In this document: positions 1 through 64,000 of the stretch, piece by piece
Position numbering within the stretch: position 1 is the first letter of the stretch
How the letters are laid out: the number at the start of each line of letters is the position of its first letter
DNA from: Marsupella aquatica
Taxonomy: Eukaryota > Plantae > Marchantiophyta
Assembly (NCBI GenBank): GCA_973895155.1
Contig: OZ316895.1
Coordinates: forward strand, 19,084,508-19,148,507
Direction: 5' to 3'
DNA length: 64,000 nt
Notes under the pieces: generated by a model
The model's input: only the letters and a program-made list of their open reading frames with translations
Database searches by the model: none
Told to the model about the DNA's origin: nothing
Made by a program: the position numbers and the translations under genes

Positions 1-69
1 AGCGTACGGTAAAATAGATGGGGCAGTCGTATGCGTACCTTGTATACGGTTAAGGTTAGTCTGACCGTA

Positions 70-377
70 CCTCTTTTGCTTCTTCCGTATAGAATATCGT
101 GGACCTAGAAAGAGCAAAATAATGGGGACGGTTCCTCATAAAAAGAGATTCTGCTACCGGCAGGGGCCGGTTGTCCGTCGATCGTTCTGACTGACGCACT
201 GATGCGTCCTTTCGACTCTTGTTGGCTCCACTTCCCTGAGGAAGATTCCGGCCAACGTTTGCCGTACTTAGGTCCCGGTCGTCCGTGTTGTACGTCTAGG
301 GATATGTCCCGGACGTCTGTCGGCAGCGGGCGAGAAAGCGCCAAATCGATTCCTGTAGGGAGCTCGGAGTCCATCAT
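70..377 (-). pseudogene. Probable first exon of a diverged DNA primase large subunit (PRIM2) paralogue, with an in-frame TAG; any further exons lie beyond the left edge
   Basis: Translation DGQPAPAGSRISFYEEPSPLFCSF*VHDILYGRSKR-G|gtacgg matches exon 1 of the PRIM2 gene at 25189 ([36 protein letters not shown]|gtatgt). Both have 22 codons from SFY to a phase-1 GT donor. Confidence 0.5.
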
Positions 378-3141
378 CTGTAAGGATCAACGGTCGTCCA
401 TAGGCGAGCTTTGCAGAGTAGGAGTTTAATCAATCCAATGTCTGCGGTCGCTTTTAAATAAATTGGATAGAGACCGGGCTAAATAGGGTTTACAGCAACA
501 ACTAGAATTAGAAAATTTGCTAAGAGACTATCAATAAACAATGACAAAGGAAAATTTACGAAGTGAGTTTTTAAAAGCTTACTGCACAAGGGACATTATA
601 TTGAATAAAATTGAGTTGTTTAAATTTAGGGGAAAAGGGAAGTTTTTCAAAGCAGAAAAACTTGCATTCACCCAAAGAGCTGGCCCCTAATGCCAACTTC
701 AAGTGATTTGATTGCAAGGTTTATTTAAGACATAAAAATCTATAATAGACCCTTCGCCACTATATAGTCTTGCTTTGTGTTTTTGCTACCAGTCATTTTA
801 AGGAACAATGTTTGCGAGTTGGATCCACTGGGTTATGACTTTTTGTAATTCATAGGACAGCCTCGACACTGTTTTATTCTTTTGTCATTCATGACTTTTG
901 TGACTTTAGTTTAAACCACCGCTGGTCACATCTAAGGGGAATTGTCCAAAGGTTCCCTCTTTTTTCTACATTCCACTCCTTCACTTCCTCTACCGTGCCA
1001 GTTTCCAGCAAGTCAGGAAAGAAAATACCATTAATGGGAAACTCCCAGGTTTGTTAATGGACAATGGCAATTTATGCAAACCAAAGGCCCTGGCGCCTCA
1101 TTCTACAGCGACAAACTAATTGAAATAACCGTGGTGCCAACCAAGCTCAAACTCGATAAGTACTTGTCATATTCCTCAATTAGACTTCCAATGCGATCTT
1201 CAATTCCATTTCCATTTCCATTTCGTTCGAAAAAGCCAAACAAAAGCTTGTCGCAGTAGGTCGCATGTAACGACTGTAGACAAGGAGGCAGACTACCGTA
1301 GTGACTAGTGAGAATGTTGTTGGGGCATTCGCGCCGGTAGACGAGAGGCAGTCGTTGAGTGCTGTCCGCTGGTATGTAGCGCAGCCAGGCGACGGTGCGC
1401 GGGAGAAGCACCGTACAGCACGTCATGTGAGACCTTGGTCCTTAGTACGCCAACCACAGTCGATCTACAAGATCGACGATTCGAAGGAGGTATATCTCTT
1501 TCGCAATGCAGCAGGCAAATGAAAGAGTAATGTACCGTCCACAATGGACTCCTGCCTGCCGCGAGTACCGTCACTGATGTTGAAAAATCCCTGAAACGGC
1601 CTGAGGATGCCGGGAACGGAACAGCGTAGGGGCAGCATGCCAGGTGGTCAATGAGGAAAGAGCCGAATAAATCGTACTGTGACTTACGACAGGTCGCGGC
1701 CCGGTCCGGTGCGGTCCGCGTGCTTACTCTGAAGATCTTCAGTCGCTCCTCTCGTACTGCACTCGACCGGGAATTGCGTTATTCTGACCGACAACCGTTT
1801 CCCTCAGCACGGTAAAATTTGGACGGGAAGCAACTTCAAGCAAAGCCACCAACCCGTGGCTGCCCGGCATCTGTACGGGATTGAGAGTGGAGAGACCTTT
1901 ACATAAATATTCCATCCGAGTTCTGCGCTTTTACTTATTACCTTTAGCGCACCCTTGAGTTTATGTGTTAGCTCGAATGACCCAGACCAATAGAATGTGG
2001 TCTATATGTGGCTAGCCTTTATTCAATAAATTTGATTGGGGAATATTTTCCAGTAAAAAATGCTTTATTTATTATTATTGCTTAGTTGATCGATTGATAT
2101 AAATATATATAAATAAAATATATTAGGCGATAAGCGCCCGTCCGGGAAACGATGATCCTCCTCATTATGTAGCGGAGGGCAACTGCCCGCTTCTCCGTTT
2201 CCCGGCCTGCCCTGCCCGTGCCTTGCCTACCTAGCGAAGCGTAGCTCAAGCACGGACCCAGCGAGAGGAATGCCCATATAAGGTTCACAAACGAGATCGA
2301 GCGGTCGACAACGTCCGCCACCACACCCACTCGCCGCGCCTCGCCTCGCCTCGCCTCGGCTCGCCTCATCTGCTCGCTACTCTTTCCTCCCTCGCTCTCT
2401 CGAGTCTCTTCTACATACTCTAGATCGCAGTCCGCTCTCTCGTCCGTCGGCTTCGCGCAGCTTGTAGGGAGCGCTTCATGTGTGTTTACGGATAGACAGA
2501 CGCACGGTGCACAGGCAGAGGCATTTGAAGACGAAGAGAGACGCCATTCATGTGAGAGCGGGAAGGAGGTTAAGACAAGTTGAGCGAGATCGTTCGGCTC
2601 GCGTGTGTACGTTGGACTAGCATGTCGAAGTAGTGTAGAGCGACGTCGCGTTGTCGATGTTTCGCTTTTCATGACGATGATGGTGATAGTGGGAGGCGGA
2701 GGAGCTGGCTGGGGTGTTTTCGGCTTAACAGGAGTAGCGCTTTAGTGGGAGGTTTGGTTACTTCGTCATCATCCCAGTGACAGGAAGGAGGAGACGGCGG
2801 CGGCCTAGTAGTCCCCTGTTCTCGTCTTCTCTCTCGTGTAGCAAGAGGGAACGGCCACTGGACCTGGAGATTTGGGCGTATTTAGATTTGTTTTCATTTA
2901 CTCGGGAGTCCTCCGTCATCCGTTGTGAGTCTCTGTAAGGTGAAGGACCTTTCCATTTGGGGCCGAGGTTCCAGGGGTCGGTTAGTAGTTCGGCAGGAGT
3001 CGATAACTTAGGTGCGTCCGCAGCCCGACGAAGGTTTGAGGGAGAGGTGGGCAAGGATTTGAGGGGTTGCAGGAGTGGATCATGAGGCGGTGAATTTGTT
3101 TCAGATCCATTTGTGAGCCAGGGAGGTAAAAACAGGTTACA

Positions 3142-6100
3142 ATGTCATCGTTGAGTAGGGAGCTCGTGTTCCTCATTTTGCAGTTTCTCGATGAGGAAAA
3201 ATTTAAGGAGACCGTCCACAAGTGAGTTTCTTTCTATGAACATATTCCGGAACTTCTCGCCTTTAATGTTTGGACACATAGCGGACTTACCTATGATGCC
3301 TAACGACCTCGATGCGTTTTCCAGGTTGGAGCAAGAGTCGGGCTTCTTCTTCAACATGAAGTACTTCGAGGACCAGGTCCAAGGTGGGGAATGGGAAGAG
3401 GTGGAACGCTACTTGTCTGGCTTCACCAAAGTAGACGATAACCGCTACTCGATGAAGATCTTTTTCGAGATCCGAAAGCAGAAGTATTTGGAAGCTTTGG
3501 ACAAGTGAGTGCGGCAAACCAGTAGGTTATGTGGTTGTCTCTATTCGCCGGGTAGCAGGTTAAGAGTTATCTTGGCTCTGGCGTCTCCAAGTCCGTCTCT
3601 GTCCTGGGGACTTCTCTCGGCTAGCAGCAAGCGCAATGCCTTACTTACGCTATTTGTCGTCGCACATTGTGACTGTCCAGGCAAGATCGTGCGAAAGCCG
3701 TAGACATTCTGGTGAAGGACTTGAAAGTGTTTTCATCTTTCAACGAAGAACTCTACAAGGAGATCACGCAGCTTTTGACTCTAGATAACTTCCGGTAAGC
3801 GGACGATTATCCTAGGCAATCCTGACACCATAACGTCGTAATGCACTTGGAAGTATGTCGATGGGTGTTGTGCAAGCCGCAAATGTGTTGGTTGTTCTAT
3901 TCGATATGATGTGGGTGCGCACACTGCTGCCCGTCCTTATGGCGTACGTTTGGTCTGCAGAGAGAATGAGCAGTTATCGAAGTATGGGGACACCAAGTCG
4001 GCAAGAAACATTATGCTGATAGAGCTGAAGAAGCTGATAGAAGCCAATCCTTTGTTCCGAGACAAGCTGACGTTCCCCGCCCTTAAAGCTTCACGTCTGA
4101 GAACACTCATCAATCAAAGGTATGTCCATGCTGTGCCCGATCCTACGGTTCCTATTGTGCTACTGCCCACCACAATTGGGTCACGGGGTTCCTTCGCTCC
4201 ACTGTTCTTTTCGAATGACTGGTAGACCGGTCTTGCAGCACCGGCTTTTATCTTACGCTCTCGCCTTTTTGCTGTCGTCTAGGTGAGAAGCTGCAGCGGG
4301 ATAGTCTTCTGATAGTTGGTGGCGGTGGCTGATGGTGTCACCTTCTCTTTCGTGCTTCTGTGTATTTGATTCTTGACATGGACTGCATTCCTGAGTATTC
4401 ATTTTTCTTGCTAGTCAGTGGTCATTTGTCCCACGTCTGCTCGTAGCGCTTCAAACGTTGGGCGTTCATCTACTGCGAACGCCTAATGTTTCGAGTGCTA
4501 TAAGGAGACCTGGGTGCAATGACCACTGACTAGCAAGAACACCGTATTTTTGGACTAAGTGTTTGGTGAATTTGTACCTTGTAAGTGGTTGACTAGTTCG
4601 TGGCTCACGCCGTTAAGTTGGCCTTTTCCAGTTTGAATTGGCAGCACCAGCTTTGCAAAAACCCCCGTCCAAACCCGGACATCAAGACTCTTTTCATTGA
4701 TCACACTTGCGGCCCCCCGAACGGAGCCCGAGCACCACCGCCGGCCAACAACCCTCTAGTCGGGGCACTTCCGAAGAGTGGAGCCTTCCCTCCTCTTGGC
4801 CACAGTGTATGTTTCCTGCCTCCCGTGCTTCCTGTCTTCTGTTTAGTTGCTAACCCCGTGAAGGTCTGTATTCATTCCGTATTCTCTGTGACTCCCTCTT
4901 CAAATGCATTGGAAGTCCTATTCCTAGTTTACCGTGCCTGCCGTTGCTGTCCTCCGAGCTTGATCAGAGCTTGTGCTGATTATGATTCCAGACCGTGCAA
5001 TTGCAGCCATTTCAGGCAACCCCAGCGCCGTCGGCTAGTGCTCTTGCGGGTTGGATGGCGAATCCGAATGCTCCCACCCCTCATGCTGCTGTGGCCGCGG
5101 GGCCCGCATCGCTGACGCCTCCTCCCAACAACCCAGGTTAGTCTTATCGTCATTGTTTTTCTCTACGAACATATAGCATTGTTTTGTGGTGTCAGTGTGA
5201 TTGCAGAGCTCAATCTTGATCATTTCCGCCTCATTCCGTCTTGTAACGTAAGGAGAGTTTCCGCTAGGTCATGTCTCTAAAATATAGAGGGATCCTATTC
5301 GGGCGGCTCGAGTCTCCAAGTTCTCAACAAGAATTTTGCTGGTCGACAGGTTGATTCCCCTTTTTTGGTGTCAATGTTAGCTGACCGATCTCTTGTCCGT
5401 CGGTTTTTACAGCTTTGTTGAAAAGGCCGCGAACTCCGCCCACAAACACGCCAACAGTGGATTACCAGTCGGCAGATTCGGAACATTTAATGAAGCGGCC
5501 GAGGCCAGCAGGGCAGGCTGTGGAGGATGTAAAGATGGTAAGGCCAGAAGTTGGATGGTGGTCTTTTAAAAAACTTTTCCATAGTATTACTCCCAGAGAA
5601 AAGGAGCCCGTTTGAGCTCTTTTAGAGTATGGATTCTGCTCCTGTTCTTTCAAACTTTTGCTCAGCTGGTTTCTCTCTGCTCGAATATTGCTTCTGATTT
5701 GCACAATTGGGGCACTGTGCAGCAAGTTTACAATGTCGGTGGTGGTGGCGGTGGTGGTCCAAGTCACCCTCCAAACAACTACACTCCAGATGATCTTCCG
5801 AAAACTGTCGCCCGAACTCTTAACCAGGGGTCATGCGTCATGAGCATGGACTTCCATCCCGTGCAGCAGACGATATTGCTAGGTAAGCGACTCCCAAATG
5901 ATTTCTCTATCCGTACCAAGACTTCTTCTTTGGGTTTGTGGGATGTGCATTGAGTTGGGAAATAGTGATTGATGTCGAGATGTCTTGTCTCAGTTGGCAC
6001 CAACGTCGGAGATATCGGTATTTGGGAAGTAGGCTCCCGAGAAAGATTGGCTCAGAGGACTTTCAAAGTATGGGACATTACAGGTTGTTCCATGCCCATG

Positions 6101-9100
6101 CAGGTACGTGCACTTAATGTGGAAACAGAGTTTATACCATCGATGTTACATACTCTTCCTGCTCTTCGTCCTCATGTCTTTTTGATTTTGCCAGAGTCTC
6201 ATGTTTTAGAAGGTATATAGACTCACATTGCTGAATCTGTTCTTCCCGTCTCACAAATGTGAAAAATATTCTCGTTGGACAGGCTGCCATTGTCAAGGAC
6301 CCAGCCGTTTCAGTGAATCGTACAGTATGGAGTCCCGATGGAAACTTGCTAGGTGAGAACTTTGGCAGCTGCCAACGTCTATTTTTGGAATGATCTGTAA
6401 TTTGCTGCCTGTTGGCTATCTCTCATCGCCAGCACCCCTGTCGTGATCAGGTGTTGCCTTCTCCAAATACATTGTTCACATTTATTCCTACAACGGTGGC
6501 AGTGACTTGAGACAACATTTGGAGGTACTTTTTCTATTCTCCTCGATTGTCATGACGGCCATGAAGATAGTTTCCATTGCAAAATATGAACAGGTCTACT
6601 TGACACGTTTGGCTGCCCCTTCATCTGTGGATATGCTGCCAGTGGGAATCACGGTGCTTCACAGCTCTGATCACATTGCTGGAGAGACTGATGCTCATGT
6701 TGGCAGAGTGAACGGTCAAATTCATAATTTTTTCCGTTCTGTTAAATCCCGTGTTTGTCTGATTGTTGTCGATCACTTCATGGCAGATTGATGCACATGT
6801 TGGCGGAGTGAACGATCTTGCATTTTCTCATCCCAATAAGCAACTTTGTGTTATCACTTGTGGGGATGACAAGACCATCAAGGTATGATAAAGAAGTTGG
6901 TCAGGTATGATGAATGGGTATTTAATCTAAGACTGGATCTCCCAGATGCTTCGAAGTTGCTGCTACTACTGGCTACAATGATTTTCAGGTTTGTCGATAA
7001 TTGGATGGCTTGAATTTTTTGTTTCGGTGCAACACTGAGCAGGAAGGTGTCGCGCAGGTATGGGATGCACTGACTGGGAGAAAACAGTATACTTTTGAAG
7101 GACACGAAGCACCCGTGTATTCTGTTTGTCCTCACCACAAAGAGAGCATTCAGGTATGTTTTTTGGATGTGGGCGTTTAGAATACCTTTCGGCTTAAGTT
7201 GGCACAAGTATGATAAGCGACTTATTTTGTATATTGCTCTTTGACATTTCACTTATGCTACATGGATGATTGTCGTTTCAGGAAGTTTACATGCAATAGG
7301 CAATGCATCTTATTGTACTTTTAAATCCTCACCCCGAATGTCGTTATTCTGATCCAATTTATGTCTTGTTTTGTGGCAGTTCATCTTTTCGACTGCCATT
7401 GATGGAAAGATAAAAGCTTGGTTATATGATCTTCTGGGGTCTAGGGTAGATTATGATGCTCCTGGTCACTGGTGCACGACAATGGCCTACAGTGCTGATG
7501 GGACAAGGTTGGTTCCTCGGGTAGTGTGTAGAACATGTTGTTACTAATGCTGTACATAAAATTCCACGCTCTGGAAGTCTAGAGAACATTGACTTGCAGA
7601 ACAGTTCCTCCAGAGCATTGCGTCTGGTAACTGCACAGATAATTTCTCAACCTCGGTACGTTTGTTTCAGATTGTTTTCCTGTGGGACAAGCAAGGAAGG
7701 AGAATCATATTTGGTTGAATGGAATGAAAGTGAAGGAGCAATCAAGCGTACCTATTCTGGATTTCGCAAACGTTCACTGGGTGTCGTGCAGTTCGACACA
7801 ACTAGGAACCGATTCCTGGCAGCTGGGGATGAATTTCTCATTAAATTTTGGGATATGGACATCACAAATCTTCTCACTACTATTGAGGCTGATGGCGGAC
7901 TACCAGTAAGTATTACTGCATTATTTGTAACAACAGTCGGTGGTGGAGTGGATTTGTGGGAAATTGCTCTCTTCCTTTTCAATGATAAGGATCTCTACTT
8001 CCTGGATGTACAGGAATACTAGGTTTGCTCACAATGTTAGTTTTTAGTCTAACATGAACGTTTGGGGCTCTTATCCTCAGTTTGGTATTTTGGTATCTTG
8101 TTTTTCAGGCAAGCCCACGACTTCGGTTCAACAAAGAAGGATCTCTACTAGCTGTGACATCAGCAGACAACGGGATCAAGATTCTAGCCAATGCTGAGGG
8201 AAAGCATCTTCTTCGAGCTTTCGAAAGCAGAGCATTTGAAAATCAGAGAGGACCTCCAGAACCGGCTGTCTCTAAGGTTGGTCGCATTTCTGATGAGTAT
8301 TTCGTGTGTAACTTTTTGTTTATAGATACACCCCCCCTTCTAGAGTTCCGGCGTTATCCTTATCAGGTAGTGGTTAAGAAATTTATTGATGGATTTTGCG
8401 CTCTTCAAGGGTTTACTTCAGCATAACAAAGCTACATCCGGAAATGTTTGTTATTCTGCTCCCCCTTCTAGAGTTCCGGCGTTATCCTTATCAGGTAGTG
8501 GTTAAGAAATTTATTGATGGATTTTGCGCTCTTCAAGGGTTTACTTCAGCATAACAAAGCTACATCAGGAAATGTTTGTTATTCTGCTGAAATTGCTCTT
8601 TAATTTTCAGGCACCTGGAGTCAACCCTATGGCTGCTGCTAGTGCAGCTAGTGGGCCTCCTGCTGGAGGACCTGATCGCCCGGACAGAAGTACTGCCACT
8701 GTCTCCATGGCAGGTCCTGTCATGGATGGTCCTAGCTTGATTGTTGGCCAAAATCGACCTCGTGACAGGGGTGGAAACGATCATGTACGAAAACCTGACG
8801 ACCAGCATTAGTTAATGTTAGTTAGTGTATCCTTTTTGGTTGCGCGATGGGATAAGACAAATCATCTGGATGTGCTCTTGAGGCTTTTTACCTCTCACAA
8901 GCTTGTGCATCTTTTTGTACTTGAAAGTAAAGCATTCAGTAGGAGCTTCTGAAGAAGAAGGGGCACGACGTACTTGATTTACGGAGGTCATCCCTGACTG
9001 TAAGACGGATGAGGCATAAAAGTACCTGGTTCCCAGAGTTGCCTTTTGGATGCGTGTATCGCTGAATGTGTTGCGGCGTCACATCTGTTTGTGCAGACTG

Positions 9101-11391
9101 GAATCGACAACAATCGACCACAGCAGGAACAGAAGCCCAGGGTTCAAGAAGATCTAACTGAGAGAGGCAAAAGCTGGAAATTAACTGAGATCGCTGATCC
9201 AAGTCAGTGTAGGTCTACAAGGCTACCTGACACACTACCTGCGAGCAAGGTGCGAATATTGTCACCGGAACTACTCATTCTTGAATCAGTTACGAAATCC
9301 ATTCGAATATCTTCAAATTTTGTAGCCGCAAATCCCTCCAGTTGCTGTATTGGTGAACCAACTGTGTCTGTGTACACTGCAGATCTCAAGATTGATCTAC
9401 ACCAACTCTGGAGTTGCCCTGTTGGCTCTGTGCTCGAGTGCTGTGCACAAACTATGGAAGTGGTCCCGCAATGAGCGGAATCTTACTGGCAAGGTAAGAC
9501 TTAACTCTAGAGTGAATGATATGATGAGGGCGCCTTTTGTTTTACATGCCTCCACGCAGCAATGACTTGTTAGATCAGAAAACTGACGATCATCTTGGTT
9601 GCAGGCTACTGCTACATTTCCCCCGCAATTGTGGCAACCTGCAAGCGGGATACTGATGACCAACGACATCGATAATACAAACACTAATCCTGAAGAGGCT
9701 GTCCCATGCATTGCATTATCGAAAAATGATTCCTATGTGATGTCAGCCTCAGGTGGAAAGGTGTCATTATTCAATATGATGACTTTCAAGGTATGAGTTC
9801 GCTGATGTCTAGGAAAGTATGTGTGGTGGTTGACGCCAGTCTTTGCAATCGTTGTGAGCAGTGTCTTGTATTCAAGGTAAGGACACTCTTTTTTTCAAAC
9901 TTTGTGACTAATCTTTGTTCTTTAGAAACCGTAAGGAATCCACTTAGGAGTTGACTTGACTATCGAAATCTCTTGGAGTCCAGGTTATGACGACGTTTAT
10001 GCCGCCACCTCCGGCAGCAACATTTCTGGCGTTCCATCCACAAGATAATAACATTATTGCCATTGGAATGGAAGACTCCACAATCCAAATTTATAATGTG
10101 AGAGTGGATGAGGTAAATAAGCAGAATGCTGTAAATGTCCTGGAACGAGGTATTTGCGTGTTGTCCCGATGTGATCGTTAGACGAAAAGAGGGCTGCTGC
10201 TATCAGTTAATGGGTGGGGTTCCTTCTCTAGAATTCACTTTTTTTTTGCATAATGGTCCGAGTTGCACGCAGTCTTTCAAGTCGCAACTCGGAGTGCAGG
10301 CAGTGTTGAATGGTAGTTTGAATTAAATGCCCTCCTCACCTGCAGGTCAAAAGTAAACTGAAAGGACATCAAAAGAGGATTACGGGATTAGCTTTCTCGA
10401 ATGCCTTAAATGTGCTGGTTTCTTCGGGTGCAGATGCACAGGTACATTTCAATTAACCCTGCACTTCATTTTGTAATGTCCTTTAACCTAACCTAATGTT
10501 TGTAGGAAGACTCGATAGTTTCCCGTGGGGGATGTTCCACGTAAATTTATCTCCACTTTTCTCCTGCAGCTTTGTGTTTGGGGAACAGATGGATGGGAGA
10601 AACGAAAGACAAAATTCATTCAAACCCAGCCAGGGCGGGCCCCACCGCCTATGGGTGATACTAGAGTGCAGTTCCATAACGACCAGATCCGTTTACTCGT
10701 TGTACACGAGACTCAGCTTGCTATTTATGATGCAGCAAAGCTTGAGAGAATGCGGCATGTAAGTTCTTATCCCCGAGTCACTCTCTGGCCTGCTTTGAAT
10801 CACAGATCAGTCTTGTTTAGTGTCCGGACAGTTACATTTCGAGAGTGTACATTGCCTTGATTTGTTTATCGTACGTTGTCTTACATATGACCGTGTGCTT
10901 TTGGCTGTGATAGTGGGTACCACGAGATGCCTTCTCTGCATCGATCTCCAACGCAACCTATTCTTGCGACAGCCTGTTGGTGTATGCTGGTTTTGTAGAT
11001 GGTTCAATTGGTGTTTTTGATGCAGACAGTCTGCGACCTCGCTGTCGACTGGCAGCATCAGTTCACATTCCTCCCGGCATTAGTGGCGGGTATGGGATGA
11101 CACCCTCTGTTCAATGTTGTGCCTTTTTGCATTTGACATTTGGAGATAATGTCTTTAACCTGTCCTTTTCTAATGCTGTGCAGTGCAACGGCCTATCCGC
11201 TAGTGATTGCGGCGCACCCCTCCGAACCAAATCAGTTTGCATTGGGATTAAGCGATGGAGGTGTGCAAGTCATAGAGCCGTTAGAATCAGAAGGAAAATG
11301 GGGTGTTGGGCCACCGTCAGATAATGGGGGACAATCTGGTGCAACTGGACAAACATCAGGCAACCAGGGATCTGACCAAGCACCAAGATGA
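3142..11391 (+). CDS. TPL: TOPLESS/TOPLESS-RELATED transcriptional corepressor (LisH-CTLH-CRA plus two WD40 propellers), multi-exon
   Basis: ATG at 3142 begins MSSLSRELVFLILQFLDEEKFKETVH (exon 3142-3221). Exon 2 (3325-3504) reads LEQESGFFFNMKYFE...KYLEALD. Later exons give LNWQHQLCKNPRPNPDIKTLF, MSMDFHPVQQTILL, VEWNESEGAIKRTYSGFRKRS, SASGGKVSLFNMMTFK, MTTFMPPPPAATFLAFHPQDNNIIAIGMEDS and AHPSEPNQFALGLSDGGV...QAPR*, with stop ending at 11391. Intron boundaries checked were GT-AG. Confidence 0.97.
8333..8588. repeat. 128-bp tandem duplication inside a TPL intron
   Basis: 8333-8460 and 8461-8588 are identical apart from one visible substitution (tacatccgg vs tacatcagg). Confidence 0.95.
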
Positions 11392-12975
11392 CTTGGCTAG
11401 ATAGCAAAGAATGCTTAGGTTTTTTAGGGTAAGAAGGCGGGGGACAAGAGTATGATGGACCAGAGTAATGATGTATGTTTGTGTGTATCTTTGAGTATTG
11501 CACACATCCATGATTGTAGGGAGATGAGTCTCCTGAGTTCATTTTTGTGAGCACCTTCTATAGGGAATCTAGGTGTCCATGGTGGCTTTTGCTTTGCCGT
11601 CAGGGTGTAGAGTTAAGAGTTGGGAGGCAAATGAGGTGCATCTGTACAGAAATCCTGCTATACCCGTCTATTTCTGGAGAACCGTACCGTCGTTGGCAGG
11701 CTCAGCAGCTGGATCTTCAGAGAAACGAAGGGGGCATTGCTCTTTAGGAAATGGGATGTTCTCCCTTTTAAGGGGAAATCACCCGCGGCTGTTTGAAAGC
11801 CAGTGTATACAAGCCTCATCTAATTGAATAGCTTCTTCAATTAAATCTCAAAAAGTGAAATTTGTTGCGCAACCGAGTTCATCGAGATTAGAATGGTGAA
11901 GGTAATGGTGGAGCACAATATTGTTGTTTGCTGCAATTATGTTATCCGTTGTGTTATTGGGGCAATGCAGTTAGTCAAGATCCCTGTGTCTCCCAGATGT
12001 GTAGAGTAGCGCTTGTTATGTTGCTAATTGTCTTCCAACCGTTGGTGAATGGTCTACCTGAGGGTACAGGTGGCATGGGCGCATAATGTGTGGCCTTACT
12101 ACGGAAAAGGTTCTGGACAGCTTCTTATGTACAGAATATTTCGGCAATCAGTTGCCGAAATTGTGTTTTGTACCGCCATAGGAAGCCGTTTCATACCAAT
12201 AGCACGTCGTAGTATAACTTCCTCGGCATTCCTGTCTTACTAGTACGACAGCACTTACAATTTCAGCAAACAAAGTGAACTTGCGCTTAGTTCCACTCGT
12301 TCAACTTTTTAACTGGAGAAGTACCTGTGGTAGGGAGGTGGAAGGTTGGACGTGCGAAATGAATGGTTGGAGCAAGGACAATTAGGAATGGATCAGAGTG
12401 CACAAAGATTGTACATCTGGAGAGTTCATGCCACTTTCACAGGTAATAGGTGCTAGTACTTTTTCTCCTTCGAACAACCCTGTAGAACAAAAAGTGTGAC
12501 TACAACATGTCGATGATTTCACAAAGGAAGACCCCAGAAGCAATCTAATCTGCATCTCGTATTACTTGTGCTTTTACTTGTGTTCGTGTTTTTTCTTCTT
12601 CACACCTCTTGATTGGGCCTTTTGCCTATGTTACCATGTCCCCTGGTTGGGAGTCTTTTTTGTTCTTACGGAGTTCTGTACGCACCTTTTTAGAGCAAAA
12701 AGTATGACTACTAATGGTATCTGTTTTTTTTCTGTTTTCTCTTGTAAGGAACACTTCCTTATGAAAAGTAAAGACACCAAATGCATTCAGCCACTTATGT
12801 AGTTTGATATGTACCTTTTTAGAGCAAGAAGTATGATTACTGCAGGTATCTGTTTTATATCTTCTTTCTTAAAAGTAACATTTTAAATGCTTCAACCCAC
12901 TAATGGGAATGTATTATAGCTCGGGGACATTAAATCTTTCTTGAAAATAACATTTTAAAGACTTCAACCCACTAA

Positions 12976-13343
12976 AGGGAGAGATATGCTTAGTAGACCC
13001 GAAAAAGTTTGCTTAATCAGGCCCCTTGATACTTTTCCCCAATTTGGACCCGTGATGACCTTTCAATCTCAGACTGGACCTTTAATAGACCTCAGGGGGG
13101 TCGATCAAGTAACAAGTTTCATTTTGGGGTCAATCAAGCAAATAACTCCACTAAAACCCAGGGAGAGATATGCTTAGTAGACTCCTTTTTGGAAAAAGTT
13201 TGCTTAATCAACCTCCTCATATTTTTCTCCAATCTAGACCATTGATGGACCTTTCGATCTCAGATCTCGACCGTTGATAGACTTCAAGGGTCGATCAAGT
13301 AACAAGTTTCATTTTGGGGTAGATCAAGCAATACCTTCACTAA
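12976..13343. mobile_element. Two tandem ~180-bp MITE-like elements (same family as 24538-24739)
   Basis: Both units start agggagagatatgcttagtagac and end ...tcaagtaacaagttt(t)cattttgggg...tcaagca...cactaaa. Each has imperfect inverted ends and resembles the 24538 element. Confidence 0.6.
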
Positions 13344-13344
13344 A

Positions 13345-14410
13345 GGTAATGTATTATAAACTCTGGGACCATAAAAGTAAAAAAGAGTAGTAACCAAAAA
13401 TAAGTAAAAGACATGTGCAATTAAAAGGAATTGCTCAAAAGAGATCAATCTATTCTCTATCCAACTAAGGACCTAAAGAGTCCTCAAAGATGTTCCAAAC
13501 TTTTTCTATGTTCTCTATTAATTGCTAACAGAAATGCAGACTAACAATGTATACAAATTTTTCACCAAAATCTAAAATGTCATTCTTACACTCTCATAAA
13601 ACCTGCAAGCAATGAAAACATGATATTCATTCTCTATACTAGCTATCACAGAATTGGCAAACCCTCTCAATACCCTTCCATCTCCCTTGTTCTACTTCAA
13701 GATGGTGTGAACTAAGTGAGCAATCATATGTGAGTTGTAATCTAATAGTACTGCACGTCTCCTTGTTCAAGTGCAGATCTAAGCTTTGTTGGGTGTGTGG
13801 CCTTCATGTTCAGGAAAGTCCCAGGCATGAGCCACCTACACACATCTGCATACCAACCTTTAGCTGAAGATGAGCAAAGGGCATGAAAAGGAAATCTATC
13901 TTCCTCTAACTCTCTTACACGCATGATGTATTTGAGTGTTTGGAAGAGTGCCTCAACCTCCAATGGAAACAATCCTGCTTCAACAAGTGTCATGGCATAA
14001 GGGGTTTGTGACTTGACCCCCAAGCTCCATCTCAAGAAGAAGCTTTTGGATTCCCTCAATTTGTTGCCACCTTGATTTAGGCACACCTGCTCCCCAAATT
14101 TGTGCTCCATAAAGAATGATTGGCTTCACCAAAGCTCCAAAAAGGTGTCAACTTCCATGTGTGTCGATCAGCCGCTTTGCATTCATTTGGTCACAAAGGC
14201 ATAAAAAGCTGTGCATCCATTGGCAACCCTTGATTTGACGCATGAGACCCAACTCAAGTTTTGAGAGAACTCCACGCCAAGATACTTGTAGGTGTTCACA
14301 AATTCCACCGGATTTCCTTGGAAGTAAAGCAATGGATTTTGTTGTGTGCCAATCAATGCCCAAACATTTGGTCTTCTTAAGGTTGACTATCATACCTGTT
14401 GCAAAACTCT
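13345..14410 (-). mobile_element. Degenerate 3' half of RTE/RTEX-like LINE family A (CATTAC tail)
   Basis: Broken ORFs (GMIVNLKKTKCLGI; LGVKSQTPYAMTLVEAGLFPLEVEALF...KGWYADVCRW) match the copy at 44413-46165. The reverse complement of its tail (ggtaatgtattata...gggaccat) is at about 13345. Confidence 0.85.
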
Positions 14411-15140
14411 TCCAAAGAGGTTTCTGCCCACTAATTTTTTTGTTGACCTGTGTGCAGAACTCTTCGCATGGTTTGTAGATATTCCCCGCATCACCCCACC
14501 AAAAACGTTTTTGTCTGATACCTCCATGATGAACCAAAACCCTGACCAAGATCCATTTAACTTGTCATCTGCAAGTGAGAAGTCTATTCCATTCATGATA
14601 AATCTTTTTGTTTCATTAGCATTATGCAATTAATTTTTTTCACTCTGAAGAATTGCTTACTTTCTTTTTTGACATTCTTCACATTCCTCTTTGATATACT
14701 AAATGCAAACACCAATGTATTTTATAGGTGACGACTATGTCGAGGTTGACAAAGACAGGTTTGCACCATCGAGCCTAACACACTTCTCAGGGGCCAGGAA
14801 AGAGAGTGTGCAACACAACATCAAGAATAGAGGCGGTATCGGAGACAATCCCCTCAGGAGTTCTATGGGCCGCTCAATCAAGGTGTGAAGCGAAAGTCAG
14901 CCAAGTCTAGGAGAAAATAAACAGGCACTTTTGAAAAGCACAGCCAACACTTGTGTTGAGATGGCCAAGCGTGATTTTGAGATCCAGGAGCATGTGTCAA
15001 ATTTGAGAGCATGAAGCGAGTGTGTTGGCCACAACAATTTTTACTACTACAGCAAGCACGACAGCCGAGCAGATGGCACGTTTGACTGATGTCCTTATGG
15101 AGAAGGTTGCAAGTTCTTCACGGCCTTCGGAGTAGAGTAT
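14410..15140 (+). pseudogene. Possible remnant of a PIF/Harbinger accessory (Myb/SANT-trihelix-like) ORF
   Basis: Fragment KRFLPTNFFVDLCAELFAWFVDIPRITPP resembles the C-terminal part of trihelix-like Harbinger ORF1 proteins, and it converges on the Harbinger transposase remnant. Assigned from motif recall only. Confidence 0.35.
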
Positions 15141-15249
15141 CACCTACTTAGTTTGTGTGAGCAAGTACTCTAGGATATGAAGTGCATTCAATGCACAATT
15201 ACATTAAACTACAAACAACCCAGATAACACTTTGAAGCACATTTCAATT

Positions 15250-15914
15250 CCCTGGGCCCCCAGCATTATTAATAATGGGTTGGACGTGCGAACGGATGAA
15301 GGGTGCAAAAAATCTGATTTGAGATTAATTTTTATAATTGGCTTAGAAATATCAAGGGATGGTTTTATTCAAAGAACCCTTTCTAACTAATATAGGCTTA
15401 TATAAATGTTGCCCAAGTTAATATGCTTCAAGAGGTGATGTAATATGGATGTGACACGCGTCACAATAGGATTGGTCCTTGTGGCCACCCTTTATTGGAA
15501 CATGTGTATATGACATATAATTATGCTTGCAATATCTATGATTCAGAGTAGTTTAGGACTTTGGAGCTTTTGAACCCTGACTACCCTGCCGTGTGGTTCA
15601 AAAATGCCCCAAAGTTGAAGTTTGGGGTTAAAGGGTCACGAACACAAAAATGTATGTACCCAAAACCCTTCCAAAACACTCCCGTCAGTTTTAGAACCGT
15701 GTGCAAATGATGAATTTATAACTTTTCAAGGCTTTCATAAATGGTGTAAAATGTGAAATTATAATATCTCAAAGGGGCAGATTTATTCTCCAAAATTAAG
15801 TTTTTAAGAATAACAAGAGAAATTTTTATAGGCTTCCAAAAATAATAAGGGGTACTAAGGAGGGGGGTGTACGCACGTATACCTCTTTAGTTTACAAAGG
15901 CTGGGGGCCCAGGG
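15250..15914. mobile_element. 665-bp non-autonomous DNA transposon (MITE) with 15-bp perfect TIR and 8-bp TSD
   Basis: TIR ccctgggcccccagc (15250-15264) and gctgggggcccaggg (15900-15914). TSD tttcaatt at 15242-15249 and 15915-15922. Confidence 0.92.
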
Positions 15915-15939
15915 TTTCAATTTTGAGCTTTATTTGCAA

Positions 15940-17100
15940 TATTCCAAAAACACTTCTAGAAAATTTTGTGATCACGGTGTGTTATGTCTATGGGCAGCAC
16001 AACGTTCCTGCTCCCACTCTTTCTCAGGCAACAAATGGTTTGTCATTGCAACACGATAACTACGTCCATTGTTATAACTCAATTGTGCAGTTGGAGGACC
16101 TCCAGGTTCATAGGGAGGGTCTGGATCTAAACCCCATGTTGGGTCATATACATCTACGAGGTCAATACAAATGTTATGAAAAATACATACACAAGTAATA
16201 TAGTGAGCTAGTTGATAAGGATGTGGTCAAAACATTATACGATAAACAAATCTCCAACTATTCTTCAATTGTCCAAAAGCACACCCCACGCACATCTTGG
16301 TTGAGCTAAGCATGTAGTTGGATTTGCTCTTCCGGGTATGCTCTCTTGCCCAAGGAAAAGGGTTTAACAACCAAGGATAAACAAGGTAACCAACATCACT
16401 AATAATGTACTCCCCTGTAGTGAATCCAATTGGAGCCGTAAAAGCCGGGCCCTAGAGTTTTGTGTGACGTCCCACAACATCATTATAAAAACCTGACACT
16501 CTTAGAAGGCAAGAGTCCTGAATGTTGTCAAGCCATCCTGCAAATAAATCTAAAAATTGATGTTGGCTATCACAAACAACTTGCATGGAAATGCTTTGAC
16601 CATCCCTGTAGTCACAATAATAAGTGGAATTCATCCCAAGAGGTAACTCCACCTGAAAATGAGTGGCGTCAATTGCACTACAGCAATTTGGAAATCCTTG
16701 CAATTGGCAAAACCCTTCTTTTACCTGTGCCATGGCCAACTCAAATGGTATCTCTCTTGCGCTCACAATTAATGCCTTCACAAATCGCCAAATCACATAA
16801 AAAAATACATGGGATTGAAACTCCAAACATCTCCAACAACAAGCACTCACTGGCAAATCTGTGCAGTGCTATGGCAACTTGTCTCTCAACCAACAATGTC
16901 CTGTTGGACAAATTGCGTAGGCCAGGTGGGGGTTGTGTAGTCATATCTCTTCAAACCACGTCACAAATGTACACAAACATTGCAGGCGACACCCAAAACA
17001 AATTCTTGAAGACAATTCTTGAAACTAGATAGTCTTTGATGACATGCATAAGGTACCACCCACTTCATTCTCTTGATCTTGGCTCAATAAAATTTTGAGA
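15940..17100 (-). pseudogene. PIF/Harbinger (DDE_Tnp_4/HARBI1-like) transposase remnant, frameshifted
   Basis: Fragments VERQVAIALHRFAS...EMFGVS, GFPNCCSAIDATHF and SISMQVVCDSQHQFLDLFAGWLDNIQDS are typical Harbinger HTH and DDE motifs. Boundaries are approximate. Confidence 0.85.
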
Positions 17101-19666
17101 CAAAAGGCAATGATCTCTGGAAAATTCAAGTTGAATATATAGTCTGACATAGTACAAACAAGTTTGCAAAGAGTGTACCGTCCACTTCACCCGACACCGG
17201 CCTATATTCCACAAAATAGTAGCAACAAGACCTGACCAGTGCATCTGCTACAAGATCACTTGTTGGAACACATTAGAATTGTAGAACAAATGATCTCCCA
17301 TTCCTCATTGAAAAGAACCATTTTCCAAATTGTCACGGATGAAACTACTTGCATAATGCATCAAAGAAAACAAAGATGTGAACGAGGAAAAAAAATCAGA
17401 ACATTGCAAGAGACACATAAAGAAACAAAATGAAAAAATAATATAGATAATGAGAAAAGACAAAAAGCATTTTTCTATAGGAACAAGTAATACTGCTTGA
17501 CCTCAACTTAATTATTAGATATTGCTGAAAGTCACATATGTTAGTTTGTGCCTGGGATTTTGGGGATCAATGCACACTAGACATTTTATTGACATAGACA
17601 GTGCACAAGTGAGGAGAAGATGCCAAGTCCATGGAGTAAAGACGATGTCTACTCTCTCCAAGCTCATGACAAGAGAAGCAAGCCACCCAGCAAGCCAACT
17701 CTCGCCAACTTCTTTGATAGAGCCACCAAGCTCCAAGGTGCATCCTCAAACTAGAGTGAAGCAGGATGAACTCATGCTTTCAATTATTTCTACTCGTCTA
17801 CTTAATTCTTCACTGTTTAATCTTCAGCTGTAGCTCGATTGAGATGGAGCTTTACAATTACACTGAAGAAGAGTTGATGGGAATCCTTTTGTCCTAAGTC
17901 GTCATAGAAGTAAGAAATAGACAGTGCATATTGGAAACAGGGTTGAAGTATCAACGAATTCAAAAGTGAACTTGATGACAAAATTAAGGTCAGACAAGAA
18001 CCTAATAAATCAACCACCAACAATGCCTTGTCACAAGGAATGGTGATAAATGGTGAACTTGAATTGATCATGATGTTTGATACAAGGAGGAGATATGGAT
18101 TCTTATGCAGCAAATGTCCACTGGCCTGTCCAGACTTGCTATCACTGCATATCTCATATGTCGGACTAAAAGAGAACATGGAAACTTTGTTGCAGGAAAA
18201 CGTACGTAGACGTTACCCGGTTCCAAAGATCCTAAAACCAGAGCACAAAAACTAGAAGACAAACAGAACACAGTAAGCTCTATCATGCCTAAGTGAACCG
18301 ACGTTTTGGACTTGGAGCTGGCTGTTGTCAATAGTAAAACATGTTACGCAACTCTCTGGGACTAGCGACCTTGAAAGTGGTGTGTCCTAGACACGTTTGC
18401 TATGCTCTCCCATTATAAGACACAACGATATTAGCTCACAACAACTTGGTAGGGAAGCGATTAATGAAGCAAAACTTTCAAATGTGTTTAGACTACACCT
18501 TGCCTCTAACGTAGGATATTTTGTTCCTCTCAGCGACATTTTTCTCTTGCACGACCACTTCAAATTGTTTTGTTAAACACATGAAGCTCTTGTGTTTCAA
18601 CTGTTGTGGACATTGCGATCTTGTGAAGAGTGAACAAGTGACATGCAAATTGAGCACGGGTTTGCATTACGTTCGACAATCCGTCTGTGGTCTGTTGGAA
18701 GTTTGCAGGTCCACATTTGTTGCGGCAGACACCCTGCAAACTTACCCTGCATAACCTATGATTGGGAACCGACAAAAAGGGACACAGTGCCTTGTGCAGA
18801 GTCCACATTGCAGATATTAAGATCTTCGTATGATGCATAATCTGCTTTTACCCGAGAGATTTGCTTGGTGGGACCTCCATGGAAAAGTGCCGACTAGACC
18901 AGACCCAGAAAGTCGAAAATTGCCCGGTGGGACCCCAAAAGGAGGTCTGAACGGGTTTCGCGTGTAAAACCCGGGCTGCACAGATTTCTGGCAGCTTACG
19001 TGGACGGACCCGGTAAAATTGACGATGGGACACCCCTTCAGCCTTCCAGGTCCGTAGGGAGGGCAGTCTGGCCCAGGACTTCCCATCCAGAAAGTCGGGC
19101 CCCATTGGATCCAAAATGTTAACGTTGCATTGAGAGCTGCAAGACCTTGCTCTACATTGAACCTACGATGCATGCAGACGAAGCTCTGCATTGAACCTGG
19201 GAGGGGAGGATCGAGAGTTGCAAGACGAAGCTGTGTGCTCCAAGGGGACGATCGAGGAGTGGTAAAATCTGCCAGGAGAAGATCACCCAACATTGTCAAG
19301 TTTTCAGTAATTTCACCGAAGATATCAAGACGGGGCTGTGGATGCGGTGATGGCAGCTGAATGCACAGAAGCAAAGTGACAGAACGCCGAAGCATATTGC
19401 AGGGAGAGGAGTTGGTGGTGGAAGCTGCGCTGTGGGGAGAGCGTTGTCACTGCTGTTTGTTGCGCTGCGGGTTTAGGGTACGTGACATTATGCTGCCCCA
19501 ATCATGCTAGGGAGAAGGGACTCAAAGGCAAACACCAGGCCCTATATAACGCAATGAGTCCATTTTGAGGTGCTTAGTAGCTGCGCGGTGGGGAGAGAAG
19601 CATTACCAGAACCATCCTGTACTGAAATTTTTCATTGCACACTCACATTGTCAACAAAAAAACACG

Positions 19667-22640
19667 ATGGAGGCAGAAGTTCTTGAAGAAAACCTAGCGC
19701 CCGATTGGATGAGAGGGGATGCTTACCCTATATATATTCCAGATGAGGAGAGACTTCCGTTGCCTCCAAGCAATGAGTTGCAGGGCCGTTTTGCAGCTTG
19801 GAATTCTGAGATTGAACAAGTCCATCCACTATTGAAAGGAAAGTCTGTACATGAGGTGGAAGAGGAGGCTAGTCGTATGAGGCTTGGAGAATCATTCTGT
19901 AGTTTTAATGAATTCGACCGGTGCTTGGATTCATGGAGTGTGCTGCATGGGAGAGTGAGCCATAGGTTCAAGACAAAATACAAGTTCAGAGTTAGAGTTT
20001 GTCGATTTGGAGCTGCCATTAGACCTCGTTGGAGAGGAAACAACTCAAATTCTGGTCCGGATTCTTTGTTTGGAACTGCAGGTCTCCATGAAATCCTGCA
20101 TGAAACTGAATTCAATAATTCAATAGGATCCCAGAATTCAGGCCCAGATTCTGAGATCAAAACTGTAGGTCTCCATGAAGCGGATTTCATTCATTTAGCA
20201 GGATCCCAGAATGCAAGTCCAGATTCGCAGATTGAAATTGCAGGTCTCCATGAAGTTGATTTCATTAATTTGACAGGATCCCTGGAAGATTGTGGTGACA
20301 AAGAAAATGCAGGGGAACTGCCACATAGTCCATTGCTCATCAATTCCAGAGCACCATTACAAGAAATTCACGCCAATACAATGCACCAGTCCATGGGAAC
20401 TCATAATAGCCGGAGGGAATTCGTGGCACATACTAGGGAGTGGATCCCAGCTAGTTTTCCACAGCGCCTAGCAGGAAGGGACAAGGTTCGAAGGCAATCA
20501 AAGACTGGAGCATGTGGACAGCAATGTAGGTTCTTGCCACCACAGGATAGTGATAACACTGAACTCATGCAGCCCTGCCCATTTCGAGTTAGGTGTCAAC
20601 GTGAGAAGGATGGAAAGTTTACAATCACAGTATGTGATTTGCAGCATACTTGTCCAGGATACAAGCATAAGTGGCGAGGCCCTGTCCAAAAATCTGCATG
20701 GTTGGGTGAGACGCTGGCACCTCGAGTAGTGCTAAATGTCCAAGTGCCAGTGAAGGAGATGTTAAATGGACTGAGAATGGACTACAAAAAGAGTTGCAAT
20801 TACCATCAAATGTGGAGGGCTCGAGAACTTGTGCGAGACTGGTATCTGGGTGGCCAGCGTCAAAGTTTCCTCCTAATTCCTTCATTGCTGGATAGAATGA
20901 AGGATGTTGATCCAAATTGTGTAGTTGATTGGTCTAGTGTGGAAGGCGGTCGAGTTTTTAATCGAGCATTCATATGCCCTTCTGCGACCCGCACAGCTTT
21001 GCAGTACAGTCAACCTGTGGTCTGCATTGATGCGTGCCACACCAAGAATCGAAAGTATCCGATTCAACTCTTTGTAGCTACTGCACTTGATGGGAACTCC
21101 CAAGTAAACATTCTTTGTTATGCCATTGCCCCAGTCGAGAATACTGACAACTGGACATGGTTTTTGTCATTGCTAGAGCAATCAATTCATGGAATAGCAG
21201 ACCCTACTATTCCAGTCATTTCCGATAGACAGAAGGGCCTACAAGCAGCTGTTAAAAATGTGTTCCCAACAAAGGTTCACGGCCATTGTGCCAACCATTT
21301 GAGAGCCAACTTGAGGAAACGTCATGGCAAGGGAGCAGAACGAATCTTTCTGGCTTGTGTGTATGCTAACACCAAGAGACGGTAAGGCTAGTGCATGCTT
21401 TGTACAATCCAATTTTATACTTTCAATTTGAAGAACTTACAGAGATTGGCTAAGCTTATACATTGGCACTGACATGGATTGCAGGTTTGAATTGTTGCTG
21501 AACCACTTGTCAACATCGGTTACAGACGGAGCTAATGCAGTAAAGTACATCAGAGACATGGACGAGAACTTGTATGCCAGGCATGCATTCCCCTTGCCCC
21601 GTCTTGGGAAGGTTACCAGCAACCCTGTGGAGCAAGCCAACTCAGGTTTGCTTCCCATTAGGGAGTTTGCACCTTTTAAAGTGCTAGTAGAGTTGTGGTA
21701 TTATGTCCAAACTCACTACAACAACAAGGAAGCAGCTGCAATTGCAAGACAAGAGACCTATAGCCAGCAAGCATTGAAGCGACACACAACCAACTTGCAA
21801 TCCTTTGGACAATGGCAAGTGCTAGATGATGGACAGAGTCAAGCAAAAGTTCAGACCACAGACCAACGGGAGGAGTATCTGGTCACATTATCACCAAAGC
21901 TCTCTTGCAGTTGTGTGGAGTTACAAGAAATGCTCTGGCCATGTGAACATATAATGGCTTGGTATGACAGGGATGGTAAAGACTTCACTCAGCTTTTCCA
22001 CCACTGCTGGAAGATGTCTTCTTTGCGAAAGTTGTATGAGCCAAAGGTACCTTGTTTCCTGGTTTGTGATTTGGACCCATCAGAGCACTGTCTTCCTCCT
22101 ATTCCAGCAGTGAAAAAAGGCAGGCATAGGGTGGTGCGAATTGAGAGAGGCAACAGACCATCCACAACAGAAGATCTTGCACAGGATGAGTATGTGGATG
22201 AAGAGGGGAATTTATTCCGACAATTTCCAATTCAAGAAGACAGTCAGAGGATGGCACCCATGCAAACTGCACAAACTACAGCTAGGTCTCACCAAGTTCC
22301 CACAGTAAGGCAGACACCAACTGGAACAACTAGGATGCCTCAAGTGAATCCTCATCAGTGCAAATGTTCTATTTGTGGTCAAGTGGGCCACAACAAGAGA
22401 ACTTGTCATGTGAACAGAGCAACAACAGGAACTCCACAAATACAAGTACCAGAAGACAATGGGGAAGCCTTGCATGACCATGCTCGACCGACTTCTCAGA
22501 CAGTAAACCCATCAGGTCCATTTGCATATTCAGAAAGCTCAGACAATTCATGTGAGTCTGATAATGTGGATACGTTGAACTCAGATGAAGAACCAAGTCA
22601 AGTCAGTGACATGGATCATTTCATTAGCATTGCAAAATGA
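19667..22640 (+). CDS. MURA-like Mutator transposase (MULE DDE domain, SWIM zinc finger, CCHC knuckle), 2 exons
   Basis: ATG at 19667. Intron 21382-21484 (gtaagg...gcag) restores the frame. Motifs: CPFRVRC...QHTC, VCIDACHTK, ISDRQKGL, HGHCANHLRAN, TSNPVEQAN, CSCVELQEMLWPCEH (SWIM) and CSICGQVGHNKRTC. No stops after splicing. Confidence 0.93.
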
Positions 22641-22832
22641 GATAGCAAGAGAAGCTATAGGAGCATTTGACCCACAAGATCTGTAGGAGAACTCATATTG
22701 CTGCCTGAGTTGCTGCAGCAAGTTAATGATTGTAACTGCAACCAAATTTTGACATCAAAATGAAATGCTCCAAATTTATTCCAAAATTGGCAAATTCAAA
22801 TCACATGAGAGTTGCATTTGTGTCCGATGCCT

Positions 22833-23453
22833 CTACATGTCACCATTTCCACAAAATATCTCACAGCAACACACACATCTATAAACATGATGGCCAACAT
22901 CATCTAAACCCAAGAATTCTATGTTCTGTCTGTGAAGTGAGTATGGGATGTATCCAGTGGTAGCCACCTCCCTGTCCATCCAATTCTCTGCTTGTAAGAT
23001 AGACGTAAAAGACTTGTGTTTGGCCCCACTATACCTAGTGACTTGTCTGCCAGCCTCCTCCCAAGTCTTGTATATTCCAGGAGTTCTCCCTATGGCCACT
23101 GCATACCATTTTTGCTTTGAGCTCACTCCCAGGTTACAATTATATGGTCTCTTGATTGAAGAACCTAAAAAAGCGCTAGGTTTACTGCAAGAAGTAGACA
23201 CTGAATGGGGACTCGGATCTCTGTGGAGATTCCCTTTGCCAGCTTCATTGTCCATAGGCAGGGGTCCTTCCACAACAGTCCCTAGCGATTCATGACTTGT
23301 AGAATCGAGTACAACAGGGAGTGGACGGATACGCTCCAACATGAGATGAACAAAACCAAAAATCGCACTAAGTACTCCTACAAGTGACCAGAGAAATGCA
23401 CGAGCTGCAACCCAAAATTGGTTGCCCGAATCGTGCTCTGTTGCTTTAGCCAT
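22833..23453 (-). CDS. MULE accessory ORF: N-terminal hydrophobic helix plus RNase H1 N-terminal / caulimovirus viroplasmin (Cauli_VI)-type domain
   Basis: ATG at 23453. Hydrophobic segment FWVAARAFLWSLVGVLSAIFGFVHLML. KWYAVAIGRTPGIYKTWEEAGRQVTRYSGAKHKSFTSILQAENWM fits the hybrid-binding-domain consensus (YAV..GR.PGIY..W.E...QV..Y.GA.HK.F....EA..W). The ORF lies inside the TIRs. Confidence 0.85.
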   Translation of the reverse strand: MAKATEHDSGNQFWVAARAFLWSLVGVLSAIFGFVHLMLERIRPLPVVLDSTSHESLGTVVEGPLPMDNEAGKGNLHRDPSPHSVSTSCSKPSAFLGSSIKRPYNCNLGVSSKQKWYAVAIGRTPGIYKTWEEAGRQVTRYSGAKHKSFTSILQAENWMDREVATTGYIPYSLHRQNIEFLGLDDVGHHVYRCVCCCEIFCGNGDM

Positions 23454-24537
23454 GAGCGTCCAATGCTCCCAACCAAACCTGCTATGCGTAGCCTTCCGTT
23501 TGGTGGAGGAAACCCTTTGAGTAATCAGCTTGGGACAGCAGAACGTCCGCTATCCTCCCCACAATGCAAAACAGAGCAGCACCGATCCTCTCCCACTGCA
23601 ATGCACCTCAATCGACCAACTCTTCGCCCCACAGCTAGCGCCTACGACCAAATTGTCTCCTAGCACAGCTTCGCAGCGCAGCGCAGCTTGACAGCGCAGC
23701 TTCATTGGTCTCCATGCAATCCGCTGCCCTCCCAACACGCACCTGCTGAATCAATAATAAACTCTACCTAAACCTGTAGCCAACAAAATGGAGTGCTTCG
23801 CATTTCAGACGAAGCGATGCTCTCCTCACAACAGAGCTTGGTCTCGCAGCACTTTGGCGAACAGCACAACGCAGGGCAGGTTCAATGTAGAGCAAGGGCT
23901 TGTAGCTCTCAACGCAGCGTCGACATTTTGGATGCAATGGGGCCTGATTTTCTGGATGGGAAGTCCTGGAGCTCACTGCCCATTAGCATCCCAACGGGCC
24001 TTGAAGGCCGAAGGGGGAGTTCTGCTTCCCCTTTCCCATCGTCAATTTTCCCGGGTCCCATCCACGTAAGCTGTCAGAAATCTGTGCAGCCCGGGTTTTA
24101 CACGCGAAACCCGTTCCAACTTCCTTTTGGGGTCCCACTGGGCAATTTTTGACTTTCTGGGTCTGGTCTAGTCGGCAATTTTCCATGGAGGTCCCACCAA
24201 GCAAATCTCTCGCTTTTACCCTGATTTTTGCTCAGGTTTCACATGGGTTAAGCCCCTCTCAAAGTTCCCCTGCATGCCCAAAATGCGTGTCCAGGATGTA
24301 GTTTGGGCCTTGTTTTCTGGTCGTCAGTAGTATGGAGAACCCTCCTGCAAAGTTAGAGAGTAGTCTGAACAACCCTAAACCCTCCTGCAAAGTTAGAGAC
24401 ATTGTAATATGGGAACCTTATAGAGAGACCCTAAGGTTTGTGACTTTGGCCTACAGGACTCCTATGCCTTCCTCGATGTTAGATAGGGTTGCACTAGGGC
24501 ATATGCTCGAGAGACACAAAGTTCGAGACATCCTCAC

Positions 24538-24739
24538 AGGGAGAGATATACTTGATGGACCCCTAAATTGAAATGTCTTACTTGATAGACCCCATGAGAC
24601 CTTATGAGCTCTTGGGTACATTGATTTGAGGTCTATCAAGGGTCCACATTGATTTGAGGTTTATCAACAGTTTGGATCACTAATGGGTCCATCAAGTAAC
24701 ATTTTGCATTTTGGGAGTCCATCAAGTATCTGTGTCCCT
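24538..24739. mobile_element. ~200-bp MITE-like element upstream of PRIM2
   Basis: Inverted ends agggagagatatacttgatggacccc and gggagtccatcaagtatctgtgtccct. Similar to the 12976-13343 units. Confidence 0.65.
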
Positions 24740-24902
24740 AATGGGGGAACCTTGTAGAGAGATCCTAGTGTATGTGACTTAGGTTCTATGCCTTCCTCGA
24801 TGTTAGCTAAGTTTAAGTATCTCTGTCCCTAATGGGGGAACCTTGTAGAGAGATCCTAGTGTATGTGACTTAGGTTCTATGCCTTCCTCGATGTTAGCTA
24901 AG
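24724..24902. repeat. ~90-bp tandem duplication in the PRIM2 upstream region, with a diverged third copy at ~24408-24486
   Basis: aagtatct(g/c)tgtccctaatgggggaaccttgtagagagatcctagtgtatgtgacttaggttctatgccttcctcgatgttagctaag occurs twice. Confidence 0.9.
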
Positions 24903-25188
24903 GTTATGTACTATGGCATCGCCACTTAGTGTACATCGCCACCTAGTAACAAATGGAAAAAATCCTTGTGTATCATTCGTTGAGACAAATGTTTTTGGCA
25001 AAGTTTCTCTGCGAATTGACCGGGGTGCACTGTAAATTGAGATTTCCCGCCATTTCACTATGTACCCTCCGAGCTCGATTGGACAAATCCTCGCGAAATG
25101 GTCATAATCTTCGTTCGAGCTGTGCGATGCGCAATCGGTTAAGCGGTCAAAGAGAAGGAGAGAGAAGAGTAGAAGTCGACTCGGCGGG

Positions 25189-28100
25189 ATGCAGTTCAAT
25201 GTAGCGACGAGCAAGCGAGTATCGCTTGGTGGTGGTGGACTTGTAGGGGACGGCGGGGCACCCGCAGGTAGCCGGTTGTCCTTCTATCAGAGCTCACCGA
25301 ATGTCGAAGTGTCGCTAGAGGAATTTGAGCAGTTTGCCCTCGATCGCCTTCGTGGTATGTGTTTATCTGTTTTGAGTATGTCAGCTTGTTAAAATTGCTC
25401 TGCGATCCGTAAAGTCTAGACAAGCCTTGCGCATCCGCGCGCTGTCATTTCTTGTACGCTTTTTTCAGTAGGATGTCAATCTCCTGTAAGACTATGTGTA
25501 TGAATCTCCTGTAATAGGTGTATCAACCATCGGATAGCCCCAAATTGCTACATTGTACATCGGCTTTTGTTACACATAGAGATAGCCCCCCACTCATGAT
25601 TTCCTGCGGCTGAGCTTAAAGGTTGTGTAAGTAGGATGATGGCTATTTTGCCTTGTGGGACTTACGTGCAGTTCTGAAGGGAATTGAGGAGGGGAAGGCA
25701 CGAGGAAGGAAAGTAGACGATGTGGAGCCTATGGTAAGCTCATTTAAGTTTCTCAAATGCACTCTGGCGTTCTAGACCGTTGTGCCCAGATGTTGTTGTG
25801 ACGTTGCCAAGTCGTAACAAAGAGTTCTCTCGTTGCCCTGCAGATACTTGATTTGTGGAGAAAGCACATGCGATCAGCCAACGCCGTGGATGGCGTTAAC
25901 AAAGACGTTGTCTCCCATTTTGTCCTCCGCTTGGCCTACTGCCGAACGTAAGTGATCATTATAGCTTCCCCAGCGGTATTTCACTTGGAACTGCTGACCT
26001 CTCTCTTTAGCAATGAGGTTCTCATGACATACTTTCCCTTGGCTAGGAAGGTCAACTATGAAGAGCCTCAGGCCACAATCTTCTTTCTACATCGGCAGTC
26101 TGCTTGTTTACAATCTTACCCTAAGTAGTCTCCTCCGATTTAGTGATTGTGCATTGTCGGACATTACAGAGCGGACTTGCAAAGATGGTTCCTAACGATG
26201 GAAACTGCCTTGTTTCGGGCCCGCTTCCGTGCCGAGACCCCTGAAGTACAGGTACTGCGACTGTCTCTTTTGAACTTAAGACTTTTCCTTTACCCACCGC
26301 GTTAAGCTCTTTCGGTTTATTTACGTGCACCGACCATACAATTTCTTTCACGGTACGAAATTCAGGCCCGTAGTCAAGTTTGTGGTTCCCTCACGCTGTA
26401 ATCTCATTCCGGGCTTCTAACTTCATTGTTGTTCTGCAGAGAAGATTCATGGAGGATGTAAAATTACCCTATAAGGCGATTGGTGCCACAGAATTTGAGG
26501 TACGTTCGACTCATGTTTTGGCCATATGTTATGGGCGTGTCAAGTAAATGTCGGGTTAAAGGACCCACGCACACGCAGATGCTGATTTCTATATCAGAGC
26601 CTCGGTACCAACTTTGGCTGTTAGTGAAGCTTAACTGGAGTTCGCTTCTCTTCTGCTAATTTCCGTGGTCAGGACAGTCGGTGAAAGACAAGCTGGGGCA
26701 AGTGGCACGCTCTCTCAATCAACCCTTGCCGAACGGTACGCTTAAAATTCGATTATTGCAGCGATATCAGGGTTGTTGTTGTCACCATGCTTAGTAACTG
26801 CTGAATGAATAACAAATCTGGGGAATATTGGTACTTTACTGCCCTATGCTTTTTGCCATTGGACTTCGTCGATTGTAATGTGATTTGATGCACACATTTC
26901 GTGGAAATTTCTAACATATTCAATGTTCTGTCTTTTTGCAGCCGACACTGCATTCTACAAGGTCTTCATCCGGTCCATGTCGTTTAAATGAACTTTACAA
27001 CAGAAGTCATATCAACCCTTACCTGTCATGTAATATCATGTCGTTAAGTGAACGTCTGGATGTAGCCAGATAGTACTATTTTCTTTCAGACCCACCGAAT
27101 TGTGGGCATTTTTATTTTTTTAAGTTGTTAAAATGCATGTCTGCATAAGACATGCAACTGTGGATTCGGGGCTTAGGAGTGTGTTGATTGTGCTTGCTGT
27201 CATTATTCGATGCGCTTTGTTTATCCTTACTCCACTGTTGCAGGTGCCATTTGAGGAAGTTCCAGAGCTTGTGGCAGGTCGTAGAGTGTACTTGCAACGG
27301 GGCTTTGCTTTTGTACCAAGGCCTCATGTATGACAGTAATTTATGGCATCACTGCTTTCCATTTGTGGACAAGTTTATCAGGGATCACTTACATCGCTGG
27401 CAGTTCGTTCACTTGAAGTAGTACCAATTTCGGCTGTTTTGTGTCGCGTCTCCTACGTTGAAGTATGCCTAGTTTGGGAGATGAAAACCAAATATGTAGG
27501 AACTTTCGACTTTACTGCACTGCCGCCTACACCCACATATTTTGATAATTATGATATCTGTTCAAGCAATGGCAAGTCGGATCCCCTGAAGTCCTGGTGT
27601 ATATTCTGCTTCTATTCAGTAATTCCCTTGTCGACGCGGGTATTGCAGCTAGCGGCAATTGTTGTCGGGCAATTTCGTGCTCGGCTCTCCAAGGCTCTGC
27701 TTCTCACCAATCGGTTTGTTTATTTCTTGACAGTGGCTAACTTTACAAGGCTTTGGTGCTCATATATCACGTTTGTTTCATGTGTAGGGCTGAGTTTAGA
27801 AATGAACTTCAGAAAACGAATTTGTGATTTTTGTAGAGTACGCGAAGACTATGCGACAAGTACAGAGCGCCTACTATGCTGTAGTTCTTTAGCCACTTTA
27901 CCTAAAACTCACTTGGGTGATTAATGTCTTCACCAGTTATAGCTTCATTCATACCTGTTCTGGTATTTGAAGATTTTCAATGAATTTCATTTCATTTGTT
28001 ATTTACGGTGTTATGTAAATTACAGGTTGTGGACTTCAACAATAGCTGCAGAAGAGAAGGACCGCCTCACTCCGGTTAGCTATCGCCTTTAGATCTTTTC

Positions 28101-30938
28101 TCTTCTATTATTAGCTATCCGGCAGGTTCAAAATGCCTCCCTAAGGCGTACCATTTTACAAGTTGCCTTTCACGAATTACTTGAAATTAGAGTTCGGTTT
28201 GTGTATTGTTAACAATATTATGATTAACCATCAGTAACATCACAACAGGGCTGTTAGAAACCAAAAGAGTAAGGATCTTCCAAGGACCTTGACCTCGGTC
28301 TTCTTTTCAGGTTGTTGAAGCACTGAGCATGCGATACCTGGGTGCTGACTATTCCCAGGTACAAGATACGCTTTGCTTGTCTTGGGAAAATGGATTCATT
28401 TAATTTTTTTCACTCGTACTGGGGAAAAGTGTTGTGATTATGTAGTCGCAAGAAGCATAATTTATGAGACGCGGACTTCCTCAGATAGTTTTCAGCTCTT
28501 TATGCTCTAGCACATTATGTGTCTTCAGAATAGTCCTTTGCAGGGCTTCATCTGTTCTGGTTGTATGAGAAATCTAAATTGAGTCGATTGGTTATCTACA
28601 TGTAGCCGAAGGTGAAAGGAGAAGCTGGACTCCAGGATTTGGACAAGTTTGCCCAAATTTCGTTCCCACTTTGTATGAGACACCTTTTCCTTAAGGTACG
28701 AATCTGACCTTCTTCATCAGACATTGCTTCGATCTATGCCTGTCTATGATGACGATTCCTTTTGGCTACACTGACAGCTCGTGTGTACACGTTTGTTTTC
28801 ACTTTAGTTGCGCGAAGAGCATCACCTGAAATTTTGGGGCCGGCAACAACTAGGGCTTTTCCTGAAGGTACCGTATTTACGTTGCCTTGTTCCGGTAGCA
28901 AGTCTTATTGTGCACGCTGCTGTCCGTTCTCTGGTGCCTGAACTCCATTAATAATTGGCGTTGCACGGAATTGCCAGAATAGAAGATAGAAGATGTTCCC
29001 AAGTAAATCTAGAGTCTCCTGTTCAGTTCACAGAGGTAAACGAACTTATCGACGCTGTTATCTTTCCTGACCTAAATTAGTTTATCTAACCAGTTGAACG
29101 GTTCAGGGTATTGGGCTGAAATTAGATGATGCTCTCAGCTTTTGGAGAACTGAATTTTCCTTGAAGGTAACGTATTTTGGCGGTTCGAAGTGAACTTCTT
29201 TCACTCATTCTATTCAGACTCAGGAAATTGTATTCATTTTGATACGAAGATACATATCGCTAAACACACCTGCACCACAGTTTCTTGGCCATGTTCTGAT
29301 GATGAATTTTGGGTACTCACCGGAACCAGATGTCTGCCGAGAAGTTCGACAAAGAGTACGCCTACGTTGTACGTCACAACTATGGCAAGGAAGGCAAGCG
29401 CGTCGTAAGTGTTTCTTGTCAAAGTATGGCGGGCACTAGCACCAGAGTTTAGCGTGCCGGTCGTAAGTGTCTAGATTCCTGAATGTTTAGAATGTACTTA
29501 AACCCAGGATACGGTCGTATAACAACTCATTTTCAGTCTATATTGTTGGATGGTACCGTTGACGGTGTTATACAAGTGCTGGGTCATGCGCGCTGTAACC
29601 TCCGCTTTCACTTAGATTTCAAGTAATTCTGCAAAACAAATTGGTAAGCGGTTCATGGCTTTGAGAACCTTTTCCGAGCCTTTTCACTTGCATGCTGTCA
29701 AGACCGCAATTATTACGCGTTGTTGGAAGGTAATTGTGGTCTATTTAGCTGAGTCGCGATTGTTTGCAGGACTACACCCCATTTTCTTGCATGAAAGTGA
29801 TAACGTCCACTCCTGGTGTTGGAGATCACCATGGGTGCCCTTTCCGTCATTTCAGGTACATCAATTCACTTTTTAATCTTGTGCCTCACAGCTTTATTCC
29901 AATCTCACCCCTCCGGTGGCAAGGTACTGATCCAACATGTGAATAAAAATCGCAGTCAGGATAATCTTCGAGCGACGCTTGGAGGTCTCTCTATCAGTGG
30001 TGGAATTATCGATGAAATCTTGGAGAAAGTGCGGGCTCATCATTACCAGGTAATTAGTACTACTGCCAACGTCAAATTTTAGTTTACATATTCGATTGTG
30101 GGTAGACTTGCTTACCGACCTCTTAATCCAACGTGAGGGACTTATCAGGGATTAATCCCTTGCCTAGTCCCTCTAACTTAATTGAAAAAGTAGGCGCAGC
30201 ACTGTGCCCAGCTACTGTTGAAACAGAAAAACCTAACCAACTGGCTTAGGTCAGTTGGCTAGGGGATTTAGCCTGGAACTGAGAGGGCCCAGGTTCAATC
30301 CCCCCCCTCCTCAACACACGGTTGTAGAGGGTACATGTGTGTGTGGGTGGGATGGGAATTGTGTGTAGTGGATGGAGTTCTGATTATCTCCTGGGCCCCT
30401 AGTTGCTCACTTTGTGGCCCTGATTTAATACTCTCTCCCTCCTGGTGTCGGACCCTAAACCCTGTGCTCATTTCTGTTCAAGACAAAAAAAAAATACAGA
30501 ACCTGAAGGTGGTTTTAAGGAGTTGTAAATCATCAAGCCGAAGTGATGGAGTAGAAAGTATAGGTTGATCCGACTACATGCTGTATTGCAGTTGGCATGC
30601 GGTGCCACTTTTGAGGGTGTTCACGGCTGTCCGTCTGATGGAATAAATCATCCCAACCAGTACTTCGAGCAGAGTCGAAAGCATTTGGAAGCAGAGCAAA
30701 CGGAGGTAAAGATCCTCTTCAAGCGTCATGGTACAAGGAGCTCGTAAAACTGCATCTAGTCCGATGAACCTTCTTGCTCGTAAAAATTTCCTGACTGTTC
30801 GCCTGACCATCTTTTATCGATTTTTGAAAAGCATAATTTAGTCTAGGATTCTCTCTTCCGTCTCCGCATAATGTGTATACTCACAGCCTTTGGATTTCAT
30901 TCCTTCAATTCGTTCAGCAGGATAAGACCAGGCACTAG
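25189..30938 (+). CDS. PRIM2: DNA primase large subunit (p58/PriL), multi-exon
   Basis: Exons read [15 protein letters not shown]|[37 protein letters not shown]|[50 protein letters not shown]|[34 protein letters not shown]...HHGCPFRHF and HYQ|LACGATF...[12 protein letters not shown]. Cysteines at the expected Fe-S cluster positions are present. The last mini-exon (30921-30938, DKTRH*) is inferred. Confidence 0.95.
30232..30494 (+). mobile_element. tRNA-derived SINE-like insertion in a PRIM2 intron
   Basis: A-box-like taggtcagttgg at about 30247, B-box ggttcaatcc at about 30292, an unrelated body, and an A-rich tail at 30485-30494. No convincing TSD found. Confidence 0.6.
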
Positions 30939-32509
30939 CTTTTCACATGCTTGTCCAGTTGGTGGTTGATTGACGGCTTACGTGCACAAAGCCACCCAGG
31001 TAGTGGGTATAGTTGTTCCTCGTTCACGTCGTCGGCAACTTCGCAAGCTGAAAATGGCAAATCACTTTTGCAGAAATGTGAAGATGTCTCTCAACTCCCT
31101 GGACCAGCACATCCACCGGATCTCTGTCCCACTCTTCCCCAAAGAACGGCTTTGGTTATTCCTTCGGGCTGACGTGGCTCGGCTCCCTTTAGCGCTTTAC
31201 ATACCCGTCTATGTGACACATATGAAGTCCAATGACACCCGAGAGTGTAATGTCCACATCATCGCAACCAGTGTGGGGAAGCTGAACAACGTCCCACTTC
31301 TCGTTCTTCAGTGGACATGCATCTTCAGGGGGACCCGTTATTGTATCTTACACCATTGGGACTTTGTGGGACCTTGTCTCCCGATTGTGTTCCTATTTCA
31401 GACGTACTAGCCTGATTACCCTGTTCCCTGTTCTTGAGCTTAAGTAGAGGGGACGGCAAAAATAGACATTGTAAAACAAATTAATCTTTCCTATTTCTCA
31501 TTTATCTTTGCCACACATCCATGTTTTTCATCTGGACCTCACTATCACTTATGCCCTCGAGTCACCGTCTACCCCTTCCCTGTTTTTTGCGCGCAGGCTC
31601 ACTTTCAGTTATGTACTTAAGAGGCACTATCTTAGGCTTCATTCTCAGTTATGTCCCTTAGAGTGGGCTATGGGCTTCATTCTAGACAATAGGCCCAAAG
31701 AGTAGCTTGGCCCAAAGATTAGCTTTTGATTGAGCTCTATTAGATAGATATTAGTCACAGGTTTTTTTGCCTTGTAAAGTTCATTTGATGAATACCAAAT
31801 CTAGTGGCGTATGTCTGACCTAGCTATTGTTCCTAGCGTATTCACTACTATAGTTTCATGACATTGGAACATCATCTGTTTAGTGAGTCTGGCCTCGCCC
31901 TCCTTGGACGATGTAGCTTTGGTAGTTTGATTGCCCCGGTTGATCAGAACTCCAAGATCCACATGGGATTCCTAACATTGCCTTGAGGTGTTTAGAATTA
32001 ACAATGTCATTTGAGGCGGGATTGTGATCTTAACTCCACGTTGGATTTACGTGTTGATGTACGTTCCATGCATACAAGTCTTACTGTGAGCCTCCATATT
32101 GAGGGTCAACTGTCCTGGTCTCCATTGCCTTGAAAAGAACTTTTGGGACTAATGATGGGTGTTGTCATTAGATAGCATTGGGCCTTTTGGAATTTATTTT
32201 TGTGTCAAAATAAATTACGTACCATTGCTTGCCTGAAATTATAATCCAACCTTGATGGATGTCCATTCTCCAACCGTTCGCTTGGTGATCAATGGATGCT
32301 AAGACACAAAAGCTTTGGTTAAATCCACAAAAAGGCTTAATGGCTGTTGTGGAGGTTTAGCCTCTTCACACAACACCCTCAAACAAAGAATGTGATCCTT
32401 AGTACTATACTAATTCACTTCTAAAACTTGCTTGTGAAGGTGCCCCTGGTTAATCTCGCTTCTAGTAATCCACCAAGAATTTGAGGAAAAATATTGCCTA
32501 CCATTGTCC

Positions 32510-32616
32510 ATATCGAGACATGTATCCAAGTAACACAATAAAATAAAAAACCAGAAAGAAGATCCATTAATACCAAGATGAATAAATGTTGGGGCATGAA
32601 AATAAACCCCTGTATG
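32510..32616 (-). repeat. Diverged fragment of the putative LTR/3' region of the PHD-gypsy element
   Basis: Reverse complement atacaggggtttattttcatgccccaacatt...tgtctcgatat matches 49246-49370. Confidence 0.75.
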
Positions 32617-33127
32617 TAGCATGTAGAGTGAATATACATAAGAAAACCAATAGCATGCCATGATGTGCTGGGAGCATCTAAAGAGTCATGTAGCATGTAG
32701 AGTGAGTAGTACATAAGAAAACCAATAGCATGTCATGATGTGTTGGGAGCATCTAAAGAGTCATAGTCAATCCTCAAATGTGTAGAGAGGTGCCATGGAG
32801 TGTGCTGCCACAGTCAAGTGCTTGCAATGCTTTTAACTAAGACTCAAGAAGAACTGAAGTGAATGTGCAATGAGCAATCTAAGTATGTTGGCTCTGGAGT
32901 GCTCCTAACAAAAACTATTTGCTTCAAGAACAACCAGGGTTTGCTACAAGAACATTGCCCAAAGTGCTACTAAGAGGAGAATGCTTGCTTAGAGAACACC
33001 AAACATATCTATTATAGCTTGCATATATGGCCTCTAAACGATGAACCTAAACTACCATAATATCCTAGCGGGCGTGCACAGGGCATGGTGATGGGCGATG
33101 ATAACCATGCACTCTCGCACAACAGCT

Positions 33128-35271
33128 GTCGTGACATATAGAGTTGGTAGCATAAGATATCGAGACATGTATCATATGCATCCAAGTAACACAACAAAAT
33201 AGAAAACCAGAAAGATGATACATGGTTGTCCATTAACACCAAGATGAAGAAATGTTGGGGCATGAAAGTAAACCCCTGTATCCCCCCCCAAACCTGAGCA
33301 TGGAAATGGTCAACGGGCTGAGGATGAGCTTGGGGAAGGAGAACAAGAAGGACAGAACCATAGCCCTTCCGGAACTTGTGGAAGCTCAGGTCGCAAACAA
33401 AAGAGATGGTAACCACCGTTGCAATGGTCACACAACACCATCTGGTCAGCATCATCAATCCTGTGACACACCTTACAGGGATAATCCACCGGAGGAATCC
33501 AAGTAGAAGTCACAATGGTAGGGTCCAAGTTAGGCAAATGACAAGGGGCACAATTCTTAGCATGATCTTTGAGGGTATGACCATCTGCTCCTTGTAACTC
33601 CAACACACCTGAAGGATAGATGGACTTAACCCTGAGAATAATGCGACTGGTGGAGGTATCCAATGTGTCACTAGGCTGGCACTGAAGGTAAACAAAATCA
33701 CCCACATCAAACTGCCTCACCTTGGGCCTGAAGCTCCCTCCCCATGGGTGCGCATATTTGAGTGTATCACGATGTTGGGCAATTGTAAGGTTGTCCATAG
33801 CCATAGGCATGACTCTACGGAACAAGGCAGCCCTCTCTGATATGATAGTAGACCAGGTTTCCGTTGAGTCCAAGTCCACCACCTGAAGCATTTGAGAAGC
33901 AATAGAAGATGGAGGAACTAGATGCCGACCAAAAAGTAGAAAATAAGGAGAGAAGTTGGACGAGGCATGGTTGGACATGCGGTACCCCATGGCAATGTAA
34001 GGCAGTGCCGAGTCCCAATCTTTCTTGTTCTTGGTGAGGCATATTTTCTGCAATCCTTGTTTGCAGATCTGTACCATCCGCTCAGCTAGACCATCCGCTT
34101 GAGGATGATCCCTTGAAGTTCTATGATGATCAATGAGTGCATGGTCAAATAGGTCCTAAAATTCTCCTCTAAATTCAGAGCCCTGGTCAGTGAGACACTC
34201 TGCACCAGCCCCAAACCTGCTAAGCACTTGCTGGAGAAAAGCTTGGCTAGTGCTATGTACGTGAACTCTTATCAGGCAAGGCAACCAATTCAATCCACTT
34301 AGAAAAGTGCTCAATCATGATCATTATATAGAGGTTACCCCTGGATGTCAAAGGTAATTCTCCAGCTAAATCACAAGACCAGCGGTAAAACAATCCCTGA
34401 ATAGGGAGTGGATGAAGTATAGGCTGTCGAGAGGAGAATGAGGTTCGTACTCTGTCACACTGTTCACACCTAACTATGATATCCCGAATCTGAGCATGCA
34501 TCCCCTTCCAATGGTAGTGAGGAGCCATCAAACTATAAGTACGTTTGATTCCAAAATGCCCAAGTTCAGAATGTACTTTTTGACCAAGCCAGCCTTATCA
34601 GCAATTGGTGGAACCACTCTCTCGCCTTGTGGCAAACAGTGGACTAGGTGATCCCTTCCACACGTAACGCTTAGACCGTTGTTGTATCCAATCCCTTTGA
34701 GTAGTGGTCATGCCTGGTGGGTACTGCCTGTGCTGCAAGAAATTCAGAGTTTCCAAATCCTCCCAGATGTCCACAATGAGGTTGGTCAACAACGCTGCAA
34801 CAAAGCAAGGCAAGATAGGCAGAGGCCCCAAGTGTAGAGCTAGGACAGCATGATCAAAATCTTGCCGTGTATTTGAGAAATCTGTTGAAGTGATCAAAGG
34901 ACTGCGAGACATGGTGTCAGCATTCTGGTGAGTAATTCCAGGTCTATGAATAACTTCAAACTCATATTCTTGCAAAATGAGGGCCCAACGACCTAGCTTG
35001 CCAGTAAGCTTATCATTGGTCATCAACCACTTCAGTGGCTGGTGATCGGTAAAGAGCATGAACTTAGTGCCATACAGGTAGGGTCTGACATGTATGACAG
35101 CCCACACAACAGCCAAGCATTTGCCTTCATAAGAGGAGTAGTTGCTCTCAGCCTTGTTATTGCTCCTAGATGCATAAGCAATGACATACTCCCGCCCGTC
35201 CCCATCAGATTGACCCAGAATGGCACCAATACCTAGAGCACTCCAATCTTCTAGTACTTGATCCATCACCC
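33128..35271 (-). mobile_element. Inverted, internally deleted copy of the Ty3/gypsy element (RNase H - integrase - PHD finger - putative LTR start)
   Basis: Contains DWSALGIGAILGQ...IAYASRSNNKAESNYSSYEGKCLAVVWA (RNase H), integrase HHCC and core, and PHD CKVC...LCDHCNGGYHLFC...WFCPSC. Highly similar to the reverse complement of about 47280-49399. Confidence 0.92.
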
Positions 35272-35818
35272 TTGCCTGATAAGAGTTCACACAGCACTAG
35301 GTTCCATAGTTTCTTTGAGGACATAGTTGTCCTCTTCTGAGCAATCTCTTTTGGTTGCTCTTTTCTTTGATTGCATTGTACTTTACTTTTTGTGGCAGCT
35401 CCTTTGACTTTCATGGTCCCGGAGCTTATAATACATTACCATTACCATTACCATTACTAGCCAAGCTTTTCTCCAGCAAGTGCTTAGCAGGTTTGGGGCT
35501 TGTGTAGAGTGCCTCACTGACCAAGGCTCTGAATTCAAAGGAGAATTTCAGGACCTACTTGACCATGCTCTCATTGATCATCGTAGAACTTCAAGGGATC
35601 ATCCTCGAGCGGATGGTCTAGCTAAGCAGATGGTACAGACATGCAAACAAGGATTGCAAAAAATATGCCTCACCAAGAATAAGAAAGATTGGGACTTGGC
35701 ATTGCCTGACATTGTCATGGGGTGTTGCATGTCCAACCATGCCTCCTTGTCCAACTGCTCTCCTTATTTTCTACTTTTTGGTCGGCATCCAGTTCCTCCA
35801 TCTTTTATTGTTTCTCAA
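35271..35818 (+). mobile_element. Third fragment of the gypsy integrase (plus strand), interrupted by a LINE 3' tail
   Basis: Matches about 48256-48638 (LSRFGAC...CLTDQGSEFKGEF...). Confidence 0.85.
35301..35455 (+). mobile_element. Extremely 5'-truncated (155 bp) LINE family A insertion
   Basis: Essentially identical to the 3' end of the 44413-46165 copy, ends in (cattac)n, and is flanked by TSD actag (35296-35300 and 35456-35460). Confidence 0.9.
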
Positions 35819-35819
35819 A

Positions 35820-38800
35820 GGAAAAGAGATGCCTCTAAATGATGGGTTGGGACCTTGAGAGTCATGACATGAAATATTTCAGGACTTTCTATAGAATCAG
35901 CAATAGGAGGAGAACCCTTGTTTGAGAATGCTGACATCTTGCTCTTCATGGAGACTTGGCAATATGAGGAGAATGACCTACCTAGCATCAAGGATTTTAC
36001 TTGCATTGGATCTCTCTTCAATAAAAAGAACACCACAAGGAGAAGAGGGTTTGGAGGTATTGCAGTCTACACCAGGAACCATCTTCAACACATAACATCT
36101 ATTGAGCATGAAGATCCAAGCAAGCAATTCATGGTGGTGAGACTACATACTAGAGGTACTCCATCATTTCTAATTGTCACCTATTTTGCCCCACATAGCA
36201 TGAATGTGTACAAAATGGGAATTGCTAATGCACAATATCCATTCCATAACTTGATTCAGGTTATACATGATGTATCAGTACTAGGAGAGACATGGATAGT
36301 GGGAGACTTTAATGCTAGAGTGTCTCACCAACAATTCATTGATAGTGGAGATTTTGGGGCATTGCCTTGGATATCATGCAATGAAGACTCATCTTGGTTG
36401 AGAAAAGCTATAGATACTAGGGTAAATGATATGACACCCCATTTTCTGCAATTAGGAGCTTCTTGTAATCTGAGAATATTGAATGGGCTTGAAAGATTTC
36501 CTCATTCATCAGGTTATACATTTAGGTCAAGCCAAAGATGTAACACCATTGATTATCTCCTAGCATCACCATCTTCAGCTAGTAGAGTGATTTTAGAATA
36601 CTTGATCAACAACCAGAGTCTTCACATCTGCCCTTGTTATTTCATCTAGATTTGGCCAAAAGTTTTAGAGAAGAGATAACAAGGAAAAGATATATTCCTA
36701 GACTCTTCCTGGATCATGATAAGGCTGATGTATTTAGAGGGGAGATTGAGGCCCTACTACCAACACATTCCAATGTGTTGGAACTACCACAACTGACAGC
36801 AAAGGCAGCTACTAATGTATTCTCTAAAAGACCATTGTCCACAAAACAAACCATGAAAGCATGGTTTGATGAAGAGTAGGTAGAAGCTAGAAGGAGGGCC
36901 ATGGCACAACCTGAAGATGTAAAGTTACTTGCATTGAGAATATATAGTAACTTTGTGAAGCACAAGAAGAGATGCTTCATGAGGAAACTTCAACAAGTGC
37001 TTTCCCAAGAACTTCAAGAGAATCCTAAAGGCTTTTGGAAGAGATTTCAGGTGAAAAAAGAAGATCCTACTTGGAGCAACGAACATTGGTAAGCTATGCA
37101 AAGTCTGTCTACTTCTATTCTGAAGCTACTTCCATGCCTTTGGAGATTGGGGAAGCTATTCAATTCTCATATATAGAGGTGCAAACTCAACTATCTAGAA
37201 TGCAAAAGGGCAAGGCTGCAGATTTGCAAGGGTTCACAGTGGAGCTCCTACAATGGGGTGGATCTTCTTTGGTATCAGCATTCACTATGTGTTTGAATCA
37301 AGTGGTCCAAGGTGGCTTACCTCAAGATTGGAGTACAAGGAGATTGGTACTATTCACAAGGGAGGCTCTAAGAATGAGGTGAGCAACTATAGGACTACCA
37401 TGATAGCTAGTATCTTTGTTAAAGTTCTAGGAGGATCTAGAAGCTAGACTAGTTCTTGGGTTGAAAACACATGAAAAGAGCATCATCACAAGTTGGTTTA
37501 GGGCAGGTTTCAGTACTCTAGATCACATGCTTTGCCTTAGAGTGTTAGAGGAAGAGGGGCTAAAATACTCAAGCTACCTCTATTTTGCTTGTTTGTAGAC
37601 TCTCCAAACATTTGATCGGGTTGTAGACACAAGCTTTGGGAGAGGTTGAATAGTCTCAAAGTTCCTCTTGAGATGAGAATAGCTATTACACAATTGTATC
37701 AAAAGGTAGTGATTAGATTCTCTAGTAGTAGCTATGAGGTGGTTCCTATGAGGGATGTAAACCCCATGATGTTGTATGAAGAACAAGAGTATCTTAGAGC
37801 TCCCATTTCTATGAGGTTGAGACAAGTGATTGCTAGATATAGACTCATCTCACATCACTTGGAGGTAGAGGAGGGTAGATGGAAGGGAATTAGGAGGCAG
37901 GATAGGGTGTGTAGACTTTGTGATAGTGGCAGCATTGAGAATGAATATCATGTATTCATAGCATGTAGACGGTATGAGGAGGTTCGAATAGCACATCAAA
38001 TCCTTGTTTCTGATCTGCATGATCTATTTAGGTTGCCACCAAAGCAACTTGGATTGTATATCATGGCAGTGGATAGGAAACGATGTGATAGCATTACACA
38101 TTAGTGACTCTTAAGGTCCTTAGTTTGTTATTAGTGAGGATGTAGAGATCCTCACATGAGCATTTGACTCATTTCTTTGCTTTGTATTTGGTTTTTTTGC
38201 CACAGCTCCCTTGACTCATTGGGTCGTCGTGGAGCTTAGAATTTGACTTTGACTTTGACTCCTAGCACACTTGTGTGATCCAAGGCTGCCCACTATCTCC
38301 AATGCTCTTTGGGGTCTTCATTGACCAGCTACATGATTTGGTAGAGGAGATGGGAGGCGTAGGTTCTCAATTGGGAACACTGGCCATCCAACTTCTTATA
38401 TTTGCAGATGATGTGGTGCTTCTAGCTCACTCCCAATCTGATTTTCAACAACATCTTCTTGCCCTAGAACATTTTTGCAAACAATCAGACATGTAGGTCA
38501 ACATGAAGAAGACCAAGTGCCTTGTACTTGGTACGAAGCAAGAGCTTTCTCTCTATTTTGCAGGTGAAAAGGTGGAGATGGTGACCTCTTACAAGTATCT
38601 TGGGGTGGAGTTTTCCCAAAGCATGAGTTGGGCTGCATGTCTGACGCATAGTGTGGCTCATGGTTACAAGGCCTTCTATAGCATGGTTAAGAAGTGCAAG
38701 GGAGCAAGCCTTTCCACTTGGAAGTTGAAGAAACAACTCTTCAATTCCTTGGTAAGGCCTCTTATTTTTATAGAGTGCAAGTATGGGGCCCATCTATTTC

Positions 38801-39334
38801 TCAATCTTGTTGGAAAAAGGTAGAGGCCATCCAAAAGCTTTTCTTGGAGATGGAGCTTGGAGCTTGGAGTGAAAACCCAAATTTCTATGAAGTTGAGACA
38901 AATGATTGCTAGATATAGACTCAGCTCACATCACTTGGAGGTAGAGGAGGGTCGATGGAAGGGAATTAGGAGGCAGGATAGGGTGTGTAGACTTTATGAT
39001 AATGGTAGCATTGAGAATGAATATCATGTATTCATAGCATGTAGACGGTATGAGGAGGTTCGAGTATCACATCAAATCCTTGTTTCTGATCTGCATGATC
39101 TATTTAGGTTGCCACCAAAGCAACTTGGATTGTATATCATGGCAGTGGATAGGAAAAGATGTGATAGCATTACACATTAGTGACTCTTAGGGTCCTTAGT
39201 TTGTTATTAGTGAGGATGTAGAGATCCTCACATGAGCATTTGACTCATTTCTTTGCTTTGTATTTGGCTTTTTTGCCACAGCTCCCTTGACTCATTGGGT
39301 CGTCGTGGAGCTTAGAATTTGACTTTGACTTTGA
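35820..39334 (+). mobile_element. Degenerate RTE/RTEX-like LINE family B (APE endonuclease - RT - C-terminal zinc finger; TTTGAC tail) with a nested 3' fragment of itself
   Basis: Motifs ADILLFMETW, GFGGIAVY, IVGDFNAR and TIDYLLAS (APE); QGCPLSP and FADDVVLL (RT); CRLCDSGSIENEYHVFIAC. The nested 3' piece at about 37748-38259 has its own (tttgac)n tail. There is an internal deletion at about 38880. Confidence 0.9.
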
Positions 39335-39382
39335 TTCATTCTCAATGGTGACTTTGTGATAGTGGTAGCATTGAGAATGAAT

Positions 39383-42300
39383 CAAAAGTCAAAGTCAAAT
39401 TCTAAGCTCCACGACGACCCAATGAGTCAAGGGAGCTGTGGCAAAAAAGCCAAATACAAAGCAAAGAAATGAGTCAAATGCTCATGTGAGGATCTCTACA
39501 TCCTCACTAATAACAAACTAAGGACCCTAAGAGTCACTAATGTGTAATGCTATCACATCGTTTCTTATCCACTGCCATGATATACAGTCCAAGTTGCTTT
39601 GGTGGCAACCTAAATAGATCATGCAGATCAGAAACAAGGATTTGATGTGCTATTCGAACCTCCTCATACCGTCTACATGCTATGAATACATGATATTCAT
39701 TCTCAATGCTGCCACTATCACAAAGTCTACACACCCTATTCTGCCTCCTAATTCCCTTCCATCTACCCTCCTCTACCTCCAAGTGATGTGAGTTGAGTCT
39801 ATATCTAGCAATCACGTGTCTCAACCTCATAGAAATGGGAGCTCTAAGATACTCTTGTTCTTCATACAACATCATGGGGTTTACATCCCTCATAAAATAC
39901 TATAATCTAGGGCTAGGATCACTCCAAAGTTTTCTAATAGCTTTATCACGCAAGAGTGACCAAAGCTTCTTTGGTTGAGTATGCCATTCATGCTCAGATA
40001 AGTCCCATGATTGGGCCCAGCTACATACATCAGCATACCAACCAAAAGCTCTAGATATGTGAAAGGCTTGCGTAGGTAGCCTAGAATCATTCAACGCCTC
40101 CACTCTCCTAGCATATTGAAGAGTGTGATAGAGAGCTTCAACCTCCAATGGTAGAAGACCTACCTCAGCCAATAACAAGGGGTATGGGGTTTGGGTTTTC
40201 ACTCCAAGCTCCATCTCCAAGAAAAGCTTTTGGATGGCCTCTACCTTTTTCCAACAAGATTGAGAAGTAGAAGGGCCCCATACTTGCACCCCATAAAGAA
40301 TAACAGACCTTATCAAGGAATTGAAGAGTTGTTTCTTCAACTTCCAAGTGGAAAGGCTTGCTCCCTTGCACTTCTTAACCATGCTGTAGAAGGCCTTGTA
40401 ACCATGAGCCACCCTATGCATCACACATGTAGCCCAACTCATGCTTCGAGAAAACTCCACCCCAAGATACTTGTAAGAGGTCACCATCTCCACCTTTTCA
40501 CCTGCAAAATAGAGAGAAAGGTCTTGCTTTGTACCAAGTACAAGGCACTTGGTCTTCCTCATGTTGACCTGCATGCCTGATTGTTTGCAAAAATGCTCTA
40601 GGGCTAGAAGATGTTGTTGCAAATCAGATTGGGAGTGAGCTAGAAGCACCACATCATCTGCAAATATAAGAAGTTGGATGGCCAGTGTTCCCAACTGAGA
40701 ACCTACGCCTCCCATCTCCTCTAGCAAATCATGTAGCTAGTCAATGAAGACCCCAAAGAGCGTTGGAGATAGTGGGCAGCCTTGGATCACACCAAGTGTG
40801 CTAGGAACCTCCTCATAGCTACTACCAGAGAATCTAATCATTATCTTTTGATACAATAGTGCAATAGCTATTATCATCTCAAGAGGAACTTCGAGACTAA
40901 TCAACCGCTCCCAAAGCTTGTGTCTACAAACCCTATCAAATGCTTTGGAGAAGTCTACAAACAAGCAAAATAGAGGTAGCTTGAGTCTTTTAGCCCTCTC
41001 CTCTAACACTCTAAGGCAAAGCATGTGATCTAGAGTACTAAAACCTGCCCTAAAACCAGCTTGTGATGATGCTCTTTTCATGTGTTTTTCAACCCAAGAA
41101 CTAAGTCTAGCTTCTAGTAGTCCTCCTAAAACTTTAGCAAAGATACTAGCTATCATGATAGTCCTATAACTCACCTCATTCTTAGAGCCTCCCTTGTGAA
41201 TAGGTACCAATCTCCTTGTACTCCAATCTGGAGGTAAGCCACCTTGGACCACTTGATTCAAACATGCAGTGAGTGCTGATACCAAAGAAGATCCACCCCA
41301 TTGTAGGAGCTCCACTGTGAACCCTTGAAAATCTGCAGCCTTGCCCTTTTGCATTCTAGATAGTTGAGTTTGCACCTCTATATCTGAGAATTGAATAGCT
41401 TCCCCAATCTCCAAAGGCATGGAAGTAGCTTCGGGATAGAAGTAGACAGACTTCACATAGCTTACCAATGTTTGTTGCTCCAAGCAAGTATCTTCTTTTT
41501 TCACCTGAAATCTCTTCCAAAAGCCTTTAGGATTCTCTTGAAGTACTTGAGAAAGCACTTGTTGATGTTGCCTCATGAAGCATCTCTTCTTGTGCTTCGC
41601 AAAGTTACTATACATTCTCAATGCAAGTAACTTTACATCTTCAGGTTGTGCCATGGCCCTCCTTCTAGCTTCTACACACTCTGCATCAAACCATGCTTTC
41701 ATGGTTTGTTTTGTGGACAATGATCTTTTAGAGAATGCAGTAGTAGCTGCTTTTGCTATCAGTTGTGATAGTTCCAACACATTGGAATGTGTTGTTAATA
41801 GGGCCTCAATCTCCCCTCTAAATACATCAGCCTTATCATGATCCAGAAAGAGTCTAGAAATATGTTTTTTCCTTGTTATCCCCTCTCTAAAATTTGTGGC
41901 CAAATCTAGATGAAATAACAAGGGTAGATGTGAAAACTCTGGTTGTTGATCAAGTATTCTAAAATCAATCACTCTATTAGTTGAAGATGGTGATGCTAGG
42001 AGATAATCAATGGTGCTATATCCTTGGCTTGATCTAAATGTATAACCTGATGAATGAGGAAATCTTTCAAGCCCATATAATATTCTCAGATTACAAAAAG
42101 CTCCTAATTGTAGAAAATGGGGTGTCATATCATTTACCCTAGTATCTATAGCTTTTCTCAACCAAGATGAGTCTTCATTACATGATATCCAAGGCAATGC
42201 CCCCAAATCTCCACTTTCAATGAATTGTTGGTGAGACACTCTAGCATTAAAGTCTCCCACTATCCATGTCCCTCCTAGTACTGATACATCATGTATAACT

Positions 42301-42995
42301 TGAATCAAGTTATGGAATGGATATTGTGCATTAGCAATTCCCATCTTGTACACATTCATACTAAGTGGGGTAAAATAGGTGGCAATTAGAAATGATGGAA
42401 TTCCTCTAGTATGTAGTCTCACCACCATGAATTGCTTGCTTGGATCTGGGGTAAATACAAACAACAGGAAACAGCAAACAGTAACAGAAACTGGTAACAG
42501 GAAAATGAGTGGTAAGGTTTTTGAAATTTTTTTTTGGGATTTGTTTTTGGGAAAAAAAAGGTTTTTTTTTTCAAAATTTTATTTTTTTTGCTAGTGCCCA
42601 AAGCTAGCCAAAAAATGTTGTAACTTAGATTTTTTTGGAAAATGAAACTTTTTAAAAAATATTTTGACATGGTTATTTTTCCTGGTAACAGTAACTTTTT
42701 GCTGGTGACAGGAAAAAATTTCTTGGTACCAGTAAACCTGTTTCCTGTTTACTCTCACGCGTGCCATACCCCTTGGATCTTCATGCTCAATAGATGTCAT
42801 GTGTTGAAGATGGTTCTTGGTGTAGACTGCAATACCTCCAAACCCTCTTCCCCTTGTGGTGTTCTTTTTATTGAAGAGAGATCCAATGCAAGTAAAATCC
42901 TTGATGCTAGGTAGATCATTCTCCTCATATTGCCAAGTCTCCATGAAGAGCAAGATGTCAGCATTCTCAAACAAGGGTTCTCCTCCTATTGCTGA
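39383..42995 (-). mobile_element. Near full-length LINE family B copy, tail-to-tail with the plus copy
   Basis: ORF pieces 42591-43013, 40737-42464, 39900-40727 and 39537-39893 give APE-RT-zinc finger, broken by a MITE and two TAG stops. Confidence 0.93.
42448..42772. mobile_element. 325-bp non-autonomous DNA element inserted in the LINE endonuclease
   Basis: Termini ggggta...tacccc. TSD ttggatct at 42440-42447 and 42773-42780 (a 9-bp reading cttggatct is also possible). The empty site is visible in the plus-strand LINE copy at about 36110. Subterminal aacaggaaa/tttcctgtt repeats. Confidence 0.92.
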
Positions 42996-43244
42996 GTCTC
43001 CTATGTCAACCATTCATTGCACGATTGGATTGAAGAAGATGAAGAGGAGTTGGCTACCACACAAGCCAATGAGAGCTTACTGTCTGCACCTACTGAGTTA
43101 GCCCCTCAACCTGAGGTTGTCCAATGGCTAAGAGCTGCCCATGGACCATTGACTATTGCTCTACAGCAATGTGAGGGCCTACAAAGCCATGGCCAGCCCA
43201 TCTTCCCAGTCTTGTGCACACTAATCACTTGGACACCTCCTCAA

Positions 43245-44200
43245 GATGGCGTTACCTTGCTGGAGCTTTTTGGTGACATTTCTACAGGCCTAGAGAGGGT
43301 CTTGCAGTCTGGCATGATGGTGAAGAGGTACATGATCTATGTGGACATTGACCCATATGCAAGGAAGGTGGCCCAATCATGGATGCTGGAATTTTCAGCT
43401 AGGTTCCCACAACAGTTTCCACCTAGTGCATGGAAGGCAAGCTTCACTCTCTTTCCTCCTGATGTTCAGTTGCTACAATAGAAACACATTGAGCTACTTG
43501 GTTCCTTGGACCTCATCATTGCTGGCTGGGAATGCCAAGGCTTCTTTGTTGCAGGTTCTGGAGCTGGTTTGAGTGATCCCCGGTCAGCACTCTTCATGGA
43601 CCTGGTACAAATACTCAATTGGGCCCAGGCTCTTTACCCTGCTGTTGGTTATGTCATTGAGAACACACCCTCTCAATTTGACCAGCGAAAGAACATCCAA
43701 GAGGATTTTCTTCTAGTCCAACACTATCTTGGTCCACCGTTCTTAATTGATGCAGCCCAATGTGGGTCTTATGCGCATTGTTTGCGTAATTTCTGGACCA
43801 ATATTGCACCGGTTAGCTTACTACAATTGGCTCTAAAACATACGGTCAGGGACCCTACATTACAGGTGCACCAGATTTTGGATGCTAATAGCTCTTGTCA
43901 GCCCGTCACTCGACAAGAGAGAGTACCTTGGTACCTTGCTAACACCATTGGGGAGCCCAGAGGTGCTTGGCCTACCTTTGTTTTGTTTCCTAGTGCCTAT
44001 GCCTTCTAAGGGGATGGACCAGGGCTGGTCTACCGTCACGCTTTGGATACATGGGATGAGCCAAGCTTGGAGGAGCGAGAGCGAGCTATGGGTTTCCAAA
44101 CTGGAAATACTGGTCATGTTAAAGTGACTAGGCTAGAGTGGAATTCTCTTCTTGGCCAAGTCATGGATCTTAATGCTTTAACGTGGCTTTTGGTTACTTG
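43245..44200 (+). pseudogene. DNMT3-like C5-cytosine DNA methyltransferase domain within the gypsy pol (frame kept, two premature stops)
   Basis: Motifs in canonical order: I LLELFGDISTG, II YVDID, III PDV, IV DLIIAGWECQGF, VI YVIENT, VIII IDAAQCGSYAHCLRNFWTN (cf. DNMT3 IDA..VS.AHRARYFWGN), IX-X ERERAMGFQTGNT...LLGQVMDL (cf. EMERVFGFP..YT...LLGRSWSV). Confidence 0.88.
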
Positions 44201-44412
44201 TATTCTTTTCCAGATGCATAATGTTCCTACTATGGGTGACCCAGCCTCTCGCCTTAATGAAGTTCTTACCTGGCACCCTGCTGAAGTACATTTACCCATC
44301 CTCTCCACTCTACATTTCACTCCTAGTGTTGGGGGGGGAGACGTACTCTGTAATGTGACTGAAATTTCAAAATCAGAGCATGGCATGGACCAGATCACAC
44401 CAGGCAAAGAGG

Positions 44413-46165
44413 AAAGCTCTTGGTTGGAGAGTGAGATGAAAAGGGCACCTTCACAAGCAGGTTTTAGGAGAGAATTCAGCACTATGGATCACATTCTCTG
44501 CTTGAGGGTGTTGTGTGAAAAGGCCAAATCTCCACATAAACCATTATTTTGCTTGTTTGTGGACTTCTCCAAGGCCTTTGACAAAGTTTCCCGATCCAAG
44601 CTTTGGGATAGGATGGTGGAGTTGGAAGTGCCTGAAGAGCTCAGGTTGGCTGTTTCTAAATTGTACCAAGAAGTGCGCATCAAACTTTCAAAGGAAACCT
44701 CTGAAGAAATCTGGAGCACTCTTGGGGTGATCCAAGGTTGTCCTCTCTCACCAACTCTCTTTGGCATCTTCATTGATCAGCTACACAACATTTTGGAGGA
44801 ACATGGTGGAGTTGGCACTCAATTGGGTAGGTTTGTCCTCCAACTTCTTATATTTGCAGATGATGTGGTCCTACTTGCTCATGCTCAAGAAGCTTTGCAA
44901 AGACATCTCAATGCCTTGGAGGAGTTTTGTCAAGCAACAGGGATGGTAGTCAACCTCAAGAAGACCAAGTGTTTGGGCATTGGCACACGACAAAATCCAG
45001 AGCTCTACTTCCAAGGGAATCTGGTGGAATTTGTGAGGACCTACAAATACCTTGGGGTGGAGTTCTCTCAAAACTTGAGTTGGGCCTCATGTGTAAAATC
45101 TAGGGCTGCCAATGGGTACAGAGCTTTTTATACATTCATGAACAAATGCAAAAGAGCTGGTCTACACACTTGGAGGTTAAGGAAACATCTCTTTGGAGCT
45201 TTGGTGAAACCAGTCATTCTTTATGGAGCACCAATTTGGGGAGCAGGTGTGTCTAAATCTGGGTGGCAACAGATTGAGGGGCTGCAAAAGCTATTTCTTG
45301 AGATGGAGCTTGGGATCAAGTCACAAACCCCATATGCACTTACACTTGCAGAGGCAGGCTTGTTTCCTTTGGAGGTGGAGGCACTCTTCCACACACTCAA
45401 ATACATCATGCGTGTAAGAGAGTTGGAGGAAAACAGATTTCCTTTTCATGCCTTGCGCTCATCTTCAGCTAAAGGGTGGTATGCAGATGTGTGCAGGTGG
45501 GCCCATGCTTGGGATTTTCCTGAACATGAATGGCCAACACACCCAACCAAGCTAAGAGCAAAACTTGAGCAAAAGGCTTTGCACAAACTTTGGCATGAAC
45601 CTAGCCCACGGCAGCAATACTACATGAGAGATGTGAACCCCATGAAGAAATATCGAGAACAAGAATACTTATCTAGCACTATCTCAGTACAACTTAGACA
45701 ACTTATTGCTCAGTATAGACTAAGCTCACACCACCTTGAAGTAGAACAAGGGAGATGGAAGGATATTGACAGGAAAAAGAGGGTTTGTCAACTATGTGAT
45801 AGCTCTAGTATAGAGAATGAATATCATGTATTCATTGCTTGCAAGTTTTATGAGGGGGTTAGGATGGCATCTCAAATCTTGGTGAAAGATTTGTATGCAT
45901 TGTTTGGTCTGCCCCCTCAGCAACTTGGAAGATATATCTTTGCGGTGGATAGGGAAAGGAGAATAGGTTTGGAAAATCTTTCAGGGCTCTCTAGGTCCAT
46001 AGGGCTCTCTAGGTCCATAGTTTCTTTGAGGACATAGTTGTCCTCTTCTGAGCAATCTCTTTTGGTTGCTCTTTTCTTTGATTGCATTGTACTTTACTTT
46101 TTGTGGCAGCTCCTTTGACTTTCATGGTCCCGGAGCTTATAATACATTACCATTACCACATTACC
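44413..46165 (+). mobile_element. 5'-truncated LINE family A insertion with an open RT/C-terminal frame, inserted between the gypsy DNMT and RT
   Basis: Open frame SSWLESEMKRAPSQAGFRR...FVDFSKAFD...QGCPLSP...FADDVVLL...CQLCDSSSIENEYHVFIAC, stop at 46037, (cattac)n tail ending at about 46165. Confidence 0.93.
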
Positions 46166-49100
46166 AGATTCTTCTAGTACACCCTCTACGCCATGCGTTG
46201 CAAATTTCTAGTTTGTGATGGGTAATCAATCAGTTGAGTAAGAAGCAACGGGATCAGGTACTGAATTTGCTGTTGAGCTATGAAGATGTGTTTGCTTTCT
46301 CAATGAGAAACTTGGGCAAGTGCAAGGTGATGCAATTCTCCATTGAGCTGATTGATGTGAAACCTATTTATCGGTGGAGACACCGGTTGAGCAAGCATGA
46401 GTAGCAGCTGGTGGATGAGAGATGTAAAGAGCTTTATGAAGCAGGTCTGGTCTGATCCAGCCCTCCAACTCTGACTTTGCAGCGGCTACAGTGATGCCAG
46501 CGAAGAAAGATTCTAGTGGGGCTATGGACAGAGAAGAGGATGTGCAGAGACTACAGGCCACTCAATCTGGTCACACCTCAAGACAGGTACCCCATGCCTA
46601 TCGCTGAAGAGCTCTTTGACTCCATTGGAGATTTTGATATCTTTACCCTCGTAGACGTGAGGCAAGGCAAACCAGATCATTATTCGGGCTGAGGATCGTA
46701 AGAAGACAACTTTTCATGGGAGCAATTGATTGTGGGAATGGCTGGTGATGCCATTTGGACTGAAGAATGCACCTGTCTTCTTTCAACGGGTGATGGATCA
46801 AGTACTAGAAGGTGCTGATTTCCTAAAATGCTATATTGATGATGTGTTAGTTCATAGCAAGGGTTTTGAGCAACACTTATTACATCTTGAAGAGTTGTTC
46901 AGGAGGCTGAGAAATGTTAATATGAAGATCCATCCCAAGAAGTGTGAGTTTGCTGTTACCTCAATGGTTTACCTTGGGCATCGAATCATTCCAAATGGCA
47001 CTATGGCTCATTGGGCTAAAGTGGTGTCTATTCTTGAGATGCCCAAGCCTACTGATACTCACACTTTGCGAAGCTTCATTGGTCTATGTAATTACTACAG
47101 AATTTACATCCAGGACCTTAGCATCATTGCTCACCCATTGTACATGTTGCTTAAGAAGGATGTTACCTGGAAATGGATTGAAGACACTCAGGTGGCATTT
47201 GAAACTTTGAAGGGAAAGTTATCAAGTTACCCTGTTCTCAGAAGGCCTGATTTCAGCAAAACATTCATTTTGCATACAGATTGGAGTGCTCTAGGTATTG
47301 GTGCCATTATGGGTCAATCTGATGGGGACGGGGGGGGGGGGAGTATGTCATTGCTTATGCGTCTAGGAGCAATAACAAAGCTGAGAGAAACTACTCCTCT
47401 TATGAAGGCAAATGCTTGGCTGTTGTGTGGGCTGTCATACATTTCAGACCCTACCTGTATGGCACTAAGTTCATGCTCTTTACCGATCACCAGACACTGA
47501 AGTGGTTGATGACCAATGATAAGCTTACCGGCAAGCTAGCTCATTGGGCCCTCATTTTGCAAGAATATGAGTTTGAAGTTATTCATAGACCTGGAATTAC
47601 TCACCAGAATGTTGACACCATGTCTTGCAGTCCTTTGATCACTTCAACAGATTTTTCAGATGCACGGCAAGATTTTGATCATGCTAGTCCTAGCTCTACA
47701 CTTGGGGCCTCTGCCTATCTTGCCTTGCTTTGTTGCAGCGTTGTTGACCAACCAATTGTGGACATCTGGGAGGATTTTGACACTTTGAATTTCTTGCAGC
47801 ACAGGCAGTACCCACCAGGCATGACCACTACTCAAAGGGATCGGATACAACAACAGTCTAAGCGTTACATGTGGGAGGGAGATCACCTAGTCCGCTGTTT
47901 GCCACAAGGTGAGAAAGTGATTCCACCAATTGCTGATAGGGCTGGCTTGGTCAGAAAAGTACATTATGAACTTGGGCATTTTGGAATCAAGCGTACTTAT
48001 AGTTTAATGGCTCCTCACTACCATTGTAAGGGGACGCATGCTCAGATTCAGGATATCATAGCTAGGTGTGAATAGTGTGACAGAGTATGAACCTCATTCT
48101 CCTCTTGACAGCCTATACTTCATCCACTCCCTATTCAGGGATTGTTTTACCGCTGGTCTTTGTGATTGAGCTGGAGAATTGCCTTTGACATCTAGGGGTA
48201 ACCTCTATATAATGATCATGATTGAGCACTTTTCTAAGTGGATTGAATTGGTTGCCTTGCCTGATAAGAGTTCACATAGCACTAGCCAAGCTTTTCTCCA
48301 GCAAGTGCTTAGCAGGTTTGGGGCTTGTGCAGAGTGCCTCACTGACCAGGGCTCTGAATTTAGAATTTCAGGACCTACTTGACCATGCACTCATTGATCA
48401 TCGTAGAACTTCAAGGGATCATCCTCAAGCGGATGATCTAGCTGAGCGGATGGTACAGACCTGCAAACAAGGATTGCAGAAAATATGCCTCACCAAGAAC
48501 AAGAAAGATTGGGACTTGGTGGCCTTACATTGCCATGGGGTACCGCATGTCCAACCATGCCTCCTTGTCCAACTTCTCTCCTTATTTTCTACTTTTTGGT
48601 TGGCATCCAGTTCCTCCATCTTCTATTGCTTCTCAAATGCTTCAGGTGGTGGACTTGGACTCAACGGAAACCTGGTCTACTATCATATCAGAGAGGACTG
48701 CCTTGTTCCGTAGAGTCATGCCTATGGCTATGGACAACCTTGCAATTGCCCAACATCGTGATACACTCAGATATGCGCACCCACGGGGAGGGAGCTTCAG
48801 GCCCAAGGTGAGGCAGTTTGATGTGGGTGATTTTGTTACCTTCAGCACCAGCCTAGTGACACATTGGATACCTCCACCAGTCGCATTATTCTCATGGTTA
48901 AGTGCATCTATCCTTCAGGTGTGTTGGAGTTACAGGGAGCAGATGGTCGTACCCTCAAAGATCATGCTAAGAATTGTGCCCCTTGTCATTTGCCTAACTT
49001 GGACCCTACCATTGTGACTTCTACTTGGATTCCTCCAATGGATTATCCCTATAAGGTGTGTCACAGGATTGATGATGCTGACCAGATGTTGTTGTGTGAC

Positions 49101-49899
49101 CATTGCAACGGTGGTTACCATCTCTTTTGTTTGCGACCTGAACTTCCACAAGTTCCGGAAGGGCTATGGTTCTGTCCTTCTTGTTCTCCTTCACCAAGCT
49201 CATCCTCAGCCCGTTGACCATTTCTATGCTCAGGTCTGGGGGGGATACAGGGGTTTACTTTCATGCCCCAACATTTCTTCATCTTGGTGTTAATGGACAA
49301 CCATGTATCATCTTTCTGGTTTTCTATTTTGTTGTGTTACTTGGATGCATATGATACATGTCTCGATATCTTATGCTACCGACTCTATATGTCACGACAT
49401 TTGTAAGAAATTTTGACAATTGAGATTGCTTTTTCCCAATAAGCAATTGTGATTGGTGAAGGATCGGGAACGGCAAATGAGCCCAGGAAATTACAAGGAA
49501 TCGGCCCCTTTGCTCATCTGGCAGTGGATTGGGAGACGCCTGATTGTGGTTATCAGAGGAATGGTGGCGGCTCTGCCCCGTATTAGGGTGGTAGAGCTGC
49601 AGGGTAGGCAAATGGGGGAAGATCTGGCTTCATCGGCGGAAGATTGGGCTCTACAAATCATGGTTATAGGAATTTCTTGCATCAAGACGTTTGAACAGGC
49701 AGTATGAATCCTCAAAAACCATTTGACTTGTTTGACAAATCTGCGCAAACCCATGTACGTCCAAACAATGATGATTTTTCCTCCAGGAAGAACCCCTTAT
49801 GGGAAGATCGGATACACTATGAACAAAATTAAAATGCAGAGGATAATGGTGGCCATAATGAGGAGGTGGCATATAAACAGGGAAATGCAACAAAAGTGA

Positions 49900-52800
49900 C
49901 AAAGGAGCATATCCAATTGTTACTGGCTATATTACAGCTCATTCATCTGGTGATTGGTCCTCCCAACTTCACACTACGTTTGAATGGCCTATTGAAGAAG
50001 CTGTGGCATCGGTTAAGCAGCTCAATGAGAACTCTATCCTATGTTACTTCACGGAAAGACCACCGTTTCTGCCTGTATTCAGATCACATTGAAGAAGCTT
50101 TCATCAGAGAAATGGGATGGTCGGTGCAGCAAATCAAATTTGTCGGACTTTTTTATTTATGTAGTGGTGTTCAAAAATTTGGTACATTGTGATCAGGCTC
50201 TCACCTTTGCTCCTTGGTTTATGGACAGGAAGTTCATGTATACCTTCCCTTGGGATCCGTCGTTCAATATTTGTAGTGAAACATACACTAAGCTTCCAGT
50301 CTGGATCGAATCCTATTTTGCGACTTGGTGTTTTAGGACTACACAAAGGGCATTGCTGCTTCTTTCGGCAAAGTGTTATATTACATTTAGGGAGACAAAG
50401 CTAGTTCTTACCCTCATGACAGGGTCTATATCCTTTGGGATACGGAGAGGGAAATCCCCCGCAGTGTCAAGGTGGTAGTAAGGAAAGATAATTATAGTGA
50501 TCTGGCAGCAGGTGGTTTTTAAGAATATCCCGTATCATTGCTTTTGCTGTAGTAAGCGCGGACATTTGGCCCAAAATTGTCCTTCTATTGCTGCCCCAAA
50601 GGTGTATGAAAAAATCTCTACTGAGGAGACGACAACAAACGAGGATAACACCCTTCCGTCTGTCAAAGCTGTCCCTGAGGACCCTAAAAACAATTCTACT
50701 ATTCCAATGTTCTGACCAAAGCAATCGCTCTTATGAATCCGACAATTGCCCGTGTGGACTATCTGGCGCGAAATGCTAAAGGAAACAATACTACTGTTGC
50801 TGTATCCACTCGAGGTGACCCCTCCTCGCTGATTCCCACCGGAGAAAATGGTATGGGAGTCGTCGCTCATAACAAACGTAATACTGACTCTATCCCAAGT
50901 GGAGCTGCTACCTCTGCGATTGCCCTTATTCCTGTGTTGAAGACTAATGATACATCACAGATTAACACTGCTACCAATGTGGAAGGAAGGATTCTGGATT
51001 CACAACTGGCAATAGAGAAGGTAGTCCCTATTGTCACTCCTGTGATCTTGGCTAACACTAGCAACGCTGAGGTTGCTCCTTTTAACAGGCTTGCTACCAT
51101 ATCTCCAAGTATTGCAGCTGGCAACAATGCTTCAAAATTGGGAGTGGAGAAGAGGAACGGATCATGGTGACTCAGATATAGAGATGTCAGAATATGAGGA
51201 ATTCACTACCAAGAGCCAGAGCAAGAAAGATAGGGCAAGGAAGCTGGAGCTAAGGGTGACCCCCGGTTAAGAAAGGAAAAAGTAAACAGGATCCAAAGAG
51301 AGCCAAAGAAACGTTGAACTTTCCTTCAGATGGAGGCTGATACTACCAACTTTTCACAGAATCAGGTAACTACCAGGAACATGGAGGTGGATGGTGCCTT
51401 CACTACTGTGCTGTCAAAAAAAGGGAAGAAAGGAAAGGAAGGGATGATGAAAATGCAGGGCATTTCCAGGGGCCATTAGTAATTTTCCTCAACTATTTTC
51501 TTTTGAGGTTGGTGATATAGAGACGAAGATACCACCTCTGCATATTGCTTCCTGGAACGTTTGCGGATTGTGTGAACCAAATAGGAAACATGTAGTAAAA
51601 AATTGGGTGAGAAAGCTAAAGTATCCCCTTGATGCATTAGCTCTGCAGGAAGTGAAAGCGGATCAATTTCGTTTAGATGTGGCACTACGATCTATTCTAC
51701 CGGATTACAAATACTTTTCCTCTGCTGCAGAACAGGGTCACGGAGGATTGGCTCTTATTGTTAGAGCTTCTTGGAACATTGTTGAATCTGGATCTATTGA
51801 TGAAGGAAGAGCGATGTGGGTTAGAATAAAACACGATACAGGAACTGTTGGAATAATTAGCACGTATGCCCCCAACTCTTTGGGTGAGCATGCTCTGCTA
51901 TGGAATGAACTAAAAACAGTTCTTCCTCTTGAAAATTGGATATTATGTGGGGACTTTAACATGATTGAATTGCAGGAAGACACCTCAAGACAAACTCCGA
52001 TTATCAAAGGCAGAGAGGCAGAATTTTGGAGATTTCTTAAGGTTAGATTCAATCTGGAGGATGCATAGAACATAACTGAGAACTTCTCTGGAGCCAAGTT
52101 TACATGGCGTAGAGTCAGACTTGGAAAGCTGGTGGAATCTTGATTAGATAGGTTTTACACTAGTGATAAAGGATGGTGGCTGGGGGAGGTGACAGAATTA
52201 AAGCATGAAGGAGGTTCAGCTCTCTCAGATCATGACCCAATCATTCTGAAAATTCTCCTTGCTAGGAATCTGCAGGAGGAAGCCAGCGGAAGATAACACT
52301 TTTTCAAGGCCAATCCAGTTGTACTCAATAGCTCTGGTGGTTTAGAGGCTCTAAGGGATGCTTGGAACAAATCAGTGGATGAAGAATCTGAACGGCACAG
52401 GCGATTCATGTTAGCTAGCAAAAGATTAAGGGTTTGTTACATTCGAATTCAAGATTAAGGGTTTGTTACATTCGAATTCAAGATTCACCGAAGCAGAAAG
52501 ATGAAGAGTTGGAATTCTTACGGAATAAACTCAGGCTTCTGAAAATATCTATTATGGAATCTCACAGTGAGGCTAAACTGAAAGATTACTCGGAGGTGGA
52601 AGAACAGGTCAGGGTGGCTGAGATGGAGGAAGCACAACACCTGAGGCGTATAGCTAGAATAAAATGGCTAGGGCAAGGCAACGAACCATCAAAATTCTAC
52701 TTTGCTACAGTACGTACCAAACGTTCAAGGGAAGCAATAGACAATCTGATTTTAGAAGACGGGAGTGGTCTCACAAATCCTCGTGAGATTTTACAACAGG

Positions 52801-54267
52801 TGGAATCTCACTGTCAAGGTTTATTTTCCCCGCAGCTGCTAGTGTTGAGGAAGACTCCCGACGACTATCAGCAAGAGAGAAATTGCTAAGTCAGACGAAT
52901 TTTGTCCTCTCTCCGGGAGAACTCAATATGCTGGAGTCTCTCCCCTCATTAAAAGAAATCCGAGACACTCTTTGGATTCTTCCTAATGACGAGGCCCCAG
53001 GACCAGATGGCATTACAGCGGAGGTGTACAGAGCTCGTTGGGAATTCATTCAGGAAGATTTGACTGCAATGATACATGAGTATTGGATTACAGGGGATCT
53101 GGCCTCTCGTATTAAGGATGGAATCATCAAGTTCATACCCAAGAAATCAGACAAGAGCAGGCTAAAAGACTGGTGAGCTTTAACAATGCTTAATACCATC
53201 TATAAACTCATAGCCAAAATCCTAGCTCTACATCTTAAGTGCACAAATTCATCAGCCCCCAACAGACTGGATTCATCCCAAGTAGATTTATCTTGTAAAA
53301 TATCTCCATAGCATGGTTGACTAGTGACTGGGTCCATTTCAAGAAACATGGGTCTCTCTTTCTCAAACTAGACTACGAGAAAGCCTTTGACAGAGTAAAC
53401 CATACTTACATTTGGGACACTATGTATCTATTAGGCATCAGTGGGCACTCTCGGGGGGGGGTCACTATATGAAGGGTCATACATCACGTGCGACGGTTTG
53501 GGTCATTTATGACCCCCCTAAGTCACTTTCTAGAAAGTTGTACGGCACCAATCATGTGATGACACGTATGCATTTTGCAATTAAACAACCCTATATTTCC
53601 ATAGAAGACTTAATAAGTCTTCCGCCAAAACTATTTAAATGGTCCTATACTTCATCGCACATGATATGCCACTTCCATGGAAGTGACCCCTCCGAGTGGG
53701 CACTTCATTCATTTAGTTAGAGCTTTGCTTAGCTCTACTGAGTCCAGAGTGCATGTTAACGGACTCCTCTCTAATTCTCTGACACTGGAAAGGGGTGTGA
53801 GACAGGGATGCCCACTTTCACCTCTGCTATTTGTCATTTTGACTCAACCCCTCATGGACCTGATAGATTCTGAACTGCATAGAGGTAATTTTTTTGGAGT
53901 CAAAATTACCCATGATCTTACTGTTTGCTACAGGATTTTTGCAGACGACATTGGTCTCTTCATCCCTGCAAGAGAGGAAGCATTCTTGCGAGCCAAAGAG
54001 ATTCTTACATGTTATGAGATTGCTTCTGGTGCTAAATTGAACCTCCAGAAGTTAGTGATCATACCATTGGCGCTCGAAGAGATACCGGATTGGCTAATAA
54101 ACACTGGATGCTCCATTAGTCAACCTGGGGAAGTACAGAAGTTTCTCGGTGCTCCAATTGGAATTGGGCTCACACAGAATTCCTTGCATAAGTTCTGCCT
54201 AGATAAGATCAGTTCCTGCATTTCATCCTGGACTACTAGATTCCTTTCCTTTATATTTATCACATGA
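49900..54267 (+). mobile_element. Degenerate L1-clade LINE (ORF1 with zinc knuckle; ORF2 endonuclease and RT)
   Basis: ORF1: APWFMDRKFMYTFPWDPSF, LPVWIE, CFCCSKRGHLAQNC. ORF2: SWNVCGL, LALQEVK, ILCGDFNM, SDHDPI, APGPDGIT, LDYEKAFDRVNH, GVRQGCPLSPLLF, FADDI. Many stops and frameshifts. Confidence 0.88.
53450..53696. mobile_element. 247-bp MITE inserted in the L1 RT
   Basis: TIR ctcgg(g)ngtcact and agtgacccctccgag. TSD tgggcact at 53442-53449 and 53697-53704. Confidence 0.88.
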
Positions 54268-56497
54268 TGTTCCTAAAATCATCTGCGGATTGGATTGGGT
54301 CTAAGGGAAAACTTAGAAATATTCATGGAAGAACATTAGTGACTTTGAAATCTAACTTTGAGTTTGCTAGGAACCTTAGGGTATTTAAATCAAATTTTTG
54401 AAATATTCCAATAATATTTCAACTTCATAGTTCGAGTACCCCTTGGTTATGTAAGCTTGTTTTATTGAACTATTTGGAGCCATGAAGAGTTGCACATTGG
54501 AATAGATAGACTAGAGTGAATTTTAACGATAGTTGGGACAATTTCATTGAAGACAAATAGGAGTACGTACATTCATGGTAATACCAAGGGTAATTCTCCA
54601 TGCAAAACATTTCCCTTAGTACCTCTATGTCTATACAAAACTTGTACCATTCCATATAGTTCATGCAAAATATTACTTTGTCCATAGTAGTTGAAAGGTC
54701 TTGGAGTCCCTTGGTATTACTCTACCCATTGATAGTAGTTATGGTGTTTCTTATTTTTGCTTGTTTGTTACTCCTCTATCTACAGTAGCCAAAGTCTTTC
54801 TTAACTACCTTGGTAAATGTTAGAGAAGTTGACAAGTTTCTTGGGTTTCTTATGTTACCTTGGTAAATGCTAGAGTAGTTGAAGATTTTTTTCTACTTGT
54901 CATTATTAAAAAATGTGTAAATTAAATAGAAAATTGAAATAAATTACCAGAAAACATTGATATATCAATCACAACTCATCCAAAGATTAATTTCTTTCAC
55001 CCTATTTTACCATTTTCTTTGTTTACTTAAAATGCTACTTTTCAGTTTTTCTGTGTTTTTACAGTTACATGGTCTAATTGTCTTTCTTTGTCTTTCCTCA
55101 AACACAAATAGTCAAATTTGGTTCTTCTTGCATAACTAAAAATTCTTGTTTGTGTGACAAATCATGCTGATGTGAATGCACCAAAATTTTTGGAAGAAAC
55201 TTCATCCTCCATAAAAAATCCCTTACATTTTAGGGGGTATGAGGCTTAAAAATGCTAGAGGTGATGGGGGGGTCTCTATATAGTGATACCCCCAAGCTAT
55301 CTTGGGTCCTAATGTCTTCATACTTGCCCTCCCTAACAACACTTTAAAACAACGTTGAATGACCAAATTGATCATGACATTTTTGCAACCCAACCCAAAT
55401 TTTGCACCCACAAGTGTGACTACAAAAATGATCTAGTGAGAACAATAAGAATTCTTTATCAACTTCTTTCTCTCATTTGGAACTCTTTATCTTACCTCAA
55501 AATTTGTGTGATATGAGAAAGGGAAGGGAGAGGGTATAGCCAATGATAATGACACTTGTGTAACACATGGGCATGTTGTCTTACGAGTATGGTTGTACGT
55601 GTTGGATAAAATGACCATTACTCATAGGACAACGTGCAAAACTGCAACATCCAATGAACACACAAGTGTTGACACAAGAGGTGTGTGGTTCACCTCTTTG
55701 GAGGTTACGTCCAGTGAAACACACAAGAGAGATTAATTTATCAAACTCTAAATTCATTGGCCATATTGAGTCTCCACAGACTAAGTTCTCTCAATCTCTC
55801 AACTGGCTTTGTAACAATGAACCTAAGTTACACCCACTAACTAAATCCTACTAGTGTAAGTAGTAGTTGCATCTGACCATATCCAAGCACCTGACTATGA
55901 GTTGACTAACCGCAGTTACATAGTAAATCTAGACCTAACATTACATGCCTAACAGCAACAACAGTATGGCCGCTATAACAACATGACCGCAACAACATAA
56001 AAGATGTCTCAATAACATGCTTGCCTCACCTGCTTTTCTTTGCCTCAACTCAACACCATGGCCATAATGATCACATGGCCACAACGATCGCATGACCATG
56101 ATAGCAAAATGGCTACAACACTCATAACACGCCTTGCAACAATTTTCTAGCCTCACTTGCATCCATTGCCTCTACTCTGCCTTGCCTCAACATCTTTCCT
56201 GGCAGAACCTCCGCATCTTGTGTGCATAGAACCTCCGCATCTTATGTGCTATGCACACGCATTAGGCTGGTACTGCATAAATATTAAGAGGTTTTCACAT
56301 TCGTGCATCCAACTTTTCTATTCGTGCATTATGGTGAATGTACATGATAAATGTTTTGATATGAACTTGATTGCACAATTTCAGCAATCTGAAGACCCTG
56401 GATATTCATTTTCTGCTTGTACTAGATCACTTATTCACCATAATATTCGCGCGCAGGGGGGGTGTCTCCAGACTTGGCCTTAGACATGTAGTGAGGT

Positions 56498-56646
56498 AAC
56501 AAAGATGTCACTGCGAATTCCAAGAATTTAGGAATAGGATAACCAGGCAGATCAGGCTTAGAAACTGAAAATGAGAAAACAAAGATGTCACTAGAATTTA
56601 GGAATAGGATAACCAGGCAGACCAGGCTTAGAAACTGAAAATGAGA
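56498..56646. repeat. ~75-bp tandem duplication downstream of the PPR gene
   Basis: aacaaagatgtcact...agaatttaggaataggataaccaggcaga.caggcttagaaactgaaaatgaga occurs twice. Confidence 0.85.
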
Positions 56647-56878
56647 GCCTGACTCTCTAAACTTCTGCACCAGGCTTGGAAATGTATAGCCAGAAGCATA
56701 TCAAATGTACTCTTTGAAACTTCGATTTACCTGGTATCCATCCAACGTAACAAAATTACACTCGTCAAGAATTTTACTTCGAGTACATCTATATCAAAAA
56801 ATTTGCTTGCGGACAGCAAGGTAGGATTGGAAGAATTTACATGAATCCAGCAGGTTTGCTAATTTACAACTTGACCAC

Positions 56879-59599
56879 TTAAGATCGGCTATCTACAGTT
56901 GAACCCCATGCCAAAACCCTGGAGGCAAGCCTGTGCAAAACACACTTGTCCAATGTGGGATCAGTGTCCTTTATCCACTGAATAATATGGTTTGCCTGAC
57001 TACTTCTACCTGCTTTGCAATAAGCATCTAAAACACCTTTGTAAGTCAGCTCCTGAGGTTTACAACCATTCTTTTTCATGTATTTCAGAACATTCATGGC
57101 TTCTCTATACATACCAAGATGACCATAACTACCTACAAAAGTATTGTACGTGAAAATGTTGGGCTTAACCCCAGAGTTCATCATTTCCAAAAATATTCTA
57201 GCAGCATCCTCCATGCGTCCATGCTTGGCGTAAGCAAGAATTAGAGTGTTGTAAGTGATCACATTTGGCTCCTGCCCTGCCGCCTGCATTTCTCTCAAGA
57301 CATCCTCGGCTTTCCTGTACATTCCTTCTCGACCATACATACTTATGACAACATTGTAGGTCACCAAATCTGGAGCAATGCCATTCTGCTGGACTATTTC
57401 TAGCAGTTTTAGAGCACTGTCCATTCGTCCCCTTCTTGAATAAACTGTGATCATAGCATTGAAAGATTTCAAATCCGGCAGGAATCCATCTCTGTACAGC
57501 TCCAACCATGCCGTCTCTGCCTCATCCAGCATGTTGCACTTGCTGTAAACAAGAACAAGAGTCTTCAAGAGCATATTACTAAGATTGCCGAATCGGGGAT
57601 ACAGTTCCTCTATTCTTTCCTGAAGAAGCTGCAATTTTCCCGCATTTCCATAGGCATGAAGCATGGAAGAATACGAAACTTCATTCAGCTCAATTCCCAT
57701 TTCCTGCATTTCTCCAACAAGCTCTTCGACTTCTTCCCATCGGCCTTCTCTAGCAAAAGCTGCTAACAGGGCGTTAAAAGTAGCGATATCTGGCTCACAA
57801 CCTGCTTTCTGCATTCCAGAGTAGATTTCTACAGCGTGATCTGCTGAACCACACCGACCGTAGGCATCAATAAGAATGTTGAATGTGTCCTTCTCTGGCT
57901 TGCACCCTGCCTTCTTCATATTTTTGAACACCATAGCAACCTCTTCATGCATGCCATGCTTCCCATACGCATCTACCATAGTATTCCAAGTAACCACATC
58001 TGGAGCACAAGCGCTGGCACGTAGGTCATCAAAAACCTGCAGCATTTCAGCGTACATCTTCTTCTTTCCGAACATATCTATCAGAGAGTTGAAAGTGAAG
58101 AGATTCGGTTTGCACCCGCCAGCACACATATGCCTATATGTCTCCATTGCCAAATCGTCTAGTCCAGCTGAGCTATAAGCGAACATAAGACTAGTATAAG
58201 TGAACACATCCGGTTGAAGTCCGTTCCAAGTCATGGATTTCATGAGAGACACAGCCTCGTCATAAAGCCCAGCTTTTCCATACGAAGACAGAAGCTCGTT
58301 GTAAGTGACGACATTGGGAGGGCAACCGGCCCTTTCCATATCCTGCAAAAGTTCTAACGCTTCTTTATGCCAGCCTGCCTTCCCATATACATCAAGCAGG
58401 GCATTGTAAGTAACTCTATCAGGTGTGCAACCTGCTGATTTCATATCCTCAAATATGCCCCTCGCTTGCTGGCACAGAGACTCCCTAACACAAGCACTAA
58501 TCATAGTGTTGTATGTATATCTGTCAGGACGAAATCCGTTGGCCATCAATTCATCTAGCAGGCCCTCAATTTTATCCCAAGAGCGCCCTTTCTTTCCACA
58601 AATATCGATAACCACGTTGTAGGTTACCAAGGTTGGACTACAGCCTTCGTCCTTCATTTTCTCAAACAGCAGAAGGGCCTCGGCAGATTTCCCATTGCGT
58701 GCATATGCACTTATGAGGGAAGTATAGCAGTATACATTCAAGCGATGGCCCTCGGCCTCCAAGCTCTCGAAGATCTTCACAGCTGTATCAAGTTGCTTTT
58801 CGTGGCCCAAAATCCTCAACATACTAGCTATGGTGGGCTCGTCCAGAATCTCCTTTTCCCACTTCCGCATCCACGTAAACACCTCCAGAGCCTGCTTCCA
58901 TTGCTTATCTTTCCCAAAAGTCTTTATCAGGGACAAATAATCATGAACACAAAGCTCTTCGTGAGCAGCATCCAGGAGAGCTCCTAGTGTCTCACCAGTT
59001 TTCTGCTGCTTCGCGGCGTTGTATACTTCTGTCCCAGCTGAAGACAATCCTGTTCGCCACGGATTGCCGTCCACTTCTCGATTTTTTCCTAATCGGCACC
59101 GACCTGCTCTTTGCATTGACGCTCCGACTGGGTAAGATGTGGCAGCTTTGGTATCCTCCCAAATGCTGCTCGAGCCTCTCCTTCTGGTCTCATCGCAGGA
59201 ACTAATCCTGGCCCAGGCCAGCCTTGGATTTTCTTTCTTACCACTGCTCACTTCCTCAGTATTATTAGCCGTGCCTTTCCAGTTGTTGTTGATGTAGTAG
59301 TTGCTACTGCTGTTGCTGCTGCCGCTACTGCTGCTAGCTGCTGAGCAACATGCTTCACTAGCTCGAACATCTTCAGGTCCCCAGCCGTGCTGCAGTTGCT
59401 GTTCCAACATCAACCTCTTCTTCCTCGCTTCAAGGACAGGCTCCAAAATTGCAGAAAGCCCACCGTTGGAGCCGAAACTCCGCTCCGAAAAGGACACAGA
59501 GTTAGGCACAGGATGGCGAACATAGTCAGGTCTCGGTGGCAGAGGTGGCGGCGGCGTGAGCACCGGGGCTGCTACTGAGTTGTTAGCCATGGCTTCCAT
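56879..59599 (-). CDS. P-class pentatricopeptide repeat protein, single coding exon, likely organelle-targeted
   Basis: Long open frame with first in-frame ATG at 59599 (MEAMANNS). A low-complexity N-terminus is followed by a long run of 35-aa repeats (YCYTSLISAYARNG, VTYNVVIDICGKKG, YTYNTMISAC, VTYNALLDVYGKAG...). No E/DYW domain. Confidence 0.95.
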   Translation of the reverse strand: MEAMANNSVAAPVLTPPPPLPPRPDYVRHPVPNSVSFSERSFGSNGGLSAILEPVLEARKKRLMLEQQLQHGWGPEDVRASEACCSAASSSSGSSNSSSNYYINNNWKGTANNTEEVSSGKKENPRLAWARISSCDETRRRGSSSIWEDTKAATSYPVGASMQRAGRCRLGKNREVDGNPWRTGLSSAGTEVYNAAKQQKTGETLGALLDAAHEELCVHDYLSLIKTFGKDKQWKQALEVFTWMRKWEKEILDEPTIASMLRILGHEKQLDTAVKIFESLEAEGHRLNVYCYTSLISAYARNGKSAEALLLFEKMKDEGCSPTLVTYNVVIDICGKKGRSWDKIEGLLDELMANGFRPDRYTYNTMISACVRESLCQQARGIFEDMKSAGCTPDRVTYNALLDVYGKAGWHKEALELLQDMERAGCPPNVVTYNELLSSYGKAGLYDEAVSLMKSMTWNGLQPDVFTYTSLMFAYSSAGLDDLAMETYRHMCAGGCKPNLFTFNSLIDMFGKKKMYAEMLQVFDDLRASACAPDVVTWNTMVDAYGKHGMHEEVAMVFKNMKKAGCKPEKDTFNILIDAYGRCGSADHAVEIYSGMQKAGCEPDIATFNALLAAFAREGRWEEVEELVGEMQEMGIELNEVSYSSMLHAYGNAGKLQLLQERIEELYPRFGNLSNMLLKTLVLVYSKCNMLDEAETAWLELYRDGFLPDLKSFNAMITVYSRRGRMDSALKLLEIVQQNGIAPDLVTYNVVISMYGREGMYRKAEDVLREMQAAGQEPNVITYNTLILAYAKHGRMEDAARIFLEMMNSGVKPNIFTYNTFVGSYGHLGMYREAMNVLKYMKKNGCKPQELTYKGVLDAYCKAGRSSQANHIIQWIKDTDPTLDKCVLHRLASRVLAWGSTVDSRS

Positions 59600-59970
59600 T
59601 TCTCTCTGCTTGCTTTGTGAGTTTGAGTTCACATCAAAACTTCCCCACGACAAAGAATATCACCCAGTAGAGAGCGAGAGAGTTGTTTTGAAGCAAACAT
59701 TGAGACGGACAATTGCCTTCAAAGTCCAAAAGGGAATCAATGCAGCCAGGAGGGGACCATAGTATGCTTCGCTTAATCTACAGAAACAATCTCGCTAACC
59801 TAATAACTTATTTTCCAAAAGCCTAGTCGGCTGATGAGATATTACCTATCCTACCTCCACTTCAAGGTAGACAGAAACAGGGAACGCCCTGGATCTGTTG
59901 CTATTCTGAATCGCGTAGTCGCAGAGTTCTTTCGCACGAACCAGAAGTGCACTTCAGTCGATCACTGTGC

Positions 59971-60404
59971 ACCGTTCGAGAGATATTAGTGAAATGAATG
60001 AAAGAATGAATGAAATTAGAGAGCACCCTTAGCAGGTGAACTCAGATTCCCGAGAAAAGCAGCCGGAGCCAGAATCATTGAAGTCTGGACACCATCATGG
60101 ACCACTCACTGGTAGGATCGAACCTGAAACCGTCACACAAACAGAGACGGAGAGAAAGCGCCATCTGAAAGTCAATCATCTAACGACCGTTCGAGATGTA
60201 TATGTGGAATGAATGAAAGAATGAATGAATTTAGAGAGCACCTATAGCGGATGAACTCAGTTTCCCCAGAAAAGCAGCTGGAGCCCAGAATTTTTTAAAG
60301 TGTAGACACCATCATGGACCACTCACTGGTACGATCGAACATGAAACCGTAACACACGCAGAGACGGAGAGAAAGGTGGCTTTCTGTGAGTCAATCATCT
60401 AACG
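59971..60404. repeat. ~215-bp tandem duplication in the PPR upstream/5' region
   Basis: 59971-60185 and 60186-60404 share accgttcgaga...aatgaatgaaagaatgaatg...gacaccatcatggaccactcactggta...cagagacggagagaaag...gtcaatcatctaacg. Confidence 0.9.
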
Positions 60405-63047
60405 AATTCATTACTGACCTAAGAATTCTCAAGCCCTGCTCTCCTCCCAGCGCACTGTCTTCTCAACCCGAAGCAAGATCGGTGGACTGCGGGGGATTGG
60501 TTAGCAAAGTCCAGAATATTCATGAAATTTCTGAGCCTGGAGCTCTATGGAGCTGGGGTTCCCAGGTCCAATCTGAGACGTGAACGAAAATAATAACTAT
60601 CGGTTCATCAGGTCCGAACCGAACCTATTGAACCCCTTCTCTGGGCCAAATAGTGAATCTGCGAGAATTGGTAAAGGATGCAATGGTGTCATCATTATAA
60701 TAGGCTGTCCGATTTCAAGAGGATTAGCTTGTTCGTGTGAATGCGAGCACCTGACTGGCCATTGAAGTACGGGACCGACCCTGCTCGTGCCTGTGGGCTC
60801 CATGTGGACTCTGCTCGAGCGCATAGTGCGGGTAACCTGCCCCGCCATGTATAGGGTAATGAGGGTTTAGTCAGCCGTTACCAGGGTGTAACTGGCGACC
60901 AAGTTCTGACAGAAGGTTGCCCGGCGGGAGCTGGGAAACCTTCGGGAAGAACCTGGGAGCCCAGGTTACGCCCGGTGTAGTCGGGATGGAAAATAAAGGA
61001 AGGGAAAAGAAAACCTTATTTTGGTTTGGAAGTGTTTGGAGATGATTTGAAATTTGGAAGGACTTTTATTGAGTTAGGGAAAATGTATTGAGACAAAAGA
61101 AGAATAAGTGAGAGCAATTTTTGCTTAGCTTTACAAGATTTCAATTGGATTAATGTGGTTGCAACACGTAGTTACCGAGGCTACGTGGCGGCCTGTGGCA
61201 ACCACATTTGGATTATAGTTTTATTCATATTGGATTAATGTGGTTGCAACACGTAGTTACCGAGGCTACGTGCTTGCTCTAACTCGTCCTCATCTATGCT
61301 CTCAAAGCTATCTAATGCGATGATCAAGCTGTCCAGTTGCTTGAGTGCAGCGTCGGTGCCAGAGTACCCAGCAGCTTGGTATACCGAAAACCATTCATTG
61401 ATTCCAAGGGTGTATAATAATAACTGACCTTGCTCTTCATCCAGACCTCGTTGCATCACATAGCGATCATGTGTTTGAATGGCTGTGTGAATTTCTGGTT
61501 GCCGAATGGACGCCAGTGTAACTTGGATGGCCATGTTACATGGTCGAGGCAGGTCATTGTCATATCCAAGCGTTTGAAGTTCCCGTAACCATCCTTTCTG
61601 TAAGCAGGCATCCGTCCAGGTATCTTATTAGTTCCGACATTGATAGTGGTCCACCGAAACCAATCAGTGGAGTGGTAATGGTTAGAGAGAGATAAGTGTA
61701 TGTCAAAACACCCATTCAAGGCCCCAATCAAGGTAGGGCTAATATATGATCCATACGAACCATAGGCTCCACAGTGTAAGGGTAATATTGGGCGATACGC
61801 AGACATACACCCTGATCATTCAAGGCATTATATTCACATACAGAGTTAAACCTGATCACAAATGCAACTGGAGCGTTGGTTGGTCCAATGATGTCACACA
61901 TGCTATTTGTCTACAGTGTTCATCTGACATGTTCAGTTGCCTACATGACAAAAGTAGAGTCCATTTTTGTTGGTGCAGAATCATTTAACTATTGTTTATT
62001 GAGTTGATACGGCATGTAAGTAATACTTTACATATCCATGACAAGACAAAGCATTGGGTCCACACATCCTTATTGACTTCTCATTTAAATAGTTTTGTAT
62101 GTTGTGAGTTCCCTGAATAGCGGATTGGAGTCCTTATCATACCACAACAGAAGTTTCTGTTAGTCATTAGTACAGTAGCGCTACTTTAATCTATGCTATA
62201 TTTCTCAGAGCACATTTACATGGCTTAGATGTAAAATCAATGCGGTACATCAGCACTGTGATTCAAACAGCATGAAGTAGACCATTATCCAGGGTAAAAG
62301 TATGGTTGAAATCGGGCCATACTACATCCTCAAAGTCGTCATTCAGCCCCCATCCTTGAGGTGAATCATGTGCTTCAACACTGATTCCAGTTACATGTTT
62401 CTGCTGCCATTAGCCGCGGCGGCAAAGGGGAGACATGCATTTATCCTGGGCTAGCATTGATCCAGACTAAAGCTAAGCATATAATGAGTTGAGAAATGGA
62501 ATCATTGGTGAAGAGCACATACCTGTGGAGCCCGTGCCATAGTGCTCTGTTCTGTGACTGTTGGTGTAGTAGAAGGAGCGGTGTCACCCTCTCACTGAGC
62601 TTTGTGTGTGTTCTCTGACTGATTTTGTGCGGTCCCGCCACAGCACTTGACAGAAAGCAGTGTCCCACGAAGTCGAGCAGCATGTGAAGGGGGAATATAT
62701 TGCCAGACTATGGAGAGGGTGGTAGCATAATGAGATCAAGAACCAGAGCAGAAGCGGGAGAATAGTGGAGGCAAAAGATCCTCTAGTAGAGACAGAGTGT
62801 ACAGGTGTGGAGCACAGCATATAGGCTGGTACTAGGGAGACTTAAAAAAGCGCTGCTTTTTAGGGTAGCCGTCAGAATGGTGGCTGTTTGTTAGGTTATG
62901 TTGTTGTATACAATAGCTCATTCAATACAGTATGTGTTGTATATCTGGGGTATTACGTATACCATGTATTATATATATTAAAACACAATATATGAATATC
63001 ATATTCTTTTCTAACATCCTTTCACCTATGTCCGGTCTATACGAGAC

Positions 63048-63050
<3 letters not shown>

Positions 63051-63090
<40 letters not shown>
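63051..63090. repeat. (AG)20 microsatellite
   Basis: Read directly from the sequence. Confidence 0.98.
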
Positions 63091-63091
<1 letters not shown>

Positions 63092-64000
63092 ATTAGCTTG
63101 GTGCTCGATAGCCATGGATGTTAGAAGGATGCATTGGGCATGAGGATGTAGTGAGTGCAAGGTGGAGTTAGATAGAATTAAGAGTCCTGTGAGAGCACTA
63201 CTAGATTCAGGTTCCGAGGTGAATATTATTTTGATGCGCATTTATGAGGAGGGACAGTGGGCAGTGGACCGTCATAGTGGATGGGGAGTTAGGTCTGTTA
63301 GTGTGGACAAGAATAGTTTTTGGGGAGCTTGTCCCGGAGTTAAGCTCCGTATTGGGGACATTGTGGAACCAATGAATGTTTTTGTTCATGAGAGTCTTCC
63401 CATACAGATGATTTTAGGGCAGCCATTTATCACAGAGATGAGGATGGTGACACAGGTTTTAGATGATGGGACGCATGTGGCCTTGATCCGGAGTAGAGAC
63501 GGGTCTTAAGATGATACAGTTTCCTACGGTGCAAGCTGCCCATCCTAGAAATTGTATAGAGTTATGGGAGGGGAAGAAGAATGAAGGGAAATTTGAGGAT
63601 TTGACTAGGCGCCTTGGATAGGAAGACGACTGAACAAGGTGCCATGACAGGGATATCGTCCACATCAGGAGAGTTAGAGAAAGTTTTAGTTTCATCTTTT
63701 GTTGGATTTGGGTTTGGGAGAGTTATAGTCCATGTTAAGAGAGAGGAATGTTGTAGAAAGGTTGTGCGTGGGTTATGTAGAGAGGAAGACAAGTTACATA
63801 AGGAACTAGGGATAGAACCAGATGAGTGCTTAGAGGGTTATATAGATGAGTTTGGGATAGGGGAGACAGTTAAGCAAACCTTAGAACTGATAGGAAGAGG
63901 AGTGAGTGAGATTGAAATTGGGAAGGATTTATATGGAGTGATTAGCAATTTTGTGGGAAGTCAAGTAAATGTGGATACAAAGTATAAGACAATCGATAAG
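63091..64000 (+). mobile_element. LTR retrotransposon (Ty3/gypsy-like) aspartic protease region, degenerate, continues past the window
   Basis: VRALLDSGSEVNII (D-S-G active site) and MILGQPF (ILG motif), followed by purine-rich pol-like sequence with stops. Confidence 0.75.

What the first reader, a model, noticed from the sequence alone, without database searches (positions are those of the whole stretch)
22833..23453. Mutator element with a convergent second gene encoding a membrane anchor plus an RNA:DNA-hybrid/dsRNA-binding domain
Seen: an intact 206-aa ORF inside the TIRs, in the position of mudrB (convergent with the transposase). It has a hydrophobic N-terminal helix and a clear RNase H1 N-terminal/caulimovirus P6-type domain, with no RNase H catalytic domain. 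Established: that domain binds RNA:DNA hybrids or dsRNA, CaMV P6 suppresses silencing, and Arabidopsis VANDAL MULEs carry anti-silencing VANC proteins. Inference: this is a candidate new anti-silencing or R-loop-binding accessory factor of an autonomous MULE.
Basis: partly seen in the sequence, partly recalled or inferred. Interest (0 to 1): 0.8.

Follow-up and report, generated by a model that had tools for sequence, protein, structure and literature searches.

The report
Jumping gene carries hybrid-reading helper protein
An intact DNA transposon, likely from a liverwort, carries beside its transposase a second, conserved small gene whose protein has the RNA:DNA-hybrid-gripping module of RNase H1 without the enzyme, and which likely helps the element jump, perhaps by guiding it to R-loops.

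Summary
Window 18854-24211 is a complete Mutator element: inverted ends of 311/334 bp, a 10-bp target duplication and an open 956-aa transposase. A convergent 206-aa ORF carries the RNase H1 hybrid-binding domain (HBD, PF01693, E 1e-17) and no catalytic domain. It is not a fresh Pack-MULE scrap. Sister copies stay alike from its start codon to its stop codon, and 17 relatives (31-44% identical in the full alignment) share its layout. 'Membrane anchor' is unproven: the helix is conserved but often carries charged residues. The anti-silencing argument is weak: P6 suppression maps outside its RNase H region, and no VANC domain was found. Best reading: a MURB-like accessory protein that likely binds RNA:DNA hybrids and tethers transposition (0.4). 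PF01693 is already tabulated, without discussion, in a few plant transposon proteins and in a fungal Helitron. This architecture was not found in print. Expression, binding and function are untested.

The parts
18844..18853 (.). Left target-site duplication, 10 bp (GCTTTTACCC)
   Evidence: a contig in each of runs X3 and X4 joins 18853 to 24225 without the element
18854..19164 (+). Left terminal inverted repeat, 311 bp
   Evidence: 85% to the right TIR; outer 166 bp 92%; loose end with another flank at 18854 in run X2
19667..21381 (+). Mutator transposase exon 1: predicted split WRKY/GCM1-type N-terminal region (family name recalled), D455, D520, CxxH 541-544
   Evidence: Pfam MULE 8e-15, Transposase_mut 7e-11
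21382..21484 (+). Predicted intron, 103 nt, GT..AG
   Evidence: removing it gives one open 956-aa frame; annotated Calypogeia relatives continue across the same point
21485..22640 (+). Transposase exon 2: E621, SWIM finger, C-terminal zinc-knuckle-like motif (motif name recalled)
   Evidence: (SWIM E 0.002, below the curated cut-off)
22833..23453 (-). ORF2, 206-aa accessory protein (P0001)
23331..23429 (-). ORF2 N-terminal helix, residues 9-41, hydrophobic to amphipathic, pattern W..L...S..F.F.H...E
   Evidence: AlphaFold2 helix, block pLDDT 92-97; conservation and hydropathy
23136..23147 (-). PYNC motif, residues 103-106, first part of the predicted zinc module
   Evidence: C106 in 16 of 17 rows with a residue
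22980..23111 (-). RNase H1 hybrid-binding domain, residues 115-158
22845..22934 (-). C-terminal Cys/His module, residues 174-203, predicted three-strand meander, likely zinc-binding
   Evidence: H174 18/18, H188 17/17, C193 14/17, C195 16/17, C196 13/17, C201 15/16
23878..24211 (-). Right terminal inverted repeat, 334 bp
   Evidence: loose ends with other flanks at 24211 in X1 (2 contigs) and X3 (6 contigs)
24212..24221 (.). Right target-site duplication, 10 bp

Best explanation
ORF2 is a conserved second gene of an intact Mutator element; its protein likely binds RNA:DNA hybrids through an RNase H1-type domain, is likely braced by zinc, and would act as a MURB-like helper that tethers the transposase to R-loops at the insertion step. 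Shown: element anatomy, open frames, HBD identity, family-wide conservation, and linkage to a transposase in a diverged sister copy. Inferred: zinc binding (from Cys/His conservation), hybrid binding (from residue conservation), and the N-terminal helix as a self- or partner-binding element. Speculative: that the target is an R-loop at the integration site. Separate odds: selected accessory gene 0.85; binds hybrid or dsRNA 0.65; acts at target capture or integration 0.4; true membrane anchor 0.3.
For: Sister contigs in run X1 lose similarity at 22834 and 22835 (the stop codon) and at 23453 (the ATG). One swaps 113 nt of linker for 98 nt, which keeps the frame. All 8 listed indels lie in the 3' spacer, none in the ORF. 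A joint 22634-22758 in X1 and X2 links a sister transposase end to a sister ORF2 of about 89% identity (same depth figure, 23.1, in X1). 17 relatives at 31-44% identity keep the PYNC-HBD-Cys/His core, most also the helix. Their departures from conserved residues fit C>T/G>A change in 22 of 43 cases, against 6 of 51 in 53 RNase H controls (p 4e-5), as expected of methylated repeats. Y117 17/18, W131 15/18 and K147 12/18 match human Y29, W43 and K59; W43 and K59 are binding residues (PMC6846478). MURB binds the MURA N-terminus and is tied to integration (PMC12973397). PF01693 recurs in MULE, CACTA and Harbinger proteins and in a Helitron.
Against: No expression or binding data. The K60 equivalent is Ser here (K in 4 of 18), and K60A cut human binding about tenfold, although KS is also the commonest pair in RNase H controls (22 of 53). 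The K59 equivalent is Glu in 5 of 18 relatives, so some may not bind nucleic acid. The substitution test is marginal after base correction (13 synonymous of 33, 8.8 expected, p 0.059) and rests on 40 of 85 variant places. No nuclear localisation signal was tested, and the helix is hydrophobic enough to insert in a membrane. Linkage of the distant relatives to a transposase was not seen. Most autonomous MULEs need no such gene: 1 of 1846 active clusters has PF01693 in an accessory protein. Kinship to MURB itself was not tested.
Confidence: 0.4

Rival explanations
1. Anti-silencing factor: ORF2 covers dsRNA or RNA:DNA hybrids made from the element (convergent transcripts, long TIRs, scaffold RNAs of RNA-directed DNA methylation) and so shields it from silencing.
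For: The HBD fold can bind dsRNA as well as hybrids (recalled). Two convergent genes 192 nt apart and TIRs of over 300 bp could make dsRNA. MULE anti-silencing proteins exist (VANC). The element's coding parts are CpG-poor (o/e 0.20-0.44 against 0.49 for the window), so it has likely been methylated.
Against: P6 suppression maps to domain D-I, not to the miniTAV/RNase H region. No DUF1985 or DUF287. Non-coding parts hold only a short 5/18-bp repeat (2-3 copies) and no 9-mer more than 4 times, unlike the dense VANC arrays. An HBD is not sequence-specific (recalled), and broad anti-silencing is called rare in plants.
Confidence: 0.25
2. The HBD fold is reused as a protein-binding or structural part of a zinc module, and the protein is an adaptor that does not bind nucleic acid.
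For: Lys to Glu at the K59 equivalent in 5 of 18 relatives; the R52 equivalent is Arg in only 5 of 18; the flanking His residues are more conserved than the basic face.
Against: The aromatic binding residues Y117 and W131 are kept in 17 and 15 of 18, and this copy keeps K147 and R140.
Confidence: 0.15
3. Membrane-bound cytoplasmic RNA handler: the helix anchors the protein in a membrane and the HBD holds the element's RNA or the ribosome, to raise transposase translation or to move RNA.
For: Uncharged 19-mer with hydropathy 2.05 here; 7 of 12 helices score 1.6 or more. The HBD fold resembles ribosomal L9 (title of 1qhk; protein name recalled), and P6's miniTAV region serves translation.
Against: 5 of 12 helices score 1.09-1.44 and carry 2-3 charged residues. 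The conserved S, H and E on a 33-residue helix look like a packing face. A cut-and-paste element acts in the nucleus.
Confidence: 0.12
4. Passenger: a captured host RNase H1 fragment (Pack-MULE) or another host gene, carried without function.
For: The corrected substitution test is not significant (p 0.059). The host genome could not be searched. Several relatives look decayed.
Against: Among 8 contigs of the whole run X1 laid at 80% or more (1 piece not shown), no shown piece is limited to the HBD. Similarity ends at the start and stop codons. No family member has an RNase H catalytic motif (0 of 29, crude motif). Conservation extends far outside the HBD in proteins under 45% identical.
Confidence: 0.08

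Closest known systems
Maize MuDR (mudrA + mudrB)
   Same: Long TIRs, 8-11 bp target duplication, DDE transposase with SWIM finger and a second ORF. The convergent layout of mudrB is recalled.
   Different: ORF2 has an HBD and a Cys/His module. MURB has no such domain (recalled; not aligned here). Binding to the transposase is shown for MURB and untested here.
Hybrid-binding domain of RNase H1 (human 3BSU, yeast 1QHK; Pfam PF01693)
   Same: Full-length domain match, fold rmsd under 1 A, W43 and K59 equivalents kept.
   Different: No catalytic domain; F58 and K60 equivalents are His and Ser; set inside a Cys/His bracket that has no Pfam or usable Atlas match.
Cauli_VI-bearing proteins of other DNA transposons (PMC12973397 Table S6; Pleurotus Helitron capE, PMC4289320)
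   Same: Same domain in a transposon-borne protein: accessory proteins of 1 of 1846 MULE, 3 of 775 CACTA and 1 of 217 Harbinger clusters, plus 3 of 217 Harbinger transposases, and capE.
   Different: Those are table rows or a passing remark with no function given. Their sequences were not seen, so whether they share the helix and the Cys/His module is unknown.
Caulimovirus P6/TAV
   Same: Shares the HBD fold. P6 also begins with a short helix.
   Different: Only the roughly 50-residue domain aligns well; P6 is about 520 aa, and its silencing suppression needs domain D-I.
VANC proteins of Arabidopsis VANDAL MULEs
   Same: Accessory protein of a MULE.
   Different: VANC has DUF1985 and DUF287 and binds short DNA motifs in tandem arrays. 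Neither the domains nor dense arrays were found here.

Membership tests
Autonomous Mutator/MULE | Long terminal inverted repeats | tested here: met
   311/334 bp, 85% alike
Autonomous Mutator/MULE | 8-11 bp target-site duplication (PMC6446971) | tested here: met
   exact 10-bp repeat; joint without the element in X3 and X4
Autonomous Mutator/MULE | Open MULE transposase with DDE triad and CxxH | tested here: met
   PF10551 8e-15; D455, D520, CxxH 541, E621 in a 956-aa frame; triad assigned from recalled motifs
Autonomous Mutator/MULE | Present-day mobility | tested here: inconclusive
   several flanks and an empty site in DNA contigs show past movement; the two TIRs differ by 15%
RNase H1 HBD (PF01693) | Profile match above the curated cut-off | tested here: met
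   64.5 bits against 21
RNase H1 HBD (PF01693) | Binding residues W43, K59, K60 | tested here: inconclusive
   W and the first K kept, the second K is Ser; KS is common in RNase H controls (22 of 53)
RNase H1 HBD (PF01693) | Binds RNA:DNA hybrid | not testable with these tools
   needs EMSA or a similar assay
RNase H1 enzyme | Catalytic RNase H domain | tested here: not met
   no PF00075 in ORF2 or in any of 19 members of alignment A3
Pack-MULE | Non-autonomous element carrying a fragment nearly identical to a host gene | tested here: not met
   the element has an intact transposase; no HBD-only donor at 80% or more among the shown pieces in run X1; the assembled host genome was not available
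VANC anti-silencing proteins | DUF1985 and DUF287 domains | tested here: not met
   only PF01693 found; domains named in PMC5735166
VANC anti-silencing proteins | Causes demethylation of its own family | not testable with these tools
   needs transgenics
MURB-like accessory proteins | Binds the transposase N-terminal region | tested here: inconclusive
   see Tried and rejected
MURB-like accessory proteins | Sequence kinship to MURB | not tested
   no MURB sequence was returned by any search
Single-pass membrane protein | Conserved uncharged hydrophobic span of about 20 residues | tested here: inconclusive
   met in this copy, under 1.6 in 5 of 12 helices; no topology predictor
Known zinc-finger folds | Structural match of the Cys/His module | tested here: inconclusive
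   fold searches were filled by the HBD; the module was not folded alone and metal geometry was not seen

The most novel reading that the evidence does not exclude
DNA transposons of several superfamilies have independently recruited the RNase H1 hybrid-binding domain as an R-loop reader. This Mutator lineage has built it into a new zinc-braced adaptor that steers the transposase to RNA:DNA hybrids, which would be RNA-structure-guided target selection by a eukaryotic cut-and-paste element.
Probability: 0.25. Interest if true: 0.9.

Novelty: new variant of a known kind. Interest (0 to 1): 0.6.

Why it matters
What the second genes of Mutator elements do, and how these elements pick insertion sites near genes, are old open questions; MURB has no recognisable domain (recalled). 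Here the second gene has a domain with a solved structure and known binding residues, so a single point mutant (W131A) tests the idea. The same domain turns up in MULE, CACTA, Harbinger and Helitron proteins, which suggests repeated recruitment. If it reads R-loops it links transcription to target choice and could become a targeting part. If it blocks silencing it is a kind of plant transposon counter-defence distinct from VANC.

Tried and rejected
No whole genome is held, so no copy census or proper dN/dS. No RNA holder was listed among 5 runs; this says nothing on expression. Co-folding of transposase residues 55-572 with ORF2 10-206 gave no verdict (score 0.00 twice, alignments not used, partner fold uncertain). 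The metagenome scan gave 13 of 13 loci that match the HBD only, with no transposase. Word-based homologue searches gave 1 and 4 hits, all also found by phmmer. An Atlas search of residues 160-206 gave no usable hit. The whole protein's best Atlas rows were basidiomycete PF01693 proteins at 0.86-0.89, a lead only. VIA-align gave nothing at Z 5 or more; the best was the yeast HBD at Z 4.4. ORF2 and transposase profiles are unrelated. The HBD tree has 47 columns and only the quick method finished: 28 of 29 family rows lie in one branch of 36 (SH-aLRT 90, unstarred), so it names no donor. HIV protease rows at E 0.09-0.6 were taken as chance. The indel p value of 4e-6 is not relied on, because clustered gaps in a diverged spacer are not independent. 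Contig depth was not used as copy number. The original HBD structure paper was not held. My first splice attempt was off by one base and was corrected.

Full report
The element. Window 18854-24211 (5358 bp) is bounded by inverted repeats of 311 and 334 bp, 85% alike overall and 92% over the outer 166 bp, and by an exact 10-bp direct repeat. MULE duplications are 8-11 bp (PMC6446971, passages seen). Contigs of 4 public runs were laid on it. Other flanks begin exactly at 24211 (2 contigs in X1, 6 in X3) and at 18854 (1 in X2). In X3 and X4 a contig joins 18853 to 24225 without the element, with 4 letters where the window has 3. So the ends are right and the family has moved. The transposase gene is 19667-21381 plus 21485-22640. 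Removing a 103-nt GT-AG intron gives an open 956-aa protein with Pfam MULE at 8e-15 and D455, D520, CxxH and E621. Its only named relatives among 6 hits are three Calypogeia fissa proteins, 54-64% identical, so the host is likely a liverwort (inference). No genome was held.

The observation. ORF2 (22833-23453, minus) is open for 206 aa. It matches all 44 positions of PF01693 at E 1e-17 and nothing else, and matches the yeast and human RNase H1 hybrid-binding domains in the PDB. The AlphaFold2 model of residues 94-206 (mean pLDDT 78.7, 19 sequences) fits human 3BSU at rmsd 0.6-0.9 A over 45-47 columns; the Foldseek E-values are 0.003 or weaker.

Is it a kept gene? In the whole run X1, 8 contigs lay on 22700-23560 at 80% or more (one piece not shown). 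Two sister contigs stop matching at 22834 and 22835, the stop codon. One stops at 23453, the ATG, and replaces 113 nt of linker by 98, which keeps the frame. A fourth runs on into the spacer and has all 8 listed indels there. That contig begins its match at 22758, and one search shows a joint 22634-22758 at the same depth, so a sister ORF2 sits convergent with a sister transposase end. Of 85 variant places 40 were shown, 33 of them in the ORF. None makes a stop. Single-change codons give 11 synonymous and 12 non-synonymous (pN/pS 0.31, p 0.006). With base-specific expectation it is 13 of 33 against 8.8 (p 0.059), which is suggestive only. The protein evidence is stronger. phmmer over 1.84 billion proteins gave 2236 hits, of which the best 150 were listed. 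Those whose match ran past the HBD, with two cluster mates, make an 18-row alignment (two rows are near-copies of others). All 17 family or near-family proteins looked up are unnamed, 16 from Logan and 1 from ENA. I could not see their DNA context. At conserved positions 22 of 43 departures fit one C>T or G>A change, against 6 of 51 in 53 RNase H controls (p 4e-5; the residue make-up of the two sets differs). All 10 Cys losses are to Tyr. That is the pattern of methylated repeat copies, so they are likely transposon-borne too.

Anatomy. (1) A helix at residues 9-41 (pLDDT 92-97). In this copy it is uncharged and hydrophobic (2.05). Over 12 proteins the best 19-mer ranges from 1.09 to 2.38, 5 are under 1.6, and 10 carry charged residues (scales recalled). 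W, S, F, H and E recur in it. A membrane anchor is possible, but a packing helix fits as well. (2) A low-confidence linker of variable length. (3) PYNC at 103-106. (4) The HBD. (5) H174-R...G.D..G-H188...C193.C195-C196..IF-C201.N, predicted as three short strands. Seven Cys/His positions are kept in 76-100% of rows, enough for one or two zinc ions (inference; no coordinates were available). This module has no Pfam match and no usable Atlas hit. Four further proteins have helix and HBD without the module.

Can it bind? By the alignment, human W43, F58, K59 and K60 correspond to W131, H146, K147 and S148. W43A abolishes hybrid binding, and K59A or K60A lowers it about tenfold (PMC6846478, passages). 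Ser at the last place is also the commonest state in RNase H controls (22 of 53, against 14 with KK), so binding is likely. Against: 5 of 18 relatives have Glu at 147.

Mechanism. I commit to a MURB-like helper (0.4). The HBD would grip an R-loop, the helix would hold a partner or a second copy, and the transposase would be brought to the target. MURB binds MURA residues 1-209 and is tied to integration (PMC12973397, section 2.3 and passages). None of these steps is shown for ORF2. In CaMV, suppression needs domain D-I, and a deletion in miniTAV, which overlaps the RNase H region, kept local suppression (PMC3836500, abstract and passages; whether that deletion removes the HBD itself was not checked). 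VANC's domains and dense motif arrays (PMC5735166, passages) were not found.

What is known. Table S6 of PMC12973397 (supplement rows seen) lists Cauli_VI in accessory proteins of 1 of 1846 MULE, 3 of 775 CACTA and 1 of 217 Harbinger clusters, and in 3 of 217 Harbinger transposases. The main text does not mention it. A Pleurotus Helitron gene carries it (PMC4289320, passages). Searches for a paper on the function of this domain in a transposon found none (listings only, except where stated). Subscription papers, bioRxiv supplements and repeat databases were not seen and may hold it.

Verdict. A real, conserved accessory gene of a complete MULE with an undescribed architecture: a new variant of a known kind. 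Interest 0.6, because it gives a testable handle on what MULE second genes do. It is held back by the lack of expression, binding or genome-wide data.

Noticed in passing
window 33015-35296 (-) and 43482-49214 (+): Two related retrotransposon copies in opposite orientation, each ending in a PHD finger; the second has a C-5 cytosine methylase remnant upstream of its reverse transcriptase (Pfam 1e-5). Methylase-bearing retrotransposons are known (recalled). LINE pieces are nested inside and give long inverted repeats over 33122-49404.
   Followed up: partly
window 20649-22763: Runs X3 and X4 hold a contig that skips 2113 nt of the transposase and rejoins in the spacer before ORF2's 3' end: a likely deletion derivative that loses the transposase core and may keep ORF2.
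   Followed up: no
window 20048-20282: The transposase N-terminal region holds 2.5 copies of a 75-bp in-frame repeat in a stretch that differs widely among relatives, between two conserved blocks.
   Followed up: partly
window 25189 onward: A host gene starts 977 bp right of the element; it looks like the DNA primase large subunit (recalled from motifs; the first exon gave no Pfam hit). One site near a gene start carries no weight for targeting.
   Followed up: no
window 16455-16868 (-): Broken PIF/Harbinger-type transposase remnant (DDE_Tnp_4, 6e-7) about 2 kb left of the element.
   Followed up: no
window 3842-11321 (+) and 56882-59659 (-): A TOPLESS-type gene and a 926-aa PPR frame: ordinary land-plant host genes.
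   Followed up: no
window 23454-23900 (-): Three upstream ATGs (frames of 11, 26 and 51 aa) lie between the right TIR and the ORF2 start; the true 5' end or a 5' intron is unknown.
   Followed up: no
protein P0086: An unrelated hit joins a Snf7 domain to three or more HBD repeats; it may be a gene-calling artefact.
   Followed up: no

Follow-up and report, generated by a model that had tools for sequence, protein, structure and literature searches.

The window analysed here is a stretch of 64,000 nucleotides from the liverwort Marsupella aquatica (contig OZ316895.1, positions 19,084,508 to 19,148,507 of the forward strand). Positions 42996 to 49399 of its plus strand hold a decayed copy of a Ty3/gypsy retrotransposon in which a cytosine methyltransferase (MTase), a LINE insert, reverse transcriptase (RT), RNase H, integrase, and a PHD finger follow one another. 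Gag and protease are absent from this copy, which is truncated by another LINE, the 5′ end of that LINE lying at 42999. Two further fragments of the element lie in the same window.

32510..35249, minus strand: second fragment, 95% identical (long form), with RNase H, integrase, intact PHD, G-run, repeat B, junction, repeat A, and a partial second B
33118..33133, minus strand: CACGACA-GC-TGTTGTG, an almost perfect palindrome around a 2-nt spacer, forming the internal junction at which the ends meet head to tail
35456..35819, plus strand: third fragment, an integrase piece behind a LINE 3′ end, 92% identical to 48281-48637
39385..42999, minus strand: LINE whose 5′ end cuts off the 5′ half of the element
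42996..43242, plus strand: protease-to-MTase linker, aligning to P0033 from residue 646 and to P0090 from residue 171, in both 3′ of the protease
43243..44200, plus strand: DNMT3-like C5 cytosine methyltransferase domain, broken (PF00145, solved-structure matches, family profile, predicted fold)
44201..44413, plus strand: left part of the MTase-RT linker, collinear with P0033 and P0086
44414..46166, plus strand: 5′-truncated LINE in the linker, with short ATTACC repeats at its end (RVT_1, E 8e-28)
46167..47570, plus strand: right part of the linker, reverse transcriptase, and RNase H, with frameshifts and stops (68-85% identity to P0086)
47920..49050, plus strand: integrase (H2C2 zinc domain, rve core, C-terminal part), frameshifted (Pfam, alignment)
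49051..49217, plus strand: PHD finger at the integrase C-terminus and stop codon (PF00628, E 1e-11)
49238..49244, plus strand: G-run, probable polypurine tract (the same G-run lies 5′ of repeat B in relatives)
49245..49399, plus strand: repeat B (U5-like), ending in terminal CA, where the window copy ends (short form)

Repeat B of the main copy stops exactly where the second copy, in which B starts at 33281 and 32615, runs on into the junction.

The original prediction described a Ty3/gypsy element, and this identity is borne out by the family's order of protease, RT, RNase H, and integrase, by the gypsy-type RNase H, and by the H2C2 integrase. In the HMMER check that it had proposed, RT, RNase H, integrase, and PHD of the window copy all exceeded their Pfam cut-offs, and the MTase reached 26 bits with PF00145 against a cut-off of 22. 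The LINE in the linker had been placed at 44413-46165, which is right to within 1-2 nt: public contigs put its start at 44414, its end is near 46166, and its 3′ end is repeated at 35297-35453. Its excision rejoins the linker as predicted. In the natural proteins P0033 and P0086, the flanks align to one uninterrupted linker. A LINE-free join also exists in run X1, where a single contig passes from 44416 to 46184 through just 30 letters. The MTase frame is intronless, again as claimed, with two stops at 43479 and 44007. An extra frameshift lies about 60 nt 3′ of the LINE, several more are found in RT, RNase H, and integrase, and MTase motifs I and VIII carry one substitution each, at positions kept in 45/45 and 47/55 relatives. 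Together with the lost gag and protease, these lesions agree with the earlier view of a decayed copy. The claim that the integrase ends in a C4HC3 PHD finger held in part: the finger is present, but its first zinc ligand is lost in the window copy, and the complete C4HC3 finger is that of the second copy (33331-33507, minus strand). The CG observed/expected ratio is 0.27-0.28 in the element and 0.11 in the LINE, element copies are heavily deaminated in all contexts, and decay between repeat pairs is equal for CG and CHG (0.39 each) and 0.18 for CHH. This pattern fits host silencing and does not discriminate self-methylation from methylation by the host.

The prediction of a C5-MTase with motifs I, II, IV, VI, VIII, IX, and X in order was accurate, with all seven located in linear order at 43266, 43338, 43524, 43656, 43773, 44073, and 44148, unlike the permuted order of DRM. 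The best solved relatives of the domain are DNMT3A, the family profile ranks DNMT3A (1e-19) ahead of DRM (1e-9) and HhaI (6e-6), and a predicted model (pLDDT 69) has DNMT3A/B as its top Foldseek hits. The catalytic cysteine is kept in 52/52 proteins and 41/41 loci. In motif IV, Glu-Cys replaces the usual Pro-Cys in the window and in 37/41 loci, and Pro-Cys is retained in Marchantia and Klebsormidium (K. nitens) members. As far as sequence comparison and fold prediction can establish it, the assignment of the domain as DNMT3-like, element-borne, and not a host gene is supported.

The MTase had also been taken as part of pol, and the relatives bear this out. Natural single open reading frames (ORFs) carry gag, protease, MTase, and RT (P0033, P0086, P0394, P0399, P0400). 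Among de-duplicated RT-selected metagenome loci with at least 2300 nt upstream, 37/40 have the MTase upstream of the RT (47/51 before de-duplication), in most loci at a constant position about 1770 nt 5′ of the RT probe; a PHD is present in 37/38 RT-selected loci. None of the three outcomes named in advance as refuting the original prediction was seen. Of the best 150 MTase relatives, 106 include retroelement domains; the remaining 44 are short and consist of the MTase alone. Between window and loci, pN and pS are 0.20 and 0.79 for the MTase and 0.136 and 0.78 for the RT; synonymous sites are saturated while the MTase protein is conserved, which indicates purifying selection on the MTase. Among the loci, pN/pS is 0.098/0.194 for the MTase and 0.076/0.207 for the RT, the MTase being the less conserved. 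One locus, L067, has both ends and an exact target duplication and lacks the MTase and part of the RT.

Relatives were found in Calypogeia, Marchantia, and Sphagnum, in line with the predicted land-plant lineage, as well as in Closterium, Mesostigma, and Klebsormidium; in chlorophyte relatives, the MTase sits at a different position. The RT from the window clusters with type A RTs, Closterium among them, with support 1.0. For clade placement, the NCGN target preference of Phygy is a lead only. In Marchantia, 18 records fall in one 90% cluster, and this recent near-identical set indicates that the family is able to expand. Of 23 Marchantia records examined, 11 keep four motif patterns, some being the same locus in two assemblies; these records are annotated as hypothetical proteins, and their identifiers were not found in the literature searched. 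None of the 80 metagenome loci has an ORF of at least 800 amino acids on the element strand, so all 80 are decayed or mis-assembled. Scans of viral contigs with the MTase and with the RT found no relative.

The original prediction joined MTase and PHD into a mobile writer-plus-reader module. PHD fingers that read H3K4me3 (ING/BPTF type) have a cage tryptophan two residues before the zinc histidine. In the element, this residue is glycine in 94/99 PHDs and tryptophan in none. The nearest solved fingers are those of WSTF, ATXR5, KDM5, and BAZ2, which we take to be readers of unmodified H3. Polyproteins of LTR elements are cut by their protease. With the MTase situated between protease and RT and the PHD at the end of integrase, the two would come to lie on different cleavage products. 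Proteolysis thus probably separates MTase from PHD, and joint action of writer and reader stays hypothetical. The PHD is missing from two complete algal polyproteins that share this MTase architecture.

The ends of the element, on which the original prediction was silent, bear most on how it works. In metagenome relatives, the ends are split repeats in the arrangement A-coding-B-A-B with TG/CA termini; the window copy lacks its 5′ end, and the B-junction-A-B arrangement is present in its second copy too. There are not two complete matching LTRs: the 5′ end has A only, and a B precedes the 3′ A-B. The element behaves like gypsy and yet is not a canonical LTR element. Target duplications of 4 bp match at 31/36 bases over nine elements, five of them exact, against a shuffle mean of 12.2, and 0/20000 shuffles reach 31 matches; L038, L078, and L080, each with one unlocatable end, were excluded from this test. 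Duplications of 3, 5, and 6 bp gave no signal and were rejected. DIRS elements are defined by a tyrosine recombinase and the absence of target duplication. The rve integrase and the 4-bp duplications place the element outside that group.

The junction has the form CA-nn-TG with a 2-nt spacer in 20/20 metagenome elements, a pattern suggestive of integrase cleavage at the junction of a circle. Several CG sites lie in AT-rich sequence at the junction and at the end of B. From the A side of the palindrome, CG has largely disappeared in metagenome elements. A self-pairing, probably self-priming, site lies 30-34 nt after the TATA box in 13/20 elements; its pairing lengths (10-15 nt) do not exceed those of the best control windows (10-17), so support for it comes from its fixed position only. 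The join of A to the primer site has the same three final letters in 18/18 elements, and among 16 scored 3′ joins of A to B, 8 deviate from the most frequent form. Repeats are more alike within than between elements (A, 0.876 vs 0.81; B, 0.911 vs 0.865). Separate inheritance of the two B repeats was rejected, same-position and cross-position identities between elements being equal.

Collectively, these results suggest a replication model that we hold to be somewhat better than an even bet as a whole: a lineage with gag, protease, DNMT3-like MTase, RT, RNase H, integrase, and PHD would carry split repeats, insert from a circle, and have its MTase methylate the circle in the particle. The model starts from what is observed, namely the domain order, the MTase fixed and conserved in the family, the A-coding-B-A-B ends with TG/CA, the 4-bp duplications, and the CA-nn-TG junction. 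Repeat A would correspond to U3-R and B to U5, with RNA synthesis beginning roughly 32 nt downstream of the TATA box in A. This RNA may prime its own reverse transcription by pairing with bases just 3′ of A, as in Tf1, and the plus strand would start at the G-run, giving a cDNA with B-junction-A at both ends, in which the integrase sites are internal rather than terminal. The cDNA would then be closed into a circle, and integrase would cut the palindromic junction with a 2-nt stagger to give two ready-processed CA ends. Integrase cleavage of palindromic 2-LTR junctions is known in foamy virus (PMC1180852). A two-repeat circle would yield the long form, and the short form, as at 49399, could arise if the circle had one repeat, if it was cut twice, or if B recombined with B later on. 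The protease may free the MTase next to the RT, and the MTase would methylate new cDNA, giving the incoming copy marks like those of host chromatin, while the PHD would remain on the integrase, bind H3 tails unmethylated at K4, and steer insertion away from active promoters. The DNMTs of SymbioDIRS methylate CG in yeast; for the Klebsormidium enzyme, no methylation was seen in yeast, a result that the authors call inconclusive (PMC5890265). A circle with two junctions should also yield a permuted form, which was seen at 0/21 5′ ends (three with less than 300 nt of flank), so the model must assume a bias. Also counted against it are glutamate for proline before the catalytic cysteine, the lower conservation of the MTase relative to the RT, L067 with its ends and no MTase, a CG depletion weaker than that of the LINE, and the equal decay of CG and CHG.

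Several other explanations concern what the MTase does. Its main job might be to methylate the CG-containing end junction, blocking integrase from re-cutting long-form copies in the chromosome or leaving one circle junction cuttable. The CG sites at the junction and the end of B, the single permutation seen, and the A-coding-B-A-B ends that SymbioDIRS-Dnmt3 and KnitGypsy-Dnmt3 likewise possess (PMC5890265) would suit such a role. However, CG is largely gone from the palindrome's A side in metagenome elements, and host enzymes could protect integrated copies; we consider this role quite unlikely. A broader version carries a rather low probability: an old lineage spanning chlorophytes, charophytes, liverworts, and mosses would have abandoned paired LTRs for a ready-made junction and circle insertion, and its own DNMT3 would methylate the junction, directing integrase to the correct site and keeping it off integrated copies. 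If true, this would be a restriction-modification-like switch within a eukaryotic retrotransposon; MTase copies that seem intact exist in Marchantia.

If the domain were retained for a DNA-binding or structural role in the particle, or to decoy host factors, and had hardly any or no catalytic activity, this would account for the glutamate in motif IV, the inactivity of the Klebsormidium domain in the yeast assay (PMC5890265), and an MTase that evolves faster than the RT. The catalytic cysteine, the motif I glycine, and the motif VI Glu/Asn are nevertheless almost invariant from chlorophytes to liverworts, and Pro-Cys is kept in Marchantia and Klebsormidium members, which leaves this reading quite improbable too. 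De Mendoza et al. raised the idea of self-restraint (PMC5890265), in which an active MTase lets new copies silence themselves, with less damage to a haploid-dominant host, and the lineage persists. The heavy deamination of copies in all contexts is as expected, but host silencing accounts for the decay equally well and the near-identical Marchantia set indicates a family that can expand; we regard self-restraint as likewise quite unlikely. The idea that MTase and gypsy element came together by chance, or that a host DNMT3/DRM left a processed pseudogene beside the element, has in its favor only that two LINEs interrupt the locus and that the window copy is broken. It can practically be dismissed in view of the constant spacing between MTase and RT probe in most loci, the natural ORFs joining MTase to retroelement domains, the LINE-free contig join, motifs not permuted as in DRM, and the retroelement domains in 106 of the best 150 relatives, the other 44 being short pieces. 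The circle model with methylation in the particle is the reading that we prefer.

The combination of gypsy and DNMT3 is in print from algae and is found here in land plants. An opinion paper (PMC6338049) holds that land plants such as tracheophytes lack methylase-encoding transposons and offers an explanation for their loss; the present family is common in bryophytes. Two papers use the term streptophytes, which may include bryophytes. No earlier description of the family in land plants or of the junction mechanism was found in the literature searched, subscription journals, theses, and Repbase entries being outside its scope. Plant catalogues built on LTR pairs (PMC6317226) could miss the family, probably because split ends would escape LTR-pair finders. 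The role of an element-borne DNMT, open since 2018, can now be tested in the genetic model Marchantia, and bryophyte methylome studies may contain uncounted de novo MTases. If the circle route holds, it would represent a different replication mode for a retroelement with a DDE integrase.

Compared to known systems, the window element is probably the published KnitGypsy-Dnmt3 lineage of Klebsormidium nitens extended to land plants. KnitGypsy-Dnmt3 likewise has an intronless DNMT3-like domain in a gypsy polyprotein and a DIRS-like repeat order (PMC5890265). The K. nitens gag-protease-MTase protein KFL_013780020 (P0369), which we infer to be that element, shares an MTase clade of support 0.989 with the window, in a midpoint-rooted FastTree tree without outgroup in which the clade has 24 members and K. 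nitens is represented by one protein. The window MTase is 37% identical to chlorophyte type B and 31% to K. nitens. The present family differs in its occurrence in liverworts and mosses, in Glu-Cys instead of Pro-Cys in motif IV, and in the PHD on its integrase; the text and three supplements of PMC5890265 mention no PHD, and the text gives no termini, duplications, priming, or junction for KnitGypsy-Dnmt3. SymbioDIRS-Dnmt3 from dinoflagellates shares the DNMT3 domain in Pol and the A-coding-B-A-B ends but is a tyrosine recombinase element (PMC5890265), whereas the present family has a DDE integrase and 4-bp duplications.

Gypsy-7a_cRei of Chlamydomonas and other PHD-bearing retroelements have gypsy polyproteins that include a PHD, for which a role in steering insertion has been proposed (PMC9940879, PMC6673714); the figure legend of PMC9940879 gives Gypsy-7a_cRei ordinary LTR pairs and no MTase. 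A link to Selgy through a PHD was not borne out, the term PHD being absent from the available text of PMC6317226. EpiLTRs are LTR elements that likewise combine a DNA methyltransferase with chromatin-reader domains, but they use DAM and a DNMT4-related enzyme with a chromodomain, occur in Cymbomonas and Euglena, and are called distinct from Gypsy-DNMT3 by their authors (bioRxiv 10.64898/2026.05.21.726589). The Tcn1/Tf1 gypsy elements use self-priming instead of a tRNA primer (PMC6317226), and foamy virus integrase cuts a palindromic end-to-end junction (PMC1180852), both as proposed here. These systems have ordinary LTRs, whereas in the present family the junction already exists in the integrated copy and in the predicted RNA.

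The cytosine methyltransferase (MTase) belongs to the Ty3/gypsy element at 42996-49399 (+). The original prediction had placed it within pol, and single open reading frames in two natural relatives agree: P0033 (1315 aa) encodes a partial gag, protease, MTase, linker and the start of reverse transcriptase (RT), and P0086 (820 aa) encodes MTase, linker, RT and RNase H. Both are collinear with the window across the interrupting LINE at 65-85% identity, and one contig from sequencing run X1 connects the two LINE flanks with 30 letters between them. Two joints from run X4 (43873 to 47485 and 44058 to 46186), with larger parts deleted, are internally deleted copies.

Metagenome loci were picked by RT alone, and the best 80 of 533 matches were analyzed. 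Of the 51 among them that reach 2300 nt or farther upstream, 47 have the MTase, in most cases about 1770 nt 5′ of the probe; of the 47 that extend far enough downstream, 46 have the PHD finger. Merging at 98.5% identity gave 63 clusters, in which the MTase was present in 37/40 and the PHD in 37/38. Members of this RT family without an MTase would have spoken for chance juxtaposition; the three found are 5′-truncated (L018, L066) or carry a deletion that also takes part of RT (L067). These loci are probably moss DNA, because the Sphagnum magellanicum gene model P0113 encodes almost the same protein. Between the window and the loci, synonymous differences are saturated (pS 0.79), with pN 0.20 for the MTase and 0.136 for RT.

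The following features surround and interrupt the element.

3142-11388, +, multi-exon TOPLESS/TPR gene
16452-16868, -, Harbinger-type transposase-like remnant, judged by eye
18853-24212, Mutator-like element, terminal inverted repeats 18853-19018 and 24047-24212
19550-22640, +, MULE and SWIM ORFs of the Mutator-like element
22833-23549, -, opposite-strand ORF in the Mutator-like element, RNase H1 N-terminal (Cauli_VI) domain (E 1e-17)
33127-35249, extending to ~32510, -, second element fragment, 95% identical, PHD intact
35456-35819, third element piece
39385-42999, -, LINE that takes away the gag and protease of the element
44414 to ~46166, 5′-truncated LINE directly after the MTase stretch
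56879-59659, -, intronless 926-aa ORF, pentatricopeptide-repeat-like by eye

The TOPLESS gene is 87% identical to that of Calypogeia (100% in one exon), against 82% for Riccia, 75% for Marchantia paleacea and 77-78% for four mosses, pointing to a leafy liverwort as the likely host; a 128-nt tandem duplication (8333-8588) takes in an exon start. In 35893-42999 lies a pair of LINEs, 94-98% identical and opposed in orientation, with a 957-nt near-palindrome at 38881-39836. The opposed LINEs and inverted gypsy fragments may have arisen by inverted duplication long ago or be an artefact of assembly. Another LINE type (49400-54267, +), with gag-like, endonuclease and RT remnants, begins directly after the terminal CA of the element.

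The predicted C5-MTase fold was recovered in the window copy: 42996-44413 forms a single reading frame with two stops, matches PF00145 at 26 bits against a Pfam cut-off of 22, and carries seven C5 motifs in linear order. The insertion expected at 44413-46165 is the LINE found at 44414 to ~46166, and 3′ of it RT, RNase H, integrase and the PHD finger each exceed their Pfam cut-offs and are frameshifted. The integrase does end in a PHD finger as proposed, but its C4HC3 set is incomplete, the main copy having lost the first zinc ligand. Motif I is substituted at a position conserved in 45/45 relatives and motif VIII at one conserved in 47/55. Because of these stops, frameshifts, substitutions and the ligand loss, the main copy is dead, in line with the decay noted originally.

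The DNMT3-like assignment also held. A profile built from 21 natural members ranked DNMT3A first (1e-19), followed by DNMT3C and DNMT3B, with DRM at 1e-9 and HhaI at 6e-6; an AlphaFold model of the relative P0085 (mean pLDDT 69) best matched DNMT3A/B, and the solved sequences closest to the window MTase are DNMT3A. The catalytic Cys is invariant in the family. The preceding residue is Glu in 37/41 loci of the window subfamily, a state shared with the Closterium and Mesostigma members; those from Marchantia and Klebsormidium have Pro there.

A land-plant lineage, as proposed, is borne out by relatives in Calypogeia fissa (76% identity), Marchantia polymorpha (43%; 18 records in one 90% cluster), Sphagnum fallax and S. 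magellanicum. Further members come from Closterium, Mesostigma and Klebsormidium nitens (KFL_013780020, 31%) and, among chlorophytes, from Hariotina and Scenedesmus (37%). Ferns, lycophytes and seed plants are not represented by name in the relative lists, which counts for little because most hits there lack a species name. A representative search gave 540 clusters at E <= 1e-30. Of the best 150 of these, 106 carry retroelement domains and 44 are short MTase-only pieces; 13 have the MTase between protease and RT, as in the window (type A), and 93 place it after RNase H and before integrase, or follow such a pattern (type B). In an MTase tree of 127 sequences (fragments, MTase-only pieces and near-duplicates left out), midpoint-rooted without an outgroup, the 24 type A sequences are united in a single group (support 0.989) that includes all named streptophyte members present, and the named type B members are chlorophytes. 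The RT tree unites five type A sequences (support 1.0), nested with weak support among type B. Type B and bryophyte type A often carry the PHD; two complete type A polyproteins lack it and group apart from the bryophyte ones.

Type B proteins (P0010, P0297, P0313, P0319 and about 90 more) read RT-RH-MTase-IN-PHD in long open ORFs, one cluster containing ten 2487-aa records; the arrangement is named only in Hariotina and Scenedesmus, and no description of it was found in the literature searched. Marchantia P0003, P0050, P0051, P0057 and P0058 are near-identical gag-PR-MTase gene models of 1278-1281 aa, several on the V sex chromosome. Their ORF stops about 85 aa past the MTase, and RT of this subfamily may therefore lie in a separate frame.

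Self-comparison of the loci (best 80 of 533) revealed split terminal repeats ordered A-coding-B-A-B, where A starts with TG and contains a TATA box, and B follows a G-run and terminates in CA. Among these loci, the 3′ end is long in about 20 independent elements and terminates with the first B in 11; of the window copies, the main one is short, ending exactly at CA (49399), and the second has B-junction-A-B. Over nine elements with both ends located, two of them short, 4-bp duplications matched at 31/36 bases (5 exact), a level reached in 0/20000 shuffles. The near-palindromic B-A junction reads CA, two bases, then TG or mutated TG in 20/20 elements, with GC or a deaminated form of it as the spacer in 19. 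In 13/20 elements, the sequence immediately downstream of the 5′ A pairs with a site 30-34 nt past the TATA box, an arrangement that Tf1-type self-priming would predict; the length of the match by itself was not above controls. The A pair and the B pair are each more alike within than between elements, as for LTRs copied every cycle. The 3′ A-to-B join is variable (8/16 scored depart from the commonest form), unlike the A-to-primer join and the G-run-to-B join (24/30 alike). A lone, solo-LTR-like A-B unit lies apart from any coding region in locus L028 (~16365-16844).

These ends suggest a circle-junction route. If A is U3-R and B is U5, ordinary strand transfers would give a cDNA with B-junction-A at both ends and internal integrase sites. 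Joining of its ends would create the variable A-to-B join, and cleavage of the palindrome with a 2-nt stagger would leave two CA-3′ ends with 2-nt 5′ overhangs, which would be a normal integrase substrate. Cutting of palindromic circle junctions by foamy-virus integrase is reported in the available text of PMC1180852. The permuted product expected from a circle was seen in 0/21, which the circle model leaves unexplained. The MTase, freed between protease and RT, would meet new cDNA inside the particle, a scheme that de Mendoza et al. put forward for DIRS elements (PMC5890265, available text). The element PHD most resembles the fingers of WSTF, ATXR5 and KDM5 and lacks the cage Trp. Fingers of this class bind H3 unmethylated at K4; that of the element could do likewise and direct integrase. 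The patterns of decay agree with host silencing in every sequence context and cannot serve to demonstrate self-methylation. The anatomy of the element is nearly certain; the full mechanism, circle-junction route and MTase and PHD roles together, we infer with modest confidence.

The concept of an element-borne DNMT3 is already published; the variant described here has a land-plant range, a PHD and end structures that suggest the circle-junction route. The range, Marchantia copies and junction make function testable, though the window copy is dead. In the portions available, PMC12344493 and the EpiLTR preprint (bioRxiv 10.64898/2026.05.21.726589) give "streptophytes" as carriers, PMC6338049 states absence from land plants such as tracheophytes, and PMC10952607, PMC9516144, PMC6453930 and a Marchantia sperm preprint treat only host DNMT3. 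Retroelement PHD fingers are well known, according to the accessible parts of PMC6673714, bioRxiv 2021.11.30.470311 and PMC9940879. The searched text and three supplements of PMC5890265 mention neither Marchantia nor PHD; the text describes KnitGypsy-Dnmt3 of Klebsormidium nitens, which has a DIRS-like repeat order, is under purifying selection and showed no activity when assayed in yeast. The window family shares that repeat order, and the window element is probably of the KnitGypsy-Dnmt3 lineage, now extended to liverworts and mosses.
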